Sequence record: PZ386973.1
Reading direction: 5' to 3' (one strand)
Source of the DNA: a phage
DNA: 64,000 nt
Positions within the stretch are counted from its first letter, which is position 1, and each line of letters begins with the position of its first letter. Below, one piece after another: positions 1 through 64,000 of the stretch. The translations under genes and the position numbers were made by a program. Below the pieces are notes generated by a model. The model was not told where the DNA came from. It ran no database searches and saw nothing but the letters and a program-made list of their open reading frames with translations.

Positions 1-1393
1 TAGTTGTGGACATACGGTCAATAGCACCACGCTTAAAATTAAGCATATCTACAGACTTATCATATTGTCCTGCACTAAATTTCTTAGCATTTGAAGATAC
101 CAGTGCTCGAGTATTGGTAATTGCTAAGAAATTACCATTAATAACTCCTGAATCTAACCAACGCACAACCGCCGTAGTTTTACCTGTACCTAGACTTGCT
201 TTTACAAAAGTCATATAACCTTCTGGTGGTACAGTATTTAATTTCAAGAAGTTATCAGTCTCTAAAGAGTTAGTTTCTAGCTTTTTAAGTGGAATACCTT
301 TTAAAACATCCGGTATATCACGTTTAGAATTATTAACAAACGCTTTCAGAGCCTGTTTACGACCATTATTAAAGTAGTCTTGAATATTACGACTATTATC
401 TTTAGTTGCAATATATTCTGATAAGGCTGGACGAATTTCTTTTTCTAGCCATGCAAAATCAACACCATCCTCTAAAGCCCTGTGATAGAGTTTAGGAATA
501 ATACGTAGATACACTCCATCCTCAGCTTCTTCTAGTTCGCTGATAGTTTCTTCTACTTTATCAGAGGCAGCTTTTTTACCCTTAATTTGGTCGAGTAAAG
601 AGTAGAACTCTTCTTTAAACTCACCTCTAGTTGTTTCATAGTCAACCAGATTATTGGGTAAATTTACTTTAGAACCCTTAACAAATACCAGACGTGAAGC
701 ACCCTCCGCTTTAAACGGATCTACTATACCATCAGTAAATAAAGGATCTGCAAAATAATGGAGCTGTACGGAAGAGTAATAAGCTAAGTCGGCAATATCA
801 AAGCCATACTTTTGTCTACTACTTTCGTTGATAGATGTAAATAAGAATTTGATTTGACCCTGAGTTACTTTAACATTAGATTCTAGTATTAAGTGCATTC
901 GGATACCTGGTTTTAGCCCAGCCGAAGACGATGCATGAGCGATAAACCCTGCATCAAGAGGAAACATATCCTCACTAATACTATTTAACATTCTAATAAT
1001 ATGTCGAGCCATGCCAACAAGATCAAACTTGTTACAACCACCTGTATCTACAATACCATCCACGTCCATTGCAATTATATGGCTTGGATTAGATACATTA
1101 AAGTTGCCCTTCTTACGTCGCACATTATTTTTAGGTGCAAGACATCGACCTCGTACCGCAACGATATGAGGGTCAGACGTTAAACGTCTCATAAGAGGAA
1201 GCATTTCTACTAGGGTTTGAGGATCAACTTCATCAATTACATCAAACTTGAAGGGCATTGAAGCTGGTTTACCTTCAGGATGCTTTGAGGAAAATCTTTT
1301 AGCAAAAAGATAATCTTCTGCTTTAACTTCTCGCCAATTGCCTGTGGCTAAATCGCGATGAAATCCTGCATGACCTTGTAGGATTGAGAACAC
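1..1393 (-). CDS. replication-associated P-loop NTPase (N-terminal part; C-terminus lies beyond position 1)
   Basis: Stop-free minus-strand frame from a GTG at 1393 (AGGAG 7 nt upstream) to the window edge; Walker-A-like SLGTGKTT; absent from the ORF track because it runs off the window. Confidence 0.55.
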   Translation of the reverse strand, partial: MFSILQGHAGFHRDLATGNWREVKAEDYLFAKRFSSKHPEGKPASMPFKFDVIDEVDPQTLVEMLPLMRRLTSDPHIVAVRGRCLAPKNNVRRKKGNFNVSNPSHIIAMDVDGIVDTGGCNKFDLVGMARHIIRMLNSISEDMFPLDAGFIAHASSSAGLKPGIRMHLILESNVKVTQGQIKFLFTSINESSRQKYGFDIADLAYYSSVQLHYFADPLFTDGIVDPFKAEGASRLVFVKGSKVNLPNNLVDYETTRGEFKEEFYSLLDQIKGKKAASDKVEETISELEEAEDGVYLRIIPKLYHRALEDGVDFAWLEKEIRPALSEYIATKDNSRNIQDYFNNGRKQALKAFVNNSKRDIPDVLKGIPLKKLETNSLETDNFLKLNTVPPEGYMTFVKASLGTGKTTAVVRWLDSGVINGNFLAITNTRALVSSNAKKFSAGQYDKSVDMLNFKRGAIDRMSTT

Positions 1394-2016
1394 AACAATA
1401 CTCCTGTGTTGGAAATGAAATAAGTTTTCTTTAGGACTATTCAGAAAGAATAGAACAACTGTTACTGTCAATTTCTCAACAAATTAATCGCAAATACTGA
1501 AGTGGGGTGGCAACTTCCACTTTCACGCTGCGCTGCTGCCTCATTATACCGCACAAATCCTTGAGGATGGCCGCTAAGCCAGATTTGCTCACCTAATGCT
1601 TCATATACTAGCTCATACTAGATGCAATATAACTTACAGAATCACGTCTCGGTAGTTTTTCACTCCTCCCATCTCACTTCACAACCACCTCATACTAGGT
1701 TGCTTCGAGGCCTTACCAGGGTTCCTATGGGACGCAGATCGCTAAGTATTCTATTAACTATTTGTTTAAAAACTAACACGTAACAGTTAAAACAACCCTT
1801 AATGGGGCAGCCTAACTGTTCCGTATCGCGGATTGTAAACAAGAAAAATTAGCAAAATCAATTTTTACTAATGTCTCTCAATTCAATATAAATATTATAT
1901 CAAGATTTTGGGCATCCTGCAAGTAAAATTTTCCGGATGGTGCTATCATTGGTCTTGAGTACGGATAAAACCGAGCCAAAATGACTCGGTAATCAGAGTT
2001 CAGCTAATAAAAATCA

Positions 2017-2406
2017 TTAGTCATTTAGGCCAGGAACATAGATCCCAACACGGTTTAATTGTTCTTTAGCTTCTTTAAGAATATCTGGAGTGTACTCCCA
2101 AACATCATCTTCCACCTGTAAAAGATGGGGCGAACAACCATCATCCGGCACACGACATATGGCCAGACCACGTGGATGGAACAAAGAGAAATTTAGGGCA
2201 ACAATCAAGCCCATAGCAGACAATTCATTCCAATCCAATTCCCATTCCCCGGCATATCCAGACAGGAAAACACCAATGCAGGGATCATCTATTTGCTGCT
2301 CCGGAAAAGTGAAGGAGGCTTGTCTTACCCCCAACCAACGTTGTAGTAGCTTCTCCGCACGTCTCACCAAACTAGGGTCAATCTGACGCCAATATACTTG
2401 TTCCAT
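2017..2406 (-). CDS. hypothetical protein, paralog of 2416-2844
   Basis: Track ORF; shares an MGL(I/V)xALN...(I/V)PGL pattern with the adjacent ORF. Confidence 0.45.
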   Translation of the reverse strand: MEQVYWRQIDPSLVRRAEKLLQRWLGVRQASFTFPEQQIDDPCIGVFLSGYAGEWELDWNELSAMGLIVALNFSLFHPRGLAICRVPDDGCSPHLLQVEDDVWEYTPDILKEAKEQLNRVGIYVPGLND

Positions 2407-2415
2407 TCTGCCCCC

Positions 2416-2844
2416 TTAAGCAGTTAAACCTGGGATCATATACCCGAAACGTCGAAGTTTCTGAATCCCCTCATTTACTTCTTCCGGTGAGTAAGACCAA
2501 CCATAACGTTCATTAACCTGAAAACCAGGGGATTCACTAGTCTTATAGTTAACAACGAGGCGATGCTTAGCAGGCATAAACAGCTTATAGTTTAACGCAA
2601 AAACTAAGCCCATTTCATCTAACTCTTTCCAGCCAACAATTTCTTCAAGACCCTCCTCTACCTGAACAATTAAACCAATACAGAGGGCCTCATCAATATC
2701 ATCTTTAAAAGCAAAGGAGATTTCGTTATTCTCACACCATATTTTCAAGGAATTAATAGCCTCATTATACAGGCTAGCCGGGAGAGTACGCCAAAAGTTA
2801 ACCAAAATTGGGTTAGCTTCTTTAGAGAATACATTATTGAACAT
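2416..2844 (-). CDS. hypothetical protein, paralog of 2017-2406
   Basis: Track ORF; tandem duplicate-like. Confidence 0.45.
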   Translation of the reverse strand: MFNNVFSKEANPILVNFWRTLPASLYNEAINSLKIWCENNEISFAFKDDIDEALCIGLIVQVEEGLEEIVGWKELDEMGLVFALNYKLFMPAKHRLVVNYKTSESPGFQVNERYGWSYSPEEVNEGIQKLRRFGYMIPGLTA

Positions 2845-2846
2845 AC

Positions 2847-3353
2847 TTACACCTTAAATTGTTGTAAGGATTTACACATTTCAAGATCCGGGCTAAATTC
2901 TAGCATATAGCTAACAGCTTTTAAATCTTGAAGATTTATCCCAGTCCTACCGTTGACTATAACTGTTGGATACTGATACATCATAGCACCAGCATCATCA
3001 AGCACACACCAATGTTTGAGCTTATGCTTTTCAACGAAGCGAAGAACAGAATTACCCCTAGATAATCCACCACCAGTAAAATCCGTTGTACCAAGAAAAC
3101 GATCGATAAGACCTAATCCGGTCATAATTCGAACGTTCTCCATTTCATTTTTAACAGAAAACCACGAAGATACCCCAACAATCATTATTGAAGAGGGACG
3201 AATAAAATCCTGAAAAGCCTTGAGAAGTGGCTTAAAAACCCAATCACTTCCGAAGAAGATCTTTTCATCATCCGGCGCATGGTGGTGCGAGATGCTCGAA
3301 TTGAGCACCCCATCAATATCTAGAAAAATAACTGGAGTATTACTTATTTCCAT
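2847..3353 (-). CDS. HAD-superfamily phosphatase-like protein
   Basis: N-terminal FLDIDGVL (DxDG motif I). Confidence 0.55.
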   Translation of the reverse strand: MEISNTPVIFLDIDGVLNSSISHHHAPDDEKIFFGSDWVFKPLLKAFQDFIRPSSIMIVGVSSWFSVKNEMENVRIMTGLGLIDRFLGTTDFTGGGLSRGNSVLRFVEKHKLKHWCVLDDAGAMMYQYPTVIVNGRTGINLQDLKAVSYMLEFSPDLEMCKSLQQFKV

Positions 3354-3522
3354 TTTTGTTCCTTTCTAAGAACGTATCATACTCAACCGTATCAACATAT
3401 ATGACACCATAGTCATCGGATTTATAGTCCATTTCCCACAGCTCACAGCGATAACACCAACTACCATCCGCCCATACAAATATATCATCGGGATGTGTAT
3501 ATACAGATTTAACTATAGACAT
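3340..3522 (-). CDS. hypothetical small protein
   Basis: Track ORF, overlaps its neighbours in operon fashion. Confidence 0.35.
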   Translation of the reverse strand: MSIVKSVYTHPDDIFVWADGSWCYRCELWEMDYKSDDYGVIYVDTVEYDTFLERNKNGNK

Positions 3523-4337
3523 ATTTGTTTCCCTGGCATATAAGGTCTACCCTCTAAATGAGCTTCCACACGAGCAATAAAATCAGGATCACTGAAAGCA
3601 TCTACCGCACCTTTACTCCAGTAAGGGACCCCACGTTCTTCCAGCTGGTACATCTCACTACGAGTCATACCTTGATAGCCGGGCTCCGCTGCTAGAGCAC
3701 TATCATAGTAGTTAACAACCATAAGTTTCGCAGCAGTCAAATTAAGAACAGGAAATAATTCCCAGTAGAAGTTAATTACTTGGTTAGAGCAACCAACTAC
3801 AATAATCATATCTTGACTGGTAATACTGTCAAAAACATTATACATTTCTGCGTATGCAGGAGCATGCTCTCCAAAGAAGATTACATTAGGTTTAGCCCAT
3901 TTATAATCATCCGGATCGATAGAACTGTATCCTACATCAATAATCCGTTTATTGCTACTATTGTATCTATCAGCTACAACAACCTCTTTTAAATATCCGT
4001 GAATGTGCAGAATGTCACTATGTGGAACGCCAGCACGCTCAATAAGGTCATCAACGTTGGTAGTCAAGTTTACTACTTGACCAGGGTATTGTTTATGCCA
4101 TTCACCAATACGCAAATGCGCAAGATTGGGTTCGACAGTTTTTAGCTCTTCACGACGCTTGTTATAAAACATATGGGTTTTATGGTAAAAATTACCACGA
4201 AAGGCATGAATATTACATACTTCTTCTAGATCATAATCATCCCACAATGCTTTACCACTAGCAGTATCAGTACGAAAAGCTCGTACACCACTTTCAACGC
4301 TCAAACCTGCACCGCTAATAATAATTACTCTACGCAT
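3513..4337 (-). CDS. Sir2-like NAD-binding protein
   Basis: GAGLSVESGVRAFR (sirtuin GAGIS..SG motif), TTNVDDL (TQNID-like), HIHG catalytic His; no Zn-ribbon cysteines seen. Confidence 0.6.
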   Translation of the reverse strand: MRRVIIISGAGLSVESGVRAFRTDTASGKALWDDYDLEEVCNIHAFRGNFYHKTHMFYNKRREELKTVEPNLAHLRIGEWHKQYPGQVVNLTTNVDDLIERAGVPHSDILHIHGYLKEVVVADRYNSSNKRIIDVGYSSIDPDDYKWAKPNVIFFGEHAPAYAEMYNVFDSITSQDMIIVVGCSNQVINFYWELFPVLNLTAAKLMVVNYYDSALAAEPGYQGMTRSEMYQLEERGVPYWSKGAVDAFSDPDFIARVEAHLEGRPYMPGKQICL

Positions 4338-4551
4338 TTTTCACCTGTTCTCTGAAGTTTTGCCCAATGCTGTCTAATAGCTCAGCTAATTCTTTATTGC
4401 CTTTCTCCATTAAGGTATTAGCAATAACTTCTAGCATAGTAGCACAGGATTCAACACCATCCTTATAGCCAGTTTCCCACTGCTGCATTAATGCATTTTC
4501 CAAAGCGGCATTTAAACCATTATCTGGTAGCATCGGCTTCGAGAATGCCAT
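4330..4551 (-). CDS. hypothetical protein
   Basis: Track ORF. Confidence 0.4.
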   Translation of the reverse strand: MAFSKPMLPDNGLNAALENALMQQWETGYKDGVESCATMLEVIANTLMEKGNKELAELLDSIGQNFREQVKNA

Positions 4552-4723
4552 AAAGTTTCTCCTCTAGTTCCATAACACGATTTTCATAAGAGGCACGCAA
4601 CTTTTCAATTGCCAGCGCACGCACTGTAACCTCATTAGAATTAATAGCTAATTGGGCCAGGTCTTCTGTTTCCATACGTCCATTGTAAATTAAGCGATAT
4701 TTAAGATGTTTTACGTTTTTCAT
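4520..4723 (-). CDS. hypothetical protein
   Basis: Track ORF. Confidence 0.4.
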   Translation of the reverse strand: MKNVKHLKYRLIYNGRMETEDLAQLAINSNEVTVRALAIEKLRASYENRVMELEEKLYGILEADATR

Positions 4724-4732
4724 TCTTGTTCC

Positions 4733-5014
4733 TTAGTTCTGTACTGTAAATTTATTCTTATCACAGTAAGCATAATAATACCCATACATACGATAAATTT
4801 TCACAGCCTTAGTAGACCCCTTCGATTCTTCATAATCAATCCAGAGCCACTTGTCTTTACCTACATAATGTACCCGAAACTTCTTAACTTTCTTATCATT
4901 CCATGTTGCAACAACACGACGATAATCAAATCCGCCCAACCAATCTAGAGCCTTACGTTCTTCACTAGGCTCTCCAAGATGGGAGACATCTACTTTAGGA
5001 AGCAATTCGCTCAT
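4733..5014 (-). CDS. hypothetical protein
   Basis: Track ORF. Confidence 0.4.
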   Translation of the reverse strand: MSELLPKVDVSHLGEPSEERKALDWLGGFDYRRVVATWNDKKVKKFRVHYVGKDKWLWIDYEESKGSTKAVKIYRMYGYYYAYCDKNKFTVQN

Positions 5015-5113
5015 AGCTTTCTCCTCTCAAATTTATAAATCTATTATATATAAATTTTTGGCTGAAAGCAAATAAAATAAAAGCCAGGTCGACTAGCAAC
5101 CCGGCTGATTAGC

Positions 5114-6991
5114 TTATTTAGCTCGAATATCCTGATGTTTCACTCTGCCCATCACCTCGTGCTGTTTGCCGGGGTTAAATGGACGAGCACCTGGATTTCC
5201 AAGATACCCACAAACTCGACGAGTTACTTCAAGAGTTTCGGGGTCATGATTACCACAGATAGGGCACTTAAATCCATCTTCGGATGCTATTGTTTCACCT
5301 AAGAATCCACATTTACCACAAGAATCCACTGGAGTATTAATACCGAAGTAATGAACCTTACTAGCAGCATAATTAATAACCCATTCCAGTGCATCTGGGA
5401 ATCGTTTCATATCCGGTAGTTCCACATAGGAAATGCATCCACCAGAAGCAATCGGCGTAAAATTAGATTCATAGTCGAACTTCACGTTTGGAGCAACCTT
5501 ACGCTCCACATCTAGGTGGTGCGAGTTAGTGTAGTAACCTTTACTAAGAATATCTTCATGCTCCGGGAAATATTCACGATCTAAACGGCAGAAACGATCA
5601 CATAAGGATTCAGATGGTGTAGCATACAGACTATAGCCTAACTGAGTCTCTTCCTTCTTCTGATCCACTCTATCCCGCATATATTGTAGAACACGTTGTA
5701 CAAACTTAATACAGGTCTCGGACATTGTATCTACATCTTTGCCAAACATAAATTGTAGCATCTCATGGCAACCAATATATCCCAGAGATACAGAAGCACG
5801 GTTATAGAAATGATCAAATACATATTCATCAGGCCCCAAGCGTAGTCCAAAGGCTCCTGACATATAGAGGATGGGTGCGGCTTTAGCTTGAATGTATTTT
5901 AAGCGATCAACTCTCCACTCCAGTGCTTTAAGCGCGGTATCCACACGTAGCTCAAGCAAATCAAAGAATAGATCAATGTTCCCTTCAGCTTCGATAGCAA
6001 TTCTAGGCAAGTTTACAGAAACAACACCTAAGTTATTACGACCGGCAGTTTCTCCATCTTCTGCAGCAGCTAGGAACGAACGGCAGCCCATAGAAACTTT
6101 ATAGTCACCAGTAACTTCCACAACCTTATCATAGCTGATGTAATCAGGATACATACGTTCAGCAGTACATTTCATAGCTAACTTCTTGATGTCATAATTA
6201 ACATCCCCTGGTTTCATATTTACGCCATCACGAAGTACAAATACCAGTTTCGGGAAGATAGCTGTACGTTTATTGATACCTAAACCATCCATGCGTACTT
6301 TCAGTATTGCTTTCTGTACTAGACGTGCTTCCCAAGAAGTTCCTAGACCAAAACCAAAGGTAATAAATGGACTCTGACCATTAGAGTTGAACATGGTATT
6401 GATTTCATATTCTAAACCCTGACAAGCGTCATAGACTTCTTTTTCAGTCATCTCCGTAGCCATTACGGATGCTTTAGCTTCATCCTTAGTCCAACGTTTT
6501 GCAAACGCATGATTTTTGTCATAGGATTTACGAACATAAGGGGCTAATACTTCATCAAGGCGATCTACAGAAGTACCACCATACTGATGGGAGCTAACCT
6601 GAGTAATAATTTGAGCAGTAATAGCCGCCGCAGTAGTGATAGAGTTTGGAGTGCTAATTTCAGCATTACCAACTTTCATACCATTCTTCAACATATCTTC
6701 CAGAGCTACCAGACAACAGTTAGTCATGCCTAATGCAGCATAATCAGCATCATGGAAATGAATATCCCCAATCATATGAGCATTTCGAATCTGAATTGGC
6801 ATTTCTTCTAGAATTAGATACTTACTCAATTCACCTGCAAGCATATCCCTTTGTGTAGGGAAACGTTCTGAGGGTTTATTGGCATTATTAAATAGCAGTT
6901 CTTCATCTGCTGACCCTTCGATAATCTCTTTGCAGTTTCTAATTAACGCCTGCATTTCTTTATATTTTAGTTCTTCATTACGATTCATCAC
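5114..6991 (-). CDS. nrdD: anaerobic ribonucleoside-triphosphate reductase (class III)
   Basis: 625 aa; C-terminal glycyl-radical motif RRVCGYLG preceded by CGKCGF...CPICG zinc ribbon. Confidence 0.88.
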   Translation of the reverse strand: MMNRNEELKYKEMQALIRNCKEIIEGSADEELLFNNANKPSERFPTQRDMLAGELSKYLILEEMPIQIRNAHMIGDIHFHDADYAALGMTNCCLVALEDMLKNGMKVGNAEISTPNSITTAAAITAQIITQVSSHQYGGTSVDRLDEVLAPYVRKSYDKNHAFAKRWTKDEAKASVMATEMTEKEVYDACQGLEYEINTMFNSNGQSPFITFGFGLGTSWEARLVQKAILKVRMDGLGINKRTAIFPKLVFVLRDGVNMKPGDVNYDIKKLAMKCTAERMYPDYISYDKVVEVTGDYKVSMGCRSFLAAAEDGETAGRNNLGVVSVNLPRIAIEAEGNIDLFFDLLELRVDTALKALEWRVDRLKYIQAKAAPILYMSGAFGLRLGPDEYVFDHFYNRASVSLGYIGCHEMLQFMFGKDVDTMSETCIKFVQRVLQYMRDRVDQKKEETQLGYSLYATPSESLCDRFCRLDREYFPEHEDILSKGYYTNSHHLDVERKVAPNVKFDYESNFTPIASGGCISYVELPDMKRFPDALEWVINYAASKVHYFGINTPVDSCGKCGFLGETIASEDGFKCPICGNHDPETLEVTRRVCGYLGNPGARPFNPGKQHEVMGRVKHQDIRAK

Positions 6992-7097
6992 ACCCTCCTT
7001 CTCTAACTAAGACTACTATTATAACTCATTCGAGGGCGGATGTCAACAATATTTTACTATAAAGTTCTGTAACATGATCTGAGTCAAAAAATTTTAT

Positions 7098-7126
7098 TTG
7101 CCAACCTCTATTAAAAATTGTATAAT
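7098..7126 (+). promoter_or_regulatory. sigma70-type promoter (TTGCCA-N17-TATAAT)
   Basis: Hexamers with 17-nt spacer upstream of the phoH-like gene. Confidence 0.5.
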
Positions 7127-7238
7127 CACGCACTCGTGTATGCGATATAAAATGATTGTCTAGTATCACACATCTACCATTAAAAGCAAGCAAATTTTTT
7201 ATTTAAATGCAATATCATAGGCTTATTTAAAATTGTAG

Positions 7239-7267
7239 TTGCTTTTTACTGTATATATTGGTATAAT
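7239..7267 (+). promoter_or_regulatory. sigma70-type promoter (TTGCTT-N17-TATAAT)
   Basis: Second tandem promoter upstream of the phoH-like gene. Confidence 0.5.
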
Positions 7268-7340
7268 ATATTTGTAAGTTGATAAACAAGATCTTTTTGT
7301 TGATCCTCTGTTAGCGAAGTACACTATAGGAGTGTTATTT

Positions 7341-8093
7341 ATGGGAAAAGCACGTCAAAAAAGAGAGAACCGCAATGGTTCAAGAAAGCGTGGCAACAAA
7401 TATGAGAATAACGTAATTCAGGCTGATTTTTCTAATGATTACGCTAACCCAGTTGCTAAATCCCTAGTAGGTAAAAACCGCGAGCAAAAATCATATATCA
7501 ATATGATCAAGAACAACACAGTGACTGTGGGTATCGGTGAGCCAGGTACTGGTAAAACCTTTATTCCGTCTGTTCTTGCAGCTCAGGAACTCGTAGACAT
7601 TCACTCAGATATTGAGCAAGTGATTCTCGTACGTCCTAATGAACCTCTAGGTAAGTCTCTTGGTATGCTTCCTGGTGATCTAGCGGAAAAGCTAGAGCCT
7701 TGGTTGGAGCCAATAGCTGATGGTATGAAATGGGCCATCGGCGACCATGCATATAAAGGATATGTCGAACGTCAGAAAATTAAATTTTTGGCTATCGAAC
7801 ATGCTCGTGGCAGAACTTTCAACAACTCCTATGTAATTGTCGATGAAGCTCAGAATATTTCCGTTGAGGCAATGATTTGTCTCCTAACTCGTGTAGGACA
7901 AGATTGCCGTTTAATTATCTGCGGAGATATAGCTCAGAAAGACATTAAAGGTGACTCAGGTCTAGCACTACTTATGGAAGTCTATGAGAAATACGAAAAT
8001 GCCCCATTCTCAATGATCGAATTGATTGATAACGTTCGTTCTGTTGAGTCTAAAGCATTCTATGATATTTTTAAAGACATGGGGAAGGTGTAA
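7341..8093 (+). CDS. phoH: PhoH-like ATPase
   Basis: Walker A GEPGTGKT and VDEAQN; ATG at 7341 with AGGAG upstream (track start 7332 is a GTG). Confidence 0.8.
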   Translation: MGKARQKRENRNGSRKRGNKYENNVIQADFSNDYANPVAKSLVGKNREQKSYINMIKNNTVTVGIGEPGTGKTFIPSVLAAQELVDIHSDIEQVILVRPNEPLGKSLGMLPGDLAEKLEPWLEPIADGMKWAIGDHAYKGYVERQKIKFLAIEHARGRTFNNSYVIVDEAQNISVEAMICLLTRVGQDCRLIICGDIAQKDIKGDSGLALLMEVYEKYENAPFSMIELIDNVRSVESKAFYDIFKDMGKV

Positions 8094-8094
8094 T

Positions 8095-8316
8095 ATGGGA
8101 AACGTCGTTCATCTGAGCCGTAAAACTAAAATACATCGTACTTCACTGAGTGCTGCTAATATGATTACACGTAGGGAAGGGGAAGAAAGTCCTAAGACAA
8201 CCCTAGCGTGGAAAATTGTAACCTCAAATCCAAATAAACCATTCAATTATAACGAGCTGAGCACCTCCATAGATATTCTATTAAAAGAAGTAGCTAGAGC
8301 TAAAGTAATTGAATAA
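8095..8316 (+). CDS. hypothetical small protein
   Basis: In-frame ATG at 8095 directly after the phoH stop; the longer track ORF overlaps phoH. Confidence 0.4.
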   Translation: MGNVVHLSRKTKIHRTSLSAANMITRREGEESPKTTLAWKIVTSNPNKPFNYNELSTSIDILLKEVARAKVIE

Positions 8317-8458
8317 GCTAAAAAGCTAGACTGACAACACAGAAGGCCTGGGTATGAAAATACTCGGGCCTTTTCTATCAGAAAATTTTATTTGCCTAAT
8401 GACCGATAATAAAGTAGAATATTTCCTAAATCCTGATAACTATAAAAAGGAAAACCAA

Positions 8459-10789
8459 ATGAGCCATCGTATTGAAAAAGTAATTAAACGTGACGGTACT
8501 GTAGAAGACTTTGCTCCTGAAAAAATCAATGGTTGGGCAGAGTATGGTTGCAAAACAGTTGATGTAAGTTGGTCAGCCATTACTATGGCTGCTCAAAAAA
8601 CTCTGCCTAAAGGGGTTGTAGATTCCGACACTCTGATGGACGCATTAATTAAAGCTGCTGAAAGTCTTATCAAAGATAACCCAGCATACGACGTGCCGGC
8701 AAAGGAATTACGTCTTGCGCAAATGCGTAAACGCCTCTATGATTCCTTCGAACCGCCTTCTCTGCGCTTCTTCCATGACCATATGGTTAGCGTAGGTGCA
8801 TGGGAAGACATGAGTGCATGGATTACCGATGAGCAATTTGAAGCTCTGAATCAGGTTATCGACCATGATCGTGATCGTCTTTTTACTAGTGGTGGACTGA
8901 AGCAGTTCTTTGATAAGTATTCCCGTCGTAATATAGCCACTGGTGAAATTTATGAAACCCCGCAATTTGCCTACATGGGTATGGCAATGGCGATGCTATC
9001 TCAACCTAACTGGACAATTCTAGATGCAATCGACCTCTACAACGCAATGTCGCTCCACAAAATCAACGTTCCTACGCCGCCACTGGTTGGTCTGCGCTCT
9101 AGTGACCGCGGATTTGCTAGTTGCTGCCTCGTGGATTCCACTGACACATTGGATTCAATCGACACCGCCGAGCACATCGTCTTCAAAATGGTCGCAGCCA
9201 GAGCGGGAATCGGGTATCATCTTGAAAGCCGATCAATTGCTGATCCGGTGCGAAATGGGGCATTCCCGCATTCCGGAAAACTGCCATATTATCGACACAT
9301 TGATCGATCAGTAAAAGCGAACACTCAGCAAACCCGTGGTGGTTCTGCTACTGTATCTTACCCGTACTTCGATCCTGAAATCATTCAGTTGATGCAGGTT
9401 AAGCAACAACGTGCTACAGACGAGAATAAAATCGACAAGATGGATTATTCTCTGAGCTTCAATAATCTTTTGTTAAAACGTTATCTGAAAAACGAAGATA
9501 TTACGCTAATGTCGTACTTCTATGCCCCAGAAGTTCATGAAGCGTTTTATAGTGATGACGAGGCTAAATTTGAAGAAATCTATGTGGCAGCGGAGAAACG
9601 TGTGGCATCTCTTACAAAGATCGACCACGAAGGAAAAACAGTTCCAGCAGCTCCTAAAGTCTCTGCAAAAGAAATCCTAGATACCTGGCTGCGTATCCGA
9701 ATGGAAACAGGACGTATGTATGCTCATCACATTGGGGAATCTAATCGTCATGGTAACTTCCTTGATCCGATCCGTATGACAAACCTTTGTGTTGAAATTA
9801 CTCAGCCTACACGCCCGTTCCACCATATCACAGAACTGTATAAGACAAAAGAGCAGCTTGATCAAATGAAGCCAGAGGATATTGGTGAAGTATCTCTGTG
9901 TAACTTAGGCGGTGTTGTACTTGGACGCATGGAATCTCTGGCTGAGTGGGAAAAGACTTGCTATATTCTTCTGAAATTCGTTGATACCATCATTGAAATT
10001 CAGGATTATCCATTCCCAACTATGGAATATACGGCTAAGAAACGTCGTAACGTTGGTATTGGTCTGATGAACGCAGCAGGTGCAATGGCAGCGGAAGGTT
10101 TGGCTTATGAAGGCGTTGAAGCGCGTAACTGGATTCATCGTGAAGCTGAAAAACTGTCCTACTTCCTGCATAAAGCCTCTGTACGCCTAGCCAAAGAGCA
10201 AGGTGCATGTGAATGGTTTGACCGTACTAAACCGTCTAAAGGAATACTGGTAATCGACACGTACAAGAAAACTGTTGATGAACTGGTATCAGTAGGTCTA
10301 GAAATGGATTGGGAATCTCTACGTGCAGATATTCTGAAATATGGTATGCGTAACTCTGTTCTGACTGCTCAGATGCCTGGAGAAAGTTCTTCTGTACTGT
10401 TGGGTGTTACTAACTCTATCGAACCGCCTCGTAAGATTGTATCTATCAAGGGTAGTGCGGTGAATAAAGTAATTGCAATTGCTCCAGGTGCAACCGATTG
10501 GGAAACGTTAATGAGCTATAAACTGGCTTATGATGTAGATCGTATCGAGTGGATCAAATGGGTAGCAACTATGCAGAAATTCTTCAGTCAGTCTATCAGT
10601 ACGAATATGTACTATGACTACACCAAGTTTGAGAATGAAATCATTCCTGGCCCAGTAGTAGTTCGTGATTTCATGACTGCTGTTAAGTATGGGTGGAAAA
10701 CTTGGTATTATGCTAACTTCAACACTGCAAATGGTGGAGGTGCTGGAGAAGAAGCAGCCGGTTGTGCATCCGGTGGTTGTACTATTTAA
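8459..10789 (+). CDS. nrdA: ribonucleotide reductase large subunit (class Ia)
   Basis: ATP-cone-like N-terminus (VIKRDGTVEDF), CNLG active-site region, C-terminal Cys pair; ATG 8459 with AAGGA upstream. Confidence 0.88.
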   Translation: MSHRIEKVIKRDGTVEDFAPEKINGWAEYGCKTVDVSWSAITMAAQKTLPKGVVDSDTLMDALIKAAESLIKDNPAYDVPAKELRLAQMRKRLYDSFEPPSLRFFHDHMVSVGAWEDMSAWITDEQFEALNQVIDHDRDRLFTSGGLKQFFDKYSRRNIATGEIYETPQFAYMGMAMAMLSQPNWTILDAIDLYNAMSLHKINVPTPPLVGLRSSDRGFASCCLVDSTDTLDSIDTAEHIVFKMVAARAGIGYHLESRSIADPVRNGAFPHSGKLPYYRHIDRSVKANTQQTRGGSATVSYPYFDPEIIQLMQVKQQRATDENKIDKMDYSLSFNNLLLKRYLKNEDITLMSYFYAPEVHEAFYSDDEAKFEEIYVAAEKRVASLTKIDHEGKTVPAAPKVSAKEILDTWLRIRMETGRMYAHHIGESNRHGNFLDPIRMTNLCVEITQPTRPFHHITELYKTKEQLDQMKPEDIGEVSLCNLGGVVLGRMESLAEWEKTCYILLKFVDTIIEIQDYPFPTMEYTAKKRRNVGIGLMNAAGAMAAEGLAYEGVEARNWIHREAEKLSYFLHKASVRLAKEQGACEWFDRTKPSKGILVIDTYKKTVDELVSVGLEMDWESLRADILKYGMRNSVLTAQMPGESSSVLLGVTNSIEPPRKIVSIKGSAVNKVIAIAPGATDWETLMSYKLAYDVDRIEWIKWVATMQKFFSQSISTNMYYDYTKFENEIIPGPVVVRDFMTAVKYGWKTWYYANFNTANGGGAGEEAAGCASGGCTI

Positions 10790-10796
10790 TAAAAAC

Positions 10797-10826
10797 AAGG
10801 AGATCTTCGGGTCTCCTTTTTCTTTG
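10797..10826 (+). terminator. rho-independent terminator
   Basis: Hairpin AGGAGATCTTCGGGTCTCCT followed by a T-run. Confidence 0.6.
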
Positions 10827-10835
10827 AAATTTTAC

Positions 10836-10864
10836 TTGCTAATCTCTACCAGATTTGCTATAAT
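10836..10864 (+). promoter_or_regulatory. early promoter module (TTGCTA-N17-TATAAT)
   Basis: Member of the repeated promoter family upstream of nrdB. Confidence 0.55.
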
Positions 10865-10895
10865 ATTCCTGAAATAGTGAGAAAGAGGAAAATCA

Positions 10896-12041
10896 ATGAC
10901 TACTTTACTAAACCTGAATTGGGACCATACTAACGCTGACCTTTTCCTGGGAGATTCTCTCGGTGTCGCAGATTATGTACGCGTAGCACATCCAGAACTA
11001 GAACGTCTGGCACTTCTGCAACGCTCTCAATTTTGGACTGAAACTGAAATCAGTCTGGAAGCAGATAAGAAACAATGGCCTAATCTCCCACGTGAAATTC
11101 AGGAAATTACACTCCTGAACTTAGCATGGCAGACTCAAACTGATTCCTTTATCAGTCGTGCCCCTGAAGCAGCTATTATGCCGCTTGTAAGTCGTCCAGA
11201 ATTGGAAGGAATGTTAAAGCAGTGGAGCTACTTCGAAGACCTGCATAGTCGTGCTTATAGTAATATTATTCGTAATGTGTTGACTGACCCAGCAGAATTT
11301 ATTGATTCTGTAACTAAAAACCAAGAAGCATTCGCACGAATCGCTGATTCTGTTGAACTATTCGATGAACTGTACCAGTTAGGTCAGTATTTCATTGCAG
11401 TACGCGATCATCGTGGCGACAATACTTATCCAGAAACTGAGTTCCCTGAAGTTAAACGTGAAACTCAGGCTAAACTATTAGACGCTTACTTTGCTATCTA
11501 TGGTCTGGAAGCAATGCAGTTTTACGCATCATTTGCATGTACCTTTGCATTAGCAGAGAACGATATTCTGCAAGGTATTGCTAAAAATCTGCAATTAATC
11601 GCTAAAGATGAAGCTCTGCACACTCAGATGTCCAAAGCAATCATCCAGATTATGTTCCAGCAGTTTGACAAAGACCTGGTGGATGAAGCAGTGGCTAAAG
11701 CACCAGCACAGCTCCTGAAAACTCTGAAAACTGAAATTGAATGGGGTCATTTCATTTTCAAAGGTCGTAGTCTGATTGGCTTGAATGCAGAACTTCTAGA
11801 AGAATATCTGTACTTTGTGGGGCGTAATGCATTTATGCACATCGGTGTAGAATGGCCTAGTCACTTACCAGTAATCACCAAAAACCCTATTCCGTGGATC
11901 ATGAACTGGTTGGATACTACTTCTCTACAGCCTGCTCCGCAAGAAATCCAGATTGGTGCAGCTTACCGTGTAGGTCAGGTAACTGAGACCTCTACGGATA
12001 CCCTGAAAGATCTGGGTAATGAATTTGGAGATTTCTTATGA
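10896..12041 (+). CDS. nrdB: ribonucleotide reductase small subunit
   Basis: Ferritin-like di-iron protein (EALH motifs); immediately follows nrdA. Confidence 0.85.
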   Translation: MTTLLNLNWDHTNADLFLGDSLGVADYVRVAHPELERLALLQRSQFWTETEISLEADKKQWPNLPREIQEITLLNLAWQTQTDSFISRAPEAAIMPLVSRPELEGMLKQWSYFEDLHSRAYSNIIRNVLTDPAEFIDSVTKNQEAFARIADSVELFDELYQLGQYFIAVRDHRGDNTYPETEFPEVKRETQAKLLDAYFAIYGLEAMQFYASFACTFALAENDILQGIAKNLQLIAKDEALHTQMSKAIIQIMFQQFDKDLVDEAVAKAPAQLLKTLKTEIEWGHFIFKGRSLIGLNAELLEEYLYFVGRNAFMHIGVEWPSHLPVITKNPIPWIMNWLDTTSLQPAPQEIQIGAAYRVGQVTETSTDTLKDLGNEFGDFL

Positions 12042-12571
12042 TTACAGCAATGTATGCAGTTGGGCCGAATGGGGAGTTCGGCCTCCGCGGTAAACTTCCA
12101 TGGGGTTCTTTCAAAGAAGAACTAGATGCTTTCTATTCTCAACTGGACGTGTTGAATCCAGATAACATCATTATTGGTGCGGGTACTTATTTAGCTCTTC
12201 CATACGCCGTTAGGGAACGTATGATTGGAGCCTCCGACCTATTTATTCGTGCAGATCGTCCACTGCCAGACGATATTACACATGATATTTACACCCCAAT
12301 TTCTAGGATTGGGGATACATTGCCCACGTTCTTAAAAGATCAGCAAACAGTAGTTCTAGGCGGAGCTAATCTTCTTTTGGAAATGTACCAGCACGGGCAC
12401 ATAGAAAGTGCTTTTGTATCTACAATCTTTAGCGAACAGAAGCTAGAGGCAGATATACACCTAGATAGCACAATCCTGGATTATAATTATGAATCCACTA
12501 GATTAGTTTATGCAGTTGGCGCTAACAGTGATAACAGCCTGCGATTTGTACAGGAATTGGTTACTTATTAA
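12038..12571 (+). CDS. folA: dihydrofolate reductase
   Basis: N-terminal AVGPNGEFG...LPW pattern; overlaps nrdB stop and thyA start (ATGA). Confidence 0.75.
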   Translation: MITAMYAVGPNGEFGLRGKLPWGSFKEELDAFYSQLDVLNPDNIIIGAGTYLALPYAVRERMIGASDLFIRADRPLPDDITHDIYTPISRIGDTLPTFLKDQQTVVLGGANLLLEMYQHGHIESAFVSTIFSEQKLEADIHLDSTILDYNYESTRLVYAVGANSDNSLRFVQELVTY

Positions 12572-13410
12572 TGCAACAATACTTAAAAATTCTAACAGAT
12601 GTAATTTTATTGGGTGAACCACGTAACGATCGTACGGGAACAGGCACAGTTTCAATTTTCGATTCCTATGCTAAGTTCGACCTACGTGAAGGATTCCCTG
12701 CCGTAACCACTAAACGTCTAGCTTGGAAATCGGTAGTTGGGGAACTCTTATGGTTTTTATCTGGATCTACAAATCTTCATGATCTACGTGTATTCACATT
12801 TGGTCGTGACGAAGGACAGTGGACCATCTGGACTCCAAATTATGAAGACCAAGCTATAAGTATGGGGTATGATAAGGGTAATCTAGGACCAGTATATGGT
12901 AAACAGTGGCGTAACTTTGGTGGACGAGATCAGATTCTAGAACTTATTGAGGGACTCAAGAATAATCCTCATGGCCGCAGACATCTAGTTTCTGCATGGA
13001 ATGTTGCTGAACTTGATAAAATGGCATTACCACCCTGTCACTACGGCTTCCAGTGCTATGTAAGTAACGATGGATACCTAGATCTTAAATGGACACAACG
13101 TTCTGTAGATTGTTTCCTCGGTTTACCTTTCAATATTGCTAGTTATGCTTTATTAACGCATATAATAGCAAAACTGACAGGATTAAAACCTCGTTATCTT
13201 ATCTTTAGTGGCGGTGATACTCATATCTATAATGACCACATGGAACAGGTAGAAGAACAGGTAAAACGTAAACCTCGTCCTTTACCGACTCTAGTAATGC
13301 CAGAATTTGTAGATCTTTACGACTTACTAGAAAATAATACGGCAGCTTGGTCATTCCATTTAGAGGGGTACGATCCTCACCCAGCTCTTAAAGCTAAGAT
13401 GTCTTCTTAA
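12571..13410 (+). CDS. thyA: thymidylate synthase
   Basis: RTGTGT, LPPCH active-site Cys, DxHIY motifs. Confidence 0.9.
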   Translation: MQQYLKILTDVILLGEPRNDRTGTGTVSIFDSYAKFDLREGFPAVTTKRLAWKSVVGELLWFLSGSTNLHDLRVFTFGRDEGQWTIWTPNYEDQAISMGYDKGNLGPVYGKQWRNFGGRDQILELIEGLKNNPHGRRHLVSAWNVAELDKMALPPCHYGFQCYVSNDGYLDLKWTQRSVDCFLGLPFNIASYALLTHIIAKLTGLKPRYLIFSGGDTHIYNDHMEQVEEQVKRKPRPLPTLVMPEFVDLYDLLENNTAAWSFHLEGYDPHPALKAKMSS

Positions 13411-13415
13411 CTCAA

Positions 13416-13440
13416 ATAGCCCTTCGGGGCTATTATATCT
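13416..13440 (+). terminator. terminator hairpin
   Basis: ATAGCCCTTCGGGGCTAT with TTCG tetraloop, then a U-rich stretch. Confidence 0.5.
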
Positions 13441-13449
13441 AAATTTCAT

Positions 13450-13478
13450 TTGCTTACTGAGTGAAATTTAGATATAAT
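13450..13478 (+). promoter_or_regulatory. early promoter module
   Basis: TTGCTT-N17-TATAAT followed by TTTATAAATCGGAGA. Confidence 0.5.
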
Positions 13479-13502
13479 ATATTTTATAAATCGGAGACAA
13501 CT

Positions 13503-13757
13503 ATGGGACTCTTTAAAAAGAAAGTTTATTTAACACAAAGTCAAGAACGTAGGTTCTTAGCTCTGTCTCAGTATTATCACTTACCTTTCGATCATTTTGT
13601 AGAACGGGCGTTAGAACAATTCCTAGAAAAGGAATTAAAGGCAATTAGACCTGAACCGCCAAGAGTACCAAATGATGCACAGAGAGGTCATCCATGTATT
13701 CCTCCTATGCCGCCAATTCCTCCAGCGACTAGGGTAATTATAGAAGGCGAAAACTAA
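13503..13757 (+). CDS. hypothetical protein (Pro-rich C-terminus)
   Basis: ATG 13503 after GGAGA; the track start 13461 lies inside the promoter. Confidence 0.45.
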   Translation: MGLFKKKVYLTQSQERRFLALSQYYHLPFDHFVERALEQFLEKELKAIRPEPPRVPNDAQRGHPCIPPMPPIPPATRVIIEGEN

Positions 13758-14026
13758 TGTCTATTCTTTTATCTGCTTTAGAAGCAAAACAAAATACTAT
13801 TGCTGTTATTAAACAGGAAGTACTTAATCTAGAGTCACTTATTGCCGTAGAGATTGATAAAGCAATCAAAGAAAAAGAATTTAACTGCCATATTCAGGGA
13901 TTAACTGAATATTCAGAAAACGCCAGAAACAGCGTTATGCAACGACTCACTAAACTAGGCTATGTCGTAGAAGCTAAGTATGAGCAGCGTGAAGGTTTTT
14001 GGCTTGAAATTGACTGGAGCAAATAA
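13757..14026 (+). CDS. hypothetical protein
   Basis: Track ORF, ATGA overlap. Confidence 0.45.
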   Translation: MSILLSALEAKQNTIAVIKQEVLNLESLIAVEIDKAIKEKEFNCHIQGLTEYSENARNSVMQRLTKLGYVVEAKYEQREGFWLEIDWSK

Positions 14027-14502
14027 TGTCGGTTTTCCACATTTACACAGATGGTGCTTGTAAGTCTAACCCAGGTCCAGGTGCTTGGGGTTTTATTGTC
14101 TATGATGATAACGACGATCGTTTAGGTTCTAAATCGGGTTATAGTCCTAAAACTACAAATAATGAGATGGAACTCACAGCTATTGTAGAAGCTCTACGTT
14201 GGTCTGTTAAAAAAGATAATAGACCAATTGCTATCTATACTGACTCTGCTTATTGCAAAAATGGCATGGAAAGTTGGATGTTTTCTTGGCAAAGGAAAGG
14301 CTGGAAGAAAGCAGATGGTGAAGTTCCTCTTAATCTAGAACTTTGGCAGGAAGCATTTAGATTAACACAGCAGTATATTAACTTTCATAATACTAACCCT
14401 ACCTTTATTAAGGTTAAAGGACATTCTGGTATTAGTGGTAATGAAGCTGTAGATGCCTTATGTAATACAGTTATTACTGAAGCTGAAATGGCTGAGATGT
14501 AA
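14026..14502 (+). CDS. rnhA: ribonuclease H
   Basis: YTDGAC...ELTA...TDS...GH..GNE...D pattern of RNase HI. Confidence 0.8.
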   Translation: MSVFHIYTDGACKSNPGPGAWGFIVYDDNDDRLGSKSGYSPKTTNNEMELTAIVEALRWSVKKDNRPIAIYTDSAYCKNGMESWMFSWQRKGWKKADGEVPLNLELWQEAFRLTQQYINFHNTNPTFIKVKGHSGISGNEAVDALCNTVITEAEMAEM

Positions 14503-14522
14503 TAAATAAATTAAAAATTCTC

Positions 14523-14551
14523 TTGCTTAAAGCTCTCTAATTTAGTATAAT
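14523..14551 (+). promoter_or_regulatory. early promoter module
   Basis: TTGCTT-N17-TATAAT. Confidence 0.55.
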
Positions 14552-14578
14552 ATTCGTATTGAAAGTGAGGAGGGCTTT

Positions 14579-14863
14579 ATGCGGATTTATAACTCAAATT
14601 CATTAGGATTTAAACCATTGAGAAAACGTGCACAATCACCTCGTCAAATAAGAAAGGCTAATATTGGTGAGCCAGAAACACGTCTTCCACCTCCTCCAGA
14701 ACAACGTTTAGTTTATCTGGACGAAGAATTAGCTGAACGCGAAAGAAAAGCTCAAGAAGAGATTGAGCGTAAGAAAATGTGTACTGCTCCAGCCTACTCC
14801 AAGGGGGCTTATCAGTATATCTATACAGCCGAGGAGGCTAAAGATGCGGGGCGTAAAAAATGA
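14579..14863 (+). CDS. hypothetical protein
   Basis: Track ORF downstream of promoter. Confidence 0.45.
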   Translation: MRIYNSNSLGFKPLRKRAQSPRQIRKANIGEPETRLPPPPEQRLVYLDEELAERERKAQEEIERKKMCTAPAYSKGAYQYIYTAEEAKDAGRKK

Positions 14864-15309
14864 AGATTACTGAATTTAAAGGTACTTATAGTTTCTTATC
14901 TAACTTTTATTTATCACCAATTACTTTCGAATATCTAAATGAGATATGGCATGCTGATACTGTAGAACATGCCTTTCAGGCTATGAAATCCGACCAAAAA
15001 GATGATGTAGCTCATGTACTGCGCTCCCTAAGTGCAGGAGTTGCCAAACGTAGGGGACGTAAATTAACTCTGCGCTCTGACTGGGATAAGGTAAAAGATG
15101 ATGTAATGCTAGAGCTTTTACGGTTAAAGTTTGCAATCCCTGATTTGAGAGACAAACTGTTAGCAACAAAAAATGCAACTTTGGTCGAAGGAAATACCTG
15201 GGGAGATACATATTGGGGTGTTTGCCGAGGCATCGGGGATAATACTTTAGGAGTTCTTTTGATGCAGGTAAGGTCTGAAATTAAAAGAAGCTTACAGTTA
15301 ATAAATTAA
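14860..15309 (+). CDS. NADAR-domain (YbiA-like) protein
   Basis: YSFLSNFY...HAEHAFQAMK...GNTWGDTYWG pattern. Confidence 0.6.
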   Translation: MKITEFKGTYSFLSNFYLSPITFEYLNEIWHADTVEHAFQAMKSDQKDDVAHVLRSLSAGVAKRRGRKLTLRSDWDKVKDDVMLELLRLKFAIPDLRDKLLATKNATLVEGNTWGDTYWGVCRGIGDNTLGVLLMQVRSEIKRSLQLIN

Positions 15310-15317
15310 AAATTCAT

Positions 15318-15346
15318 TTGCTAAACGCTTCAAATTCTCGTATAAT
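15318..15346 (+). promoter_or_regulatory. early promoter module
   Basis: AAAAATTCATTTGCTA...TATAAT...CATAAATTGAT. Confidence 0.6.
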
Positions 15347-15384
15347 ATACTTCATAAATTGATAAACAAAAAGGAAAATAAATA

Positions 15385-15900
15385 ATGGCTAAGCAGAAAA
15401 ACGCAAAAACTCAAGCAGCTCCGGCAGTTAAAACTTTCCCTCAGACTGAGGCTAATCGCAAAGCTCGTCTGGAACGCCACCTGCGCAAGCATCCTACCGA
15501 TGCTCAGGCTGCGCAAGCACTGAATAACCCGGCTCCGATTCGCCAGAAACCTAAGGCTAAGAATACTGCTCGTTCTGTAGCCCGCCTTGTAACCTATGTG
15601 CAGGGTTATGGTCACAAATCTGTTCCAGTAACACTGAGTTTCAATGCTGGGGCTGAATTGTTCCCTCGTAATGGCATGGCTATGAAAGACTATGAGAAGG
15701 CAGTTAACCAGAAGCGTAAACCAACGGCAGATGTACTTCGTGACACTCGTGGCCAGTTTGGTTCTGTTAAACCAAATATTTTTGGCGTAGAATATAGCAA
15801 AGATAACGTTCGTGCTCTGTGCTACGGTGTAGGAATTAAGTTCACCGGCGATTCTGCTCGTAAATCTGCTAAACCAGCTCGCAAGCGTAAAGCGAAGTAA
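15385..15900 (+). CDS. basic, Lys/Arg/Ala-rich protein
   Basis: Track ORF; highly basic termini. Confidence 0.5.
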   Translation: MAKQKNAKTQAAPAVKTFPQTEANRKARLERHLRKHPTDAQAAQALNNPAPIRQKPKAKNTARSVARLVTYVQGYGHKSVPVTLSFNAGAELFPRNGMAMKDYEKAVNQKRKPTADVLRDTRGQFGSVKPNIFGVEYSKDNVRALCYGVGIKFTGDSARKSAKPARKRKAK

Positions 15901-15963
15901 TAGATAAATAGGGGCAGAAGCCCCTACAATCTACTAATTCTCTAACTAATCAAGGATATTTTT

Positions 15964-16179
15964 ATGTTCTCTAAGAAACCACGTTCCGTTACTGAAATCG
16001 TTGCTTCCTTTACCACTATCACTGATGAGCTTCAAGCTCGTATTGAGGCTGATCAAAAAATTGCTGCGGATATTCAGAAACAGCAGGAAGAACTCGCTTT
16101 AAAGTTGGCTGAAACCAACAAGAGTGAAAAATCTGCCCAAACTATTATGGAAAATATCCTTAAACTGCTGGGCAAGTAA
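15964..16179 (+). CDS. hypothetical protein
   Basis: Track ORF. Confidence 0.45.
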   Translation: MFSKKPRSVTEIVASFTTITDELQARIEADQKIAADIQKQQEELALKLAETNKSEKSAQTIMENILKLLGK

Positions 16180-16187
16180 TTTAAATC

Positions 16188-16212
16188 AGGGGGCGAAAGC
16201 CCCTCTTATTTG
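16188..16212 (+). terminator. terminator hairpin
   Basis: AGGGGGCGAAAGCCCCCT then CTTATTT. Confidence 0.5.
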
Positions 16213-16220
16213 GAGAAACT

Positions 16221-16457
16221 ATGCGTAATTTTGTAGCAAAGAATGATTTTAACCGTGCTAGCACCCATAAGTCAGCTAGGGATTATACACGACTTTCTAG
16301 TCATGAGGTAATGGATACCTGTTATGAAGAGCTGGAAGGTAGCTGGAATGAATGGCCCGACTTCTCTATGGAAGAGAACTGGGATGTCAGTGAGGATATG
16401 CTTCCTGGTTTTAAAGACCCCAAGAAGTGGGAGTCTATTAAAGAGACAGCTCTTTAA
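16221..16457 (+). CDS. hypothetical acidic protein
   Basis: Track ORF. Confidence 0.45.
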   Translation: MRNFVAKNDFNRASTHKSARDYTRLSSHEVMDTCYEELEGSWNEWPDFSMEENWDVSEDMLPGFKDPKKWESIKETAL

Positions 16458-16485
16458 TAGTTTTCTACACAATAAAGGATAAGTT

Positions 16486-17187
16486 ATGAAAGTAAAACCA
16501 TTTGGTATGCTAGATATTGAATCTCTAGGAACCCCTGGAGATTGTGGTACTACCCATATCGCAATGCCTTCATTCGCTTTTGTGGCTATGCATGGAATTG
16601 ATAAAGACCCTGATCTAGTATTTGTTACTTTAGATGTACAAGATCAACTTAATTCTGGTGCCAAAGTTACAGCATCTACTCTAGCATTCTGGATGGATCA
16701 GGCTAAACATAGCCCGTCTGCTATTCACATTATGGAAGCTATGAAGGAACGTAATCCAAAACTGATTGCCTTCCAAAATGGTAAACATCATTGCACTAAT
16801 AAATTAGGCTCAAACTATGCTGCCTTCTCTATGGCTCAAAATATTATGGAGTTGGCTCTAGGCGAAAATGCTTTGTATTATGGCAATGGCCCAGAGTTTG
16901 ATATGACTATCTACTCTGCAAACACGTTCCATGCTGGAACCAATGAAGAGGTAGTTCCGTGGAAATTCTGGAATTTGGGTAATGTTCGATCTCTTCGTAA
17001 TCTCTGGATGCAAGCTGGATACAGTTATAAAGCTCTAGAGACAGAAGGTATTAGCTGGGCAATAGCTAAAATGGAGAAGATGGACACTATTCGTTATGGG
17101 ATCTATCCGGTTAAGCATGATCCTGCATTTGATGCCTTAGTTGAAAGCTATTGTGTTGCAGCTATGATCGAAAAAATGAAAATTTGA
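16486..17187 (+). CDS. DEDDh-type 3'-5' exonuclease-like protein
   Basis: MLDIESLG (DxE), internal EFD and C-terminal HDPAFDA. Confidence 0.55.
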   Translation: MKVKPFGMLDIESLGTPGDCGTTHIAMPSFAFVAMHGIDKDPDLVFVTLDVQDQLNSGAKVTASTLAFWMDQAKHSPSAIHIMEAMKERNPKLIAFQNGKHHCTNKLGSNYAAFSMAQNIMELALGENALYYGNGPEFDMTIYSANTFHAGTNEEVVPWKFWNLGNVRSLRNLWMQAGYSYKALETEGISWAIAKMEKMDTIRYGIYPVKHDPAFDALVESYCVAAMIEKMKI

Positions 17188-17188
17188 T

Positions 17189-17217
17189 TTGCCTCCGGCT
17201 CCAAAATTCTGTATAAT
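17189..17217 (+). promoter_or_regulatory. early promoter module
   Basis: TTGCCT-N17-TATAAT. Confidence 0.5.
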
Positions 17218-17257
17218 ATATTCATAAATTTGAGAAAACAATAAAAGGAAAACAAAT

Positions 17258-17440
17258 ATGCCAGTATCTAAAAATGTTCGTAAAAATGGTAAGAAAGCTA
17301 CTCGTAATCTGGGTATCCGTCGTATGGCTGAACGTCAATCAGGTGTCCAGAAAATCTTTGATCTGCTAAATCGTGCTAATCCTAAAATTGATAACAGTAA
17401 CGATACTGTTCTACGCACTCTGCTGGCAATTGGTCTGTAA
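17258..17440 (+). CDS. hypothetical small basic protein
   Basis: Track ORF. Confidence 0.4.
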   Translation: MPVSKNVRKNGKKATRNLGIRRMAERQSGVQKIFDLLNRANPKIDNSNDTVLRTLLAIGL

Positions 17441-17493
17441 TAGACCAAATTTAAACAAATTCAAATCTCAAACCTCATATAAGGAAGCAAATA

Positions 17494-18132
17494 ATGACTA
17501 CTCGTATTTCTAAAACTCGCGCTCTGGCAACTATCAAATCTCTGGAAGCTAAAATCCGTAAAGCTACTGAACAGCAGCTTCTGATCGCTGTTGGTGAAGG
17601 TAAGGATAAAAATAAGGTTGTAGTTGGCGCTGCAATCGAAGTAGACGATCTGTCTGCTCGTATTAAGGCAGATTTCCAATCTCTCCTGGATATGATGTCC
17701 CAGCGTGACCGTATCAAAGCTGCTCTGATTAAGAGCAATGCGGAAACAGTAGTTGAGATTGGTTCTCGTAAGATGACTGTTGCGGAAGCAATTGAAGCTA
17801 AACGTTCTATGGAGCTTAAAGCTCAGCTGCTGGCTAACATGCGTAAGCAGTTCCATGCCGCAACGGTTAAGTTTAATACCCAGAAAGCACAGTTTGATGC
17901 TAAATATGAGCGTTTGCAGGATAGCATGGCTACCCGCGATAAGAAAACTTCCGAAGATGAAGTTAAAATGCAGCTCAACCTGCTGGAACTCAAGAATACC
18001 CCATTCTTGATTGATCCGCTGGAACTGGAGAAGCTGATTAAGCAGCATGACGAGGAATATCAGGACTTTGCAACAAATGTTGACTTTGTTCTGTCCGAGT
18101 CTAACGCCTCTACTTTCATTGAAGTAGAGTAA
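17494..18132 (+). CDS. hypothetical helical protein
   Basis: Track ORF with AAGGA RBS; the antisense 237-aa ORF was rejected. Confidence 0.5.
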   Translation: MTTRISKTRALATIKSLEAKIRKATEQQLLIAVGEGKDKNKVVVGAAIEVDDLSARIKADFQSLLDMMSQRDRIKAALIKSNAETVVEIGSRKMTVAEAIEAKRSMELKAQLLANMRKQFHAATVKFNTQKAQFDAKYERLQDSMATRDKKTSEDEVKMQLNLLELKNTPFLIDPLELEKLIKQHDEEYQDFATNVDFVLSESNASTFIEVE

Positions 18133-18515
18133 TGATTTGAAAGCTAGTAAATCGGTAGACGAAAGCCCAAGCATCTTACCTCGCAGCAGCGGTTGAAATA
18201 CGAGGTTAAATAAGACCGCTGACCATACTATAAAGTATAATCTATTGGAGATTATGTTTATTACACCAGCCTTTTAAGCTGACACGTAAGAACAAAGCGT
18301 CGTTGATATTACCGACACAACTTCAAAGATCAACATTTAAGTATGAAAGCTGAAAAGTTTAAAGAACTCAAACTTCTAAACTTCTAAAGCTAAAAGATGC
18401 AAAGTATTCGTTGATGATTCAAACCCTAGATCAAAGGTACATGGCTCATAAGATATGGCCTGTGGCGCCTCTAGGCTGTTTATCGGTTTACTAGTTTCAC
18501 AATTTAAAAATGTAT

Positions 18516-18544
18516 TTGCTAATTTATTAAGTTATCTGTATAAT
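18516..18544 (+). promoter_or_regulatory. early promoter module
   Basis: TTGCTA-N17-TATAAT. Confidence 0.55.
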
Positions 18545-18574
18545 ATATTTTTAAATTGATGAAACGAGGCTATT

Positions 18575-19396
18575 ATGGGTAAATTACAAAAACAAATACT
18601 ACCATATATAGATTATATTCGAGAAATTATAGAGTATAATCCTTATACCGGTAAATTATTTTATAAGCCTAATAAATACAAGAATAAAACTTGGCACACC
18701 CTATATGCTGGGAGAGAAATATGTAGTAAGAACTCTGATGGGTACATCAGGGTTAGTTTGCTATTAGATAATAAACCCACAATTATTTATGGACACCGAA
18801 TAGCGTGGTTGCTCCATTATGGTGAAGAGCCGCCTTATATGATCGACCATATAAATACCATACCGTGGGATAACAGAATTATTAATCTAAGAGAGACAAA
18901 TTTTAAGTTAAATAGGATTAATACTAGTAAAACCGTAGGTGTAGAACTCCTCCCCGAGGGTTTTGTGTATAGCATTACATTAGGTGGAAAGTTTTTCGTA
19001 TCTCCTGGCTTCACCACTTTCGAACAAGCTAAAGTAGAAAGAGAAAAACTAGTAAATGGTTTATGTAATGCAGAAATTGGGAAGCAGACCAATATTCTAA
19101 TAGACGATGTTAGAGATTTACCTGAAATGTCCATTATTTGTCGTACAGTTATAGGTGCGCTGGAACTATCAGATGTGTTTAGTTTTACAGGATCCTATTT
19201 ATTTATGGACTCAGATTTAGGAGATCCAGAGGTACAAGGAAAAGATTTATTAGATCATATACTATCATTAGGTCAAAGACCCCTAAAAGTGATTCTAGTA
19301 ACATCTAATCCTGTTGACGCAGAGTACATGAGAGGTACTCTTACGTCTTATGGATACCGAGAAAATCCCAATAGATTAGAATATGATCTATTTTAA
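18575..19396 (+). CDS. HNH homing-endonuclease-like protein with C-terminal extension
   Basis: GHRIAWLLHYG...IDHIN...NLRETN HNH-type motif in the N-terminal half. Confidence 0.65.
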   Translation: MGKLQKQILPYIDYIREIIEYNPYTGKLFYKPNKYKNKTWHTLYAGREICSKNSDGYIRVSLLLDNKPTIIYGHRIAWLLHYGEEPPYMIDHINTIPWDNRIINLRETNFKLNRINTSKTVGVELLPEGFVYSITLGGKFFVSPGFTTFEQAKVEREKLVNGLCNAEIGKQTNILIDDVRDLPEMSIICRTVIGALELSDVFSFTGSYLFMDSDLGDPEVQGKDLLDHILSLGQRPLKVILVTSNPVDAEYMRGTLTSYGYRENPNRLEYDLF

Positions 19397-19408
19397 GGAG
19401 TAAAAAGA

Positions 19409-19858
19409 ATGAAGGCAGCTTTGCTTTTAGTAGCTGCCCTTACCTTTAGCTTTAGTAGTCAGGCATCGCACGATGCAAAAGAAATAGATTGCATTGCTAA
19501 AAATATCTATTTCGAAAGTCGTGGTGAGGGCATAAAGGGAATGACGGCGATTGCACACGTTACTAAAAACCGTGTAAACTCCGGTAAATTCCCAGATTCC
19601 TACTGTAAAGTAGTATATCAGTCTAACCAGTTCTCTTGGGTATCTAAGAGACCAAAAGTTGATAAAACTGATGAGGCTTGGCAAACCGCCAAGAATTTAG
19701 CTAGAGTGATATACTACGTTGATTTACCACAAGATCCTACACATGGAGCTTTATACTTCCATAGTGGTAAAGATAAACCGTACTGGACAAAGAAGTTTAA
19801 GAAAACAACTAAGATTAAGGGACATACATTCTATAAACCTGTTGCCACTAAAACTTAA
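19409..19858 (+). CDS. secreted SleB-like cell-wall hydrolase
   Basis: Signal peptide MKAALLLVAALTFSFSSQA; NIYFESRGEG...VTKNRV...QFSW hydrolase pattern. Confidence 0.65.
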   Translation: MKAALLLVAALTFSFSSQASHDAKEIDCIAKNIYFESRGEGIKGMTAIAHVTKNRVNSGKFPDSYCKVVYQSNQFSWVSKRPKVDKTDEAWQTAKNLARVIYYVDLPQDPTHGALYFHSGKDKPYWTKKFKKTTKIKGHTFYKPVATKT

Positions 19859-19866
19859 AAATTTAC

Positions 19867-19895
19867 TTGCTTAAATACTTAAATTTCCGTATAAT
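19867..19895 (+). promoter_or_regulatory. early promoter module
   Basis: TTGCTT-N17-TATAAT. Confidence 0.55.
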
Positions 19896-19926
19896 ACTTC
19901 CATAAATTAATGAGAGGAAGCGAAAT

Positions 19927-20097
19927 ATGAAATCAGTTGTAATTATTGGTGTTAACACTCGCGGTATTCGTACTACGAAAACTGTTAAAACTTCTAACAT
20001 TGCTGAAATCACTACGAACCCTAAAAAGTTTGATTTCGCCAAAGTCTCAGCAGTTATGACAGAACAATCTTTTAACCAAGCATTGGGGATGAAATAA
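19927..20097 (+). CDS. hypothetical small protein
   Basis: ATG after GAGGAAG; about 56 codons; below the track length threshold. Confidence 0.35.
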   Translation: MKSVVIIGVNTRGIRTTKTVKTSNIAEITTNPKKFDFAKVSAVMTEQSFNQALGMK

Positions 20098-20531
20098 TGG
20101 GTACGAACATGATTCGTGTACTACGAGAGTTGATTGAAGATGCTCGTAAACGTGGAGATACTGTATCGGTTAAGCACCTAAGTACGATTCTAGGTGACTT
20201 GCAACGTATTAACAAGGATTGCATAACTAAGCTGGAATTTACTAACTGGCTGAAATCCCAGTTCAAGGCAATTGAGAATACACAGACTGCTGCTGAAAAA
20301 GCAAATGTCGAATATATTCCTGATGATGAATATCTAGATCTTTTAGCAGGTTTAGAGTATGAATACGCTTTGCAACAGCTGACTGAAACCGAAATTCGTA
20401 AATACTTTGCAGAACTAGTTAAATTAAACCCAGGTATTACCAAAGCCCTACTAATGAAAACTATTAAGGCAGAGTTCCCAGGGCGTTATGATGGTAAAAC
20501 AACTGCTTTGATTGCTAGTGAATTTTTCTAA
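20097..20531 (+). CDS. hypothetical protein
   Basis: Track ORF. Confidence 0.5.
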   Translation: MGTNMIRVLRELIEDARKRGDTVSVKHLSTILGDLQRINKDCITKLEFTNWLKSQFKAIENTQTAAEKANVEYIPDDEYLDLLAGLEYEYALQQLTETEIRKYFAELVKLNPGITKALLMKTIKAEFPGRYDGKTTALIASEFF

Positions 20532-20539
20532 AAATTCAT

Positions 20540-20568
20540 TTGCTAAATGCTTATAAATTCTGTATAAT
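20540..20568 (+). promoter_or_regulatory. early promoter module
   Basis: Reads into the 900-nt non-coding RNA region. Confidence 0.55.
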
Positions 20569-20801
20569 ATATTCATAAATTAGAGAACAGCGAGCCGATT
20601 ACGCTGAGTGCAGAATCCCAACCGGAGCGCATTGAATAGAGTCGGTGGGTTAGTTGTAAAACTAGTACACAGGGGGCGGCAATCCCGGTTAGTGGCTAGA
20701 ACGTGTAAAATGGGGCGTCTGAAACCTCTCCCTTAAACTCTTCTCTAATCTATAAATAGTGGGGTGTGGAAATCACTTATGTAGTAACACTGCCGTCCTA
20801 A

Positions 20802-20888
20802 GTTAATTGGTAGACTTCTGCACGCGGAGATTATATCTCCAGATGCGGAAAGTGCAGGTTCGAATCCTGCGGTCGGTAAGAACTGGAT
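20802..20888 (+). tRNA. tRNA-like element (isotype unresolved)
   Basis: GGTTCGAATCC T-loop; acceptor GCCGTCC/GGTCGGT has one mismatch; anticodon arm not resolved. Confidence 0.35.
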
Positions 20889-21380
20889 AACTGGTGCTTT
20901 TAACGTAAAAGCTTCCGAGGTTAGTTGCGCACTGCCTAAACCACGCGGTAGTTGGTTCCAGGCTAACCAACCCGTCTGCTGAATAGTTTTATTACGATTT
21001 AGCTATGTCCAGGCTAAAGAAGAACTTTAGAAGGTATTCTAGGATAGTGAAGTTCTTTCTCCATATCGGAGTAGTTTTTCAGGCTATCCACAAAGTGGGA
21101 AATGCTGACATGAGAGATGTCACTAATGGTGCACAATAGCACAGGTAATTCGCGATAACTCCTGTTGAGTAGCAGCAAAAGGCGGGAAGTCATGACCCCA
21201 AGCCTAACCGAGTCCTCAATATACCGCAGGACATAACCACTAAGTCACCCTGACTTAAACTGGAAAATAATAGACGTTACTGTATTTTGTCTTGAAATAC
21301 TTAATGAGTGAGACTTATGACTCTCCCGGTATCGTCTGTATTTTTAAGAATTTTTACGAGAGTTCTTAAAAATACTTAAA

Positions 21381-21452
21381 CGGGGTGTAGTCTAAGGGAG
21401 AGGCAGGAGTCTTCTAAATTCCTTTATGCAGGTTCGAATCCTGTCACCTCGG
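21381..21452 (+). tRNA. tRNA-Arg (anticodon TCT)
   Basis: 7-bp acceptor, T-arm GCAGG-TTCGAAT-CCTGT, anticodon loop CTTCTAA, encoded CCA. Confidence 0.7.
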
Positions 21453-21489
21453 CCAATTTTATTAACTGTAACTAAAACAAAGGAAATAT

Positions 21490-22437
21490 ATGTTTGCTAC
21501 TAAAAATATGAAAGAACTGACTTCTGAGCAGAAAGTAATTCGTACTATTAAACGTTGGGGTATTGGTGCTGTAGTTGGTTTAGCAGGTTTAATCCTAGCT
21601 TTTAATTCATATACTATTGTTTCTGATGGTACGGTTAAAACCCAAACATTCCTGGGTAAAGTAGACCCTAATCCAGTATTGCCAGGTTTCCATCTTGTAA
21701 ACCCGTTTGCATCTTTCGATACTTTTAGTACAAAAGATATTGCTGTAAAATTAGATAAACTTCAGGTTCCTAGTCAGGATAAGTTTAAATCCACTGTTGA
21801 CCTGACTGTTATGTTGCAGTTTGATGGTTCTAAGGCACCTATTAACCGTATTAATGCGGGTACTCAGGATCAGGCACTAGACAAGTATGTAACTGAAAAA
21901 TTACTATCTACTATTCGTGAGTTTGGTAAGTCTGTACCTAAAGCACAAGATTTGTTTGATGCTAAAATTCAGGCTCAATTGCAAACTGCAATTCAACAGG
22001 AAGTTGAAGAGTATGCACGCCCATATGGTTACACAGTTAAGCAGGTGTTCCTTCAGGATATTACTTTGCCACCGGTAATCATGGAACAGGTACAGAATAC
22101 CAAAGTTCGTGAAGAGCAAGTTAATGCTGCGAAAGCTGAACTGGCTCGTGTTGAACAGGAAGCACAGCAAAAAGTTAAACAAGCAGAAGCAGATCGTGAA
22201 GCTCGCAACAACCAAGCTATTGCTAATGAACGTGACGCAGATGCTAAACTGTACGCAGCTAAGAAAGAAGCTGAAGCTAACGCCGCATTGCAACGTACCA
22301 TTACTCCTGAGATGATTCGCTGGAAGCAACTGGAAGTTGAAATGATTCGTGCTCAGAAATACCAAGGTGGTGTACCACAGACGGTAGTTGGTACTGGTTA
22401 TGATGGCCAGATGATTATGGATATGCGTAACAAGTAA
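21490..22437 (+). CDS. SPFH/band-7 (prohibitin-like) membrane protein
   Basis: N-terminal TM helix, central SPFH-like region, Ala/Glu/Gln-rich coiled coil. Confidence 0.65.
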   Translation: MFATKNMKELTSEQKVIRTIKRWGIGAVVGLAGLILAFNSYTIVSDGTVKTQTFLGKVDPNPVLPGFHLVNPFASFDTFSTKDIAVKLDKLQVPSQDKFKSTVDLTVMLQFDGSKAPINRINAGTQDQALDKYVTEKLLSTIREFGKSVPKAQDLFDAKIQAQLQTAIQQEVEEYARPYGYTVKQVFLQDITLPPVIMEQVQNTKVREEQVNAAKAELARVEQEAQQKVKQAEADREARNNQAIANERDADAKLYAAKKEAEANAALQRTITPEMIRWKQLEVEMIRAQKYQGGVPQTVVGTGYDGQMIMDMRNK

Positions 22438-22514
22438 TAGTTACACGTAATCTTCGAACCAAGCCTGCGTTTCCCTCGAGAGCGCGGGCTTTTCTGTATT
22501 TAAGGCAAAAGAAA

Positions 22515-22549
22515 AAGCCCCTTACCTTTCGGCAGGGGCTTTTGTTTTT
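22515..22549. terminator. bidirectional terminator
   Basis: GCCCCTTACCTTTCGGCAGGGGC flanked by A-run and T-run between convergent genes. Confidence 0.6.
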
Positions 22550-22756
22550 GGTTTAGAACCACACTCTCGGTATACAGCAACCACCCATACGGGAGGCCAA
22601 TCTTGACTGAAAATCTACTCTAGGGGGCAGGATAAGAGTAGGCTTAAAGGCAAACGGATTGAACGCCGGTATTTGCGTAAACATTGCTGGAGAGCAACAA
22701 CGTGCTACAGGCATTGGGCAGCACGAAACAGATTTTCTGCAACACATAATTCCTCC

Positions 22757-23173
22757 TTAGGAGTTATTACCGCTATTTTGAGCTTTTGCAATTTGGCTTT
22801 GGCAGAAGCTATTAAACTTACCCATAAGTGATACAAGCTGCCTCCCATCCTCTGTCTTTGCGAAGTCTTCGAAAAGGGCTAGTACTGCCTGTCCTTCCGC
22901 AGAAACCTGCGGTTGTTGGGTTTGCTGCTGAACTTGCTGCTGAGGCACCTGTTGCTGCATTTGTTGAGGCATTTGCGACTGCCCGCTCATTTGCTGCATC
23001 ATTTGCATAGGACTTACACTTCCAGGGTTTTGCTGGAGTTGTTGCTGCATCTGTTGCGCTTCTGCTAAACGCTGTTGCAATTGTTGTAAGTAGGGGTTAT
23101 CCAGACCCGGAATGGGCTGCTGGGAGCCCATACTTTGATTAAGTCCGTTATTTACAAAACCATATTTACTCAT
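22757..23173 (-). CDS. Gln-rich low-complexity protein
   Basis: Track ORF; GGGGAGGAG RBS; QQLQQ repeats. Confidence 0.5.
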   Translation of the reverse strand: MSKYGFVNNGLNQSMGSQQPIPGLDNPYLQQLQQRLAEAQQMQQQLQQNPGSVSPMQMMQQMSGQSQMPQQMQQQVPQQQVQQQTQQPQVSAEGQAVLALFEDFAKTEDGRQLVSLMGKFNSFCQSQIAKAQNSGNNS

Positions 23174-23194
23174 AATGGGCTCCTCCCCTTAATA

Positions 23195-24181
23195 TTAAGC
23201 CGGCAGTTTAGCCTGCAGACCAGCCAGAGTCTGAGTGATCGCACCAAGACTTACAGCGATTTGATTAATTACCTGACCATTAGCACCGTTACCCGCAGCG
23301 ATTGCCTCACGTAGGCGACATGCATCTAACTCATCCTGAATACGCGCAGTAGTTACACCAGCGATCGCAGTCTGAAGTTCACAGCAACATTCAGAGATCT
23401 GACGTTCCAGAGAATTCTGGTTAGCACACATCTGAGCCTGAACAGCGGCAAACTGGTTATTAGTTTGTAAAGTCTGCTGGAAAGCGATCTGTGCAGAATC
23501 AAACTTATCTTGTGCACGAGCTATCTGGTTAGCTGCGAAAGATTGATCAATCTGGCGAGAAAGATCGAACTGACCCTGAATAACGTTGCGAGTTTCCTGG
23601 CAGATCTGATTAGACAGATTAGCACCTGTACCATAGATCGTAGTTAGTACAGACTGAGTATCACGGCTCTGGTTTTGGGATGTCTGGCTAAAACCATTGT
23701 TAACTGCGCTTAAAACAGCTCCAGTACCCTGGTTAGCTTCTGTACGAGTAGTGTTAATAGCTGCTAGAATACTAGCGGTATCTTGGTTCTGAAGTACTGC
23801 ATCAACTGCGGTACCATCACCAACTACACCACGTCCACCGAATCCACCGAAACCACCGAATCCGCCTGTTAATAGAGCACCGATTAGGATAGCTCCGAAT
23901 AGTCCCATACCTTCACCACCGAAAGCACCTGCGTTTGCTGGGTAACCACCCAGTAGGCCAGGGAGGCCACTAGTAAATACGTTTACTGGTTCTTGCATTT
24001 TATGTTTTCCATATTTATGACAATGTTCATCATCGTCATCTTCTTCATCATCGTGTTCACGATGCTTTTCTTCGTAGGCTCTGACCTTCTCCCACTTTTT
24101 CTTATCTGATTCCTCGTGACGGTGCAGTTCTGCTGCAACGCTAGCGACGGTCTCAGGACTCTTAGCTACTTCTTCTGTCAT
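23195..24181 (-). CDS. acidic, Gly-zipper membrane protein, Q/N/S/T-rich
   Basis: ATG at 24181 after AGGAGG; DDEEDDDDEH stretch; GLFGAILIGALLTGGFGGFGGFGG segment. Confidence 0.5.
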   Translation of the reverse strand: MTEEVAKSPETVASVAAELHRHEESDKKKWEKVRAYEEKHREHDDEEDDDDEHCHKYGKHKMQEPVNVFTSGLPGLLGGYPANAGAFGGEGMGLFGAILIGALLTGGFGGFGGFGGRGVVGDGTAVDAVLQNQDTASILAAINTTRTEANQGTGAVLSAVNNGFSQTSQNQSRDTQSVLTTIYGTGANLSNQICQETRNVIQGQFDLSRQIDQSFAANQIARAQDKFDSAQIAFQQTLQTNNQFAAVQAQMCANQNSLERQISECCCELQTAIAGVTTARIQDELDACRLREAIAAGNGANGQVINQIAVSLGAITQTLAGLQAKLPA

Positions 24182-24243
24182 TTTTTGACACCTCCTAGTA
24201 TATAGAAAATGTGTGTCTCTTTGATCACTCATCCATAACATAT

Positions 24244-24272
24244 ACTTTACACTACCCCAGCGAAAATGTCAA
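24244..24272 (-). promoter_or_regulatory. minus-strand promoter (TTGACA-N17-TAAAGT)
   Basis: Different hexamer type from the plus-strand early promoter family. Confidence 0.4.
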
Positions 24273-24388
24273 GGGGTCTTTAAAAATTGCCCCCGGATTT
24301 TTAGTGGGGTCACAAATTTTGGTCCTCACCACTTATATGCTACCCTTAAGTGCCCTATGATTTTCCTCTAAAAAGTTAAAAAATTTGA

Positions 24389-24417
24389 TTGCTTGAATGC
24401 TAAATTCTCTGTATAAT
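24389..24417 (+). promoter_or_regulatory. early promoter module
   Basis: TTGCTT-N17-TATAAT. Confidence 0.55.
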
Positions 24418-24447
24418 GTATCTATAAATTTGAGAGAGGAACCAAAT

Positions 24448-24966
24448 ATGAATGTTGACGAGCTAACACAGCACCTCTTATCTAGAGGATTTGATACAGA
24501 TAAATATCATTGCTGGTTAAGTCCGGAAGGATGGCTAACAGTCCCGTTGTATGATTTCTCTGGGATGTTGAGGGGCTATCAGACGTATAATCCTTCTGCT
24601 CCAAAAGGTCATGGTAAGTGCCCCTTTGAGGCTAAATATTTTACCTGCTCTACTACACAGTGTGTATGGGGGCTAGAAACTCTCAATGGAGATGAAAAAG
24701 TAGTATTGATCGCTGAATCTGTATTTAAGGCAGTTGCGTTACACAACGCTGGTTATCCAGCCCTGGCAATGTTGGGTTCTTCTCCAGGAAAAGCGTTATT
24801 AAAGCAACTGAAATTATTACCTTTTAAATTGGTAGCTGTCGGAGATAATGATCCTGCGGGTGAAAAATTTGCTAGAAAATTAAACGGCTTTGTTTCTCCC
24901 GTAGATGTGGATGAGATGTCTACCGAAAACTTGAAAAATTTTCTTGCTATGAAGCTAAATTTCTAA
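24448..24966 (+). CDS. Toprim-domain protein
   Basis: LIAESVFKAVAL...VAVGDNDPAGEKFA (E plus DxD Toprim signature); ATG 24448 after the promoter module. Confidence 0.5.
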   Translation: MNVDELTQHLLSRGFDTDKYHCWLSPEGWLTVPLYDFSGMLRGYQTYNPSAPKGHGKCPFEAKYFTCSTTQCVWGLETLNGDEKVVLIAESVFKAVALHNAGYPALAMLGSSPGKALLKQLKLLPFKLVAVGDNDPAGEKFARKLNGFVSPVDVDEMSTENLKNFLAMKLNF

Positions 24967-24972
24967 TATAAT
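24944..24972 (+). promoter_or_regulatory. early promoter overlapping the 3' end of the Toprim gene
   Basis: TTGCTA-N17-TATAAT; -35 lies inside the coding sequence; drives the tRNAs at 24988. Confidence 0.45.
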
Positions 24973-24987
24973 ATATCTTATAAATTC

Positions 24988-25078
24988 GGAAGATTAACCC
25001 TAAAGGTAAGGGAGCTGTTTGCTAAACAGCCAGTAACTGTGGAAACATGGTGTGCCAGTTCGAGTCTGGCATCTTCCT
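24988..25078 (+). tRNA. tRNA-Ser (anticodon GCT)
   Basis: Acceptor GGAAGAT/ATCTTCC, anticodon loop TTGCTAA, long variable arm, T-arm GCCAG-TTCGAGT-CTGGC. Confidence 0.7.
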
Positions 25079-25087
25079 CCAGATTTT

Positions 25088-25162
25088 GGTTCTCAAGCTC
25101 ATATGGTATGAGCACCCGGCTCATAACCGGAAGGTACGTAGGTTCGAATCCTCGGGGAGCCA
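25088..25162 (+). tRNA. tRNA with CAT anticodon (Met or Ile2)
   Basis: Acceptor GGTTCTC/GGGAGCC with G-U pairs, D-stem GCTC/GAGC, loop CTCATAA; T-stem pairing weak. Confidence 0.55.
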
Positions 25163-25383
25163 CCAACTTAATTAGGGGATTACAAGTGGAATTATACATA
25201 GTTTATGTTGTGTTTATTCAAGATAGAGAATACCCGGATGAATATAAAAAAGGATATAGGTTAGCCAGAGCTACCTCTGAGGCCCAAGCTATGGATAAAG
25301 TGGCAGATTATATGATTATGGTAGAAAACGTATACTATATCGACTCCCTTGAAGCCTCAAAAGTAATTGACTAAGGAGACTAT

Positions 25384-25569
25384 ATGTCTAAGTTTCAAGA
25401 ACTCAAGCAAGAGCTAGAAGAATGTGCCTGCCCTGAATGTAGGGGGATTGGTGAAAGTTCTGATGCAGAAGCAGGAGATACTTTTTGCAATATCTGGATT
25501 TGTTCAAATTGCAACGGTACAGGTATTAATCCTAACTGCGGTATTTCCCTAGATATTGAACGAGGATAA
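25384..25569 (+). CDS. small Cys-rich (zinc-ribbon-like) protein
   Basis: CACPEC...CSNCNG. Confidence 0.4.
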   Translation: MSKFQELKQELEECACPECRGIGESSDAEAGDTFCNIWICSNCNGTGINPNCGISLDIERG

Positions 25570-25671
25570 TACCTGTGAAACTAAAAGATTATTATATTGG
25601 TTGGTTTGTGGGACTAGTAGTAGGATTTTCACTAGGCTATAATATGTATCAACTAATAAACTGATTACATG

Positions 25672-25745
25672 GGGGGTGTAATCGAATTGGCATAGGTACT
25701 GGACTTAAAATTCAGGTTTTGTGGGTTCGAATCCCACCACCCCTA
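25672..25745 (+). tRNA. tRNA, anticodon read as TAA (Leu-type) on a class I body
   Basis: Acceptor GGGGGTG/CACCCCT, T-arm GTGGG-TTCGAAT-CCCAC, loop CTTAAAA, A73, short variable loop. Confidence 0.55.
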
Positions 25746-25763
25746 CCAAATTAAGGAATTAAG

Positions 25764-25931
25764 ATGTATAGACCTCCTCCGCCACCAACACGTCGTTCTA
25801 GGGAAGTCATCCTTATGGAATTGACGAAAAACTTCAAGGCGACTCTTGAGGATAGAGACTTAGGCACAGATGAAGACGTTGATTTCATTTGTAAACTATT
25901 AAAAATGAAACTGGAGAAACAACATGGCTAA
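25764..25931 (+). CDS. hypothetical small protein
   Basis: ATG after AAGGA; 55 codons. Confidence 0.4.
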   Translation: MYRPPPPPTRRSREVILMELTKNFKATLEDRDLGTDEDVDFICKLLKMKLEKQHG

Positions 25932-26130
25932 TCCTGAAATTACCATGCAACGACTCATGACTAAAGGCATGATAGCCGAGGCAGGTATTGAACAAGAAGT
26001 AAAAGGCTATTACGAACAGATTAAGACTATTATAGACTCTGCTAAAAACACCGGAGAAAAAGAACACGGTGCAGCAATTATGGCTATAACTCTTATTAGT
26101 CTAGACTTGGCCGAAGAATCTGGAGTTTAG
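25924..26130 (+). CDS. hypothetical protein
   Basis: Track ORF. Confidence 0.45.
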   Translation: MANPEITMQRLMTKGMIAEAGIEQEVKGYYEQIKTIIDSAKNTGEKEHGAAIMAITLISLDLAEESGV

Positions 26131-26160
26131 CTCCTCCAAACAGAATTTTTAAAAATGTAC

Positions 26161-26190
26161 TTGCTTTTTGTCTTAAATTTCTGATATAAT
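26161..26190 (+). promoter_or_regulatory. early promoter module
   Basis: TTGCTT-N18-TATAAT. Confidence 0.5.
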
Positions 26191-26220
26191 AGTCATATAA
26201 ATTGATGAAGGAGTTAACTA

Positions 26221-26496
26221 ATGCAAAATCGTGTTGTAGCAACTGGTATTGAAAGTGCAATCTGTAAATCCTGGGAAGGCTGGGAAGGTGAGATTGAATG
26301 GCTTTATTTCTACGATGTAGAACTCCTGCCGGAAGTTAAAGCTAAATGCGTTGAAGCTGGTATGGCTCCAGATGCAAAAGCTGATATTGATATTTCAATG
26401 TCTGAACTTAAAGGTCGTGTAGTTACCGTTAGTAATGAGGGGGAAGAAGTTTTTGAACTTCCGTTCTCCTTAGCTGTCACTCCTAAGTTCGACTAA
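26221..26496 (+). CDS. hypothetical protein
   Basis: Track ORF. Confidence 0.45.
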   Translation: MQNRVVATGIESAICKSWEGWEGEIEWLYFYDVELLPEVKAKCVEAGMAPDAKADIDISMSELKGRVVTVSNEGEEVFELPFSLAVTPKFD

Positions 26497-26532
26497 CTAA
26501 TACAGCACTGAGCAAGTTCTTCAAAATCTGAC

Positions 26533-26561
26533 TTGCTCAGTGCCCTAAAACTTGATATAAT
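26533..26561 (+). promoter_or_regulatory. early promoter module
   Basis: TTGCTC-N17-TATAAT inside a hairpin-forming region. Confidence 0.5.
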
Positions 26562-26624
26562 AGTTATCTAATTTGGAAACATATTTAAAAGTGTTTAAAC
26601 AAGTATTTGAATGCTTCTAAATAT

Positions 26625-26709
26625 GGGCGTTTATTCCGTAAGTGGTAGCGGAGGGGATTGTAAATCCCTGGTCATTGCGACTCGAGTGGTTCGACTCCAT
26701 TAACGCCCA
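26625..26709 (+). tRNA. tRNA-Tyr (anticodon GTA)
   Basis: Acceptor GGGCGTT/AACGCCC, loop TTGTAAA, long variable arm, encoded CCA. Confidence 0.75.
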
Positions 26710-26720
26710 CCAAATTTAAT

Positions 26721-26792
26721 GCACCTATCGTCTAATGGCTAGGACATCAGGATTTCAATCTGAGAATCGGAGTTCAATTCTCCGTGGGTGTA
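26721..26792 (+). tRNA. tRNA-Glu (anticodon TTC)
   Basis: Full cloverleaf traced (72 nt); loop ATTTCAA; T-arm CGGAG-TTCAATT-CTCCG. Confidence 0.7.
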
Positions 26793-26802
26793 CCAATTTC
26801 TG

Positions 26803-26877
26803 CATTCCTAGAGTGTTACTGGACAGCATGTCGGTCTCCAAAACCGTACGGTCTAGGTTCGAGTCCTAGTGGGTTTG
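26803..26877 (+). tRNA. tRNA-like element (possible Trp, CCA anticodon)
   Basis: T-arm CTAGG-TTCGAGT-CCTAG and loop CTCCAAA present; acceptor pairing not confirmed. Confidence 0.35.
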
Positions 26878-26886
26878 CCAAAATTT

Positions 26887-26958
26887 GCACCTTTAGCTGA
26901 GATGGATTAGCGCTTGCCTGAAGAGCTTGAGAGGTTCGTTCGATTCGAACAGGGTGCA
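26887..26958 (+). tRNA. tRNA-Phe (anticodon GAA)
   Basis: Acceptor GCACCTT/AGGGTGC, D-stem GCTG/TAGC, loop CTGAAGA; two anticodon-stem mismatches. Confidence 0.55.
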
Positions 26959-26978
26959 CCAATTTGAAGGAGATGCTG

Positions 26979-27251
26979 ATGCATCCTGAAAACTTCTTTA
27001 TTTACTGCGCGGATAAGTCGCTGAAACGTAGAATTAACAAAGTCTATCATTATCGTGCTAGTCAACAGCCTTATATATACGCTTTTGACGGTGATCACAT
27101 TCCACTAGAACAATTATCCTGTGATTACATGATATTGAAGAACTTTGACGAGACAAAGATCTCAAGCGTTCATAATCGACAGAATCCATTAACGTGGAAA
27201 TATAAGAAGAAAAAGAAAGGCATCAAATTCTTAAAAAATGTAGTTGCTTAG
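26979..27251 (+). CDS. hypothetical protein
   Basis: ATG with AAGGAG 6 nt upstream. Confidence 0.4.
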   Translation: MHPENFFIYCADKSLKRRINKVYHYRASQQPYIYAFDGDHIPLEQLSCDYMILKNFDETKISSVHNRQNPLTWKYKKKKKGIKFLKNVVA

Positions 27252-27272
27252 TTTCCAAAAGTTCTGTATAAT
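27244..27272 (+). promoter_or_regulatory. early promoter module
   Basis: TTGCTT-N17-TATAAT. Confidence 0.55.
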
Positions 27273-27320
27273 AATTACATAAATTGAACTGGAGAAGCAA
27301 CATGACAGAACAAGATAAAT

Positions 27321-27393
27321 CGACCGTTGGCTGAATGGCTTAGGCGAAGGATTGCAAATCCTTTTTATGTGAGTTCAAATCTCATGCGGTCGT
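27321..27393 (+). tRNA. tRNA-Cys (anticodon GCA)
   Basis: Acceptor CGACCGT/GCGGTCG, anticodon stem AAGGA/TCCTT, loop TTGCAAA. Confidence 0.7.
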
Positions 27394-27548
27394 CCAATTT
27401 GCTGAAAGAATTGTTAAATCAATTCAGGCACGCGTAGGAACACTGTCTCCGTAATTGAAAGATGAGACACGGTTTGGAGAGGTATGCCGCTACACGCTAC
27501 GGTGCTAACTCCGTCTAGGTGAAAATCCTAGTCAGCAATATAAATTTA

Positions 27549-27628
27549 GGGTCGTTAGCCAAGCGGTTTGGCGGTGGACTGTTAATCCATGTCGAAAGAC
27601 AACGTAGGTTCGAATCCTACACGGCCCG
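27549..27628 (+). tRNA. tRNA with GTT anticodon and 13-nt variable arm
   Basis: Acceptor GGGTCGT/ACGGCCC, D-stem GCCA/TGGC, anticodon stem GTGGA/TCCAT, loop CTGTTAA. Confidence 0.55.
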
Positions 27629-27733
27629 CCAAATTCTGTGTAGAGTTAAGTAAACCGGTAGCCAACCAGCTATCATTGCTGACATCGAATTCAGCCACAG
27701 ATACCATTTTCATTAATAACTGAGGAAACAAGC

Positions 27734-27919
27734 ATGTCCAAGAATGTAATTGCGCAGCTAGAAGTTCATCGTGATAGCACTATCAATAATATTGAAGTTG
27801 AGAAGAAATACATCGAAGAACTTAAACATGATATACTAGTAAGTCTCAACCGTCTTAATGTACGAAAAGAGTTTCTTAAAGAACTTAATGCAGCTATTGA
27901 AAAACTCAAAGCTGAGTAA
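27734..27919 (+). CDS. hypothetical small protein
   Basis: Track ORF. Confidence 0.4.
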   Translation: MSKNVIAQLEVHRDSTINNIEVEKKYIEELKHDILVSLNRLNVRKEFLKELNAAIEKLKAE

Positions 27920-27927
27920 ATAAATTA

Positions 27928-28001
27928 TGCGACCGGGGCTGGCTTGGTAATGGTACTCCCCTGTCACGGGAGAGAATGTGGGTTCAAATCCCATCGGTCG
28001 C
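27928..28001 (+). tRNA. tRNA-Asp (anticodon GTC)
   Basis: Acceptor GCGACCG/CGGTCGC, anticodon stem CTCCC/GGGAG, loop CTGTCAC. Confidence 0.75.
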
Positions 28002-28022
28002 GCCAAATAAGGTAGGTTAGCT

Positions 28023-28181
28023 ATGGAACGTAGGGAGTTTACTCCAGAAGAGATAGAGCAGATAAAAGAATCTGCTATGAAAAATGCTAGAATATCTCTG
28101 TCACTGGAAGGTATCATTATTAGTGACGTAAACTTTGAAAAAATCAAAGCCATAGCTGATGAACTGGAAAAAGTAATTTAA
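28023..28181 (+). CDS. hypothetical small protein
   Basis: ATG 28023; 52 codons. Confidence 0.4.
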   Translation: MERREFTPEEIEQIKESAMKNARISLSLEGIIISDVNFEKIKAIADELEKVI

Positions 28182-28182
28182 T

Positions 28183-28255
28183 ACATCCATAGCTCAATGG
28201 TTAGAGCTACCGCCTCTTAAGCGGAGGGTTCTAGGTTCAAGTCCTAGTGGGTGTA
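28183..28255 (+). tRNA. tRNA-Lys (anticodon CTT)
   Basis: Acceptor ACATCCA/TGGGTGT, D-stem GCTC/GAGC, loop CTCTTAA. Confidence 0.65.
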
Positions 28256-28284
28256 CCAAATTAAACTAGCACGAGAAATATGCT

Positions 28285-28632
28285 ATGATTAATGCTAAAG
28301 AAGAGTTGTTACTTGCCCTAAAGAATACTAAGTCTGAAGTTAAGTGTATTAAGATAGAATTCGGTTATTATGGGGATAAAGAAGTTTGGGTATTACCCGT
28401 AGGTTATACAGAAAAAGATATTGAAGATTTTCTAGATAATCTAGACTTTAAATATGATTCTGGTTTCGGCGGACAACTGCTTTATGGTAACGTATGGTTT
28501 ACTGATGGAACTTGGTTAGAACGTGGTGAATATGATGGTTCTGAATGGTGGGAATATAAGACTACACCAGCAATCCCAGAAGAATGCCGAACAATTAATG
28601 GTGAAGTAGATCGTACTTTACTATTAAATTAA
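28285..28632 (+). CDS. hypothetical protein
   Basis: Track ORF. Confidence 0.45.
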   Translation: MINAKEELLLALKNTKSEVKCIKIEFGYYGDKEVWVLPVGYTEKDIEDFLDNLDFKYDSGFGGQLLYGNVWFTDGTWLERGEYDGSEWWEYKTTPAIPEECRTINGEVDRTLLLN

Positions 28633-28640
28633 CAAAATTT

Positions 28641-28741
28641 CAGTGCAGAACACGGAGCTAGCAATTCGGAAGTGCTGACTCATGATAAGCTGCCTATGTA
28701 CTTGCGAAGCGGTCGTGTCCAAGACTCGGACTCTTGCACTG
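28641..28741 (+). ncRNA. candidate structured RNA closed by a long-range stem
   Basis: 5' CAGTGCA (28641-28647) pairs with 3' TGCACTG (28735-28741); no ORF. Confidence 0.3.
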
Positions 28742-28754
28742 AAAACAATCAAAC

Positions 28755-28875
28755 ATTCTAGCGTGGTTGATGGGGAAACCAGCTTGGCTAGGGCAGAAGC
28801 TCGTTCGATTCGAGTGGAAGAATGGTTCTCGTAAGTCCGCACAAGTGATAACAGGTTCGAGTCCTGTCTAGAATG
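28755..28875 (+). tRNA. tRNA-like element with two tandem T-arm hairpins
   Basis: ATTCTAG...CTAGAAT outer pairing; GCTCG-TTCGATT-CGAGT and ACAGG-TTCGAGT-CCTGT; too long for a canonical tRNA. Confidence 0.3.
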
Positions 28876-28884
28876 ACACTATAA

Positions 28885-29010
28885 AGTTTACTTATTGAGT
28901 AGGTTCCGATAGATCGGCGGGTCTATTCTGGCATTTAAGAGAGGTCTCGCAAACTTCTTTGTCAGCCGTGGGGTTCATAGCCTCCAGGTGGCCTACACAA
29001 TAAGTAAATT
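28885..29010 (+). ncRNA. candidate structured RNA closed by a 12-13 bp long-range stem
   Basis: AGTTTACTTATTG (28885-28897) pairs with CAATAAGTAAATT (28998-29010). Confidence 0.3.
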
Positions 29011-29024
29011 TATTAAAAATTCAT

Positions 29025-29053
29025 TTGCTATTCTGCTTAATTATCTGTATAAT
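29025..29053 (+). promoter_or_regulatory. early promoter module
   Basis: AAAAATTCATTTGCTA...TATAAT. Confidence 0.55.
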
Positions 29054-29085
29054 ATATTTTATAAAGTGAAGAGAAGGAAAGCAAA

Positions 29086-29244
29086 ATGAAACACAAGATA
29101 GCTCAAGTTTTTATGGCATTATGGTGTATGCCAATAGCTATAACAGCATTTAATCTAGATACTCTTACTATAGAAGAAAAATGTATCGGATTAGTTAGCG
29201 GCTTTAGTATGCTGGGCTTATCTTTGCTGTGGTTAAAGAAATAA
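29086..29244 (+). CDS. small hydrophobic membrane protein
   Basis: ATG after AGGAAAG; 52 codons with two hydrophobic segments; the overlapping minus-strand track ORF was rejected. Confidence 0.45.
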   Translation: MKHKIAQVFMALWCMPIAITAFNLDTLTIEEKCIGLVSGFSMLGLSLLWLKK

Positions 29245-29248
29245 TATT

Positions 29249-29323
29249 CTCCGTGTAGCTCAGTTTGGCCAGAGCGTTTCGTTTGGGGCGATAGGGTCGG
29301 GGGTTCAAATCCTCCCACGGAGA
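29249..29323 (+). tRNA. tRNA-Pro (anticodon TGG)
   Basis: Acceptor CTCCGTG/CACGGAG, D-arm GCTC...GAGC, loop TTTGGGG. Confidence 0.65.
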
Positions 29324-29333
29324 CCAAACAATT

Positions 29334-29407
29334 GCGGGTTAGATCTCTGGTAGAGATCGCTAGTCTCATAAGCTAGAAAGAGGTAGGTTCGATTCCTGCA
29401 CCCGCTT
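29334..29407 (+). tRNA. tRNA with CAT anticodon (Met, fMet or Ile2)
   Basis: T-arm GTAGG-TTCGATT-CCTGC, loop CTCATAA; acceptor end pairing ambiguous at position 1. Confidence 0.5.
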
Positions 29408-29430
29408 CCATTTTAATAGAGGATTTCGAA

Positions 29431-29598
29431 ATGAAAGTATTTCGATTAGTAGTAAGTGATAAACGTTTAGGTAAGAATACATCAAAATCCTTACTCGCTC
29501 ATTACGGTAAAAATTGGGATGAAGTAATGGTAGAGTTTAGTACTAATCACCCTTACCTGAAAGTTCACTCTATTAAAGAAGTATACAATGGTTACTAA
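29431..29598 (+). CDS. hypothetical small protein
   Basis: ATG 29431; 55 codons. Confidence 0.4.
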   Translation: MKVFRLVVSDKRLGKNTSKSLLAHYGKNWDEVMVEFSTNHPYLKVHSIKEVYNGY

Positions 29599-29599
29599 T

Positions 29600-29675
29600 A
29601 GATCGCTAGCTCAATAGGTTTAGTAGCATCCGACTTTTAATCGGAAGGTTCTGGGTTCAAGTCCCAGGCGATCTA
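29600..29675 (+). tRNA. tRNA-Lys (anticodon TTT)
   Basis: Acceptor AGATCGC/GCGATCT, anticodon stem TCCGA/TCGGA, loop CTTTTAA. Confidence 0.75.
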
Positions 29676-29696
29676 CCAATTTCAAGAAAAACGCAG

Positions 29697-29725
29697 TTGC
29701 TTGATGCTTAATTTCTTGTTATAAT
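29697..29725 (+). promoter_or_regulatory. early promoter module
   Basis: TTGCTT-N17-TATAAT followed by a GATGAGGATTTCTCCTCATC hairpin. Confidence 0.55.
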
Positions 29726-29963
29726 ATTTATATAAATTGATGAGGATTTCTCCTCATCATAGTTCACTAAGGTATTAGCTCGACCTAGGACTGGCTGCCA
29801 AAAAGCACGATCCCTACGATTCGGGAGAAGTTCTAGATTAGTCCACTAGATTCAGCGGCAACTGAATAGTGTATCGGGTTTGCGAGATGACGTAGTTCCT
29901 TCCGCTCGAAGCGAAGGTGCTGTAGTTACGCCGAGCTAATAGCCTTAGTAAATTAAAGAATTT

Positions 29964-30039
29964 GGGGGATGGGTCTGCTAGGAGTGGACACCTCGCTTGC
30001 ACCGAGGACATCAGAACGATTCGAATTCGTTATCCTCCA
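29964..30039 (+). tRNA. tRNA-Ala (anticodon TGC)
   Basis: Acceptor GGGGGAT/ATCCTCC, anticodon stem CCTCG/CGAGG, loop CTTGCAC. Confidence 0.65.
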
Positions 30040-30047
30040 CCAAATAC

Positions 30048-30121
30048 GCGTGATTGATGGAATGGGCATACATACCGTCCTTAGAAGTCGGGTTTTGAGG
30101 GTTCGAATCCCTTGTCACGCA
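30048..30121 (+). tRNA. tRNA, anticodon read as TAG (Leu-type) on a class I body
   Basis: Acceptor GCGTGAT/GTCACGC, T-arm GAGGG-TTCGAAT-CCCTT, loop CTTAGAA, A73; D-arm pairing unclear. Confidence 0.5.
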
Positions 30122-30236
30122 CCAAATTTGATGGTCAGAGTAAATTAAACCTACTATCTCGGTTGAGCTGTTTTAATGGGTTCGAATCCCAGCGAGGCGT
30201 AACTGCCTGGCGTGATAGAGGCATCATCTTATTATT

Positions 30237-30324
30237 GGAAGAGCAAATCGAATTGGCGACGAAAACCGCTTGGAAAGTGGCTGACTGGTAAAACGGCTTG
30301 AGAGTTCAAATCTCTTCTCTTCCG
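30237..30324 (+). tRNA. tRNA-Ser (anticodon GGA)
   Basis: Acceptor GGAAGAG/CTCTTCC, loop TTGGAAA, long variable arm. Confidence 0.6.
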
Positions 30325-30339
30325 CCAAACAATTTATAT

Positions 30340-30431
30340 GGTAGGTCAATCCAAAGGCTGGCGCTGGACTCCGACTTGAAATCGGTTGATCGTAGTGATA
30401 CGGTGTAAGGGTTCGATCCCCTTACCTACCT
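30340..30431 (+). tRNA. tRNA-Ser (anticodon TGA)
   Basis: Acceptor GGTAGGT/ACCTACC, anticodon stem CCGA/TCGG, loop CTTGAAA, long variable arm. Confidence 0.65.
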
Positions 30432-30439
30432 CCAAATCT

Positions 30440-30570
30440 TGGAATATGCCGGAATTAGTAGACGGGACTGCCGAATAGGTTTACTAGGAACATCCACTCC
30501 TAGAAATATACCTTAAAGGCGGTTGAGATAAATGGTCTATCTCGTGAAGGTTCAAGTCCTTCTATTCCTT
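30440..30570 (+). tRNA. tRNA-like element (Leu-type D-arm, over-length)
   Basis: GCCGGAATTAGTAGACGGG resembles a Leu D-arm; T-arm GAAGG-TTCAAGT-CCTTC; 131 nt, no clean cloverleaf. Confidence 0.3.
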
Positions 30571-30684
30571 GATACATCAATGGCTCAAAGTGTAACGGTG
30601 CTATTTGATGCTCTTGGAAAGACTTTCCCGACAGGCGTTCGGGGGTAAGCTTCTGAGGCTAGAATAGAAGAGTTTCTGAGAGCC

Positions 30685-30804
30685 GCCACAATTGAAAATT
30701 CGTACTCGTCTTGAGCTGCGTGCAATAGGAGATAACTTGATTAGTATTCTAGAACATGCTAATTGAGGATGGTTTCGCTAACCCTGCGAGTTTTCAATTG
30801 TGGC
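30685..30804 (+). ncRNA. candidate structured RNA closed by a perfect 14-bp long-range stem
   Basis: GCCACAATTGAAAA (30685-30698) is the exact reverse complement of TTTTCAATTGTGGC (30791-30804). Confidence 0.35.
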
Positions 30805-30873
30805 TATATCATAATTGGTTAATGATCCTGATTGTGAATCAGGCCTATGTGGATTCGAATTCCACTAGCCACC
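30800..30873 (+). tRNA. tRNA-His (anticodon GTG)
   Basis: Acceptor GTGGCTA/TAGCCAC, anticodon stem CCTGA/TCAGG, loop TTGTGAA, C73. Confidence 0.7.
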
Positions 30874-30901
30874 CCAAATTAACTTAAATAGGAAATAAAA
30901 T

Positions 30902-31099
30902 ATGGCTGATTTCTGCAAACAATGCTCTATTGATATGTGGGGCAGAGATACTGGTGATCTTTCTGGTTTGATTACAGAAGCCGAAGTTAAAGAAGGTTAT
31001 GGTGCAGTTGTGATTTGCGAAGGATGCGGAGTTATTCGAGTGGATCATGAAGGCAAACGTTTAGAAGAGCAGGAAAATTTAGGAGAAACAAATGAGTAA
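30902..31099 (+). CDS. small Cys-rich protein
   Basis: CKQC...CEGCG. Confidence 0.45.
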   Translation: MADFCKQCSIDMWGRDTGDLSGLITEAEVKEGYGAVVICEGCGVIRVDHEGKRLEEQENLGETNE

Positions 31100-31328
31100 T
31101 GCCTTAATTAGTGAAATTATGTTAACACGTCTTGCAGAATTACAAACTCTTCGAGATGAATCTCAGAATAACTTAGCCTACCATAAACAGATGGTAGATA
31201 CTCTTACTACTCGTATTGAAACTTACGAGCGCGATATTGCAGCATTACAAGCCCTTTTCTCTGTGTCAGCACCCGATACGTTAGAACAGCCTCCTGTGTC
31301 TCAGCCGGTAGAAACAGCATCTAGTTAA
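31092..31328 (+). CDS. hypothetical protein
   Basis: Track ORF. Confidence 0.45.
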   Translation: MSNALISEIMLTRLAELQTLRDESQNNLAYHKQMVDTLTTRIETYERDIAALQALFSVSAPDTLEQPPVSQPVETASS

Positions 31329-31337
31329 TAGCATTCT

Positions 31338-31410
31338 TGGAGTGTAGATCAATTGGCAGATCGTCGGCCTCTGACTCCGAAGGTTCCTGGTTCGATCCCA
31401 GGCACTCCAG
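31338..31410 (+). tRNA. tRNA-Gln (anticodon CTG, tentative)
   Basis: Acceptor TGGAGTG/CACTCCA, T-arm CCTGG-TTCGATC-CCAGG, loop CTCTGAC. Confidence 0.6.
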
Positions 31411-31419
31411 CCAAACAAT

Positions 31420-31492
31420 TGGAGAGTAGTGTAACGGTTAGCACAACGGCCTTTGACTCCGTTAATGGTAGGTTCGATTCCTCCTTCTCCAG
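31420..31492 (+). tRNA. tRNA-Gln (anticodon TTG)
   Basis: Acceptor TGGAGAG/TTCTCCA, D-stem GTGT/GCAC, loop CTTTGAC. Confidence 0.6.
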
Positions 31493-31503
31493 CCAAATAA
31501 TAG

Positions 31504-31576
31504 GCGGTTAAGCACACGGGTTGTGTCGCAGGCCTTCCAAGCCTCGCTGAGTAGGGTTCGATTCCCTCTAGCCGCT
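31504..31576 (+). tRNA. tRNA-Gly (anticodon TCC)
   Basis: Acceptor GCGGTTA/TAGCCGC, loop CTTCCAA. Confidence 0.6.
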
Positions 31577-31595
31577 CCAACTTTAAGGAAACGTT

Positions 31596-31847
31596 ATGCA
31601 CGTTTTTGAGTTTCGTAATAAAAGTACCGATAAACGAGTTATTGTTATTGGAGAAACATACCGAGCATACGAACAAACTGACGGCTCTGTTATCCTGAAT
31701 GATGAGAAAGGAGGTTTTAGCTTTTATCCAGAAGAACCTTATGAAGAGTTTCGAAAACAATTTAACCTAGACTGGAGAAAGCATTTAAACACTGTTGCTT
31801 CATCTGTAGTATTGCCAACTACCAGTACTGTACCCCCTAATGGCTGA
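31596..31847 (+). CDS. hypothetical protein
   Basis: Track ORF; the minus-strand track ORF 31281-31760 across the tRNAs was rejected. Confidence 0.45.
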   Translation: MHVFEFRNKSTDKRVIVIGETYRAYEQTDGSVILNDEKGGFSFYPEEPYEEFRKQFNLDWRKHLNTVASSVVLPTTSTVPPNG

Positions 31848-32004
31848 CAACCTAAAAGTAAAGATCGATAAACAAAAGAAACGTGTAGAAGTAGAGATTG
31901 GTGAAGAACGTGTAGCCTTCACCTTTGAATTTCTTCAGCAGTTGGCAATGACAGTTATGACTGATAAGTCTCCTGTTATTGAAAAAGAAATCCCGTTGAA
32001 ATAA
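31840..32004 (+). CDS. hypothetical small protein
   Basis: ATG 31840 overlapping the upstream stop; 54 codons. Confidence 0.4.
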   Translation: MADNLKVKIDKQKKRVEVEIGEERVAFTFEFLQQLAMTVMTDKSPVIEKEIPLK

Positions 32005-32012
32005 CGGGTTTT

Positions 32013-32084
32013 GCTCCTAAAGCATTGCTGGCGATGCAGTTGCCTTGTAAGCATCTGAACCGGGTTCGATTCCTGGTGGGAGCA
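32013..32084 (+). tRNA. tRNA-Thr (anticodon TGT)
   Basis: Acceptor GCTCCTA/TGGGAGC, D-stem GCAT/ATGC, loop CTTGTAA. Confidence 0.65.
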
Positions 32085-32102
32085 CCAAATTTAAAAATTC
32101 AT

Positions 32103-32131
32103 TTGCCTTCTCTCTTATTTATTGTTATAAT
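32103..32131 (+). promoter_or_regulatory. early promoter module
   Basis: TTGCCT-N17-TATAAT. Confidence 0.55.
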
Positions 32132-32161
32132 ATTTATATAAATTAATGAGAGGGAAACCAA

Positions 32162-32455
32162 ATGAAACGTTATCTTTCTGTATTATTCCAAGCTGGTGGT
32201 CAACGCTATACTTACGAATTTCCTAGCTCTTGGAAAATAAAAGAAGGTGATCAAGTAGTAGTGTTAACACCACGTGAAGGGTATAAAGTAGTAACGGTTA
32301 AACAAGTATTTCCAAAAGATCATGAACCGGCTAAAGGCATTCGCTATAAGATGATTCATGGTGTGGTTCGTCAAGTACCACGAGCGGAAGTAGAAATCAG
32401 AGTAGATAAAGATGGTAAACTTAAGTATACTTCTTGCTTAGATGAGTTACTATAA
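32162..32455 (+). CDS. hypothetical protein
   Basis: Track ORF. Confidence 0.45.
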   Translation: MKRYLSVLFQAGGQRYTYEFPSSWKIKEGDQVVVLTPREGYKVVTVKQVFPKDHEPAKGIRYKMIHGVVRQVPRAEVEIRVDKDGKLKYTSCLDELL

Positions 32456-32661
32456 TGAGGATTACTTTCACAGAAAAGATCATGAGTAATGGTGTTATGA
32501 TCATTACCGCATGGGATGGTAATCAGTGGTGTAGTGTTTCAGGTATTAAGCCCGAAGAACAAACACTAGAAAATATCTCAAAGATTAAGCGAAGAATGGC
32601 AGAACGTGCACGACTTCCAGGTGCGCCTAGAAATGGTAAACGTTCTGCAATTAAATGTTAA
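32455..32661 (+). CDS. hypothetical protein
   Basis: Track ORF, ATGA overlap. Confidence 0.4.
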   Translation: MRITFTEKIMSNGVMIITAWDGNQWCSVSGIKPEEQTLENISKIKRRMAERARLPGAPRNGKRSAIKC

Positions 32662-32662
32662 T

Positions 32663-32736
32663 GCTTCGGTAGCTTAGCGATCTAAAGCACTCGGCTGATA
32701 ACCGAGAGATCGGGGGTTTAAATCCCTCCCGGAGTA
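32663..32736 (+). tRNA. tRNA-Ile (anticodon GAT)
   Basis: Acceptor GCTTCGG/CCGGAGT, anticodon stem CTCGG/CCGAG, loop CTGATAA; unusual T-loop TTTAAAT. Confidence 0.6.
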
Positions 32737-32835
32737 CCAAATTTAGGAATTAAGACTATGCGTCCAGGAAAGTTTAAAAAAGCTAATTGGTCTAAAGAGT
32801 ATAAAGAATACTTACTTAGTCTAATAAAACATAAT

Positions 32836-32908
32836 AGTTAGTTGGCAGAGTGGTTATGCACCTCCTTCATACGGAGCGACTACAGTGGTTCAAATCCACT
32901 ACTAACTA
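32836..32908 (+). tRNA. tRNA with CAT anticodon (Met or Ile2)
   Basis: Acceptor AGTTAGT/ACTAACT, loop TTCATAC. Confidence 0.6.
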
Positions 32909-32934
32909 CCAAATTCTAACATCGGGGAGATCTA

Positions 32935-33303
32935 ATGAAAGCATATCAAAATCTTAAATCTGGCGTAATTAACCTTGTTCATGAAAATCAGATTATTCAG
33001 CTATACTCCGACAACGGTGAACTTAAACAGAAAGTTCTAGTTGAAGATCTAGAAGGTATCACCCCACAATTCGATCCTGAAGCCTTCCGTGAAGTCAAAG
33101 TGGAAGTCGCCCCTCAAATCGAAGGTGGTCAGCACCTAAATGTCAATGTGTTAAGCCGTGATCAGCTTTTGGATGCGCAGAAACATCCTGAAAAATATCC
33201 TCAGTTGACCATCCGTGTCTCTGGCTACGCTGTTCGATTTAACGCACTGACTCGTGAACAACAGAACGACGTTATTAGTCGTACATTTACTCAGGCGATG
33301 TAA
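32935..33303 (+). CDS. grcA: autonomous glycyl-radical cofactor (GrcA/YfiD-like)
   Basis: C-terminal [27 protein letters not shown] matches the glycyl-radical signature RVSGYAV. Confidence 0.7.
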
Positions 33304-33384
33304 TGGGGTTTGGATACGATTTCTCCGAGCTACATGAGGTAGTCGAGCAAACTCCATTTATCTCCCAAGTTTTAGGAGAAATGT

Positions 33385-33690
33385 GTGGATCGAGCATTAA
33401 GACGCCATCACCGGCAACGTGTGAAGAACAACCGTAAGAAGTATTGGACAGTCTTTCCACATGAAGAAAGCCCTAAGCGGTTAGGTATTATCACTACTAC
33501 TCCTTGCATCTGTTCTTGTTGGATGTGTGGGAACCCTCGCAAATATTATAAGAATAGTAAAGCAGGTATGAAAACCTCGGAGATCAGGAAAATGGAAGCG
33601 ATGATTGCGGACATCACCTATACTGGTGGTATTTCAAATGATGAATTTGATGGCTTCGTAGCGTTCGAAGATGAACGCCCCGATCTGTAA
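33385..33690 (+). CDS. hypothetical basic, Cys-containing protein
   Basis: Track ORF. Confidence 0.45.
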   Translation: MDRALRRHHRQRVKNNRKKYWTVFPHEESPKRLGIITTTPCICSCWMCGNPRKYYKNSKAGMKTSEIRKMEAMIADITYTGGISNDEFDGFVAFEDERPDL

Positions 33691-33699
33691 TTAATAACA

Positions 33700-33736
33700 A
33701 ACCCCAGCTATTGAATAAGTAGTCTGGGGTTTTTCT
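33700..33736 (+). terminator. rho-independent terminator
   Basis: CCCCAG...CTGGGG stem followed by TTTTT. Confidence 0.6.
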
Positions 33737-33811
33737 GTATAAAGGTACATAATATATGTATAATAAAATTCATCCACATTAGGTTAATTTAAAAGACTTA
33801 ATGGAGGTAAT

Positions 33812-34159
33812 ATGAGCCGTACTTATCGTAAACAATCTGGTGATCAGTGGTGGAAGTCTAAAGAACAATTCTCTCAAGAATATTCTTTCCTCAAAGAAAA
33901 TGGCTACTGGATTCGTGTTATTTATGCCAAATCCTGGGACGACATCAAAAAAGAAATGAAGGAAGCAACCATTCGTAATGAGAAAAAGGATGGTTATAAC
34001 TGGAATTCTATTAGTAAGAATGTTAAGTGGCATTCTAATAAAATGGTTCGTCAAGGGAATCGTCAAGAACTCCACCGCGTGATGAAAGATCCAGAAAATT
34101 ATGATTATAATCGCGATCATGACATGCGTAAACGTGGGTTATGGTGGTGCTATGACTAA
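33812..34159 (+). CDS. hypothetical protein
   Basis: Track ORF after GGAGG. Confidence 0.45.
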   Translation: MSRTYRKQSGDQWWKSKEQFSQEYSFLKENGYWIRVIYAKSWDDIKKEMKEATIRNEKKDGYNWNSISKNVKWHSNKMVRQGNRQELHRVMKDPENYDYNRDHDMRKRGLWWCYD

Positions 34160-34176
34160 ATTCTGAAATAATTCAT

Positions 34177-34205
34177 TTGCTAAACCTCTCTTTTCTTGTT
34201 ATAAT
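34177..34205 (+). promoter_or_regulatory. early promoter module
   Basis: TTGCTA-N17-TATAAT. Confidence 0.55.
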
Positions 34206-34235
34206 ATGTTTATAAATTGATGAGAGAGGTTTGAA

Positions 34236-34517
34236 ATGAAAACTCGTCTAGACTGTGCTGTTCATGTTCTTGAACATGATGTTGCGGGAACCTGTATGTC
34301 TTACCACGAAGCAGGTCGTTTAATTAAAGAACGTGTGGCAGATGTGTGCGGATTGAAGATTACTGCTGAGGAAGCTGATGATCTTTTAGGTCAAGCACTG
34401 GAGAAAACCGAAATGTTTCTCTGTGATTCTTGTTCTTGGTGGTGTGAAGCCCACGAACGTTCTTTCAACGATTATGATGTATGTCGTGATTGTAGTGGGG
34501 AGGATGAAGATGAATAA
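34236..34517 (+). CDS. Cys-rich hypothetical protein
   Basis: Track ORF; CDSCSWWC...CRDC. Confidence 0.45.
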   Translation: MKTRLDCAVHVLEHDVAGTCMSYHEAGRLIKERVADVCGLKITAEEADDLLGQALEKTEMFLCDSCSWWCEAHERSFNDYDVCRDCSGEDEDE

Positions 34518-34809
34518 GTTTATTATTGCACTGATGATCTCCGCAGTTAGTTTCGGTTCTCTGGCGTCTACCAAAGTTTCTATGAAAAATGGTAATGTTA
34601 AAGTCCAACAGAACGGCATTATTACCGAGTATGGTAAAGTTCGTGATGTTAAGGAACGTAATGGTAAAGTAGAAATATATACTAATAAAAACTTCTCTAC
34701 TCCAGCCGTTACTATTAGCAAACGCGGTGAAATAACCACTCAACGTACTAATAGCTCCAGTTCTTTTACTTGTCGTTATGATTGCGACTTTGAAGGTGAA
34801 GATGAATAA
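34510..34809 (+). CDS. secreted small protein
   Basis: ATG 34510; signal-peptide-like MNKFIIALMISAVSFGSLAS. Confidence 0.45.
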   Translation: MNKFIIALMISAVSFGSLASTKVSMKNGNVKVQQNGIITEYGKVRDVKERNGKVEIYTNKNFSTPAVTISKRGEITTQRTNSSSSFTCRYDCDFEGEDE

Positions 34810-35221
34810 TTTAGACCCTAGAATTAAATTTGCAATTACAGAAATCCAAGATCAAATTGATGAGGACTTCACCGTTTGGTCAAGGTCTGGTAATGGAGAA
34901 TATTGCCAGCTTTATAGCCTGAAAATGGGTATCTCAATTGAGCTTAATATCAACTCTGAAGGTAGAGTAGAGGCCCAACCCATGTTCAGTGTTCCAGGCT
35001 TCTCTGGATTTGTTGCAGGTATAAAATTGTGTCTACCAAATAACCATCTTCATCGAGTTATTTGTCAGTTAGAGACTATTAAGCATTTCTTGCCAGAAGG
35101 TAATATTAATGACTACTACCATGAAGTTGTAGCAGCTCATATGATGAAAGAAAGTAAACGTCGGAGAGAAGAACGTGAAAAGACTAAACATCAACAGCAC
35201 AGTGCAGATTCCAGCAACTAA
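34802..35221 (+). CDS. hypothetical protein
   Basis: In-frame ATG 34802. Confidence 0.45.
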   Translation: MNNLDPRIKFAITEIQDQIDEDFTVWSRSGNGEYCQLYSLKMGISIELNINSEGRVEAQPMFSVPGFSGFVAGIKLCLPNNHLHRVICQLETIKHFLPEGNINDYYHEVVAAHMMKESKRRREEREKTKHQQHSADSSN

Positions 35222-35471
35222 GGATGTTCTAACATTCCTACGTAGTGAGAATACCCAGTTTTGGCATGACTATATTCAGGAAAATAAAAATAATCCAGAT
35301 GTAGTTGCTTTTGCCAAAAAACGTATTGGTGAATATAAAGATCCAGAGATTAAAGATGGGATGATTACCATGCAATTATGGATAGCTATGAAAACCTTTG
35401 GACCCACTATGAGTCTAGGATTTACTCCACTGTTTACTAATATTCTAGTTAATGAAAAGGATCTGAAATGA
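35175..35471 (+). CDS. hypothetical protein
   Basis: Track ORF. Confidence 0.4.
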   Translation: MKRLNINSTVQIPATKDVLTFLRSENTQFWHDYIQENKNNPDVVAFAKKRIGEYKDPEIKDGMITMQLWIAMKTFGPTMSLGFTPLFTNILVNEKDLK

Positions 35472-35752
35472 TTATCTCTCCATTTGCTCTTTGGTTCGTC
35501 ATTGGATCTGTGGTTGCTATTTACAGCTTGATTGATGATCTGTATATTTCTAAGAATAAAGATGTAATATTATACGTTATACATAAAACTCGACCGTTAG
35601 ATCTGCCACCTCTTGATGATAAAACATTACTCAGATGTGCTAGATCTATGATATTTATTGTGGATATTCTTCTAGGCCCAACATCTGTGTTTTTCTTTTA
35701 TAGAAAAACTCGTAATATGAAAAAATTTAAAGCTGAAATGCAGAATACCTAA
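35468..35752 (+). CDS. hypothetical membrane protein
   Basis: Track ORF with hydrophobic N-terminus. Confidence 0.45.
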   Translation: MIISPFALWFVIGSVVAIYSLIDDLYISKNKDVILYVIHKTRPLDLPPLDDKTLLRCARSMIFIVDILLGPTSVFFFYRKTRNMKKFKAEMQNT

Positions 35753-35862
35753 AGAACTCGCGTAGGACCGAGTTGCGTCACCTGCAACTGTTACGGATAA
35801 GGGAGTCGTGCCCCTTAGTGCGGTAAGTGGTGAGGTGGCTGCTAGCCCTAACTGGAGATAAT

Positions 35863-36207
35863 ATGACTATATTACTAATTCTTGTTACAACTTGGTTTTT
35901 AATTGGTGCTGGATATGCGATAGCTATTATTAGACATTTGGACGAATACTCTGCTGAATGGTTTGTTAAGTATCTACGTATTGATGATCAAGAGCAGAAG
36001 TTTAAAGATGAAAAGCAGAAAAAAGCAGTAAATAATATGACAGCCAAAGAATGCTTGTTCTACATGCGTATTGTAGGGTTCTTTGGACTATTAGTTGCTG
36101 GCCCAATTGGTTCTACCATTGCCCCATATAAAGAAACAGTTGCTGACATCAAATTGTGGAGAAATGCAGGGGTACTACGCAAAGCTAGAGAAACTAATAT
36201 TACATAA
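35863..36207 (+). CDS. hypothetical membrane protein
   Basis: ATG 35863 after GGAGA; two predicted TM helices. Confidence 0.45.
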   Translation: MTILLILVTTWFLIGAGYAIAIIRHLDEYSAEWFVKYLRIDDQEQKFKDEKQKKAVNNMTAKECLFYMRIVGFFGLLVAGPIGSTIAPYKETVADIKLWRNAGVLRKARETNIT

Positions 36208-36250
36208 GATTGATGCTAAATCAACTTACTAGCAAAAGCAAATAATGACA

Positions 36251-36288
36251 AAGCCCAGCCTGCACTTTTGCGACTGGGCTATTTTTAT
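36251..36288 (+). terminator. rho-independent terminator
   Basis: AGCCCAG...CTGGGCT stem followed by ATTTTT. Confidence 0.55.
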
Positions 36289-36301
36289 AATAAAATTTTA
36301 G

Positions 36302-36330
36302 TTGCTTAGATGCCCAAACTTTTGTATAAT
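36302..36330 (+). promoter_or_regulatory. early promoter module
   Basis: TTGCTT-N17-TATAAT. Confidence 0.55.
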
Positions 36331-36361
36331 ATGTTTATAGATTGAGGCAAGAGGATTAAAT

Positions 36362-37060
36362 ATGAGGATTATTTCTAAGTTCGCCGATGTGTATGATTTG
36401 CAGAACAGTTTGTTCGACCCAGATCGTGTGTGGGAACGTAAAACTGAGGAGTTGCTGGTTAAAGTAACCGATGACGCAGAAAAGAACATTGTGCATACTC
36501 GCCAGGTATTTCGTGATGGTTCGCTATCTTTCCGTGGTGATTTCGAATATTTTGTAAACCCACTATTTGTTGCAGGTGAGGTTTACTGGTTACACGAGCT
36601 GTACTGCTGGCATCCAGCATTTAGCTTCAAAACGTTTAATCTCGACACTATGTTTGATAAAATGGAAGAGATGGGATTACATGCTCGCTCTTACTTAATG
36701 GATAAGAGTCGCGGAGATGTTCGTGAAACAATGCGTGATTTGCTCGCTGAAGCAAAACCTAAAGCAGAACGTATCTTATCCGAACTGCGTGTACCGATTG
36801 CATATGTGAAAGGTATTAAAAAGAACGATAACGATGATGTTCGTAACTTCGTAATTCAGACTAACATTCGTTTCCATCAGTCCGGTATTCCGTGGCAGGA
36901 AATTGAAAGTAACTTATACCGTTTACACCAAGTTCTCGAACAGTATATCTTCGGTGTACTAGGAACTGGTGAGCCTGATATGATTAAAGTATCAGATAAA
37001 GACAGGTTAGCAGCGCATGGATTTGATACAAAAACTTCTTTCAGGAATATGGCACGGTAA
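36362..37060 (+). CDS. hypothetical protein
   Basis: Track ORF. Confidence 0.5.
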   Translation: MRIISKFADVYDLQNSLFDPDRVWERKTEELLVKVTDDAEKNIVHTRQVFRDGSLSFRGDFEYFVNPLFVAGEVYWLHELYCWHPAFSFKTFNLDTMFDKMEEMGLHARSYLMDKSRGDVRETMRDLLAEAKPKAERILSELRVPIAYVKGIKKNDNDDVRNFVIQTNIRFHQSGIPWQEIESNLYRLHQVLEQYIFGVLGTGEPDMIKVSDKDRLAAHGFDTKTSFRNMAR

Positions 37061-37466
37061 GTGGTATATCCTGGGAGCAGGTCTAGCGATAGGCATCGGA
37101 TTCGGTGCTTATCACTTAGTAGATAAAGTGGAGACTTTAGCCGGAGATCTTGCGGTAGCTACTAAAAAGATCTCTTCTCTAGAAACTTCCCTTAATAAGG
37201 TGAAAGCTGAGAGCGAACTTCGTGAGACTAGAATGAATCAGTATTTCACAATGAATAATATTTCGCAAGCAGATCTAGACAAAAAGATTAAGCAGTTAGA
37301 TAAAGCGCTTAGTCGCCAAGATATTATAGCTGCAAAGCCTGGATTGGTAACATTAATTGCTAAAAAGCAGAGTAAAGAGTTCGAGGAAAGATTAGCGTGT
37401 TTAACTGGAAACTTGGAATACTGCTCGCAGCCGCAATCACAATCACAGGCTGTGCAGAAGAAATAA
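37017..37466 (+). CDS. hypothetical membrane-anchored coiled-coil protein
   Basis: Track ORF; start uncertain. Confidence 0.4.
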   Translation: MDLIQKLLSGIWHGKWYILGAGLAIGIGFGAYHLVDKVETLAGDLAVATKKISSLETSLNKVKAESELRETRMNQYFTMNNISQADLDKKIKQLDKALSRQDIIAAKPGLVTLIAKKQSKEFEERLACLTGNLEYCSQPQSQSQAVQKK

Positions 37467-37750
37467 AACCAGAGCCATCTCATGAGTTAAAGCAAGCTCA
37501 TGTAGACTGGCCTAAAGGACTTCAACCTTGTAGCTTTAACTTTAGGTTTGAAAAGAAATTAGCTACAAATGGAGAAGATGGCGTAGTAGTTGTTATACCA
37601 TACAAAGATTGGAATGCAAAAGCAAAATGTGAGGAAGCAGTTTACTCTTACATTTCACGACTGACTGGTATGGTCTGCTTCTATCGTCAAGATTTACAAG
37701 AAAAACGTTGCTTAGTTTACTATCCACCCATTACAAATAGGAAAGATTAA
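37397..37750 (+). CDS. putative lipoprotein
   Basis: Lipobox-like LAAAITITGC near the N-terminus. Confidence 0.45.
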   Translation: MFNWKLGILLAAAITITGCAEEIKPEPSHELKQAHVDWPKGLQPCSFNFRFEKKLATNGEDGVVVVIPYKDWNAKAKCEEAVYSYISRLTGMVCFYRQDLQEKRCLVYYPPITNRKD

Positions 37751-38502
37751 TGTCAGTATTAGTCGGTTTACATGGTGAAGCTGGTTCGGGAAAAGATACC
37801 GTTGCAAAATTAATTATCGATTGGTGTAGTGACACGTATCCAACGTGTTTATCCCGTCGTTACAGTTTTGCTAAGCCCGTTTATGAACTTGCATCCGTAA
37901 TCCTCGGTGTAACTCCAGAGTTTCTAGGAGAGCGCAGGGGAAAAGAGATTGATCAATGGTTTACGGTCACACAATCTCAATTGGAGCGAGCCAGAGATGT
38001 GTGGTTTAAGTACGGTATCGATAAGTTTGAAGACTTCTCGTACGTTTGGCCTATTTTTGAGGAAAAATATCTTAATCCTCAACAACTTATCTCAGAGAGT
38101 AAAGAAGACGGACTTTATAGTTTATTTATTTCTCCGAGAAAAATGTTACAGCTCGTAGGAACAGAGCTAGGAAGGCAGCTGGTGCATGAACGCATTTGGC
38201 TCATAATTCTGGAGCAATCCATCGCTAAAGACGACCCAGACGTCGCCATAATAACAGATGTTAGATTCCCCAATGAAGGAGAGCTACTCAGAGAAACAAA
38301 CCATTTAGATATGGATTCTTTGATAGTAAATGTAGTACCCGCTGAGCAGAAGTTCACTATTAAATCAGATCATCCATCTGAAAGTGGTATTCCTGCAAAA
38401 TATATTACTCACGAATTAGTTAATAAATTCGATGGTATCAATAACCTTAAACTAGAAGTTTATAACTTCTGTGACTTAGAGCTAGAACCACTAGTTGGAT
38501 AA
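37750..38502 (+). CDS. deoxynucleoside monophosphate kinase-like P-loop kinase
   Basis: N-terminal GLHGEAGSGKDT P-loop; about 250 aa. Confidence 0.6.
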   Translation: MSVLVGLHGEAGSGKDTVAKLIIDWCSDTYPTCLSRRYSFAKPVYELASVILGVTPEFLGERRGKEIDQWFTVTQSQLERARDVWFKYGIDKFEDFSYVWPIFEEKYLNPQQLISESKEDGLYSLFISPRKMLQLVGTELGRQLVHERIWLIILEQSIAKDDPDVAIITDVRFPNEGELLRETNHLDMDSLIVNVVPAEQKFTIKSDHPSESGIPAKYITHELVNKFDGINNLKLEVYNFCDLELEPLVG

Positions 38503-38514
38503 TCAAGGATCGCT

Positions 38515-39114
38515 ATGACTAATAAAAAAGAAGAAAAGACTAACCTGTTTCACTCCATTCGCCAATCTAACGAGTATACCTTTTTCTTTGATGAAGAGTT
38601 AGGCCCGCCGGATGAATACCGTGATTTATCAATGGTACTTATGCAGGCACATGAGGACGACGAAATTAATCTGATGATTAATGGCCCGGGTGGTTATGTT
38701 GATACTGCTGCACAGTTATCTAACTTAATTGCTAATTGCCGTGGAACAGTTATAGGACACCTGATTGGTCCTAGTGCTTCTGCTTACTGCACAATTTTCC
38801 TATCCTGTCATGGATGGGTAGTACATCCACATGCTACGCTAATGGGACACACGTTCTCTGGCGGATTCTGTGAGAAGGGTCAAGAAATCAAGAAAGCCTA
38901 TGAATCTTACAACAAGTTCGTAGAAGATATGATGCTAGATGTCTACTATCCGTTCTTCTCAATAGACGAAATCGACGAGATGGTAAAAGACAACAAAAAT
39001 ATCTATCTAGATAGCAAAGAAATCCATAAGCGTATTGAAATCTTGGCAAAATATCGATCTGAGCAATATAATAAAGCCCAGTTACCTCAATCAGAGGAGC
39101 ATAACGAAGAGTAA
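38515..39114 (+). CDS. ClpP/S49-like serine peptidase-like protein
   Basis: INGPGG and GPSASAY motifs. Confidence 0.45.
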   Translation: MTNKKEEKTNLFHSIRQSNEYTFFFDEELGPPDEYRDLSMVLMQAHEDDEINLMINGPGGYVDTAAQLSNLIANCRGTVIGHLIGPSASAYCTIFLSCHGWVVHPHATLMGHTFSGGFCEKGQEIKKAYESYNKFVEDMMLDVYYPFFSIDEIDEMVKDNKNIYLDSKEIHKRIEILAKYRSEQYNKAQLPQSEEHNEE

Positions 39115-39123
39115 GTAATTTTA

Positions 39124-39156
39124 AGCCAGGGTTTAACGACCCTGGCTTTTCTTTTA
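39124..39156 (+). terminator. rho-independent terminator
   Basis: GCCAGGGT...ACCCTGGC stem followed by TTTTCTTTT. Confidence 0.6.
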
Positions 39157-39217
39157 TCTAAAATTCTTCTTGACAACGACAAAATTTTATGCTCCAGAAG
39201 TGATCTTTAAAAACACA

Positions 39218-39246
39218 TTGTAATTTTCCTCCAAAATTAGTATAAT
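39218..39246 (+). promoter_or_regulatory. sigma70-type promoter (TTGTAA-N17-TATAAT)
   Basis: Upstream of the holin and endolysin pair; an additional TTGACA lies at 39170. Confidence 0.45.
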
Positions 39247-39270
39247 GGTACTGGTTAGAGGAGGTTACAA

Positions 39271-39927
39271 TTGGAAAAGTTCTTACAATTATTAACGGTA
39301 CTGCTCCAAGAAGCGAAAGATCCAGCATCGCTTCTTAAACGTCTGCTAACTATCTTAGTTGCTGTCATTATTTTCTTATTTGTTAGTAATACTAGCGAGG
39401 TGATGTCATTCTTAAAGACTTTCTCCACGTCTGCGGTTCTACAGGATGTTCAAACTCAAAGGATAGATAACTTTCCTAATGTAGCTAGAGAAAAGAGCAT
39501 GGTACTTTTTTCTCAAACGGGTGCGGATGCTGTTTTTGTCGTCAAGTATAAACCAGATGCTATTAATGATTATTCTAACATTATTGCATGGGAAAGCAAT
39601 GCGCAATTAGATAGGGCTGACTTGGCCGATAAAGCGGTAAATAAAACGTCTGAGCTATATAGACGTCACTTGGAGGGCTTTAACTACGCATCGGATTTAA
39701 GTGTAAAAGTAAATAAATACATGGGGTTAAATATACCTGCGTTTAAGAACGTTACTTTTAATTACATATACACTTGTCCGTATTTCAATCTAAACAATAT
39801 CTATGCTGGATATATTGGTATTGCTTGGAAAGATAACCCTGTAGATGCAGCCGATTCTGAGAAATTTAAGGAATATTTAACAAAGCTCTGTTCACCACAA
39901 CAGAGATCTTTAGGTAGATCAATATGA
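39271..39927 (+). CDS. holin-like membrane protein
   Basis: TTG start after GAGGAGG; 218 aa with a TM segment; directly precedes the endolysin. Confidence 0.55.
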   Translation: MEKFLQLLTVLLQEAKDPASLLKRLLTILVAVIIFLFVSNTSEVMSFLKTFSTSAVLQDVQTQRIDNFPNVAREKSMVLFSQTGADAVFVVKYKPDAINDYSNIIAWESNAQLDRADLADKAVNKTSELYRRHLEGFNYASDLSVKVNKYMGLNIPAFKNVTFNYIYTCPYFNLNNIYAGYIGIAWKDNPVDAADSEKFKEYLTKLCSPQQRSLGRSI

Positions 39928-40337
39928 GTTTTAAATTTGGTAAAAATAGCGAAAAACAATTAGCTACCGTTAAGCCAGAGCTACAAAAAGTAGCTCGTAG
40001 AGCTTTAGAATTATCTCCATATGATTTCACGATCGTACAGGGTATTCGTACAGTAGCACAAAGTGCCCAGAATATTGCTAATGGTACTTCATTTTTAAAA
40101 GATCCTAGTAAAAGCAAGCATATTACTGGGGATGCCCTTGATTTTGCTCCATACATTAATGGCAAAATTGATTGGAATGATTTAGAAGCATTTTGGGCAG
40201 TTAAAAAGGCTTTTGAACAAGCTGGTAAAGAACTGGGCATTAAACTTCGCTTTGGTGCTGATTGGAATGCTTCGGGGGATTATCACGATGAAATAAAACG
40301 TGGTACCTATGATGGCGGTCATGTCGAACTAGTTTAA
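39924..40337 (+). CDS. endolysin (L-alanyl-D-glutamate peptidase-like)
   Basis: 137 aa; size and position match the T5-type endolysin as recalled; HITGDALD and GGHVE suggest metallopeptidase ligands. Confidence 0.6.
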   Translation: MSFKFGKNSEKQLATVKPELQKVARRALELSPYDFTIVQGIRTVAQSAQNIANGTSFLKDPSKSKHITGDALDFAPYINGKIDWNDLEAFWAVKKAFEQAGKELGIKLRFGADWNASGDYHDEIKRGTYDGGHVELV

Positions 40338-40348
40338 TTAATAACTTA

Positions 40349-40371
40349 GGCGGGAATATTCCCGCCTTTTT
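40349..40371 (+). terminator. rho-independent terminator
   Basis: GGCGGGAATATTCCCGCC followed by TTTTT. Confidence 0.65.
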
Positions 40372-40414
40372 AGGCAAAGGGGGCTTTAATAATTTTTGAA
40401 GATAGGAGAAAGCC

Positions 40415-40831
40415 ATGTTTGCAGAACTATTCACTATGATGCTGCTAGGTATCTGGAAAATAAGTCTAGTAGTATTCATTTTAATGATAGTCTTTACTAT
40501 CATTGCATTAACTACCCGAAATAGCTTATTAATAAAGGTTATTCACGGACTAGAGTATATAATTATGGGTTCATTCGGCGTTTGTAAATGCAATTGCCAT
40601 AGAGATACGAAATATTGTTGGTTATGGATGGAACTAGAGAATCCTATATCCATAGCTTTGGCTGTTTCATTCGGCATGATTCTTATGGCCCTTACTCTAG
40701 CATTAATACCTTTGATGTTAGCTGGGGGAGTTACAGCGTATTTCACCCTTTTCTCCCCGATACTTATGTACTCAATTTACCCAATAACTATGTATCTAGT
40801 TAGGAAAAGATTTATACATGCAGTAGATTAA
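40415..40831 (+). CDS. polytopic membrane protein
   Basis: Track ORF; several hydrophobic helices. Confidence 0.45.
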   Translation: MFAELFTMMLLGIWKISLVVFILMIVFTIIALTTRNSLLIKVIHGLEYIIMGSFGVCKCNCHRDTKYCWLWMELENPISIALAVSFGMILMALTLALIPLMLAGGVTAYFTLFSPILMYSIYPITMYLVRKRFIHAVD

Positions 40832-40844
40832 GATAAAAAAGTAG

Positions 40845-40873
40845 TTGACTTTTAGCCCTAGTTATTATATAAT
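40845..40873 (+). promoter_or_regulatory. early promoter module (TTGACT-N17-TATAAT)
   Basis: Followed by CATAAATTAGTTAAGAGAGG. Confidence 0.5.
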
Positions 40874-40906
40874 ATATACATAAATTAGTTAAGAGAGGTA
40901 TATATT

Positions 40907-41338
40907 ATGTCTGATCGTTTCTATACTCAAATGGCGGAACATTTTCGTATACCACATTACGAGCTAAACATTGCACTCCGTGATCATGACTCTCCTGAGT
41001 ACAAAAAGCTCGAAAAGAAAGCGGAAAAATCTATTGATACAAAGGTAGGTGCATCTATGTCTAAGGGCAAAAAGTTAACTCGTCTTGATCTTAATAAAAT
41101 TTTAACTGAACTTTTGGGTACTGATATTGAAGGTGCTAAATTACCGCTTCTTGTACTAGAGACTATGATTAAAAAGGTCAAAAATAAAGAATATAAGAAA
41201 GTAGAAGTCCCAGAAGGCAGATTAAAGGCTCCTTATCAGGAAGCATTAACCGAGTGTTTGGGTGTAAATCTTGATCTGAGCACCGCAACCGTAAAAACTA
41301 TGAAAAACTTCTTAGAGGCCATTAATAACTATGAGTAA
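40907..41338 (+). CDS. hypothetical protein
   Basis: Track ORF. Confidence 0.45.
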   Translation: MSDRFYTQMAEHFRIPHYELNIALRDHDSPEYKKLEKKAEKSIDTKVGASMSKGKKLTRLDLNKILTELLGTDIEGAKLPLLVLETMIKKVKNKEYKKVEVPEGRLKAPYQEALTECLGVNLDLSTATVKTMKNFLEAINNYE

Positions 41339-41621
41339 ACTAGTATATCTATTGAAAGGTTCCACTTGCAACCCTTGCAAAATGTTTGAGCCAGTATTTG
41401 ATAAAGTAGTCAGTGACTATAATTTGGAAATCCATAAAGAGACTGATAATACAGAATTAATGCAGAAATTTGGTGTACGCCAAGTTCCTGTAGTAGTTCT
41501 GGCGGATCGCTTACCTAATGGTCGAGTAGAAGCTAATCATATTCTGATTGGACGTCAGCTTCGTAAAGAAACTATGCACGAAGCTATTAAAAATTTCCTG
41601 GATGATAATCCAGAGGATTAA
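41331..41621 (+). CDS. thioredoxin/glutaredoxin-like protein
   Basis: CNPC redox motif near the N-terminus; about 96 aa. Confidence 0.5.
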   Translation: MSKLVYLLKGSTCNPCKMFEPVFDKVVSDYNLEIHKETDNTELMQKFGVRQVPVVVLADRLPNGRVEANHILIGRQLRKETMHEAIKNFLDDNPED

Positions 41622-41627
41622 TAAACC

Positions 41628-41660
41628 AAGCCTGATCTTAGCTGATCAGGCTTTTATTTT
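41628..41660 (+). terminator. rho-independent terminator
   Basis: AAGCCTGATC...GATCAGGCTT stem followed by a T-run. Confidence 0.6.
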
Positions 41661-41662
41661 AC

Positions 41663-41691
41663 TTGCTTTTTGCTAAAAATTTTGGTATAAT
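41663..41691 (+). promoter_or_regulatory. early promoter module
   Basis: TTGCTT-N17-TATAAT. Confidence 0.55.
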
Positions 41692-41718
41692 ATTTATATA
41701 AATTGATTGGAGGATTAA

Positions 41719-41964
41719 ATGTTAGCGGAACAAGCAAAACGTTTAGCTAGGATAAATAGAGCTGCTCTTCTCAAGAGCAGAAAGAAGCCGTATAGATACG
41801 TTAAAAGGCGGATTCTAGCTTCTGTAGAGGCTGGGGGTTCTTTTATACAATTTAATCGTGATGAAATTAGTTATGAAGCTATAAAAGCTCTTAATAAAGA
41901 GGGTTATACTCTAAAACTATCAAATAATTATGGTACAACTATTTTAAATGTTATTTGGGAATAA
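41719..41964 (+). CDS. hypothetical protein
   Basis: Track ORF. Confidence 0.4.
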   Translation: MLAEQAKRLARINRAALLKSRKKPYRYVKRRILASVEAGGSFIQFNRDEISYEAIKALNKEGYTLKLSNNYGTTILNVIWE

Positions 41965-41966
41965 TT

Positions 41967-42830
41967 ATGAAAAAAGAATTTAATGTACATAAAACACTAG
42001 TAGTACCTGATGATGTTAACCTATTCTTTGTTGGTGATATTCATGGATGCAACGATTTACTAGAAGATGCACTACAATTAGCTGCTTATAACGGCAAGAA
42101 AGATTGTGTTGTATGTGTGGGGGACTTAATTGACCGAGGCACACAAAACTTACAAGTTTTAGCCAAATTCTTATATAACCCACGCTTTATCAGTGTCCGT
42201 GGAAACCATGACCAGTTTATGATTGTAGGGGATTGGGCTAACTGGATGTATAACGGTGGTATGTGGGCTATGAATGAGCTAGATTCTGATACCATTACTA
42301 ATATAGCTAAGGATATGGCTGAAAAACTTCCAGTATTCCTGACCGTACTACATCGTGGTAAGAAATATGGTGTTGTTCATGGTGGTGTACCTTTTACATA
42401 CAAAGAATGTGGTAATGAAGTAGAAACCCCAGTATGGGATAATCTTATTGCACAAGTAGAAGCAGCCAAGGAAGACCCACGTGACCATCCTGGATACCAT
42501 ATTGAACCTTATTTATGGGATCGAGATGTAATCCAAGAAATAGGCTTCTACTTATCCAAAAATGGCGAGGAACATCCGTATTTCCAGCGTTATGCAGGAT
42601 TTAAGGAAAAATATATGGTAGAAGTGCCAGAAGTTAAAGGGGTAGATTATGTGTTTCATGGGCATACTGGAGTACCTTACCCGATTTTATACCAGAACCG
42701 TGTTTATCTTGATACTGGCGGTGTTTTCAACGGGCAGTTGACGGTTGCGCAAGTTAATGATGAAACTGGCAAAATCACCACATTTACCACGCTTCGAGAA
42801 GATAGCTGTGGTGTACAGAGGATTCTTTAA
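41967..42830 (+). CDS. Ser/Thr protein phosphatase (PPP-family metallophosphatase)
   Basis: GDIHG, GDLIDRG and GNHD motifs. Confidence 0.8.
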   Translation: MKKEFNVHKTLVVPDDVNLFFVGDIHGCNDLLEDALQLAAYNGKKDCVVCVGDLIDRGTQNLQVLAKFLYNPRFISVRGNHDQFMIVGDWANWMYNGGMWAMNELDSDTITNIAKDMAEKLPVFLTVLHRGKKYGVVHGGVPFTYKECGNEVETPVWDNLIAQVEAAKEDPRDHPGYHIEPYLWDRDVIQEIGFYLSKNGEEHPYFQRYAGFKEKYMVEVPEVKGVDYVFHGHTGVPYPILYQNRVYLDTGGVFNGQLTVAQVNDETGKITTFTTLREDSCGVQRIL

Positions 42831-43117
42831 TGAATGATAGAATGAAAGAAGTACAAGAAGAATTACGAGCAATGCGTATTGATGCCCTTCGTTGGAGGGC
42901 ATTAGTTAATGCTTTCGTCAAAGGAGATACCGGAGTAATATATTCTGGAATAGCAGTCAATTTTTGTTTTAATTCTCCTGCTGAAATAGAGATAGAAACA
43001 AGGCTTACTACCTACCTTAGTGAGGTAGACCTTAAGGAAGGAGAGACTTCCGAGGAGTTTAAAACTAGAGTATTAACTACCTGGGTTGATAATTTAATAC
43101 AAAAAAGGAGTAAGTGA
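42830..43117 (+). CDS. hypothetical protein
   Basis: Track ORF. Confidence 0.45.
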   Translation: MNDRMKEVQEELRAMRIDALRWRALVNAFVKGDTGVIYSGIAVNFCFNSPAEIEIETRLTTYLSEVDLKEGETSEEFKTRVLTTWVDNLIQKRSK

Positions 43118-43707
43118 TGAAGGTTAAATTCTGGTCAGACTTGCACTTAGACCACCCTGGAGCACTACGTTTCCGTCCGTGGTTTAAGAACATGAAAGAG
43201 CACGATGAGTATATTCTAGATACTTTATCCAAGCATATTGGTAAACGAACAAAACTTATTTTGCTAGGAGATATTGCAGTAGGTCGTGAAGGTCTGGCCA
43301 AATTAAAGTCGGTTATCCACAATGTCCCTAATCAACTCATTATGGGTAATCATGATGCGGAGCGTCAAGGACTGAGTATCAGGGACTTAGCGGAAGTTTA
43401 TGACGATATTCAAGCTCTAGGCAAACAGACTGGAGGTGGCAAAAAGTTTTGGCTATCTCACTGCCCTTTGCACCCTAATGAACTTCGTGGCAAACTAAAT
43501 ATTCACGGACATGTACATACTACTTCTTTACGTGATCCACGTTATATTAATGTCTCATTTGAAATGAGTAGAACTCCAATTCCACTAGAGGATATTGTGT
43601 CTGGTAAGTTTACTAGTTACGATAGAGTGGTTAATTGTACTACCGGCGAGGTATTACAAATAGGAGAAGACGTAGCTGCTGTATTGCGTGGCGATATAAA
43701 TGTCTAA
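43114..43707 (+). CDS. calcineurin-like metallophosphoesterase
   Basis: SDLHLDHP, LLGDIAVG, GNHD and HGHVH motifs. Confidence 0.6.
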   Translation: MMKVKFWSDLHLDHPGALRFRPWFKNMKEHDEYILDTLSKHIGKRTKLILLGDIAVGREGLAKLKSVIHNVPNQLIMGNHDAERQGLSIRDLAEVYDDIQALGKQTGGGKKFWLSHCPLHPNELRGKLNIHGHVHTTSLRDPRYINVSFEMSRTPIPLEDIVSGKFTSYDRVVNCTTGEVLQIGEDVAAVLRGDINV

Positions 43708-43815
43708 GTATATAGCTGAGGTTATTATTAAACGAATCATACAGGCGATAGCAATACTTATAATCATTTGTATTGCTATTGGCACAGGATTAGGCATTTT
43801 AATTGAAAGTTTTAT

Positions 43816-43844
43816 TTGCTAAAATGCTTAAGTTTCTGTATAAT
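43816..43844 (+). promoter_or_regulatory. early promoter module
   Basis: TTGCTA-N17-TATAAT. Confidence 0.55.
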
Positions 43845-43874
43845 TACTTTATAAATTGATGAGAAGGAATCAAA

Positions 43875-44306
43875 ATGAACAAAGTTGATAAAGCTCTAGT
43901 TTTCGCAGCAGCAGATAAGTTTGAACAAGTTAAGGCAACTTTCCAAACCTTGTTCCAGTCTTACGTTCAAGATAAGTCTAATCCTATTTCTGAACGCTTA
44001 ATGGTTTGGGAATGTCATGCTTGCAATGCCCTGCTAATTGCGGATTATCGTAGTGATATAGATAAAGATCTCTGTGAAATCCTCATCCCTGAGGAAGCAG
44101 AACGTTATCAGCTAATCTCTTTTCAAGATTTGGCAGAGCATATTATTCCTGATGATCTTTGGGACAAGTATTACGGAGACCCTGAGGATGAGGGGATGAC
44201 TCCAGAAGCATGTATTGAGTTAATCTGTAAGGATCATCCTGAAATTGCAGAAAAATTTGAAAAAGTTTTTGCTTCTGAGTTCTCTGGTGTTGTTAACGAT
44301 TGGTAA
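43875..44306 (+). CDS. hypothetical acidic protein
   Basis: Track ORF. Confidence 0.45.
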   Translation: MNKVDKALVFAAADKFEQVKATFQTLFQSYVQDKSNPISERLMVWECHACNALLIADYRSDIDKDLCEILIPEEAERYQLISFQDLAEHIIPDDLWDKYYGDPEDEGMTPEACIELICKDHPEIAEKFEKVFASEFSGVVNDW

Positions 44307-44324
44307 GTAATTAAAAAAATTCAG

Positions 44325-44353
44325 TTGCTTTAAGCCTTAAAATTCTGTATAAT
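44325..44353 (+). promoter_or_regulatory. early promoter module
   Basis: TTGCTT-N17-TATAAT. Confidence 0.55.
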
Positions 44354-44385
44354 AAGTTCATAAATTAATGAGAGAGGAAATTCTA

Positions 44386-44637
44386 ATGGAAAACATGACT
44401 AAAAATGAAATGGCTAACGTTCTGGCAATTCTCCTCGACATGCAGGGTTTTGAGGGTCAGCTCATGAAGATGTCTATTCCGGCAATGAAAAAGATGTATG
44501 ATTCTCTGAATAAGAATGCTATGGCATTCAACCTTGCAAAACAGGAAGCACGTTTTGCTAAAGAGCATCAAGCGACTGCCGAGCGTCGTGCAGCATCTTT
44601 TGAGCGTGAAGTTAAGCAACTGAAAGGTAAGAAATAA
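44386..44637 (+). CDS. hypothetical protein
   Basis: ATG 44386 after GAGAGAGG; the track ATG 44368 lies inside the promoter module. Confidence 0.45.
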   Translation: MENMTKNEMANVLAILLDMQGFEGQLMKMSIPAMKKMYDSLNKNAMAFNLAKQEARFAKEHQATAERRAASFEREVKQLKGKK

Positions 44638-44659
44638 GGACTAAGGGAGTATATAATTA

Positions 44660-44941
44660 ATGTTAATTGAAATTCTCATTGGGTTGCTAGTGCTTATGAC
44701 ACTAGTAGCGATTGGTGGGGTTATTGGTATTGTAAGCATGCGAAAAAATATAGAGAGTATGCTTACTACTAATAGTGGACTTCACTGCCGATTAATAGAA
44801 CAAGAACAAGATATTGAACTAGCACAGAGACGCTCAGATATTCTAAAAGAAAAACTAAACAATATTGAAGCAATAGTTGGGAATAATAAATTACCTGCTA
44901 AAGTAATGCGTACACAGATAATCACGGAGATTAAAAAATGA
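44660..44941 (+). CDS. membrane protein
   Basis: Track ORF with N-terminal TM helix. Confidence 0.45.
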   Translation: MLIEILIGLLVLMTLVAIGGVIGIVSMRKNIESMLTTNSGLHCRLIEQEQDIELAQRRSDILKEKLNNIEAIVGNNKLPAKVMRTQIITEIKK

Positions 44942-45183
44942 TGATGTTTATTCTAGCGTTTTATCTAATTGTGGTTGGTGTACTGGTTACTAAGTATCAC
45001 ACATGGGCACCAAAGAATGTAGGTAAGGTAGCACTGTTTGTTATCCCAGTTCCGCTTATTATCTTTTCTATGTTACTGGTGATGTTAATTGGTAAAGTAA
45101 CAAAAACTGATATTAAACGTATTGCTGATGAATTGCAACAGTCTTGTGATATGGTAGAGGATATTATTAAAGATGAAGCTTAA
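44938..45183 (+). CDS. membrane protein
   Basis: Track ORF with two TM helices. Confidence 0.45.
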   Translation: MMMFILAFYLIVVGVLVTKYHTWAPKNVGKVALFVIPVPLIIFSMLLVMLIGKVTKTDIKRIADELQQSCDMVEDIIKDEA

Positions 45184-45499
45184 TTTTAATGAATTAAATA
45201 CCTTACATGAGATATTACAATTTGTGAATAATAATATTAGTATTCCAGATGATACTCTAGAAGTTCTCATGTTAATCGAGAAAAAGGTAGGAATTGAAAT
45301 TGAGGACTCTTGGAAACCACTTTCTGTATTAACACCTCTTAATATGAAAGTGATTGTTAAAAATATTGATACTGGTGAAGAGTGTGAAATGATTCGTAAA
45401 GAACTAGCTAATAGCTATTCACCAAAGTCTGTAGTAATGTACCATGATGATACCGCTAAGACTCTACAGACAGCTAATTACGTATGGCGTCTTCCATGA
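45173..45499 (+). CDS. hypothetical protein
   Basis: Track ORF. Confidence 0.45.
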   Translation: MKLNFNELNTLHEILQFVNNNISIPDDTLEVLMLIEKKVGIEIEDSWKPLSVLTPLNMKVIVKNIDTGEECEMIRKELANSYSPKSVVMYHDDTAKTLQTANYVWRLP

Positions 45500-45598
45500 T
45501 TGATTTAGTACCAATTACTGCGGGGCTAATAGCACTATTAGTGCTTGCAGTTTTTATTATTGTGGAGCAGGCCAAAGTAATAAGGAGACTTAAAAACA

Positions 45599-45799
45599 AT
45601 GATAAAACGTCTTGTTTATCAAGCACCAAAGATTGTAACTGAGTATTTTGTATTACTGCCTCAGATTGTATTTCTAACAGCATTATTTAATATACTTTTC
45701 CGACATCTAGGAGTAACAGAAAACGTATTTTACACTTCTGAATTACTTCCTTTTATGTACGAAGGCATTATCACGGCGTTTAATGGGGTTCGTAAATGA
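45599..45799 (+). CDS. hypothetical small membrane protein
   Basis: Track ORF. Confidence 0.4.
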   Translation: MIKRLVYQAPKIVTEYFVLLPQIVFLTALFNILFRHLGVTENVFYTSELLPFMYEGIITAFNGVRK

Positions 45800-46257
45800 C
45801 AGCACTACAACAACTACAGAATTACTGGTTTGATAACCAATTTAATGATCTCTTCATCCAGTTGTTTGTCGAAACGAACGGGCGTTTTAACTACCGATTC
45901 TTTAATAAGTTTCATGAAACAAAATTCTCGCATACAGAAATTAACGCTGCAATTCAGGACTTAACAGGTTCTAAGGTAGTTCAGTATCGTGAAGTAGACT
46001 TTACACCAGATTGTTTTGGATTTGAATTGTTTAAGAAAGCGTATAAATTTGGCAAGTTTGAGGATGCTCGTCAATGGGTTCATGATTTCTGGTATAATAC
46101 TGATATTGTTCCTAGTCGTGTGCTGATTCTTAACTGGATTGCTAAACAACACCCACCTAAAGCTCAATCGTCCTTCTTACCAACTGACACAGGAAACCTT
46201 TACCATGACAGAAAAGAAAAATCCATTGCTGGAGCAGATGAAGGAATGGGAGAGTAA
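45796..46257 (+). CDS. hypothetical protein
   Basis: Track ORF. Confidence 0.45.
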   Translation: MTALQQLQNYWFDNQFNDLFIQLFVETNGRFNYRFFNKFHETKFSHTEINAAIQDLTGSKVVQYREVDFTPDCFGFELFKKAYKFGKFEDARQWVHDFWYNTDIVPSRVLILNWIAKQHPPKAQSSFLPTDTGNLYHDRKEKSIAGADEGMGE

Positions 46258-46576
46258 TATTGAATCTGGTCTAGTAGACGGAGAAGATATTGTTAACTCT
46301 ATGCTAGAAGTAACAGTGGATAATATTAACCCTATTTTGGCCGGAGAAACTTCAGATCTTATAGGACTTTCTAGTACCTTCGATTCTTTGGCTAAATTAG
46401 CTTTAGACGATGAAGAGATAACCAAAGAAGATCTCGCTACAGCTATGAATATGGCTATTAACGCTTACATTGGCAAACGTACCGATGAACTCGACAAACA
46501 AATCAAAAAGCGGGATACAACGTTAAATCTTATGGAAATGGCCACTATGTTAAGAAGTGGTAAACAACTTCATTAA
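46205..46576 (+). CDS. hypothetical protein
   Basis: Internal ATG of track ORF 46139-46576. Confidence 0.4.
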   Translation: MTEKKNPLLEQMKEWESNIESGLVDGEDIVNSMLEVTVDNINPILAGETSDLIGLSSTFDSLAKLALDDEEITKEDLATAMNMAINAYIGKRTDELDKQIKKRDTTLNLMEMATMLRSGKQLH

Positions 46577-46583
46577 TTTTAGA

Positions 46584-46612
46584 GGCCAGGACTTAATTGT
46601 TCTGGCCTTTTG
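46584..46612 (+). terminator. rho-independent terminator
   Basis: GGCCAG...CTGGCC stem followed by TTTTG. Confidence 0.55.
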
Positions 46613-46620
46613 TGTATATT

Positions 46621-47067
46621 ATGAGAGAAAAAGTAAATGAATTATTAATCGAGGAAGCTAACAACTTCCCAGTAAATAGATTCATCAAATCAGATGGATC
46701 TATTAATAGAACTAAGATTAAGCAGCTACATCCCGACTTTCAACAAGAAGCGCTAAACCTTATATTTATCAAGAAAGCTGTTGCAGCTCATGGGGCTTTC
46801 TTTGGGTATGAGCGTGTAAATTATAAAACAATGCAACAGCAGGTTGAGATCTATTGTCCAGACCACGATGGTTATTACTGGCAAACTGCTAGATCTCATT
46901 TAGAAGGGCATGGTTGTCGACTGTGCGCACACAAGGTTGTGCAGCGTGTCACGGATTATGGAACTTATACCGTACCAGCATGTTATCATAAATTTGTAAT
47001 TGACGATAATCATATAATTTGGTATAATAAGTTTTCAAAGTTAAGAATGGAGATAAATAGTGAGTAG
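46621..47067 (+). CDS. hypothetical Cys/His-containing protein
   Basis: ATG 46621 after the terminator; the track start 46597 lies inside the hairpin. Confidence 0.45.
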   Translation: MREKVNELLIEEANNFPVNRFIKSDGSINRTKIKQLHPDFQQEALNLIFIKKAVAAHGAFFGYERVNYKTMQQQVEIYCPDHDGYYWQTARSHLEGHGCRLCAHKVVQRVTDYGTYTVPACYHKFVIDDNHIIWYNKFSKLRMEINSE

Positions 47068-47353
47068 CTATATTGTATGGTCAAATCCATTAGCCGCACT
47101 TAGTAATAAACTATTTAAAACAGAATGGGGTAAAAACGAAATAGACTTAAGTAGTCGTCCAATACCAAACAAGCACCCATTAGTCCCTGAGCTATATAGG
47201 GTGGTTATAAATGACACAGAGTATTTGGTCGATAAATTTGATAGAAAACGTTTACTAGAGGGTATCTATGATAATTCTACATCAATGGATGAATTAATAG
47301 AGCATGCCCAAATATATGATAAAAGCTGGATGTTAATATGGAGATCATACTAA
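47060..47353 (+). CDS. hypothetical protein
   Basis: Track ORF. Confidence 0.45.
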   Translation: MSSYIVWSNPLAALSNKLFKTEWGKNEIDLSSRPIPNKHPLVPELYRVVINDTEYLVDKFDRKRLLEGIYDNSTSMDELIEHAQIYDKSWMLIWRSY

Positions 47354-47571
47354 TTATTTTAGGAGTTATGCTATTTATTGTAGCATTTGTATATTTTGCT
47401 ATTATGAGTAGAGCCAGAGAGTTAGAAAAAGATCTAACAAAATTACGAGGTGAGTTGGCAGCCCTTAAATTACAGCGTGAGGCTTTAAAGTTGTTTGTGG
47501 TTCAAGGTAGTGTAGAACATACACCAGAAGACTTCATTGCGTGTCTCAAACGTTATATGGGAATTAAATAA
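47338..47571 (+). CDS. membrane-anchored small protein
   Basis: Track ORF. Confidence 0.4.
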   Translation: MEIILIILGVMLFIVAFVYFAIMSRARELEKDLTKLRGELAALKLQREALKLFVVQGSVEHTPEDFIACLKRYMGIK

Positions 47572-47756
47572 TGGAAACACTTTTTCTTTTAATGCTCGTA
47601 GGTTCGTTAGTAGTTATATTAGCACTCCTATTAATCTGTAATATTCTTAATAATAAGAATTTAGGACTAAAGTGTGAAAACCAAATCCTCAACCGTGAAC
47701 TTAAACAATATAATCTAGCAGCACATAAGCTGCTAGACAAACTGGAGAATAAGTAA
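47571..47756 (+). CDS. membrane-anchored small protein
   Basis: Track ORF. Confidence 0.4.
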   Translation: METLFLLMLVGSLVVILALLLICNILNNKNLGLKCENQILNRELKQYNLAAHKLLDKLENK

Positions 47757-48361
47757 TGACTTTATATGCACAACAACCTGTTCAAGTAGTACCAGACCAT
47801 GAGTTAAATACTTGGGATTATAGCTTCAAAGATTTAACTGCTACTGTACAGTTCAAATCTATGAAATTAACCTTTGCACATACTGATATTAAAGCATGTA
47901 AAGATTTTGAAGGTAAACTAAAAGAAGCTCGTAAGATTTTTGGCAGGGCTCGCATCCCAGCTGATAATCTAATTAATACACTAATCGATGCTGGCTATAA
48001 ACTCGTGAAGACCGAGGTGAACCGTCCTGATACTCCTATAACTGTTGGAGGTTACTGGGCTAAAAGTGGTATAGCATTTAATCCTAAAATAACGTCGGAA
48101 ATGCACAATGTTCCATGCGGTGGCAATATAGAAAATAGTTCCTCATATCGAGTTGGTGAAGATTACGGCCCATCTGTACAGTTGAAACATACTCAAGAGG
48201 CTTTTGAATCTGACATGAAAAGCGTAGCACCTGCGGATACTAAAGGTTTTAGAAGTCCCATCTATGTTACTCACTTTAATAATCTTAGGCCTGGGAGTAT
48301 AAATGATACTATCCTTGAAGCGTTGGGAGCTGCTCTTAATGAAGATAAGAGAGGTAGTTAA
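47756..48361 (+). CDS. hypothetical protein
   Basis: Track ORF. Confidence 0.45.
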   Translation: MTLYAQQPVQVVPDHELNTWDYSFKDLTATVQFKSMKLTFAHTDIKACKDFEGKLKEARKIFGRARIPADNLINTLIDAGYKLVKTEVNRPDTPITVGGYWAKSGIAFNPKITSEMHNVPCGGNIENSSSYRVGEDYGPSVQLKHTQEAFESDMKSVAPADTKGFRSPIYVTHFNNLRPGSINDTILEALGAALNEDKRGS

Positions 48362-49092
48362 TGAAAGATTTGGCTGTAAAGTTTAAGAATATTCTAGCCC
48401 TCGCTAAGGGGGCTGATCATCGCTGTTTCTCTGATTTAACCACTGAAGAGAAACATGCAGTAATGTTTGTTTGCGAAATGTTCCCAGCTAGATGGGAGGG
48501 TGGTAAGATTAAGTATGATAACAAAGCAGCAAAAGCTGACCTTGCTTATTCTTACGTTGATATGAATAAACTCCTAAAGTCTTTAGACCCCACTGCTAAA
48601 GGTCACATGGGAAACTATATTCATGTTATCATTGATGAACCTCTCCCGGCTTATAGAGAAACATCCGCTAGAGAAGCATTAGAAGCATATCCAGAACAAT
48701 TATACATTCCGCCTAAGAAATGTAAGTTCGATCATCTTCCAGCGTTAGCATTTGAAACTAGTATCACGTTTGAAGATATTTATAGAACGATTGGAGCTGT
48801 AGTAGCACGGATTGCAGTGGCACATCATCGTGGCATAGAACTTACTACAGCGGAAGATTATATTCTATACGCTATCCATGATGAAAAGGACTCCTTCAAA
48901 CGTCTAATGGATGCTCTAGGATTAGGCAGTCTCACAGCGCTTGTGCTTAACCAGGCTCCTAGAACCAAGCGTTATGCAAAAGGATCTATTACTCTTGAAG
49001 AAACAGGGTCTACATCTTCATTCCTTGCTACATATATTTATTTAGCATCTAAAGGAATCTATCTAAAGGCTAGAAAGAATGTCACTATATAA
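48361..49092 (+). CDS. hypothetical protein
   Basis: Track ORF. Confidence 0.45.
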   Translation: MKDLAVKFKNILALAKGADHRCFSDLTTEEKHAVMFVCEMFPARWEGGKIKYDNKAAKADLAYSYVDMNKLLKSLDPTAKGHMGNYIHVIIDEPLPAYRETSAREALEAYPEQLYIPPKKCKFDHLPALAFETSITFEDIYRTIGAVVARIAVAHHRGIELTTAEDYILYAIHDEKDSFKRLMDALGLGSLTALVLNQAPRTKRYAKGSITLEETGSTSSFLATYIYLASKGIYLKARKNVTI

Positions 49093-49435
49093 AGTATATA
49101 TTCTTGCAAACAGGGATCTGACAAAGATCCCTAAGAGAACAAAGATCGGTATTAGCATGAATCCACATAATAGGATTCAAACACTAAACTTAGATAAGAT
49201 AGTCTATCGAGGTTTTGACGATTTATACGTGTATGGGGTCTATGAAACCCATAATCCTAGAGATCTAGAAGCCGCTGCTCATATCTACTTTAAGAAATAC
49301 CGTTGTAATTTAAAGGGATTCGAAGGATGTACAGAGTTCTTTGATATTCACCCACAACTTGCAGAACGATTCCTATTAAATACAGGAGCCAAGAAGATTT
49401 ACGATCCCAATACCAATCTCGAAGGAGATGTATAA
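49079..49435 (+). CDS. T5orf172/GIY-YIG-like domain protein
   Basis: YKVYILANRD...KIGISMNPHNRIQTL resembles the T5orf172 pattern as recalled. Confidence 0.45.
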   Translation: MSLYKVYILANRDLTKIPKRTKIGISMNPHNRIQTLNLDKIVYRGFDDLYVYGVYETHNPRDLEAAAHIYFKKYRCNLKGFEGCTEFFDIHPQLAERFLLNTGAKKIYDPNTNLEGDV

Positions 49436-49452
49436 ACATTAACAAAATCTTC

Positions 49453-49482
49453 TTGACAACTCATTGCGGCACATGTTATAAT
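49453..49482 (+). promoter_or_regulatory. consensus sigma70 promoter (TTGACA-N18-TATAAT) reading into the repeat field
   Basis: Canonical hexamers; no ORF downstream for about 1.4 kb. Confidence 0.5.
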
Positions 49483-49835
49483 AATCTCATAGATTAAAAA
49501 CAACTCTTGTTTTGAACTCTAGGGGCGATGATTATTACACTTAGTATTACGTCTATACGTTGCGACAGCACGAGTATAGATCTAATTACTAAGTCTTCCG
49601 TAATACTCACGCGCCCCACGAGTAAGCTCTCATGAAATGGGGGGACTATTTACTTTTAAAATATATGAAAATATTTAAAGGCAATATCTGTGTTCAAGAT
49701 GGTACACCTGTTGCCGCTCTTCTGCTAGGATGGCACAACACTTTCTTCTAGACTCCTAAGTTTATCACGAAATACCACACTTCTAGTGGGCGGTTCTCCT
49801 AAGTTTCTAGGAACATATACTAGGCGGTTAATACA

Positions 49836-49880
49836 GGGCGGTTATAGGGAGGGCGGTTATAGGGAGGGCGGTTATTTCTA
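49836..49880. repeat. tandem repeat, 3 copies of GGGCGGTTAT(A)GGGA
   Basis: Three adjacent copies read directly. Confidence 0.8.
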
Positions 49881-49917
49881 GAAGACATTTTTTGAAAACA
49901 CATTTCCAGAAATTACT

Positions 49918-50517
49918 GTCGGATTTGCACACTGCATTTCTAGAAATTTATGGTCGGATTTGCACAAACGCCTAAGTTTTTAGGAACATATAATCTCTTG
50001 AAAATAGCAGCATTATTTCGGGCCGAAGGCCCATGATTGCCTGAGTTTTTAGAGCCACAGAAATTTTCCCTTGTCAAGCTATTTTGCCACATTTAGCTAA
50101 TAAAATTTTACTTTTTCTGCACCTATCTCAAATCTTCTCCAATTATCTCAACTCTTCCCCAAAATCCCGGCAAATCTGGTGCTCCGCACCAACCATGCGC
50201 CCACATCCCTCTAGTCCCCAAAATTTCTTCGTTCTCTCAACTTCTCTCCAAACCTATACAATCACACACCCTCTAATCGAAGTCATAAAAATCTTGTCGG
50301 ATTCGCACATCTTAATCCTAGAAAAACCGTGTCGGATTTGCACATACCCCACAGGATTCGAACGCAGTTCGTGATTGCTGGAGTTTTTGGGAAAATTCAT
50401 TGTCGGATTCGCACACTATAAAAATTTTTAGGGTCGGATTTGCACACTACCAAAAATTGTCGGATTCGCACATACACGCCAGCACGTAACCCGTGGAGCA
50501 AATGTCGGATTTGCACA
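49918..50517. repeat. iteron array: 8 direct copies of GTCGGATT(T/C)GCACA
   Basis: Copies at 49918, 49963, 50296, 50331, 50402, 50433, 50459, 50504, all same orientation. Confidence 0.85.
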
Positions 50518-50522
50518 AAAGC

Positions 50523-50700
50523 GCAGGGCAATTGCCCTGCTAGTTTGAATGCGAATAAAAATGAGAATCATTATCATTTAAAAAGCGGAATGCGAATGAG
50601 AATCATTATCATTTACGAAAGGGAATGAGAACTATTCAGGAAGTGAAACGATTCTCATTTAGATAGTGAAATGCGAATGATAATGATTCGCATTTAAAAA
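50523..50700. repeat. 18-bp palindrome GCAGGGCAATTGCCCTGC plus direct and inverted copies of a GAATGCGAATGAGAATCATTATCATTTA unit
   Basis: Palindrome 50523-50540; repeat copies around 50547-50615 and inverted or palindromic copies 50646-50696. Confidence 0.75.
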
Positions 50701-50727
50701 CGGAAGTGAGAAACACTGTTATTTAAG

Positions 50728-50819
50728 TTATCCACAGACTTATCAACAGCACGATTTGACTTGACAAAATCCTAGCCATTTTGAGGCGTTATTAACAGAC
50801 TTATCCACAGCTTATCCTA
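50728..50819. promoter_or_regulatory. cluster of DnaA-box-like 9-mers (TTATCCACA and variants)
   Basis: TTATCCACA at 50728 and 50801; variants TTATCAACA, TTATTAACA, TTATCCTAC. Confidence 0.6.
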
Positions 50820-50835
50820 CTGTATAAATATACAG
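50796..50835. repeat. left arm of a 40-bp inverted repeat (partner 54682-54721)
   Basis: CAGACTTATCCACAGCTTATCCTACTGTATAAATATACAG; reverse complement matches the right arm at 39 of 40. Confidence 0.8.
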
Positions 50836-50986
50836 TATTCCTACGCAGTGAATAGTTCTAATATAGCGTTAAAACGTCCTAGATCGCATTCTAACGCGTT
50901 TAATTTTGGTGGGGATACTAAAACAAGGGGGTATTTATCTGGAGGGAGAAAAACGGGGATCAGATCCCCGTCGATTATTAGAAAAG

Positions 50987-51100
50987 AGGGCAATTATCCC
51001 GCTTTGCCATTTCGCGCCACTCATCCTGATGCCTAGACTTGCGACGGCGTACTAAAAACCGTTTATACCAGTGATTAAACCATCGTTTCATAAATCCTCC
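50987..51100 (-). CDS. small basic protein
   Basis: ATG after GAGGAGG; 37 codons; below track threshold. Confidence 0.3.
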
Positions 51101-51291
51101 TCAGGTAGTCGATGCGTGATCTTCTCCTCTTCCCCATAGGAATCGACCAAATGTTGATAATAACCATCGGCATCATAAATCACTTTATCATATTCGCCAC
51201 GCTCGACCGCTTGCCGATTCTCAGGTGTATCCGGCACATAGAAAACATCAACCATTGTGGTAGTTTTGGTCACAATAATTTTATTGCTCAT
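51088..51291 (-). CDS. hypothetical acidic protein
   Basis: Track ORF. Confidence 0.4.
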   Translation of the reverse strand: MSNKIIVTKTTTMVDVFYVPDTPENRQAVERGEYDKVIYDADGYYQHLVDSYGEEEKITHRLPEEDL

Positions 51292-51514
51292 AATAACGCT
51301 CCGTTATTAAAAATCCCCATATATTCCCGGCCAAATTTTACTAGTAACATAAGTTACTATCCCGGCAACAATTACGCTATAAACTATTAATAAGGTAAAC
51401 ATTAAACCAGACATAATAACTCCTAGTAAATATATTTTTGCCAATAGTGGCGAACGTTATCGCCACCAGCGGAATCATTAGCTGCCTCAGCATTACCAAC
51501 GAAAATATATAATC

Positions 51515-51874
51515 TCATTGTGCCACCTTTCGGAATGCTGTTTCAATACTATCCGCAGTGGATTGAATATATGCGCCTTTCATTATCAGGCGCTCAGTGC
51601 ACACCTTACGGAAGATATTAATAAAATCATCTTCATTTTCTGCGATTAATGCCTCCCCCATGACCTGAATATCACAAGATGCGAAAGTCAAAAATTGAAA
51701 CGCTAGTTCACGGGCAACGACCGCATTGATTTTATAATGCGCCTTGCCCTCATAAATATTAATAACGCCCTTGTAAGCCGGGGAAAGCTGATTTAAGTAG
51801 TTTGCTAACACTGCCGGACGGCAATTAGTAACAAAGCGATTGCCTTCATAAATTATCATTTGCATAGCTCCCAA
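51515..51874 (-). CDS. hypothetical protein
   Basis: Track ORF. Confidence 0.45.
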   Translation of the reverse strand: MGAMQMIIYEGNRFVTNCRPAVLANYLNQLSPAYKGVINIYEGKAHYKINAVVARELAFQFLTFASCDIQVMGEALIAENEDDFINIFRKVCTERLIMKGAYIQSTADSIETAFRKVAQ

Positions 51875-52101
51875 ATAGTTCCGCCGATAATCATTAGCTG
51901 ACTAATGATTATCAGAATAAAACCGATTGAAGGCAGGACGCCCCAATATTGGAACGCCCTTTTAATTTGTTGAATCATTTGTTAGCCTCCCAATTAGATA
52001 GCCAGATAATAACATAAAGATCCCCAGTAAAAGGGGATCATTTTTAAATAAGGTGGCGGTAAAACCGCCAACCATTGCAAGGGTAATAATAATAACGCTT
52101 T

Positions 52102-52314
52102 TCATAGTACCCCACGAAAGGCCGCGTAAAAGGTGGCAAAGTGTTTAACCGTTTCAGCGATCACGTTGCCGCGCTTATCAAATTTCTTTTCGGTAACACG
52201 AAAGGCATTTTTGTTACGTGCTACATATTCGATTTTACAATCAGGACGCTCAAACGTGTTTACATCCACCAGCTTAAAGCCTTTCGAACGTGCAAGAGAA
52301 ACGTTGCGAATCAT
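52102..52314 (-). CDS. hypothetical basic protein
   Basis: Track ORF. Confidence 0.4.
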   Translation of the reverse strand: MIRNVSLARSKGFKLVDVNTFERPDCKIEYVARNKNAFRVTEKKFDKRGNVIAETVKHFATFYAAFRGVL

Positions 52315-52317
52315 TTT

Positions 52318-52470
52318 TTATTCTCCTTTACTAGTCATGCAGCCCAGCAGATAAGAAAATGCAGCGATACCCGCGCCAATAATAACCGCGTGGACACCGA
52401 AAGCTATTGCAAAAAGGGATAAAATAGCGCCCAAGATACCTGCTAGAATAGCTCGAAAAATAACCATTTT
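52318..52470 (-). CDS. small hydrophobic membrane peptide
   Basis: 50 codons, two hydrophobic segments; one of several sub-threshold TM mini-ORFs between 51303 and 52470. Confidence 0.35.
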   Translation of the reverse strand, partial: KMVIFRAILAGILGAILSLFAIAFGVHAVIIGAGIAAFSYLLGCMTSKGE

Positions 52471-52513
52471 CATTCTCCTAGTTAGTGGGGCGAAAGTAAC
52501 GCCCCATTATTAA

Positions 52514-52746
52514 TTACATTAAAACAATTTTAGCGGCTTGTTTTTTGGTGCAATGTTCCGCTTTCAGGGTATCCAGCAAAAAGCCAGCCGTTTGCTGATC
52601 GATTTTATCGGCATTATATAGTTCCTGAATGGTGTTATAGGTTTTAGCAATGCCGAACTCCTGCACCATTTCATGAATGATGACGCGATTAGATACCCAA
52701 CCTTGCGCGGTGAACAGATGACTAGCAGAAGAATATGCAACCATTT
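52514..52746 (-). CDS. hypothetical protein
   Basis: Internal ATG with GGAGG RBS. Confidence 0.4.
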
Positions 52747-52811
52747 TAAGCCTCCAAATTTTTGGGAAAATTTTCAACCGTCCTCAAACGGTGTAAAGGC
52801 ATTATAACAAA

Positions 52812-52838
52812 AAAGGCCGCCATAATAGGCGGCCTTTA
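52812..52838 (-). terminator. intra-operon terminator/attenuator hairpin
   Basis: AAAGGCCGCCATAATAGGCGGCCTTT with a T-run on the minus strand. Confidence 0.45.
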
Positions 52839-52850
52839 CAAAACTTTACA

Positions 52851-53345
52851 TTAAACTACTTGTAAGGATTCAACATTGAAACATCGTTTTAATTCGTCAT
52901 GCAAAACAGCGTATTCCTCCCATCGGGTACTATCAGGAATATAAACAAGCTGTTTTAATCGGTTTGCATATATTACCGCTTTGTTATCAATTATCTCGAC
53001 GCCACCATATTTAATAACTAATTTCATGACGGAATTAATAGGATCGCCGCCGTTTACATATGTGCCGGACTTACTCAATTGATAATGATAAAGGCTTGCA
53101 TACACGTTGTCATTTTCAACCCATTCGCCAGTATCCTCATCTTCATACCCATCGCTACCAAAACGAGAAGCATTATCAATAGCCATTTCCTGAGCGAAAG
53201 CGTCGAGATCTGTACCAGCAGGAACAAAATATTCTTCGGTGTTCCCTTCCCCGCAGTACCCAGTATGGCAATCGACCAAAATGATCATATCGTGTTTTGC
53301 CGTGCTCACTTCTCCCAGTGAGAAGCCATATTTTTCCTCAGCCAT
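52851..53345 (-). CDS. hypothetical acidic protein
   Basis: Track ORF. Confidence 0.5.
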   Translation of the reverse strand: MAEEKYGFSLGEVSTAKHDMIILVDCHTGYCGEGNTEEYFVPAGTDLDAFAQEMAIDNASRFGSDGYEDEDTGEWVENDNVYASLYHYQLSKSGTYVNGGDPINSVMKLVIKYGGVEIIDNKAVIYANRLKQLVYIPDSTRWEEYAVLHDELKRCFNVESLQVV

Positions 53346-53410
53346 TTATTATCCTCCTATTAATTAATCAGGGAATAGTAAAGCGGGGAAACAATCCCCG
53401 CTAGATATTA

Positions 53411-54415
53411 TTATTCGCTTTCGGTGCTAGTGGTGAAGGTAGAAATATCGATACCTTTTACCATTTCATCAATCATTTCAGCGATGTTAAAACTTTGCAC
53501 CATTTCCAACATTGCCGCTTCCATAGCTGCCCCTGCTACCGCTTTCGCTTTCTGATTGCTTGGGGCATACTGGTCAACCGCTACGCTCAGCAGGTTGGCA
53601 ATTACTACTCGACCAATCGGCGTATCAATATAACCTTTAATCATGAACGGTGCTTTTTTAGCCGCTACTTTCGTAATTTGAGTCAGTGCAATTTTACCCG
53701 CTTCCAGTTTTGCAGCGTTTACAACAGCGGATTTATTAGCGGCAACAATATTAGCGATCTTGGTCATAGTATTTTTTCCTTTGTTTTCAGTAGTTTGAGT
53801 ATTAACGCTTTGAGTGTTAGAATTTACAACATGGTTTTCTGTATTGTCAACTGGTTTTAGCGTAAATCCAGCATTTGCAACATTTGATTCATTCCCATAC
53901 TCTAAATAATCGCTAGGGATCAACATGTTACCCGTTGACTTTTCAAAACACAAAACACCAGTTGTTTCTATTGCGTAACTATCCGCACCTTTATAGTTTG
54001 ATGATAGTTCACGCCAGATACTATTTAGTAACGATTCGACACTATCAAGCCTGATATTATTTATTTTTGTTGCTATTACCTGCTCTTTTTCTTGCACGTT
54101 ATATAATCGCGCAATGTAACCATTATTCGGCTCACTGTAACCAACAATGATAAAATCAATATCAGTTCCCCGACTGTTACGGAAAACGTGATAATCACGG
54201 TTGAAAATTACTAGTACCCTTGTCTGGTCTAGTAGTAATATGAAATCATTGACTGAATAATGAGTATCATTACTGTCTAAAATTTCATCATGAATCTTTT
54301 CAACCATGCTAGCGGTATGTTGTACACTTGCCGCGCTACTACCATCTAGCAGGTTGCGCAAACTACCCTTTACAATAGTTGCGTTTGCTGGTACTGCAAT
54401 TCTAGTAAAAGACAT
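53411..54415 (-). CDS. hypothetical two-domain protein with low-complexity linker
   Basis: Track ORF; first gene of the minus-strand cassette. Confidence 0.5.
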   Translation of the reverse strand: MSFTRIAVPANATIVKGSLRNLLDGSSAASVQHTASMVEKIHDEILDSNDTHYSVNDFILLLDQTRVLVIFNRDYHVFRNSRGTDIDFIIVGYSEPNNGYIARLYNVQEKEQVIATKINNIRLDSVESLLNSIWRELSSNYKGADSYAIETTGVLCFEKSTGNMLIPSDYLEYGNESNVANAGFTLKPVDNTENHVVNSNTQSVNTQTTENKGKNTMTKIANIVAANKSAVVNAAKLEAGKIALTQITKVAAKKAPFMIKGYIDTPIGRVVIANLLSVAVDQYAPSNQKAKAVAGAAMEAAMLEMVQSFNIAEMIDEMVKGIDISTFTTSTESE

Positions 54416-54681
54416 TCTCTTGTCTCCCTCGTTAATCGGTGAGTGAATGATAAAGGTATTTTCTTTCTAGGGGCAAATATTATTTTACCTTTTTATTTTC
54501 CTTGCCTAACGCCTAGTTTTATGCTAACCGCGCAGCGGTGCAATAAAGAGCAAACCACGGCGAAGCCACCAGGCCGACGCATCGAGGCTTTACTTTAATA
54601 TTACCCCACCGCATTTAGCTCGTTAGAAAGCGTTTTAGGCGGCCTAAAATTGATTGCAGTTGTTAACACTACCTTTTTACC

Positions 54682-54721
54682 CTGTATATTTATACAGTAG
54701 GATAACCTGTGGATAAGTCTG
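54682..54721. repeat. right arm of the 40-bp inverted repeat (partner 50796-50835)
   Basis: CTGTATATTTATACAGTAGGATAACCTGTGGATAAGTCTG. Confidence 0.8.
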
Positions 54722-54789
54722 TGTAAAACTCCTTATATCGCCGCCTATCGTGTCAAATTATTTTGTGCTGTGGATAACGTTGTGGATAA
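54699..54789. promoter_or_regulatory. cluster of DnaA-box-like 9-mers (TGTGGATAA orientation)
   Basis: TGTGGATAA at 54708, 54769, 54781; TAGGATAAC at 54699. Confidence 0.6.
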
Positions 54790-55150
54790 CTTAAATGATA
54801 GTGGTTCTCACTTAGGCCGATAGTTTCTTATAGTTATTATTTCTATCGGTTACGATTTCTTATAATTATTATTTCTCACTAATTTATATGTATATTATAT
54901 ATTATAGAATAGTTAGTTGGCTAATGAGATTTTCCGTGATTAATAGTCTGCTAATAGTTTAAGCCGTTACAATCCACCAGCATGATTATCATCCTAGCAA
55001 TTATTAGTCTGCTATCTTTCCGATGCATACTAACAAATAAAAGTCAATTAATTTAGTTCATAAAATAAGTAGTTATCCACTGGAAAATAAAAGTCAAGTG
55101 GATAACTAGGAAAATTTCATTTTTGCTTTTGGGGATAAGTTATCAACAAG
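54790..55150. promoter_or_regulatory. AT-rich region with an inverted DnaA-box pair (origin-like)
   Basis: Long A/T-rich tracts; TTATCCACT at 55073 and AGTGGATAA at 55097; no ORF. Confidence 0.4.
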
Positions 55151-55493
55151 GCTAGAATGCGCCTAAAACGCCCTAGAATGCGATGAAAGTTTTAGTCATG
55201 CCATTGCATTGCCTACCCTCGTTTATCTCTACCACGAGCTTTTTAGGTTTTGTCAAGTAGGGCAAAGCAAATATAAATGAAAAAATTACTTGCCTATCTG
55301 CTATGTTTTGTGGTATTCGCGCGCCCGTTTCTTTTAATTTTAGTGCGCCGCGCCCAGGTCGCCGCACGCCGTCCGGTGAATCGTGTCTTTACATTTCTTT
55401 ACAAAAATAAGGTTGCGCCATTTTCGGGAATCCCCTATTATTTATCACGTAGGGCGGCAATGACGAACTACACGGCGGGAAGTTTACCGCCAC

Positions 55494-55532
55494 GCTCTTT
55501 AAAAATTGGGTACATCTTAAAGCCTATCGGCG
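55494..55532. repeat. left arm of an imperfect inverted repeat flanking ORF 55564-55767
   Basis: TGGGTACATCTTAAAGCCTATCGGC core; partner 55773-55813. Confidence 0.65.
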
Positions 55533-55563
55533 GTAAACTTATACATTATAAGGAATCGACGAT

Positions 55564-55767
55564 ATGAAACAAACTTTATTGATCACTGGCAAGCCTAGCA
55601 AGGCACTAGATAGCAAAACAAAAAATTTGTTGACAGTAGCGCAAAGATCGGTAAAATACCGATTCAAGCAATACAAGAAAGGCCGCCAGCAAGGTCTAGA
55701 AATGATCTGGCGAAATATTATGATTGACTTGAAAGAAAATCATAAAAAATCTCAAAAAATTGTTTGA
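55564..55767 (+). CDS. small basic protein flanked by inverted repeats
   Basis: Track ORF; AAGGA RBS; Lys/Arg-rich. Confidence 0.4.
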   Translation: MKQTLLITGKPSKALDSKTKNLLTVAQRSVKYRFKQYKKGRQQGLEMIWRNIMIDLKENHKKSQKIV

Positions 55768-55772
55768 CAACC

Positions 55773-55813
55773 TAGCCGATAGGTTTTAAGATGTACCCAG
55801 TTCGATAAGAGCG
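55773..55813. repeat. right arm of the inverted repeat flanking ORF 55564-55767
   Basis: GCCGATAGGTTTTAAGATGTACCCAG core. Confidence 0.65.
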
Positions 55814-55997
55814 ATAACTTGATAAAATTTGACGGTCGGTGCTTACCATAATGCATCCCGCCCCCTAACTGGGATATAGCGGCCTACGTGGAGTTCTTTA
55901 AATTGATTTAACTGGCGAGCGGATTGTTACTTATTACCTGCTACTGTTTTCTAGCAGGTAATGCGGAACAATCCTCAAATAACTAGGAGTTTATATT

Positions 55998-56249
55998 ATG
56001 CAAAACGTTATCACCGCGCCGAAAGTTGGTCAGTCTGTTTTTATTCCTTTCGTTACCAAAACGGATGAATTAACCGGAAAGGCCGAACGTATTAAAGGTG
56101 CGGCGCTTATGCCGTTTGATACAATCGACGCGGTATATGCTGAAAATGAACGCAGTAACAACGGCAAACCCGTTTTTAACGTTCGTGTTAAATCCGGCGA
56201 CGTTGTAAAGGTTGTTCAACGCAACGAAAAATGGGAAGCTGTATTATAA
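55998..56249 (+). CDS. hypothetical protein
   Basis: Track ORF after AGGAG. Confidence 0.45.
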   Translation: MQNVITAPKVGQSVFIPFVTKTDELTGKAERIKGAALMPFDTIDAVYAENERSNNGKPVFNVRVKSGDVVKVVQRNEKWEAVL

Positions 56250-56350
56250 TCTAGTGTTAACTTTATATTCCCCTGAAATATGGGGAATATAACGATTAAC
56301 ATTAAGTTAATCATTAAATCCCTTAAATTAAACAAATAGGAGTTTTTACC

Positions 56351-56758
56351 ATGACTAACGTTAAAACCGCAAAATTCGCTTGGAATGAAGAAAACACTCA
56401 GAAAGCTGTTTCTATGTACCAGCAGTTAATCAATGAAAACGGTTTAGATTTCGCAAATAGTGACGGCCTGAAAGAAATTGCAAAAGCAGTTGGCGCGGCT
56501 TCTCCCGTATCCGTTCGGTCAAAATTGACCAGCGCGAAAGCGTATCAGAAAAGCGATAAGCCGCGCAAAGTTGGCGGTGGTAGCTCAATCCGCAAAGCGC
56601 ATTATGTACGCGTTATTGCTAAACATGCTATTGATTCCGGCATTATCAAAGACGCCGATGATCTGGCAAGCCTTGAAAGTGCTAAACTTGAAACGCTGGA
56701 CGCCGTGGCGCAACTGTTAGGCGTTGCCGATGAAGTGAAACAAGCCGCAGGAGAATAA
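56351..56758 (+). CDS. pre-early-region protein, possible A2 counterpart
   Basis: Track ORF after AGGAG; sits immediately upstream of the A1-like gene; assignment by position and size only. Confidence 0.4.
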   Translation: MTNVKTAKFAWNEENTQKAVSMYQQLINENGLDFANSDGLKEIAKAVGAASPVSVRSKLTSAKAYQKSDKPRKVGGGSSIRKAHYVRVIAKHAIDSGIIKDADDLASLESAKLETLDAVAQLLGVADEVKQAAGE

Positions 56759-56846
56759 TTATATACATTGCCCTTCCTAGTGGGAGGGCAATAATATAAC
56801 TGTTTAGCGATAGTTATTTTCTTCCCTTAAATCAGGAGTTTTAAAA

Positions 56847-57044
56847 ATGATTTTCTTTCCTACTGAGTCATTAATTTTAGGCTTGTTTATTATGGCGGCC
56901 TCGTTATTACTCGCTTATTTTCAAAATGATTTAGATTCATATTATTTTAAACGTAAATCTAAGTTAGCAAAGCGTTTAGGTCTGATTTGTTTTATTGCCG
57001 CCGTTGCTTGTGGTGTTAGTTCTAGCCTTATGCCTTTAAATTAA
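56847..57044 (+). CDS. small membrane protein
   Basis: Track ORF with hydrophobic helices. Confidence 0.3.
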   Translation: MIFFPTESLILGLFIMAASLLLAYFQNDLDSYYFKRKSKLAKRLGLICFIAAVACGVSSSLMPLN

Positions 57045-57118
57045 TGTTGCAAATTATAACGCCTATTATTCAAGGCGTTATATTTGGCAATATTGCCGTT
57101 ATTAACTTAATCCCTTTA

Positions 57119-58798
57119 ATGGAGTTTATTACTATGATTATTTCCGCAGAAAAACAAACCGTTATCCTGAAAATGGCCGCTGACTTTAATTTCTATGGTA
57201 AACGTCTGCGCGCCACTAAACTGGAGGTCTGCGACGATATATCAAAAGCGGTCTACGATACAACAAAACACTCGACCGCTATCTGCGACTGGCTGGAAGC
57301 AAATAAACCAGTTAAACCGAAAGCGGCGAAAGTAGCAAAAGCCATTAAAAACGATGAGCGTCCAGAAGCGGCGGGGATTGTTTCTAGCACGGTTGAACAG
57401 TGGGAAGTAAAACAAGGCAAACGCTTTATTATTACGTCGATTCAGAATAATACTTTCCCGCATAAAAACTTTTTAGCCTCATTGGAAAAATTCGCTGAAT
57501 ATATCGGTGCTGATTTGCTTGTTTCTAAGTATATTTATAATAAAAACGGCTTCCAAAATGGCGAGGGTGCGGATGGAATCAAATATGATTCCGCGTTCGA
57601 TAAATATATTTGCAGCAAAAACGTGTTTTTAAATAACCGCCGTTTTGCTTTCATGGCTGAAATTAATGTTTTGCCAACAGCAGACTATCCGCTTTCTGGA
57701 TTCGCTGAAACTGCAACGGCGCTTAATCTGGAAGGTCTGGCAATCGGTCATGCTAAAATCACCGCTGAAAGCGTGCCAGCTCTCAAAGGTGAAGTAGTAC
57801 GCCGCATGTATTCAACCGGAACGGCAACGCTCAAAAACTACATTCAGCAGAAAGCAGGGCAAAAAGCGGAAGCGCTTCATAACTTTGGTGCGCTGATTGT
57901 CGAGTTCGACGAGGACGGGGAGTTTTTTGTTCGCCAGCTTGAAACTATGGATGAAAGCGGGGTGTTTTATGATCTGAATGTTTGCGCTACTCCCGCCGGA
58001 TGCTATGAAACAACGGGGCATGTTTTAGGCTTGCAATATGGTGACATACACGCCGAAAAATTGGATGATGATTGTGCCGTTGCGTCATGGGCTGGCGAAA
58101 ATAGCTTGCTTGATATTCTTAAACCAAAATATCAGTTTGTGCATGATGTGCATGATTTTACATCGCGCAACCATCACAACCGCGCTTCGGGTGTATTCCT
58201 AGCAAAACAATATGCCGCCGGACGTGATAAAGTTCTGGATGATCTTATCGATACGGGGCGCGTGCTGGAATCGATGGAACGAGATTTTAGCCAAACAATC
58301 ATTGTTGAATCTAATCACGATCTGGCGCTATCCCGCTGGCTTGATGATCGTAATGCTAACATTAAAGACGATCCAGCAAACGCGGAACTATATCACCGCC
58401 TGAATGCCGAGATTTATGGAGCTATTGCAGAAAAAGACGATACTTTCAACGTGCTAGATTATGCATTGCGCAAGGTTGCAGGTTGTGAGTTTAACGCCAT
58501 TTTCCTAACAACTGACCAATCATTTAAAATTGCAGGCATCGAGTGTGGCGTACACGGTCACAACGGCATTAACGGCAGCCGTGGCAATCCTAAACAATTT
58601 AAGAAATTGGGCAAATTGAACACCGGACACACTCACACCGCCAGCATTTACGGCGGGGTATATACCGCTGGCGTTGCTGGTAGTCTCGATATGGGTTACA
58701 ACGTTGGCGCGTCAAGCTGGACGCAAACGCATTTAATTACCTATGCAAACGGGCAGCGCACTTTGATCGATTTTAAGAATGGTAAATTCTTTGCGTAA
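57119..58798 (+). CDS. A1: A1-like pre-early protein with metallophosphoesterase domain
   Basis: GDIHA, GHNG and GHTHT metallophosphatase motifs; about 555 aa from the internal ATG; matches T5 A1 as recalled. Confidence 0.6.
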   Translation: MEFITMIISAEKQTVILKMAADFNFYGKRLRATKLEVCDDISKAVYDTTKHSTAICDWLEANKPVKPKAAKVAKAIKNDERPEAAGIVSSTVEQWEVKQGKRFIITSIQNNTFPHKNFLASLEKFAEYIGADLLVSKYIYNKNGFQNGEGADGIKYDSAFDKYICSKNVFLNNRRFAFMAEINVLPTADYPLSGFAETATALNLEGLAIGHAKITAESVPALKGEVVRRMYSTGTATLKNYIQQKAGQKAEALHNFGALIVEFDEDGEFFVRQLETMDESGVFYDLNVCATPAGCYETTGHVLGLQYGDIHAEKLDDDCAVASWAGENSLLDILKPKYQFVHDVHDFTSRNHHNRASGVFLAKQYAAGRDKVLDDLIDTGRVLESMERDFSQTIIVESNHDLALSRWLDDRNANIKDDPANAELYHRLNAEIYGAIAEKDDTFNVLDYALRKVAGCEFNAIFLTTDQSFKIAGIECGVHGHNGINGSRGNPKQFKKLGKLNTGHTHTASIYGGVYTAGVAGSLDMGYNVGASSWTQTHLITYANGQRTLIDFKNGKFFA

Positions 58799-58851
58799 TT
58801 AAATTATTCCCTAGCGGCTTGAAATATAGCCGCTATTACAGGAGTCAAAAA

Positions 58852-59109
58852 ATGAAAGTTACATTACCCAAAACATTGGACGAAAAAGTATTCATTTCAC
58901 CGGATGAAATGGAATCTGATAAAGTTTACAGCTTCGGGCCTATCCTAGCCGCCAAAACTAATACGGATGGAATTATTACAGTCGATTATCGTGATAATGA
59001 TGTTGTCCCCTTTGACGATGATGACGCTTTTTATGAATGGTTGAGCGATAATAATTTACCCGTAAATGGTGAATTAACGCCGTATCAAATGCAAATTATT
59101 ATTAAATAA
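58852..59109 (+). CDS. hypothetical acidic protein
   Basis: ATG 58852 after CAGGAG. Confidence 0.4.
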   Translation: MKVTLPKTLDEKVFISPDEMESDKVYSFGPILAAKTNTDGIITVDYRDNDVVPFDDDDAFYEWLSDNNLPVNGELTPYQMQIIIK

Positions 59110-59147
59110 ATTAAATCCCCTATTAAACTAATTGGAGTTTTATAAAT

Positions 59148-59540
59148 ATGAAAAAGCAAAATATCCCATTCGATCGCGCTCAGTCCTCAATTGTTCTGGT
59201 TTATTCTAATGGCGAACGTTACCACGTCGAGGCGGGGCATGTTATTGATGACCTATTAGATTTCAATGACGCTGTGCAGGTTACTACCTTTGCCTATACA
59301 CAAGGCAAACTAACCAGCCATATTAAGGCAAAAGGCGTTTATGTTGACACGGTGAAACAAGAAACGATTATCATCGATGCCGTAAAATCCGGCCTAGCCT
59401 TTGCAGTTGTCGCGCCTTGCCTCGCTTGCCTTGATGATCAATTGATTAGTGCAAAGGTCTACACATGTGCGGGGATTCGTTCTAGCGTATCCGGTGAGGA
59501 TGTTAGTTTTATCGCTGATGCGTTGGCTTATGGTCTTTAA
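59148..59540 (+). CDS. hypothetical protein
   Basis: Track ORF. Confidence 0.45.
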   Translation: MKKQNIPFDRAQSSIVLVYSNGERYHVEAGHVIDDLLDFNDAVQVTTFAYTQGKLTSHIKAKGVYVDTVKQETIIIDAVKSGLAFAVVAPCLACLDDQLISAKVYTCAGIRSSVSGEDVSFIADALAYGL

Positions 59541-59627
59541 TAGTTGATTGAACACAGCCCGCTGATAAAGTATCATTAGTGGGCTGGATTGAATTAACTT
59601 AATCCCTTAAATGGAGAATGCAACAAA

Positions 59628-60362
59628 ATGAATCAAGTTAAAACGAATATTACCCGTAATTTCCCGCATATTTCCCGCGTTATGATTTGGGATCTGGACG
59701 GCACTATCATTAATTCTTTCCATCGTGTAGCGCCTTGTTTTGATAGCGAGGGCAATTTAGATTTAAATAAGTATAAAAATGAAGCCTGCAAACATCATTT
59801 AATAATGCAGGATTCATTATTGCCATTAGTTGAATATATGCGCCAGTGCATGAATGACGCTAACACGCTAAACATTATTTGCACCGCTCGACTAATGAGC
59901 AAATCAGATTATTATTTCTTGCGTAAACAAGGATTGCGAGGGCGTGGAAATAGTAATATCCGCGTGTTTTCCCGCGATACCCTGCACAAATACTTTAAAG
60001 CTGATAAGGTTAGCGAAATATACCACAGCAAGGACGCAGTATATAAAAGCCATTATTTTGAATTATTTAAACAATTATATCCGAACGCTGATTTTACAAT
60101 GATTGATGATCATAAAGGCGTGTTAGCGGCGGCGGCATCATACGGATTTAAAACGCTAGACGCGCAAGCCGTTAATGATATTCTATCAATCGGTGTTACA
60201 TTGATTGGTGAAACCTTTATTGATGAATCGCTCGACGATGATAATGATTATCAGTTCCTGGCCGACCGCCTGCAATTATGTTGGGAAGGTATGACCGAGG
60301 AAGAACGCGCAGAATATAGTTGCAGCCCGCAACAATATATTGAGAAATTAAAAGTTGCGTAA
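59628..60362 (+). CDS. dmp: HAD-family 5'-deoxyribonucleotidase-like protein
   Basis: MIWDLDGTIINS (DxDGT motif I); 244 aa; matches T5 dmp as recalled. Confidence 0.6.
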   Translation: MNQVKTNITRNFPHISRVMIWDLDGTIINSFHRVAPCFDSEGNLDLNKYKNEACKHHLIMQDSLLPLVEYMRQCMNDANTLNIICTARLMSKSDYYFLRKQGLRGRGNSNIRVFSRDTLHKYFKADKVSEIYHSKDAVYKSHYFELFKQLYPNADFTMIDDHKGVLAAAASYGFKTLDAQAVNDILSIGVTLIGETFIDESLDDDNDYQFLADRLQLCWEGMTEEERAEYSCSPQQYIEKLKVA

Positions 60363-60380
60363 TAATTAAAGTTGAAATAG

Positions 60381-60417
60381 TTTCATCCTGCAATTAAAAT
60401 GGTTGCAGGATGAAACA
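60381..60417. terminator. bidirectional terminator hairpin
   Basis: GTTTCATCCTGCAA...TTGCAGGATGAAAC 14-bp stem between convergent genes. Confidence 0.55.
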
Positions 60418-60527
60418 ATTACCCTGCTAATAGTAACGGGGTGTGGCGGTTAGCAGACTAAGTATTTTCCCCCAACCCACTGGACACACCTCCATGTGTA
60501 ATCTTATGAAATTTGGCAAAAGGTTAA

Positions 60528-60773
60528 TTAGCGCATAGAAGGGTCATCAAACCGATGTTCGGGTCTAAACTCACGAAATCTCTTCCGCGACGCCCGAGAA
60601 CCGTCCGCCCACTCCCGTTCAAACTCCGCACGTTTTTCATCAAACCTCTGCTCCCTTTCCGCAATCTCCCGCGATACTTCCGCAATATATTTGCGATGCT
60701 TGTTAATGGCCGCAGTCATTCCGAAAACTCCCGCGATTATTCCGATAATAAAAGCAATTACAATACTAAACAT
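60528..60773 (-). CDS. small membrane protein
   Basis: Track ORF with N-terminal TM helix. Confidence 0.4.
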   Translation of the reverse strand: MFSIVIAFIIGIIAGVFGMTAAINKHRKYIAEVSREIAEREQRFDEKRAEFEREWADGSRASRKRFREFRPEHRFDDPSMR

Positions 60774-60960
60774 CTAGTTCTCTCTCAATTTGCAGAATAC
60801 GAGTGCTATCACAACGTTGCAGTTTTACTGATTTTTCTATAGCTAATTGTTGTTGTTTTACTCTGGCTTCTAGAGTTTTTAGGCGAACATACTCGGTATA
60901 AGAAACAAGGAAAATTGCCCGGACTAATATTACTATTAGTGTAGCTGCCAATTCCATCAT
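60766..60960 (-). CDS. small membrane protein
   Basis: Track ORF; followed by two more sub-threshold TM mini-ORFs around 60960-61207. Confidence 0.4.
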   Translation of the reverse strand: MMELAATLIVILVRAIFLVSYTEYVRLKTLEARVKQQQLAIEKSVKLQRCDSTRILQIERELDV

Positions 60961-61368
60961 TTACGTTTCTCCGTTAATAACGTTTCAATTCTAGCCAGGT
61001 GGTTATCTAAAATACATTGCCCAATAATCACAATCCCTAGTAGTGCAATAATTACCCATTCCATTAAATCCACCCCGCCATAGCTGCTAACCAAAAACCT
61101 ACGAAAATAAAGAATAGGATAGTCCCAAGTCCAAAACTATTAATCCAGCTATCATACACCTCTCCGCGTCTGCTCTTTCTTTTGTTTGACATATCTTTCA
61201 TGCTCCTATAAGTGTGGTATTTAAAATAGTCTATAATTTGTACACAACCAACCGTGCTTATAGACTCCTAGAAGGACTTCTACTTTTCCTACCTAGTGGT
61301 TTCTGCCAGTACACCATCCAAGAAATAAAAAATTTAGTTTACTTGGATGTCTTTTTGTTTTATACTAA

Positions 61369-61635
61369 TTACAAGTAATTAGATTGTTCTAGTTTAAATT
61401 TACAGTCACCATATTTAAGGTCAAACTGACTGAGATCCCACCACCCAAACTTAGTACGGAGCTGTACTACTGGAAAGCGATCTCCCTTAATACGAACTTT
61501 TTGAACCTTGAGGCCGTAATGTTCTTCTCCCGCACCCCCAAAAGATTTTACAAATCCCGTACAAAATGGTTTAGGAGCAGGTGCACAACCAGATAACATA
61601 ACTGCGGCAACTAGTGCAATCACAAACTTTTTCAT
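61369..61635 (-). CDS. llp: small lipoprotein, Llp-like (candidate receptor-blocking protein)
   Basis: Lipobox MKKFVIALVAAVMLSGC; divergent from and adjacent to the receptor-binding-like gene. Confidence 0.55.
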   Translation of the reverse strand: MKKFVIALVAAVMLSGCAPAPKPFCTGFVKSFGGAGEEHYGLKVQKVRIKGDRFPVVQLRTKFGWWDLSQFDLKYGDCKFKLEQSNYL

Positions 61636-61720
61636 ATTTATCTCTCCATTTCTAATTTATGAATCTATTATAGCAAAATAGAGAGATAAAAGCAAATACA
61701 TTTTTATAATAGGAGATTAT

Positions 61721-63508
61721 ATGGGTTTTTTCGCTGGAAAATATAGTGATGGTAAAACTGTATTATCACTAAACAAAGTGAATGGTGGGGATATTAATGC
61801 CCACAAAACTCCTAATGCCAATACTATATTTCACTCTGATATGCCATTTGTTCTAGTTGAGAGTACTTATGAAAGTGCACTTTCTAATGCTGGAAATGGC
61901 TTTTTTGTATGTCAGATGCCTTCTGTGATAGCTAACCTAAAAAGTAATGATCCTGGTAGGGTTATACTAACCGCTGTTGAGATAAATGGTACACATAGAG
62001 CTTTTCTTAACGGTACTCAATCCCAGGTTGGGCAATTTCTTGCATTTTTTGAAGATCCCCCTATTGGTAGGGCTGGTGCTGAACTAGGCCTTACGTCAGC
62101 TTTTGCATCTGGTAATAGTTTGGCACATGGTACTTACACTTATAACTCCAGTCTAGGCCATGAAGAGTCAATAGCTAGACAAGGTACTGGTGGTACTATA
62201 TCACAGGCTTCTGGATTTAACTTATACAGACCTGGAGGGGCATATGCCGGTGAAGCTATCGGTAGAGCATGGACTTTAGCAGGATTTCCAGCTGGAGCAT
62301 CTAAAGTATCGATAAATAGTGGTAATGTTGACTTCTGGCACCCTAATTGGCAAGCTCCTATAGGGGCTGGGAAAAGGGGTCATAATTGGTTTTATGTTTG
62401 TAATTCCAATATACGTGGGTATGCAGGTAAAAAAGGTACTACGCCAAGTAATGTTAGTGTCCTATATAATTCTTCAACCTATCCAAATAAGGTTTATGTA
62501 TGCAGAGGCTCGACATCTAACTTAGCATCACAAGCAGCAAAGAAGATGTATGTGCAGGATAGTTATAATGTTACTCCTACCAAAGTTATTTGGTATGTGC
62601 TGAATCTTAGATACTCTAATGGTAGTATGAGCGTTGCTAGTAATCCCTTTACTGGATCCGATATTCTTATAAGCCCCTCTAATTTTACTATAAAAGGTGT
62701 TAGTCTTCCAAATACTAGTTACAAATTCATTAATCAGAATGCTTTTGGTAACTTATCGTCTAGACCTGATATGGAGTACATTGGTAATAACGTTGCTTAT
62801 ACCGGAGTCTTTGGAGACACTACAGCAAGATGCGAGATTGTAGGTTCTAACAAAGGCTCTTTATGGTCTCCGGTAAATTATGGGGGCTCTAAATCTCAGA
62901 TAAGTATTTACAAATTTTCTGCTGGTAAACAATGGTATGTTAATTCCAATAATAATACTATAGGTAATGAGCATGGGGTTGTTTGGGGACCTTCTTCAGT
63001 ACCTTTACGATTACTGCCAAATAACGTAGCTAGTACTTACATAGGTGATGATATAAACCCCTCTTATCCAGGTACAGGAAATAAGTACGTAGGGCTATCT
63101 ACCGTAGGCCTTGGATTACCTAATGCAAACTCTACAGTAATCCTAACTACTGAGGTAGTTGCCGGAAATCTTAATACAGCAGGAGGTCCTATACGAACAT
63201 ATGGTGGCACTGCGTGGCAGGTGCAAGGTAGAAGACAACAAAGTTATACAGGTGGTGATGGGGTATTCCATCAAATATTAACTTTACCACCTAATCAGTT
63301 GGTGCCCTTCCATACTACAGCTTCTTATAGCTATACACAGCAGTGGGCTAGTCGACCTGATGATTTAACATTTACTAGAAGTGGATTTATTTATACTATT
63401 AAAAATTTGGGTAACGGTAACGCTGAGTTAGGTGTAGTTATACATGCAAATGAATCCGCCGCAGTTTTCTTACCGAGATTACGAGTAACAGTTCAACGCC
63501 TTACCTAA
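61721..63508 (+). CDS. receptor-binding tail protein-like (pb5/oad-like)
   Basis: 595 aa, Gly/Asn/Ser/Thr-rich; position next to the lipoprotein gene. Confidence 0.5.
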
Positions 63509-63528
63509 AGGAGGAAATATGGCAAATG

Positions 63529-64000
63529 ATGTATTAGTACCAGATCTTATGTCCCCTGAAGGGATGGATGTGATTGAAGCTTATTTACAGTGTGGCAGTG
63601 ATGTGCCTTCTGCCGCACGTAGCCTTGGAATGTCCGAAATTGCTTTCCGAGATATTATGAATCGTAGTGAAGTTAAGAACTACTTAAACGATATTTTTAT
63701 GGAGAGTGGATTCCGTAATAGGGATCGTTTGTTCGGTGTTCTAGATGAAGTTATTAAACGTAAACTAGAGGAGCTAGAAGAAACTGGCATGGGTTCTGAC
63801 CAGGATATTATGGATATTCTATGGAAGGCACACAAAATGAAGATGGAAGAAATGAAAATGATGGTAGAGTTAGAAAAAGCTAAAGCTGCTGTCCGTGCTC
63901 CTGCTAATCAGACCAATATCCAGAATAACATTATTGCTGGAGCTGGGGATCAAAACTACATGGACTTAATTACTTCCCTAGCTACTGGAGGTAAGAAGTA
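63529..64000 (+). CDS. hypothetical DNA-binding-like protein (possibly terminase small subunit; 3' end beyond window)
   Basis: ATG after AGGAGG; helical protein; no stop before the window edge. Confidence 0.4.

What the first reader, a model, noticed from the sequence alone, without database searches (positions are those of the whole stretch)
2017..2844. Tandem paralogous genes of unknown function
Two adjacent minus-strand ORFs (129 and 142 aa) share a conserved central MGL...ALN block and a C-terminal (I/V)PGL motif. This indicates a local duplication next to the HAD and Sir2-like genes.
Basis: seen in the sequence. Interest (0 to 1): 0.3.

Follow-up and report, generated by a model that had tools for sequence, protein, structure and literature searches.

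The report
Ancient tandem DUF7415 paralogues in T5-like phage

Summary
**Observation: confirmed.** ORFs 2416-2844(-) (142 aa) and 2017-2406(-) (129 aa) are 32% identical over 124 aa (BLASTP E=1e-19). They share the MGL..ALN block and the (I/V)PGL tail.

**What they are.**
- The window is a T5-like phage, and the genes are orthologues of T5.106 and T5.107.
- Both belong to Pfam DUF7415 and PHROG 2502, which have no known function.

**What the tools add.**
- Each protein looks like an internal tandem of two DUF7415-like halves plus a C-terminal helix.
- The duplication is ancient. About 520 T5-like records carry both copies, while Serratia Slocum and Pectobacterium DU_PP_V carry one.
- Both copies are under purifying selection (dN/dS 0.06-0.22).
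- The downstream copy keeps 15 of 16 family-conserved positions. The upstream copy keeps 8 of 16.
- Confident AlphaFold models (pLDDT 87 and 92) match nothing in the PDB.
- The genes end a tightly packed Sir2 / 60-aa / HAD / DUF7415 x2 early operon. Sir2 followed by DUF7415 is conserved across Demerecviridae.
- Single-domain relatives (~75 aa) sit between nrdD and nrdG, near td/HAD or NUDIX in T4-like phages, and at accessory positions in prophages. A few are fused to dTMP kinase or a MazG-like pyrophosphohydrolase.

**Function.** It is inferred only. The proteins are probably acidic, soluble accessory proteins acting as a non-redundant pair in phage nucleotide/NAD metabolism. Confidence in that is low.

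The parts
2416..2844 (-). Upstream paralogue, 142 aa, orthologue of T5.106. DUF7415 family with a degenerate canonical motif.
   Evidence: ORF. Pfam DUF7415 118.9 bits with 2 stretches. phrog_2502 E=3e-62. 92% identical to T5.106. dN/dS 0.06-0.10. AF2 pLDDT 87.3. Keeps 8 of 16 family-conserved columns.
2650..2802 (-). N-terminal DUF7415-like half of the 142-aa protein (aa 15-65).
   Evidence: Pfam DUF7415 69.2 bits on the N-half alone, model positions 1-52 of 53. hhalign of the N-half profile against the canonical domain: 54% probability, E=1.2e-4, 53 columns in register.
2482..2643 (-). Central DUF7415 domain of the 142-aa protein (aa 68-121), holding the MGL..ALN block. Motif degenerate: N>K, S>D, H>M, GLA>KHR, G>S, D>R.
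   Evidence: Pfam DUF7415 38.6 bits on the C-half alone. Domain HMM E=1.6e-33. Canonical HMM only E=6e-11. Column comparison.
2017..2406 (-). Downstream paralogue, 129 aa, orthologue of T5.107. DUF7415 family with the canonical motif retained.
   Evidence: ORF. Pfam DUF7415 108.8 bits with 2 stretches. phrog_2502 E=9e-61. 95% identical to T5.107, dN/dS 0.06-0.22. Keeps 15 of 16 conserved columns. Canonical HMM E=1.4e-24.
2245..2400 (-). N-terminal DUF7415-like half of the 129-aa protein (aa 3-54).
   Evidence: Pfam DUF7415 62.7 bits on the N-half alone.
2083..2244 (-). Canonical DUF7415 domain of the 129-aa protein (aa 55-108): DWNELS..GL..LN..LFHPRGLA..R...G.SP......WEY.
   Evidence: Pfam 35.6 bits on the C-half alone. 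Domain HMM. Motif comparison with 128 distant representatives.
1965..1990 (-). Intrinsic terminator hairpin plus U-tract that closes the operon, 27 nt after the stop codon of the 129-aa gene.
   Evidence: Sequence ACCGAGUCAUUUUGGCUCGGUUUUAU. RNA fold -14.8 kcal/mol, z=-3.15, 0 of 200 shuffles as stable. T5 annotates a terminator at the same place after T5.107, and Slocum after its single copy.
2847..3353 (-). HAD-family phosphatase-like gene (T5.105 orthologue), 2 nt upstream of the 142-aa gene. A lineage-specific insertion into the Sir2-DUF7415 module.
   Evidence: Pfam HAD_SAK_2 73.8 bits. Absent between Sir2 and DUF7415 in Roth39, DU_PP_V and Slocum. The homologue in Aeromonas phage PX29 lies next to td.
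3340..3522 (-). 60-aa ORF with a W.DGSWCYR motif (T5.104 orthologue). It overlaps both Sir2 and HAD and is a conserved member of the module.
   Evidence: ORF. phrog_5116. 45% identical to the 54-aa ORF at the same position in Klebsiella phage Roth39, E=2e-17.
3513..4337 (-). Sir2-family gene (T5.102 orthologue), the conserved upstream partner of DUF7415 in Demerecviridae.
   Evidence: Pfam SIR2 86.2 bits, model positions 1-178 of 180. Sir2 is followed by DUF7415 in T5, DaisyDussoix, Roth39, DU_PP_V and Slocum.

Best explanation
SHOWN: The two ORFs are real, co-transcribed genes of a T5-like phage, orthologues of T5.106 and T5.107. They are ancient tandem paralogues of the phage-specific DUF7415 family. 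Each protein is small, acidic and soluble, and looks like two DUF7415-like alpha+beta halves followed by a C-terminal helix and a PGL tail. The downstream copy (129 aa) keeps the ancestral conserved motif. The upstream copy (142 aa) has lost half of it, yet is just as strongly constrained. They are the last two genes of a tightly packed early operon (Sir2, 60-aa ORF, HAD, 142 aa, 129 aa, terminator). INFERRED (low confidence): the two proteins are non-redundant and probably act together, for example as a hetero-oligomer. In that picture the 129-aa protein supplies the ancestral binding surface and the 142-aa protein a diverged, regulatory or scaffolding one. They would act as accessory factors of phage nucleotide/NAD metabolism, binding either a nucleotide-type ligand or one of the enzymes (Sir2, HAD, NrdD or a host counterpart), rather than being enzymes, structural proteins or DNA-binding regulators.
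For: Paralogy: E=1e-19. Family: Pfam DUF7415 at 109 and 119 bits against a cut-off of 27, and phrog_2502. Internal repeat: each half scores above the Pfam cut-off on its own, and hhalign aligns the halves in register at E=1.2e-4. Real genes: dN/dS 0.06-0.22, like the neighbouring HAD and Sir2 genes. Both copies are retained in 526 records with 1039 places. Asymmetry: 15 of 16 versus 8 of 16 conserved columns, and canonical-HMM E=1e-24 versus 3e-11. The upstream-degenerate, downstream-canonical arrangement is also seen in Klebsiella phage Roth39. Coupling: a 2-nt gap between HAD and the 142-aa gene, a 9-nt gap with AAGGGGG overlapping the stop codon before the 129-aa gene, and a terminator straight after. 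Nucleotide/NAD context: Sir2 followed by DUF7415 in five Demerecviridae phages. A single-domain gene lies between nrdD and nrdG in KP179 and PSTRCR_127. It lies two genes after a NUDIX hydrolase in Slopekvirus. It lies in the frd-td-HAD-nrdA.1-denA-rnlA cluster of PX29. Fusions exist to thymidylate kinase and to dATP/dGTP pyrophosphohydrolase. Acidic, with no membrane segment: pI 4.6-4.8, and a family median of 4.86.
Against: No functional homology was found. Nothing turned up in the PDB by sequence or by fold, nothing in NCBIfam or PADLOC, and no literature. The nucleotide-metabolism link is guilt by association only. In temperate phages the single-domain gene sits at unrelated accessory positions: after P2 gpA, between gpL and gpX, and between the terminase subunits. 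Most fusion partners are not nucleotide enzymes (Cox, PGDYG, DUF551, ClpX zinc finger, or no Pfam match). The nrdD/nrdG gap of T4-like phages is known, from general knowledge, to be an insertion-prone slot. Sir2 followed by DUF7415 is confined to Demerecviridae: rV5-like phages and phage 7-11 carry the same Sir2 with no DUF7415 within 5 kb, so the linkage could be inherited synteny. Heteromer formation was not tested. The conserved N/S/H/G/P residues may simply be turn and helix-cap residues of a very small domain.
Confidence: 0.35

Rival explanations
1. Anti-defence or host-takeover proteins. On this reading, DUF7415 proteins are small acidic inhibitors or sponges that bind a host protein or an immune signalling nucleotide, and the T5 pair is an expanded, specialised version of them.
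For: The family is phage- and prophage-restricted, small (about 75 aa) and acidic (96% with pI below 6). The genes sit at variable, moron-like positions in P2-like and lambda-like prophages. They are in an early operon in T5. The fold has no cellular counterpart. They lie next to an NAD-dependent enzyme family.
Against: No match in PADLOC, although that library covers defence rather than anti-defence. Purifying selection is strong and the motif is highly conserved across very different hosts, which is atypical of fast-evolving inhibitors. In lytic phages the genes recur inside nucleotide-metabolism clusters. No phenotype data exist.
Confidence: 0.25
2. Dedicated partners of the phage Sir2 enzyme. 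On this reading the proteins are substrates, regulators or inhibitors of T5.102-type Sir2, and work specifically with it.
For: Sir2 is immediately followed by DUF7415 gene(s) at the end of the same operon in T5, the window, DaisyDussoix, Roth39, DU_PP_V and Slocum. This holds even though HAD was gained or lost and nrdD is absent in Slocum, where the DUF7415 start overlaps the Sir2 stop.
Against: The same Sir2 (55-62% identical) occurs in rV5-like phages and phage 7-11 with no DUF7415 within 5 kb. DUF7415 is common in phages that lack this arrangement. The linkage may therefore be inherited synteny within one family.
Confidence: 0.15
3. DNA-binding transcription regulators with a winged-helix-like fold.
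For: The single-domain model gives many weak Foldseek hits to MarR-family repressors, sharing a helix plus beta-hairpin. One relative is fused to a Cox-type regulator.
Against: All those hits have probability of 0.10 or less, TM of 0.32 or less, and rmsd around 12 A. The proteins are strongly acidic, with net charge -7 to -9, and have no recognisable HTH.
Confidence: 0.03
4. The functional labels found in some GenBank records are right, and the proteins are an exonuclease or a tail tube protein.
For: Orthologues are labelled 'exonuclease (ACLAME 70)' or 'tail tube protein' in a few records.
Against: There is no nuclease or tail-tube family in Pfam, NCBIfam or PHROGs, and no PDB sequence or fold match. 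The genes lie in the early replication and nucleotide region, not the structural module. The labels vary between near-identical proteins.
Confidence: 0.01

Closest known systems
Pfam DUF7415 (PF24187) / PHROG 2502; phage T5 genes T5.106 (YP_006934) and T5.107 (YP_006935)
   Same: The window proteins are direct orthologues (92% and 95% identity to the T5 proteins). Both pass the Pfam gathering score by a wide margin and match phrog_2502 end to end.
   Different: Nothing differs in membership. The databases give no function. They also do not record the internal repeat, the asymmetric loss of the motif in the upstream copy, or the conserved linkage to Sir2.
Single-domain DUF7415 proteins (about 70-80 aa) of P2-like and lambda-like prophages and T4-like phages, for example the gene between nrdD and nrdG in Klebsiella phage KP179, and PX29p296
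   Same: They share the canonical domain: DWNELS..GL..RIN.EILHPLGLA..R..ETG.S.G.L...DG.WEY. The 129-aa protein keeps 15 of 16 conserved columns. The predicted helix plus beta-hairpin unit is the same (BFVD matches).
   Different: The window proteins carry an extra, divergent N-terminal copy of the domain and a C-terminal helix with a PGL tail. They come as a duplicated pair, and one member has a degenerate motif.
Class I type III secretion chaperones (CesT/SycE-like) and GAF-like alpha/beta folds
   Same: The order of secondary-structure elements in the 142-aa model (alpha-beta-beta-beta-alpha-beta-beta-alpha) matches the textbook topology of CesT/SycE-type chaperones (from general knowledge). 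ExsC, CesT, STM2138 and DR_1245 appear among the weak Foldseek hits.
   Different: The Foldseek probability is 0.08 or less, TM 0.19-0.24 and rmsd 13-18 A. That means no real superposition, and there is no sequence similarity. This is a topological resemblance only.
Small phage ligand 'sponges' and enzyme inhibitors (Tad1, Tad2, Acb2, Ugi-type proteins)
   Same: They resemble these only in general character: small, soluble, phage-encoded, early-expressed and acidic. They are recalled from general knowledge as a possible functional analogy.
   Different: No sequence or fold similarity to any solved structure was detected, and no binding data exist. This is a lead, not a classification.

Membership tests
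Pfam DUF7415 (PF24187) | Whole-protein score at or above the curated gathering score (27 bits) | tested here: met
   108.8 bits (129 aa) and 118.9 bits (142 aa), each with two matched stretches. Each half passes on its own: 62.7 and 35.6 bits, and 69.2 and 38.6 bits.
Pfam DUF7415 (PF24187) | Canonical conserved positions of the domain (W, N, S, G-L, I/L-N, H-P, G-L-A, G, S, D, Y; at least 80% conserved in 128 distant representatives) | tested here: met
   The 129-aa protein keeps 15 of 16, so the feature is met. The 142-aa protein keeps only 8 of 16, having lost N, S, H, G-L-A, G and D, so it is a divergent member.
PHROG 2502 (T5.106/T5.107 group) | End-to-end profile match | tested here: met
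   E=9e-61 (aa 1-129 against profile positions 4-134) and E=3e-62 (aa 11-142 against positions 2-134).
Exonuclease (label 'ACLAME 70' in some records) | Similarity to any nuclease family or structure | tested here: not met
   No nuclease family in Pfam, NCBIfam or PHROGs. No PDB sequence hit and no fold hit.
Tail tube protein (label in some records) | Similarity to tail-tube families, and a location in the structural module | tested here: not met
   No such family matched. The gene lies in the early nucleotide and replication region, between Sir2/HAD and the replication-origin-binding helicase.
Type III secretion chaperone-like fold | Significant structural superposition | tested here: not met
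   Best related hits are 3kxy_J, 4h5b_B, 3epu_B and 5z38_A, with probability 0.03-0.07 and TM 0.19-0.24.
Winged-helix (MarR-like) DNA-binding proteins | Significant structural superposition and a basic DNA-binding surface | tested here: not met
   Probability 0.10 or less and TM 0.32 or less. pI 4.6-4.8 with net charge -7 to -9.
Known anti-phage defence components (PADLOC) | Profile match | tested here: not met
   No family matched either protein at E up to 1.
Hetero-oligomeric pair (proposed working model) | Physical interaction between the 142-aa and 129-aa proteins | not testable with these tools
   No multimer prediction or experiment was available. The only support is indirect: co-retention, translational coupling and the asymmetric motif.

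The most novel reading that the evidence does not exclude
DUF7415 may be a new, phage-specific small fold that binds a nucleotide- or NAD-derived ligand, or docks onto nucleotide-metabolism enzymes. On this reading the T5.106/T5.107 pair forms an asymmetric heteromer, with one canonical and one degenerate site. That heteromer would regulate the phage Sir2/HAD/NrdD module, or sequester a nucleotide-based host immune signal.
Probability: 0.15. Interest if true: 0.65.

Novelty: already known. Interest (0 to 1): 0.3.

Why it matters
As an observation it is ordinary. The gene pair is present, nearly unchanged, in hundreds of sequenced T5-like phages and is already filed under Pfam DUF7415.

It still has some value as a target for experiments:
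- The domain is widespread. A consensus query finds it in 912 of 50,697 phage records.
- It is strongly conserved, predicted with high confidence, and has no counterpart among solved structures.
- It recurs beside nucleotide/NAD enzymes: Sir2, HAD, NrdD/NrdG, NUDIX and td.

The T5 pair offers a natural contrast between a canonical and a degenerate copy in a phage that can be manipulated genetically. That makes it a reasonable entry point for assigning a function to this domain.

Tried and rejected
- **Sequence searches for function gave nothing.** PDB phmmer and profile searches, NCBIfam and PADLOC found nothing. PHROGs gave only 'unknown function' families.
- **Fold searches gave nothing significant.** The 142-aa model against the PDB had a best E of 0.44, and the single-domain model a best E of 0.57. 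BFVD returned only other DUF7415 proteins.
- **Weak topological leads were considered and rejected on their scores.** These were T3SS-chaperone, GAF and MarR-wing resemblances.
- **The literature had nothing relevant.** I searched DUF7415, T5.102/105/106/107 and protein accessions.
- **The word-indexed homologue search found only close orthologues**. The exhaustive profile search was needed to reach the single-domain family. Its multi-stretch hits to very long repeat proteins (P0053, P0072, P0099 and others) were discarded as spurious, because they vanish with a domain-only HMM.
- **Direct BLASTP of the N-half against the C-half of the 129-aa protein was not significant** (E=1.6). The internal repeat therefore rests on Pfam and on a moderate hhalign score.
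- **A universal Sir2 dependency was tested and rejected**.
- **A universal nucleotide-enzyme fusion pattern was tested and found to be only partial**.
- **The database labels 'exonuclease', 'tail tube protein' and, for the HAD gene, 'Sir2' were rejected.**
- **Rfam on the downstream non-coding stretch gave no hit**.

Full report
**Observation.** BLASTP between them gives 32% identity over 124 residues with a single gap, E=1e-19. The MGL(I/V)(V/F)ALN block (aa 65-72 and 78-85) and the (V/I)PGL tail (aa 124-127 and 137-140) are both present. They fall on invariant or near-invariant columns in an alignment of 22 orthologues of both types.

**Genome and orthologues.** The region is 92-96% identical at the DNA level to many T5-like phages (Demerecviridae, Markadamsvirinae).
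- In phage T5 the two genes are T5.106 (142 aa) and T5.107 (130 aa), both annotated as hypothetical.
- They are the last two genes of an early operon. In the window it reads, on the minus strand: NrdD (5114-6991), three small ORFs, Sir2 (3513-4337), a 60-aa ORF (3340-3522), a HAD-family gene (2847-3353), the 142-aa gene, the 129-aa gene.
- The genes from Sir2 onwards overlap or are separated by 2-9 nt. AAGGGGG overlaps the stop codon of the 142-aa gene, 9 nt before the ATG of the 129-aa gene.
- A strong hairpin plus U-tract follows at 1965-1990 (-14.8 kcal/mol, z=-3.15). T5 and Slocum annotate terminators at the same place.

**Family and architecture.**
- Both proteins match Pfam DUF7415 (108.8 and 118.9 bits, cut-off 27) with two stretches each, and PHROG 2502 end to end.
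- Scanned separately, the N-terminal halves score 63-69 bits and the central halves 36-39 bits, all above the cut-off.
- A profile of N-halves aligns in register with a profile of the canonical domain over 53 columns (hhalign E=1.2e-4, probability 54%). Direct BLASTP of the two halves is not significant.
- Each protein is therefore best read as a divergent DUF7415-like half, then a central DUF7415 domain, then a C-terminal helix with the PGL tail. The internal repeat is moderately supported.

**Structure.**
- An AlphaFold2 model of the 142-aa protein is confident (pLDDT 87.3, pTM 0.82). Its elements run alpha, three beta strands, alpha, two beta strands, alpha.
- It superposes on BFVD models of other DUF7415 proteins, including the other paralogue type (TM 0.84/0.91, rmsd 1.5 A).
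- Nothing in the PDB matches: best E 0.44 for the 142-aa model, and best E 0.57 for a single-domain model with pLDDT 92.2.
- Weak resemblances to T3SS chaperones, GAF domains and MarR wings have probabilities of 0.1 or less and are rejected.

**The two copies are real, old and unequal.**
- dN/dS against T5, NBSal003 and DaisyDussoix is 0.06-0.10 for the upstream copy and 0.06-0.22 for the downstream copy. That is in the range of the neighbouring HAD (0.04-0.09) and Sir2 (0.08-0.27) genes.
- tblastn finds two places in essentially every T5-like record (526 records, 1039 places).
- The exhaustive HMMER search gave 128 distant DUF7415 representatives, and 16 alignment columns are at least 80% conserved among them. 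The 129-aa protein keeps 15 of these. The 142-aa protein keeps 8, having lost N, S, H, G-L-A, G and D.
- A canonical-domain HMM scores the two proteins at E=1e-24 and E=3e-11.

**History of the duplication.**
- Serratia phage Slocum has hyp / Sir2 / one DUF7415 gene, whose start overlaps the Sir2 stop, then a terminator. It has no nrdD there.
- Pectobacterium phage DU_PP_V has nrdD / Sir2 / two small ORFs / one canonical DUF7415 gene.
- Klebsiella phage Roth39 has Sir2, a 54-aa WCYR ORF, an upstream degenerate copy and a downstream canonical copy, without HAD.
- T5, DaisyDussoix and the window add HAD between the small ORF and the pair.
- A rough NJ tree separates an upstream clade and a downstream clade. 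The single-copy, canonical relatives (P0049, P0050, P0052, which are Slocum-like) sit at the base of the upstream clade.
- So the duplication predates the split between the Klebsiella and E. coli/Salmonella T5-likes. Motif loss in the upstream copy came after the duplication, and HAD is a later insertion.
- The 60-aa WCYR ORF is conserved from T5 to Roth39 (E=2e-17).

**The wider family.**
- Full-length two-domain relatives are few. Most relatives are proteins of about 75 aa consisting of the canonical domain alone.
- A consensus query finds the domain in 912 of 50,697 phage records.
- In temperate phages the gene occupies unrelated accessory slots: after gpA and near DUF3850 in P2-like Aeromonas prophages, between gpL and gpX in P2-like Pseudomonas prophages, and between the terminase subunits in a lambda-like contig.
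- In lytic T4-like phages it recurs in nucleotide-metabolism neighbourhoods. It lies exactly between nrdD and nrdG in KP179 (Jiaodavirus) and PSTRCR_127 (Gualtarvirus). It lies two genes after a NUDIX hydrolase in Slopekvirus. It lies in the frd-td-HAD-nrdA.1-denA-rnlA cluster of PX29.
- Among 75 longer representatives, the recognisable fusion partners are dATP/dGTP pyrophosphohydrolase (2), DUF3850/ASCH (2), and thymidylate kinase, Cox, PGDYG, DUF551 and a ClpX zinc finger (1 each). The rest have no Pfam match.
- The family is uniformly acidic. The window proteins have pI 4.6-4.8, and 96% of single-domain members have pI below 6. There is no hydrophobic segment.

**Mechanism: what is shown and what is inferred.**
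- Shown: the two genes are expressed as part of one tightly coupled early operon, both are selectively maintained, and they differ in whether the ancestral motif is intact.
- Inferred: they are non-redundant and probably work as a pair. One copy would supply the ancestral binding surface and the other a diverged one. They would act as accessory factors of phage nucleotide/NAD metabolism, binding a ligand or an enzyme.
- I put this at about 0.35.
- The main rival, at about 0.25, is a small acidic anti-defence or host-takeover protein. That fits the moron-like distribution in prophages.
- A dedicated Sir2 partner is plausible within Demerecviridae (about 0.15). It is weakened because rV5-like phages and phage 7-11 carry the same Sir2 without any DUF7415 within 5 kb.
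- DNA-binding, exonuclease and tail-tube readings are rejected on charge, location and the lack of any similarity.

**Comparison with what is known, and novelty.** The genes are bona fide members of Pfam DUF7415 / PHROG 2502 and orthologues of T5.106 and T5.107. The finding as written is therefore already catalogued, with function unknown. No paper in the searchable library mentions the family or these genes. This analysis adds the nested (intragenic plus intergenic) duplication, the asymmetric motif decay under purifying selection, the conserved Sir2-DUF7415 core, the recurrent nucleotide-metabolism context, and the absence of any solved structural relative. These make the family a reasonable experimental target, but they do not make the observation surprising. 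Interest 0.3.

Noticed in passing
window 2847-3353 (-): This gene is a HAD-family protein (Pfam HAD_SAK_2, 73.8 bits). Many RefSeq and GenBank T5-like records label it 'Sir2 (NAD-dependent deacetylase)', apparently through phrog_18062. The label looks like a propagated mis-annotation. The real Sir2 is 3513-4337.
   Followed up: partly
window 1394-2016: About 623 bp with no convincing ORF lie between the operon terminator and the replication-origin-binding helicase gene, whose likely start is GTG 1393 after an AGGAG. T5 has a similar 618-bp gap. The stretch holds a TTGCAG-17-TGaTATAAT promoter-like site at 1922-1894 (-) and several short inverted repeats, and has no Rfam match. NBSal003 annotates the helicase ORF as starting about 150 nt further upstream, but in this window that frame has a stop. 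The purpose of the long leader is unknown.
   Followed up: partly
window 3340-3522 (-); L002 5244-5602 (T5.103/T5.104): A 60-aa ORF with a W.DGSWCYR motif is conserved between Sir2 and the DUF7415 genes, from T5 to Klebsiella phage Roth39 (E=2e-17). In T5 the neighbouring T5.103 shares the GxWCYRF core (E=3e-5), which suggests another small tandem duplication. Its function is unknown.
   Followed up: partly
window 5114-6991 (-) and the whole window: An anaerobic ribonucleotide reductase (NrdD) gene is present. tblastn with two phage NrdG activases finds no NrdG-like gene anywhere in the 64-kb window. The phage may rely on the host activase, or the gene may lie outside the window.
   Followed up: partly
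window 3513-4337 (-): The Sir2 protein keeps the GAGxS, TxNxD and catalytic HG motifs. It has no cysteines between the catalytic His and the PNVIFFGE motif, so it appears to lack the usual CxxC...CxxC zinc module of sirtuins. This was read directly from the translation. All NCBIfam deacylase models score well below their cut-offs.
   Followed up: no
L010 6001-6219 (Klebsiella phage KP179); L014 4956-5351 (Providencia phage PSTRCR_127): In two T4-like genera a DUF7415 gene sits exactly between nrdD and nrdG.
   Followed up: partly
orthologues in GenBank (e.g. ESCO40, T5_ev219, GEC_vB_N5, JLBYU43, DU_PP_V gp086): Near-identical orthologues of the two genes are variously labelled 'exonuclease', 'Phage exonuclease (ACLAME 70)' or 'tail tube protein'. 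No family or structure search here supports any of these labels.
   Followed up: yes
window 7018-7046 (-) and 5082-5106 (-): A perfect sigma-70 consensus (TTGACA-17-TATAAT) lies upstream of nrdD, and a 10-bp-stem terminator-like hairpin lies just after it. This suggests that nrdD is its own transcription unit, and that the Sir2-DUF7415 genes are transcribed from a separate promoter, as annotated in T5.
   Followed up: no

What the first reader, a model, noticed from the sequence alone, without database searches (positions are those of the whole stretch)
3513..4337. Phage-encoded Sir2-like protein
GAGLS..SG, TTNVDDL and HG motifs indicate a sirtuin-like NAD-binding fold without an obvious zinc ribbon. 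In bacteria Sir2 domains act as deacylases or as NAD-depleting defence effectors. A phage copy could modify host proteins or manipulate NAD pools. It sits next to a HAD phosphatase and two tandem paralogs of unknown function.
Basis: partly seen in the sequence, partly recalled or inferred. Interest (0 to 1): 0.6.

Follow-up and report, generated by a model that had tools for sequence, protein, structure and literature searches.

The report
Zinc-less sirtuin gene of T5-like phage
This is the conserved Sir2/CobB-like, NAD-using enzyme gene of T5-like phages (ortholog of T5 gene T5.102): it is real and looks catalytically intact, it is already annotated in hundreds of phage genomes, and its job has never been tested, with a role in repairing cut RNA as the leading guess.

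Summary
Window 3513-4337 (minus strand) is a 274-aa ORF that matches Pfam SIR2 (E 3.5e-24). Its AlphaFold model (pLDDT 87) superposes on E. coli CobB (Foldseek E 5.5e-17). All NAD-binding and catalytic residues are present, as is the class-III YxxR pair. The zinc-ribbon segment has no cysteine, and TQN is replaced by TTN. The downstream HAD phosphatase and the two tandem paralogs (DUF7415) are also real.

The window is a Tequintavirus (T5-like) genome and the gene is the ortholog of T5.102. Over 1000 phage records encode a homolog. Two features were already published. The zinc-less state was noted for Vibrio-phage relatives, which also listed T5 (PMC5107563, 2016). The sirtuin + 'Swiss-army-knife' HAD neighbourhood of this phage group was described with a Tpt1/KptA-like RNA 2'-phosphate-removal hypothesis (PMC9503650, 2022).

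I reproduced and extended that context evidence: relatives lie beside RNA ligase 1, cREC, a kinase, Thg1/RlaP or HAD_SAK_2 in several phage lineages. T5-like phages, however, carry no RNA ligase. The conserved acyl-lysine tunnel also keeps a CobB-like protein deacylase as a close rival. I found no experimental data.

Verdict: correct reading, already known, function untested. Interest is modest.

The parts
3513..4337 (-). Sirtuin gene (274 aa), ortholog of T5.102. Zinc-less, CobB/SIRT5-like. Key residues: GAGLS 9-13, S16 G17, F21 R22, Y58/R61 (YxxR), TTNVD 92-96, H113 G114, KPNVIFFGE 149-157, GCS 182-184.
4341..4346 (-). Shine-Dalgarno-like AGGTGA, three bases upstream of the sirtuin ATG. The start overlaps the stop of the upstream 73-aa ORF (4330-4551).
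   Evidence: read directly from the sequence.
3340..3522 (-). 60-aa ORF of unknown function (PHROG 5116). It overlaps the sirtuin stop and the HAD start. Conserved next to the sirtuin in Epseptimavirus and Sugarlandvirus.
2847..3353 (-). HAD-superfamily phosphatase (168 aa), HAD_SAK_2 family, ortholog of T5.105. Motif I DIDGV (residues 12-16) and motif IV DD (129-130) are present. Widely mislabelled 'Sir2' through PHROG 18062.
2416..2844 (-). DUF7415 protein a (142 aa), ortholog of T5.106. Confident AlphaFold model with no fold match among solved structures.
2017..2406 (-). DUF7415 protein b (129 aa), ortholog of T5.107. Tandem paralog of the preceding gene, 32% identical.
4330..5014 (-). Three small upstream ORFs of unknown function (93, 67 and 73 aa; PHROGs 7953, 5236, 5827), in the same orientation and close-packed with the sirtuin gene.
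1967..1990 (-). Hairpin ACCGAG-TCATTTTGG-CTCGGT followed by TTTT, 27 bases after the last DUF7415 gene. Same sequence as the putative rho-independent terminator annotated after T5.107 in phage T5.
5082..5106 (-). Terminator-like hairpin just after nrdD. It marks the upstream edge of the 8-gene block that contains the sirtuin. T5 annotates a terminator and then a promoter at this position.

Best explanation
SHOWN. The ORF encodes a single-domain, zinc-less sirtuin of the CobB/SIRT5 (class III-like) type, with every NAD-binding and catalytic residue intact. It belongs to a clade restricted to large virulent phages. It sits in a close-packed, same-strand block of eight early genes, together with a HAD_SAK_2 phosphatase and two DUF7415 proteins.

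INFERRED CHEMISTRY. The enzyme binds NAD+. An oxyanion on the substrate attacks C1'' of the nicotinamide ribose and expels nicotinamide. His113 then activates the ribose 2''-OH to resolve the adduct. Y58 and R61 hold a negatively charged group on the substrate.

INFERRED SUBSTRATE (my commitment, about 0.4). The acceptor is an RNA-end phosphate rather than an acyl-lysine. On this view the enzyme acts like Tpt1/KptA. It removes a 2'-phosphate left on cleaved or rejoined RNA and releases ADP-ribose 1'',2''-cyclic phosphate. The RNA is most likely tRNA cut by host anticodon nucleases. The adjacent HAD phosphatase would trim terminal phosphates or the ADP-ribose phosphate by-product. This is the model of Iyer et al. 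2022. Sealing would have to be done by a host ligase, because T5-like phages encode no RNA ligase.
For: Identity and intact active site:
- Pfam SIR2, E 3.5e-24.
- AlphaFold model with pLDDT 87.4 and pTM 0.86.
- Foldseek top hits are CobB 1s5p (E 5.5e-17, TM 0.83 on the target), then Sir2Af1 and SIRT5.
- G9 A10 G11 S13 S16 G17 F21 R22 N94 D96 H113 G114 are invariant in 30 phage homologs. They align with the same residues of CobB.
- Y58/R61 align with CobB Y92/R95. They are kept in 40 and 34, respectively, of 41 zinc-less relatives.

Context linking the clade to RNA-end metabolism:
- Orthologs 56-63% identical in V5/Mydo-like myophages lie in the order Metallophos, RNA_lig_T4_1, cREC_REC, AAA_33 kinase, SIR2. 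Erwinia-phage-like relatives (48-50% identical) keep this order without a detected cREC. About 11 of 59 IMG/VR loci have the ligase-containing arrangement, and two short loci carry fragments of it.
- 28 of 59 loci pair the sirtuin with the HAD.
- An unrelated 86-kb contig (L065) again has HAD_SAK_2, 2.4 kb away.
- A 278-kb phage (L067) has RlaP and Thg1 within about 3 kb.
- A 607-kb phage (L068) has RNA_lig_T4_1 about 1.2 kb upstream.

The published analysis reaches the same conclusion for this phage group, typified by phage SP15 (PMC9503650). The window's HAD is 95% identical to SP15's.

The window carries 22 tRNA genes. From my own knowledge, T5-type phages are known targets of tRNA-cleaving defences.
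Against: - No RNA ligase or polynucleotide kinase is detectable in the 64-kb window. None of the 40 sampled rows (of 667 records) in a phage-wide Rnl1 search is an obvious T5-like phage. T5-like phages therefore lack the sealing step.
- The HAD is missing next to the sirtuin in Sugarlandvirus (phage Shiner) and in Serratia phage Kamaji.
- HAD_SAK_2 occurs without a sirtuin in T4-like phages.
- About 15 of 59 loci matched none of my probes. A further locus, L003, also shows no RNA-repair neighbours.
- The V5-like cassette may be one ancestral arrangement kept by synteny, so the number of independent contexts is small.
- The hydrophobic residues that line the acyl-lysine tunnel in CobB (F21, V95, V152, F155, V187) are conserved. 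That fits a lysine substrate at least as well as an RNA end.
- Every biochemically characterised PF02146 enzyme with this active site is a protein deacylase or ADP-ribosyltransferase (my own knowledge).
- I found no experiment on any member of the phage clade.
Confidence: 0.4

Rival explanations
1. Canonical NAD+-dependent protein lysine deacylase, like CobB and SIRT5. During early infection it would remove acetyl or, given YxxR, succinyl or malonyl groups from host or phage proteins to retune metabolism or activate enzymes.
For: - The closest characterised relatives by sequence and by fold are the deacylases CobB, Sir2Af1 and SIRT5.
- The best NCBIfam matches are all 'NAD-dependent protein deacylase' models.
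- All catalytic residues, the FGE loop, the hydrophobic tunnel residues and the class-III YxxR carboxylate-binding pair are conserved.
- A sirtuin next to NAMPT in L066 fits any nicotinamide-releasing sirtuin.
- This was proposed for the Vibrio-phage homologs (PMC5107563).
Against: - Scores fall far below every NCBIfam CobB cut-off (90.7 bits against 320).
- The zinc module cysteines are lost. The Gln of TQN is replaced by Thr.
- The Pro of CobB's VYP motif, called strictly conserved in PMC5107563, appears to be Asn (VIN), by my manual alignment to the CobB sequence as I recall it.
- This model does not explain the recurrent placement beside RNA ligase, kinase, cREC, Thg1/RlaP or HAD_SAK_2.
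- The host already has CobB.
Confidence: 0.35
2. NAD+ glycohydrolase or macromolecular ADP-ribosyltransferase, used for host takeover or counter-defence. Examples would be modifying a host protein or nucleic-acid end, or reshaping the pools of NAD-derived signals.
For: - Sirtuin folds can act as NADases or ADP-ribosyltransferases (reviewed in PMC9503650).
- In one phage group the gene lies about 4 kb from an Acb2/Tad1-hairpin anti-defence gene.
- The sirtuin allele is only 51% identical between phages whose flanking genes are 89-98% identical. Such a pattern is common for conflict genes.
Against: - There is no match to any PADLOC defence SIR2 model and no SIR2_2-type signature.
- There is no partner macro domain or sensor domain.
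- T5-like phages rely on an NAD+-dependent DNA ligase, so wholesale NAD+ destruction would harm the phage itself.
- The catalytic His and the YxxR pair argue for a defined acceptor rather than water.
Confidence: 0.15
3. A catalytically silent binder or decoy that only sequesters NAD+, ADP-ribose derivatives or a host factor.
For: Loss of the zinc ribbon, which in canonical sirtuins is needed for a stable small domain (my own knowledge). Phage 'sponge' proteins are a common strategy.
Against: Strict invariance of the catalytic His, Asn and Asp and of the whole NAD pocket across homologs down to about 50% identity. The model predicts that the three-stranded small-domain sheet persists without zinc.
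Confidence: 0.05

Closest known systems
Phage T5 gene T5.102 ('Sir2-like', annotated since the 2005 T5 genome) and its orthologs in Tequintavirus and Epseptimavirus
   Same: Same gene. The T5 locus is 92% identical (L027). It has the same order of genes between nrdD and the replication-origin-binding protein, and the same terminator hairpin. It is annotated as a SIR2-family deacetylase in many of the 448 matching records.
   Different: Nothing material. The window's closest records are Salmonella and Escherichia T5-like phages at about 95% DNA identity.
Sirtuin + Swiss-army-knife HAD neighbourhood of 'Escherichia phage SP15'-type phages (Iyer, Burroughs, Anantharaman & Aravind 2022, PMC9503650, section 3.7.3)
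   Same: The window has exactly this arrangement. Its HAD is 95% identical to SP15's and its DUF7415 is 91% identical. The hypothesis adopted here is theirs.
   Different: In the text I retrieved, the paper does not mention DUF7415. Here DUF7415 turns out to be a more constant neighbour of the sirtuin across Demerecviridae than the HAD is.
E. coli CobB (PDB 1s5p, 6rxj), a class III sirtuin deacylase
   Same: Best sequence and fold match. Shared features are GAGxS, FR, N/D, the catalytic His, the FGE loop and the Y92/R95-type YxxR pair.
   Different: Only about 25% identical. Below all NCBIfam CobB cut-offs. No zinc-binding cysteines. TQN replaced by TTN. Has an extra C-terminal insertion (residues about 211-233) that is specific to part of the T5-like group.
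Tpt1/KptA RNA 2'-phosphotransferase
   Same: Proposed functional analogue. Both use NAD+, and in both an oxyanion attack on C1'' is followed by attack of the 2''-OH to give a 1'',2''-cyclic product (established Tpt1 and sirtuin mechanisms; my own knowledge).
   Different: Unrelated fold (ADP-ribosyltransferase fold versus sirtuin Rossmann fold). No sequence relationship. The activity has not been tested for any sirtuin.
Sir2/CobB of large Vibrio phages (KVP40, phi-St2, phi-Grn1; PMC5107563)
   Same: Same phage clade: 35-41% identical. Also reported to lack zinc ligands. Linked to phage NAD+ salvage, as in locus L066 here.
   Different: Different genomic context (NAD+ synthesis genes rather than HAD and DUF7415). 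The authors proposed deacetylation of acetyl-CoA synthetase.
Defence-associated SIR2 NADases (ThsA, DSR1/2, SIR2-HerA, SIR2-pAgo)
   Same: Sirtuin-superfamily Rossmann domain that uses NAD+.
   Different: No PADLOC hit. The Pfam match is to SIR2 (PF02146) alone. Single-domain protein with no sensor or partner. Encoded by a virulent phage rather than a host defence island.

Membership tests
Sirtuin / Sir2 family (Pfam PF02146) | Match to the family profile above the curated threshold over the full domain | tested here: met
   86.2 bits against a cut-off of 24, E 3.5e-24, profile positions 1-178 of 180.
Sirtuin / Sir2 family (Pfam PF02146) | Rossmann domain plus small domain, superposable on solved sirtuins | tested here: met
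   AlphaFold model pLDDT 87.4. Foldseek hits CobB at E 5.5e-17 with TM 0.83 (target-normalised). 272 PDB chains at E <= 0.001, and all 50 listed are sirtuins.
Sirtuin / Sir2 family (Pfam PF02146) | NAD-pocket and catalytic residues: GAGxS, SG, FR, (T)QN(I/V)D Asn and Asp, HG histidine | tested here: met
   All are present and invariant in 30 homologs and aligned to CobB. The one departure is Gln to Thr at position 93 (TTN).
Sirtuin / Sir2 family (Pfam PF02146) | Cys4 zinc ribbon in the small domain | tested here: not met
   No cysteine in residues 115-148. No conserved cysteine in this segment in any of the 30 aligned homologs. Among 146 nearest representatives, 41 combine T93 with fewer than 3 Cys, against 72 with Q93 and 3 or more Cys. 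This is a known variant state rather than grounds for exclusion from the superfamily.
Sirtuin / Sir2 family (Pfam PF02146) | NAD+-dependent deacylase or ADP-ribosyl-transfer activity | not testable with these tools
   Needs biochemistry. I found no published assay of any member of the phage clade.
Class III sirtuins (CobB / SIRT5) | YxxR pair that binds a distal negative charge on the acyl group | tested here: met
   Y58 and R61 align with CobB Y92 and R95. Both are invariant in the phage alignment.
Class III sirtuins (CobB / SIRT5) | Scores as a CobB equivalog (NCBIfam NF040867 or the PRK00481 models) | tested here: not met
   90.7 bits against a cut-off of 320. The best model scores 100.5 against 243. 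The protein is therefore CobB-like and not a CobB ortholog.
Defence-type SIR2 NADases (ThsA, DSR, SIR2-HerA, SIR2-pAgo) | Match to defence SIR2 models and fusion or adjacency to a sensor or partner (SLOG, HerA, pAgo, long C-terminal domain) | tested here: not met
   No PADLOC SIR2 hit. The protein is a 274-aa single domain. Its neighbours are a HAD phosphatase, DUF7415 proteins and small ORFs.
Macro-linked class M sirtuins (SirTM) | Adjacent macro-domain gene | tested here: not met
   No macro domain among the eight flanking ORFs scanned.
Phage sirtuin-centred RNA-repair neighbourhoods (Iyer et al. 2022, type 3) | Sirtuin of the phage clade in a conserved neighbourhood with a Swiss-army-knife HAD phosphatase | tested here: met
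   HAD_SAK_2 (E 2e-20) lies 160 bases downstream of the sirtuin stop, with one small ORF between them. The pairing is seen in 28 of 59 IMG/VR loci and again in the unrelated contig L065.
Phage sirtuin-centred RNA-repair neighbourhoods (Iyer et al. 2022, type 3) | A complete repair pathway (end-healing kinase plus RNA ligase) encoded by the phage | tested here: not met
   No Rnl1, AAA_33 kinase or Metallophos homolog of the V5-like cassette in the 64-kb window. None is annotated in the matching region of phage oldekolle.
Tpt1/KptA RNA 2'-phosphotransferases (functional analogy only) | Tpt1/KptA family fold and sequence | tested here: not met
   The only Pfam hit is SIR2, and the fold is a sirtuin Rossmann fold. 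The claim is 'may work like', not 'is a member of'.
Tpt1/KptA RNA 2'-phosphotransferases (functional analogy only) | NAD+-dependent removal of an RNA 2'-phosphate, releasing ADP-ribose 1'',2''-cyclic phosphate | not testable with these tools
   Requires an enzyme assay.

The most novel reading that the evidence does not exclude
The zinc-less phage sirtuin clade would be the first sirtuin-fold enzyme whose physiological acceptor is a nucleic-acid phosphate (Tpt1-like RNA 2'-phosphate removal or RNA-end ADP-ribosylation). In T5-like phages it would work with the SAK-type HAD phosphatase and the fold-orphan DUF7415 proteins as a ligase-independent module. That module would heal or protect tRNA cut by host anticodon-nuclease defences. 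The idea itself is published as a prediction. What would be new is the demonstration, and the involvement of DUF7415.
Probability: 0.3. Interest if true: 0.75.

Novelty: already known. Interest (0 to 1): 0.3.

Why it matters
Sirtuins are among the most studied NAD+-consuming enzymes, and every characterised one acts on proteins. A whole clade confined to large virulent phages has an intact active site, has lost the zinc module, and has no tested function. More than 1000 phage records encode a homolog, including the model phage T5 and many therapeutic-candidate Salmonella and E. coli phages.

If the RNA-repair prediction is right, it would add a new substrate class for the sirtuin fold. It would also add a new phage answer to tRNA-cleaving immunity. 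If the enzyme is a deacylase, it would be a rare case of a phage rewriting host lysine acylation.

T5 is genetically tractable, so either outcome can be tested directly. As a genome-scan finding it adds little beyond existing annotation and a published comparative-genomics hypothesis.

Tried and rejected
- Defence-type SIR2 NADase: rejected. No PADLOC hit, and the only Pfam match is to PF02146.
- Sequence search of the HAD against the PDB: no hit even at E <= 10.
- Phage-encoded RNA ligase or kinase in the window: none.
- HAD_SAK_2 as an obligate sirtuin partner: rejected. T4-like Proteus and Aeromonas phages have it without a sirtuin; the 262-aa ORF upstream in Pm5461 has no SIR2 match.
- Experimental literature: searches on T5, Tequintavirus, sirtuin and RNA repair, plus two phage functional-genomics papers, gave no data on this gene.
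- Electrostatics or docking on the model to separate peptide from RNA substrates: not possible, because the model coordinates are not exposed to the scripting tool.
Full report
**1. The observation**

The six-frame ORF list shows an ORF at exactly 3513-4337 on the minus strand: 274 aa with an ATG start. AGGTGA lies three bases upstream of the ATG. The start overlaps the stop of the preceding small ORF.

GAGLS is residues 9-13, SG is 16-17, TTNVDDL is 92-98 and HG is 113-114. The stretch between HG and KPNVIFFGE (residues 115-148) carries the four zinc-binding cysteines in canonical sirtuins. Here it has no cysteine.

The match is not a chance resemblance.
- Pfam SIR2 (PF02146) scores 86.2 bits against a cut-off of 24 (E 3.5e-24) over 178 of 180 profile positions.
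- PHROG 2162 'Sir2' scores E 5e-120.
- The best solved-structure relative by sequence is E. coli CobB (1s5p, E 7e-18).

The neighbours are as described.
- 2847-3353(-) is a HAD_SAK_2 phosphatase (E 2e-20).
- 2416-2844(-) and 2017-2406(-) both carry DUF7415. They are 32% identical to each other.

**2. Where the window comes from**

Region 2000-5100 matches 448 phage records. The best matches are T5-like Salmonella and Escherichia phages at about 95% identity. Many of these records already annotate the gene as 'NAD-dependent protein deacetylase of SIR2 family' or 'Sir2-like protein'.

The annotated relative oldekolle is a Tequintavirus. It has the same gene order:
- replication-origin-binding protein,
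- two hypothetical proteins and then a third one (the DUF7415 pair and the HAD),
- the Sir2-like gene,
- three small ORFs,
- nrdD, phoH, nrdA, nrdB, dihydrofolate reductase and thymidylate synthase.

In phage T5 itself the gene is T5.102. The HAD is T5.105 and the two paralogs are T5.106 and T5.107.

The T5 record annotates a terminator and then a promoter after nrdD, and a terminator after T5.107. The window has a terminator-like hairpin after nrdD at 5106-5082. It also has the identical T5.107-terminator hairpin at 1990-1967. So the sirtuin sits in a compact, same-strand block of eight genes with overlapping or abutting start and stop codons. The window also carries 22 tRNA genes.

**3. The protein**

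An alignment of 30 homologs down to about 54% identity (A1) shows these residues are invariant:
- G9 A10 G11 S13 S16 G17 F21 R22 (the NAD-binding loop);
- T92 T93 N94 V95 D96;
- H113 G114;
- K149 P150, F154 F155 E157;
- G182 S184.

The alignment to CobB printed by HMMER and a 146-sequence MAFFT alignment place these residues on the corresponding CobB residues. That includes the catalytic histidine.

Y58 and R61 align with CobB Y92 and R95. I checked the numbering against the CobB mutant names A76G, Y92A and I131C in the PDB titles. From my own knowledge of SIRT5 and CobB, this is the class-III pair that binds the distal carboxylate of succinyl- or malonyl-lysine.

The AlphaFold model is confident (mean pLDDT 87.4, pTM 0.86). 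It keeps a three-stranded sheet where the zinc ribbon would be. Foldseek against the PDB returns CobB first (E 5.5e-17, target-normalised TM 0.83). Sir2Af1, SIRT5, Sir2Tm and SIRT2 follow.

The protein is not a CobB ortholog, because it falls far below all NCBIfam cut-offs (90.7 bits against 320). It matches no defence SIR2 model in PADLOC.

I looked at the 146 nearest 50%-identity representatives. This is a length-filtered subset of the 150 listed from the 1.8-billion-protein library search, plus six homologs, the query and CobB. In this set the substitution TQN to TTN goes with loss of the cysteines:
- 41 have T93 and fewer than 3 Cys;
- 72 have Q93 and 3 or more Cys;
- 22 show one of the two mixed T/Q combinations.

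The zinc-less state is therefore a clade character and not a defect of this one sequence.

**4. Distribution and published knowledge**

A translated search finds homologs in 1009 phage records. These include T5-like siphophages, V5-like and Mydo-like myophages, Phapecoctavirus-type phages, KVP40-like Vibrio phages and several jumbo phages.

Two papers already cover the essentials.
- Skliros et al. 2016 (PMC5107563) modelled the Vibrio-phage homolog on CobB. They noted the missing zinc ligands and listed T5 among the carriers.
[quoted passage not shown] They described three conserved neighbourhoods. [quoted passage not shown] They proposed that these sirtuins act like KptA, removing 2'-phosphates from cleaved RNA.

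The window's HAD is 95% identical to SP15's, and its DUF7415 protein is 91% identical. The finding is therefore that published case.

I found no experimental work on any member. Searches on T5, Tequintavirus, sirtuin and RNA repair, and two phage functional-genomics papers, gave nothing on this gene.

**5. Independent test of the context argument**

Orthologs 57-59% identical in 133-146 kb myophage genomes or contigs (Raoultella phage Ro1 and metagenomic relatives) lie in this order: Metallophos, RNA_lig_T4_1, cREC_REC, AAA_33 kinase, SIR2, then a DNA-ligase-like gene.

I fetched 59 IMG/VR loci and probed them with tblastn. The results were:
- 28 loci pair the sirtuin with the HAD and DUF7415. 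These are 23 Tequintavirus loci including T5, 4 Epseptimavirus-like loci and 1 other.
- 3 loci have DUF7415 only.
- About 11 loci have the RNA-ligase cassette. The cREC gene was not detected in the three Erwinia-phage-like loci. Two short loci (L034, L059) carry fragments of the cassette.
- About 15 loci matched none of my probes.

Pfam scans of the more distant loci added further cases:
- L065, an unrelated 86-kb contig with a zinc-less sirtuin: HAD_SAK_2 lies 2.4 kb away.
- L066: a NAMPT gene directly upstream.
- L067, a 278-kb phage: RlaP and Thg1 within about 3 kb.
- L068, a 607-kb phage: RNA_lig_T4_1 about 1.2 kb upstream.

So the link to RNA-end enzymes recurs with different partners in different lineages. 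That is more than simple synteny would give.

Several results count against the argument.
- T5-like phages have no RNA ligase or kinase in the window. None of the 40 sampled rows from a phage-wide Rnl1 search is an obvious T5-like phage.
- Within Demerecviridae the HAD is absent next to the sirtuin in Sugarlandvirus (phage Shiner) and in Serratia phage Kamaji. DUF7415 is present in both.
- HAD_SAK_2 occurs without a sirtuin in T4-like phages.
- One phage group shows no such neighbours at all.

**6. The DUF7415 neighbours**

**7. Mechanism and verdict**

What is shown:
- a catalytically complete, zinc-less, CobB/SIRT5-like sirtuin;
- membership of a phage-restricted clade;
- location in an early-gene block with a HAD phosphatase.

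What is inferred:
- The enzyme cleaves NAD+ with attack by a substrate oxyanion.
- His113 assists resolution of the adduct.
- The acceptor remains uncertain.

I commit, at about 0.4, to the RNA-end (Tpt1/KptA-like 2'-phosphate removal) model, because of the recurrent context. The canonical protein deacylase is a close rival at about 0.35. It is favoured by homology, by the conserved hydrophobic lysine tunnel and by the lack of a phage ligase. An NADase or ADP-ribosyltransferase role (about 0.15) and a silent binder (about 0.05) are less likely.

But the feature is a long-annotated gene with a published functional hypothesis, so the novelty is 'already known' and the interest is modest. The direct experiments listed under next steps would settle the substrate question.

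Noticed in passing
[not shown]
   Followed up: partly
window 2847-3353 (-); records: The HAD_SAK_2 phosphatase is labelled 'Sir2 (NAD-dependent deacetylase)' in many RefSeq and PHROG-based annotations, including T5.105. The cause is that PHROG 18062 carries that name while matching the C-terminal half of the HAD (E 6e-58). This looks like a propagated mis-annotation that yields 'Sir2 x2' in these genomes.
   Followed up: partly
L048, L049, L054, L055 versus the window; L015, L016, L018, L019, L024, L025: Strong mosaicism. Epseptimavirus-like loci have a sirtuin only 51% identical to the window's, while the flanking HAD is 89% identical and, in three of the four, NrdD is 98% identical. Separately, NrdD exists as two allelic types (about 60% versus about 99% identity) among Tequintavirus loci whose sirtuins are all 93-97% identical. 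Gene-sized allelic replacement therefore seems frequent in this region.
   Followed up: no
window 7018-7126: Back-to-back sigma-70 promoter matches between nrdD and phoH. One is a perfect TTGACA-17-TATAAT on the minus strand (7046-7018). The other is an 11-of-12 match on the plus strand (7098-7126). T5 annotates promoters at the same place.
   Followed up: no
window 21381-32911: A cluster of 22 tRNA genes on the plus strand. It includes two tRNA-Lys, two tRNA-Gln, two tRNA-Leu and two tRNA-Met genes.
   Followed up: no
L066 6057-8705; L067 8001-12642; L068 5582-8708: Distant sirtuin relatives sit next to NAMPT (nicotinamide salvage). In a 278-kb phage the neighbours are Nuc_deoxyri_tr2, RlaP and Thg1. 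In a 607-kb phage the neighbour is an Rnl1-type RNA ligase, with a HAD-like and a P-loop ORF nearby that gave no Pfam hit.
   Followed up: partly
L003 1940-2215: In a 152-kb E. coli myophage (ECO340P2) the sirtuin has no RNA-repair neighbours. An Acb2/Tad1-hairpin (anti-CBASS/anti-Thoeris sponge-like) gene lies about 4 kb upstream.
   Followed up: no
window 3340-3522 (-): A 60-aa Trp/Cys-containing ORF (PHROG 5116) is wedged between the sirtuin and the HAD, with overlapping stop and start codons. It is conserved at 45-53% identity in Epseptimavirus and Sugarlandvirus. Function unknown.
   Followed up: no
records: T5-like sequences are deposited under unlikely names or hosts. Examples are 'Campylobacter phage C13/C7', 'Listeria phage LM 4-11-1', and partial proteins labelled Enterococcus faecalis or Salmonella enterica. 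These are probably contamination or mislabelling in the public records.
   Followed up: no

What the first reader, a model, noticed from the sequence alone, without database searches (positions are those of the whole stretch)
5114..6991. NrdD without a recognisable NrdG activase nearby
The class III reductase is clear, but none of the neighbouring small ORFs shows the CxxxCxxC radical-SAM motif of NrdG. The phage may rely on the host activase, or the gene lies outside this window.
Basis: seen in the sequence. Interest (0 to 1): 0.35.

Follow-up and report, generated by a model that had tools for sequence, protein, structure and literature searches.

The report
T5-like phage nrdD lacking own activase
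This T5-like phage carries an intact anaerobic ribonucleotide reductase gene (nrdD) but no gene for the enzyme that switches it on, so it almost certainly borrows the host bacterium's NrdG; this pattern has already been reported for T5 and its relatives.

Summary
Window 5114-6991 (-) encodes a complete class III ribonucleotide reductase (NrdD). It matches Pfam NRDD (4e-172) and Gly_radical, and the NCBIfam NrdD equivalog at 843 bits. It keeps the glycyl-radical loop RVCGYLG, the four zinc-site cysteines and the active-site cysteines. It lacks the N-terminal ATP-cone. It looks monocistronic, with its own consensus promoter and a terminator-like hairpin.

No NrdG is present. tblastn, an 11-sequence NrdG HMM run on six-frame translations, and a CxxxCxxC scan found nothing. 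That covers the window, the complete genome of Salmonella phage SCF, and the parts of the closest relative (BUCT632) that lie outside the window.

The only real ORF with CxxxCxxC (33385-33690, 101 aa, T5.055 family) is not a radical-SAM protein. Its first cysteine is not conserved, and all 95 homologues are 55-124 aa with no Pfam domain.

nrdD is under strong purifying selection (dN/dS 0.017). Its Gly loop is identical to that of E. coli NrdD, and nrdG is present in 5426 of 5426 complete E. coli genomes. Activation by host NrdG is therefore the best explanation.

Dwivedi et al. 2013 already reported that many phages carry nrdD without nrdG, and described the T5/EPS7/SPC35 RNR region. Verdict: real, ordinary, already known.

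The parts
7018..7046 (-). Promoter-like site for nrdD: TTGACA (7046-7041), 17 nt spacer, TATAAT (7023-7018), a 12/12 match to the sigma-70 consensus
   Evidence: scan; sequence. This is a consensus match only; strong sigma-70 promoters are typical of T5 early genes (my own knowledge).
6994..6999 (-). Shine-Dalgarno AGGAGG, 5 nt upstream of the ATG at 6988
   Evidence: read directly from the sequence
5114..6988 (-). nrdD, class III (anaerobic) ribonucleoside-triphosphate reductase, 624 aa from the ATG (the mechanical ORF starts at GTG 6991). No ATP-cone. Gly loop RVCGYLG, zinc-ribbon CxxC...CxxC and both active-site Cys are conserved.
   Evidence: dN/dS 0.017 against the phage SCF orthologue
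5082..5106 (-). Terminator-like hairpin (10 pairs, 6 G-C) followed by a T run, 8 nt after the nrdD stop. With the promoter it makes nrdD look monocistronic, with no co-transcribed partner gene.
32935..33303 (+). Context: a second glycyl-radical protein that also lacks an activase gene. It is a 122-aa GrcA/YfiD-like autonomous glycyl radical cofactor with the loop RVSGYAV.
   Evidence: Pfam Gly_radical 3.7e-18; phrog_1209; relatives annotate it as 'autonomous glycyl radical cofactor' or 'pyruvate formate-lyase'
33385..33690 (+). Examined and excluded as an activase: a 101-aa basic, Cys-rich protein of the T5.055/ORF053 family (phrog_4499). It is the only real ORF in the window with CxxxCxxC.
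   Evidence: The invariant motif is TP-x-x-C-S-C-x-M-C-x-x-P. The first Cys of the CX3CX2C is replaced by N or A in homologues. All homologues are 55-124 aa with no Pfam domain. NrdG HMM E=16.

Best explanation
The window comes from a T5-like phage (Demerecviridae, Markadamsvirinae). Its nrdD encodes a functional glycyl-radical ribonucleotide reductase, expressed from its own promoter as a single-gene unit. The phage has no activase. The glycyl radical on the Gly of the RVCGYLG loop is installed by the host's radical-SAM activase NrdG, using the host's SAM and reducing system. NrdG is part of the core genome of E. coli, and is already present in cells growing anaerobically, which is the only condition under which the oxygen-sensitive NrdD is useful. 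Aerobically the phage uses its own NrdAB (8354-12041). What is shown here: the identity and intactness of NrdD, the absence of any NrdG or radical-SAM gene, selection on nrdD, a Gly loop identical to the host's, and universal host nrdG. What is inferred: that host NrdG actually activates the phage enzyme.
For: NrdD identity and key residues. No activase: tblastn with three NrdG queries (best E 0.13); an 11-sequence NrdG HMM run with --max on all six-frame segments of at least 30 aa of the window plus complete phage SCF (best E 0.38; controls 2e-70) and of the BUCT632 regions outside the window (best E 2); CX3CX2C scans. Purifying selection: 90 nucleotide but only 3 amino-acid differences from the SCF orthologue, dN/dS 0.017; 386 phage records have NrdD at 95% or higher amino-acid identity. 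Compatibility with the host activase: the Gly loop RVCGYLG is identical to E. coli, and the 31-residue tail is 81% identical against 55% overall. T4, which carries its own nrdG next to nrdD, has RTCGYLG and 58%. The literature links activase specificity to Gly-loop sequence, and reports that PFL-AE does not accept the RVCGYLG peptide (PMC13450708, section 2.5). nrdG is in 5426 of 5426 complete E. coli genomes. [quoted passage not shown]
Against: There is no experimental evidence here or in the searched literature that E. coli or Salmonella NrdG activates a T5-type NrdD (searches found none). Outside the Gly tail, the C-terminal zinc domain thought to contact NrdG (PMC4493059) is only about 55% identical to E. 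coli, no more host-like than the rest of the protein. Tail conservation does not discriminate: Vibrio phage Achelous has its own NrdG yet a tail 77% identical to E. coli. T5 degrades host DNA early in infection (my own knowledge), so only pre-existing NrdG protein would be available. The genome outside the window was examined in relatives, not in this phage itself.
Confidence: 0.82

Rival explanations
1. An nrdG gene exists in this phage but lies outside the 64-kb window.
For: The window covers only about 59% of a T5-like genome. Vibrio-infecting Demerecviridae carry nrdG about 3 kb from nrdD.
Against: The missing 44 kb in phage SCF, and the corresponding parts of the closest relative BUCT632, hold only structural and replication genes, with no NrdG HMM hit or CX3CX2C ORF. 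None of the 60 best matches to the Demerecviridae-type NrdG, down to 63% identity, is an Escherichia or Salmonella T5-like phage. The NrdD and NrdG record counts differ by about the number of T5-like records.
Confidence: 0.02
2. The phage NrdD is a non-functional relic, or has a non-catalytic role, and is never activated.
For: It has no cognate activase and no ATP-cone.
Against: dN/dS is 0.017. All catalytic, zinc-site and radical residues are intact. The gene has its own consensus promoter, a strong RBS and a terminator. It is kept at full length in hundreds of genomes and in distant genera such as Stubb and Sugarland. T4 NrdD also lacks an ATP-cone (my own knowledge).
Confidence: 0.04
3. A non-canonical phage-encoded activase or adaptor does the job. 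Candidates are the Cys-rich 101-aa protein at 33385-33690 and one of the conserved small ORFs downstream of nrdD.
For: The 101-aa ORF has a CX3CX2C, sits directly after the GrcA-like gene, and gives weak NCBIfam radical-SAM hits (E 0.012 and 0.087). The small ORFs downstream of nrdD are conserved PHROG families of unknown function.
Against: The first Cys of the motif and the 'TGG' stretch are not conserved in homologues. All 95 homologues are 55-124 aa with no Pfam domain, which is shorter than the ~154-197 aa NrdG sequences used here. The family also occurs in Erwinia, Rhizobium and Serratia phages. NrdG HMM E=16. The ORFs downstream of nrdD have 0-2 Cys and lie beyond the terminator-like hairpin that follows nrdD.
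Confidence: 0.03
4. A different host glycyl-radical activase (PflA or a paralogue), rather than NrdG, activates the phage NrdD.
For: E. coli encodes several such activases (my own knowledge). The phage also carries a PFL-type client, the GrcA-like ORF.
Against: The phage loop is the RNR-type RVCGYLG. PFL-AE is reported not to act on that peptide (PMC13450708).
Confidence: 0.05

Closest known systems
NrdD of bacteriophage T5 and relatives (EPS7, SPC35; 'Enterobacteria phage cluster 4' of Dwivedi et al. 2013, PMC3653736)
   Same: Same gene in the same context: nrdD divergent from phoH-nrdA-nrdB-frd-thyA, with no nrdG. Identity to many T5-like records is 95-99.5% at the amino-acid level.
   Different: Nothing of substance; allelic differences only.
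Bacteriophage T4 NrdD/NrdG
   Same: A phage class III RNR without an ATP-cone, with the same zinc ribbon and glycyl-radical domain. About 49% identity.
   Different: T4 carries its own nrdG next to nrdD. Its Gly loop is RTCGYLG, and its tail is only 58% identical to E. coli, against 81% for the window protein.
E. coli NrdD-NrdG (host system)
   Same: 54% identity over 599 residues, above the NCBIfam equivalog cut-off. Identical Gly loop, and the MGCRSF active-site motif typical of formate-dependent NrdD (my own knowledge).
   Different: The host enzyme has about 85 extra N-terminal residues (the ATP-cone) and is encoded in an operon with nrdG.
NrdD-NrdG of Vibrio-infecting Demerecviridae (Thalassavirus, pVp-1, phi 3)
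   Same: Same virus family, with a class III RNR near the replication-origin-binding protein gene.
   Different: These phages encode NrdG (208 bits in Achelous; 67 records at 60% identity or more). Achelous NrdD is 724 aa and closer to E. coli NrdD (64%) than to the window protein (53%), which suggests a separate acquisition.

Membership tests
Class III ribonucleotide reductase, NrdD | Profile match above the curated threshold (Pfam PF13597, NCBIfam NF006732 and TIGR02487) | tested here: met
   574 bits (cut-off 26), 843 bits (cut-off 657), 587 bits (cut-off 326)
Class III ribonucleotide reductase, NrdD | C-terminal glycyl-radical loop RVCGYLG with the radical Gly (E. coli G681) | tested here: met
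   Pfam Gly_radical 8.6e-23
Class III ribonucleotide reductase, NrdD | Four-Cys zinc site (E. coli C644, C647, C662, C665) and active-site Cys (C175, C384) | tested here: met
   all conserved in the alignment with E. coli
Class III ribonucleotide reductase, NrdD | Cognate radical-SAM activase NrdG encoded in the same genome | tested here: not met
   no hit in the window or in complete relatives. This defines the two-gene system, not the NrdD protein family.
Class III ribonucleotide reductase, NrdD | N-terminal ATP-cone (present in E. coli NrdD; not universal) | tested here: not met
   the alignment starts at model position 86 of 712; no Pfam ATP-cone hit
Class III ribonucleotide reductase, NrdD | Anaerobic NTP reductase activity and a glycyl radical | not testable with these tools
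   Needs EPR and an enzyme assay
NrdG / glycyl-radical-enzyme activase (radical SAM), tested on the 101-aa ORF 33385-33690 | Conserved CX3CX2C cluster motif | tested here: not met
   C41 is replaced by N or A in homologues; the invariant cysteines are C43, C45 and C48 (CxCxxC)
NrdG / glycyl-radical-enzyme activase (radical SAM), tested on the 101-aa ORF 33385-33690 | Profile similarity to NrdG or radical SAM, and a core of about 150 aa or more | tested here: not met
   NrdG HMM E=16; no Pfam hit at E up to 1; homologues are 55-124 aa; only weak NCBIfam hits at E 0.012 and 0.087, far below cut-offs
[quoted passage not shown] | A small protein made essentially of a PFL-type C-terminal glycyl-radical domain with the loop RVSGYAV | tested here: met
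   (Gly_radical 3.7e-18, residues 62-103 of 122); sequence; loop identity with PFL per PMC13450708

The most novel reading that the evidence does not exclude
Activating the T5-type NrdD (and the GrcA-like protein) requires more than the host activases. On this reading, a phage-encoded helper among the conserved small proteins of unknown function adapts host NrdG or PflA to the phage clients. Candidates are the 93-aa phrog_7953 ORF directly downstream of nrdD and the Cys-rich T5.055-family protein directly downstream of the grcA-like gene. The evidence here does not exclude this, but nothing positively supports it.
Probability: 0.04. Interest if true: 0.6.

Novelty: already known. Interest (0 to 1): 0.12.

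Why it matters
If host NrdG is the activator, it becomes an anaerobiosis-specific host dependency factor for the many T5-like phages of E. coli and Salmonella. That is relevant to how these phages replicate in the gut and to their use in therapy. The phenomenon itself, nrdD without nrdG, has been in the literature since at least 2013, and nothing here needs a new mechanism. The main value of this check is to close the question for this window and to dismiss the one CxxxCxxC ORF.

Tried and rejected
1. tblastn with E. coli, T4 and Aeromonas-phage NrdG against the window and complete phage SCF gave only noise (best E 0.13).
2. A custom 11-sequence NrdG HMM on six-frame translations found nothing; the controls worked.
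3. The 101-aa CxxxCxxC ORF next to the GrcA-like gene looked intriguing, with weak radical-SAM hits and a TGG stretch about 33 residues after the motif. It was rejected after the homologue search and alignment.
4. I tested whether the phage NrdD's C-terminal domain mimics the host's as evidence for host activation. Only the 31-residue Gly tail is more conserved than the protein as a whole. A phage with its own NrdG (Achelous) shows the same tail conservation, so the argument is weak.
5. Literature searches for an explicit statement or experiment on T5 NrdD activation by host NrdG found nothing. The T4 genome review (PMC150520) is not held.
6. A full Pfam scan of every window ORF was considered and not run. 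All known glycyl-radical activases have CX3CX2C (my own knowledge), and the exhaustive six-frame motif scan had already excluded that motif.

Full report
**What the window is.** A 4-kb stretch around the finding matches 460 phage records by megablast. Nearly all are T5-like phages of Salmonella and Escherichia, at 90-99% identity. The closest relatives are classified as Demerecviridae, Markadamsvirinae, Tequintavirus. The window aligns colinearly with positions 44,218-108,556 of the 108,556-bp genome of Salmonella phage SCF. It therefore covers about 59% of a T5-like genome: the early and nucleotide-metabolism region, a 22-gene tRNA cluster, and the pre-early region.

**Checking the observation.**
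- It is an NrdD: Pfam NRDD 4.1e-172 and Gly_radical 8.6e-23; NCBIfam equivalog NF006732 at 843 bits (cut-off 657), aligned to model positions 86-706 of 712. The E. coli-type ATP-cone is therefore missing.
- It is 54% identical to E. coli NrdD over 599 residues.
- In an alignment with E. coli, T4 and three other Demerecviridae NrdDs, the radical Gly (E. coli G681), the four zinc-site Cys and both active-site Cys are all conserved.
- The likely start is the ATG at 6988. The AGGAGG at 6999-6994 is 5 nt from it and only 2 nt from the GTG at 6991.
- A perfect TTGACA-17-TATAAT lies at 7046-7018, and a terminator-like hairpin at 5106-5082. The gene therefore looks monocistronic, with no co-transcribed partner.
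- The neighbouring small ORFs (93, 67, 73, 60 and 55 aa) belong to PHROG families of unknown function or to none. They have no radical-SAM similarity and no CxxxCxxC.

**Is there an activase anywhere?**
- I took authentic NrdG sequences from annotated records: E. coli K-12, T4, an Aeromonas phage and eight other phages.
- tblastn with three of them against the window and the complete SCF genome gave only noise (best E 0.13).
- An HMM built from all eleven was run with filters off against every six-frame stop-to-stop segment of at least 30 aa in the window and SCF (2590 segments). The best hit was E 0.38 at 7 bits, while the T4 and Aeromonas-phage controls scored 229 bits.
- The same search on the parts of BUCT632 outside the window gave a best E of 2. 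BUCT632 is the closest relative, with NrdD 99.5% identical.
- A six-frame scan for CxxxCxxC found one real ORF only, at 33385-33690. The other matches are short or antisense frames.

Record counts agree with this.

| Phage group | Records with NrdD | Records with NrdG | T5-like records |
|---|---|---|---|
| All phages | 2909 | 2273 | 460 |
| Salmonella phages | 397 | 126 | 273 |
| Escherichia phages | 1055 | 928 | 132 |

In each row the NrdD-NrdG gap is roughly the number of T5-like records.

**The one CxxxCxxC ORF.**
- The 101-aa ORF sits directly after a GrcA-like glycyl-radical gene. It gave weak NCBIfam hits to two radical-SAM families (E 0.012 and 0.087), so I looked further.
- It belongs to phrog_4499 (9e-40) and is the T5.055/ORF053 protein.
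- All 95 homologues in a search of 5.8 billion proteins are 55-124 aa with no Pfam domain.
- In the alignment the invariant residues are T39, P40, C43, S44, C45, M47, C48 and P51. The first Cys of the apparent CX3CX2C (C41) is N or A in some members. The 'TYTGG' stretch that resembled a GGE motif is an insertion absent from most homologues.
- The family also occurs in Erwinia, Rhizobium and Serratia phages.
- It is a small, basic, Cys-rich protein of unknown function, not an activase.

**How it most likely works.**
- nrdD is clearly maintained by selection. Against the SCF orthologue it has 90 nucleotide differences but only 3 amino-acid differences, giving dN/dS 0.017.
- Full-length orthologues exist in distant genera, including Proteus phage Stubb (72%) and Klebsiella phage Sugarland (62%). 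Neither has nrdG within 5 kb of nrdD.
- A functional glycyl-radical enzyme needs an activase.
- A 2026 review states that activase specificity tracks the Gly-loop sequence, that reported cross-activation is between homologues with conserved loops, and that PFL-AE does not accept the RNR loop peptide RVCGYLG (PMC13450708, section 2.5).
- The window NrdD has exactly RVCGYLG, as does E. coli NrdD. Its 31-residue tail is 81% identical to E. coli, against 55% for the whole protein. T4, which carries its own nrdG, has RTCGYLG and 58%.
- nrdG is present in 5426 of 5426 complete E. coli genomes.
- The best explanation is therefore activation by host NrdG (confidence about 0.8).

Three caveats apply:
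- The zinc domain thought to contact NrdG (PMC4493059) is no more host-like than the rest of the protein.
- Tail conservation is also seen in a phage that has its own NrdG (Achelous, 77%).
- No experiment was found in the literature.

**Comparison with what is known.** Dwivedi et al. [quoted passage not shown] The finding is therefore a re-observation of a published pattern.

One comparative detail I did not see stated there concerns the Vibrio-infecting branch of the same family (Thalassavirus, pVp-1, phi 3 and others).
- These phages do encode NrdG: 67 records at 60% identity or more to Achelous gp74. Achelous gp74 scores 208 bits against the NrdG HMM but is annotated as hypothetical in GenBank.
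- None of the 60 best matches is an enterobacterial T5-like phage.
- Achelous NrdD is 724 aa, and is closer to E. coli NrdD (64% over the C-terminal 430 residues) than to the window protein (53%).
- The two subfamilies may therefore have acquired class III RNR separately, rather than the T5 branch having lost nrdG.

**Verdict.** The pattern is ordinary and already known.

Noticed in passing
window 32935-33303 (+): A 122-aa GrcA/YfiD-like autonomous glycyl radical cofactor (Pfam Gly_radical 3.7e-18) whose Gly loop RVSGYAV is identical to the PFL loop. No PflA-like activase is present either, so the phage carries two glycyl-radical proteins that must both use host activases. Class III RNR of the E. 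coli type uses formate made by PFL (my own knowledge), so the two genes could be functionally linked.
   Followed up: partly
window 33385-33690 (+): T5.055/ORF053-family protein (phrog_4499), 101 aa, with an N-terminal RRHHRQR basic stretch and the invariant motif TP-x-x-CSC-x-MC-x-x-P. It is also found in Erwinia, Rhizobium and Serratia phages. Function unknown; probably metal-binding.
   Followed up: yes
L017:9777-10259 (Vibrio phage Achelous MK796244, gp74): Annotated 'hypothetical protein' in GenBank but a clear NrdG (208 bits against my NrdG HMM). The NrdD of the same phage (gp70, 724 aa) is also annotated as hypothetical. Many sister Vibrio phage records have the same gap in annotation.
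   Followed up: partly
window 12582-14022, 18578-19359, 47058-47556, 50930-51514, 53841-54289: These stretches have no blastn match in the otherwise colinear Salmonella phage SCF. The first covers the thymidylate synthase gene (12571-13410), so this phage appears to carry a divergent thyA allele. This looks like mosaic replacement.
   Followed up: no
window 21381-32911 (+): A cluster of 22 tRNA genes, all on the + strand, ending directly upstream of the GrcA-like gene. This is typical of T5-like phages.
   Followed up: no
window 2847-4337 (-): Downstream of nrdD lie a Sir2-family protein (3513-4337, Pfam SIR2 3.5e-24) and a HAD_SAK_2 'Swiss Army Knife RNA repair' HAD-domain protein (2847-3353, 2.2e-20). 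In phage SCF the HAD ORF is annotated as a second 'Sir2' gene, which looks like a mis-annotation.
   Followed up: no
Salmonella phage phC11 OQ680480.1 30613-32421 (hit H139): A 107-kb Salmonella phage that also carries the T5.055-family protein (80% identity). Its NrdD is only 60% identical to the window's, similar to the Klebsiella phage Sugarland allele. This suggests allelic exchange of nrdD between Demerecviridae genera.
   Followed up: no
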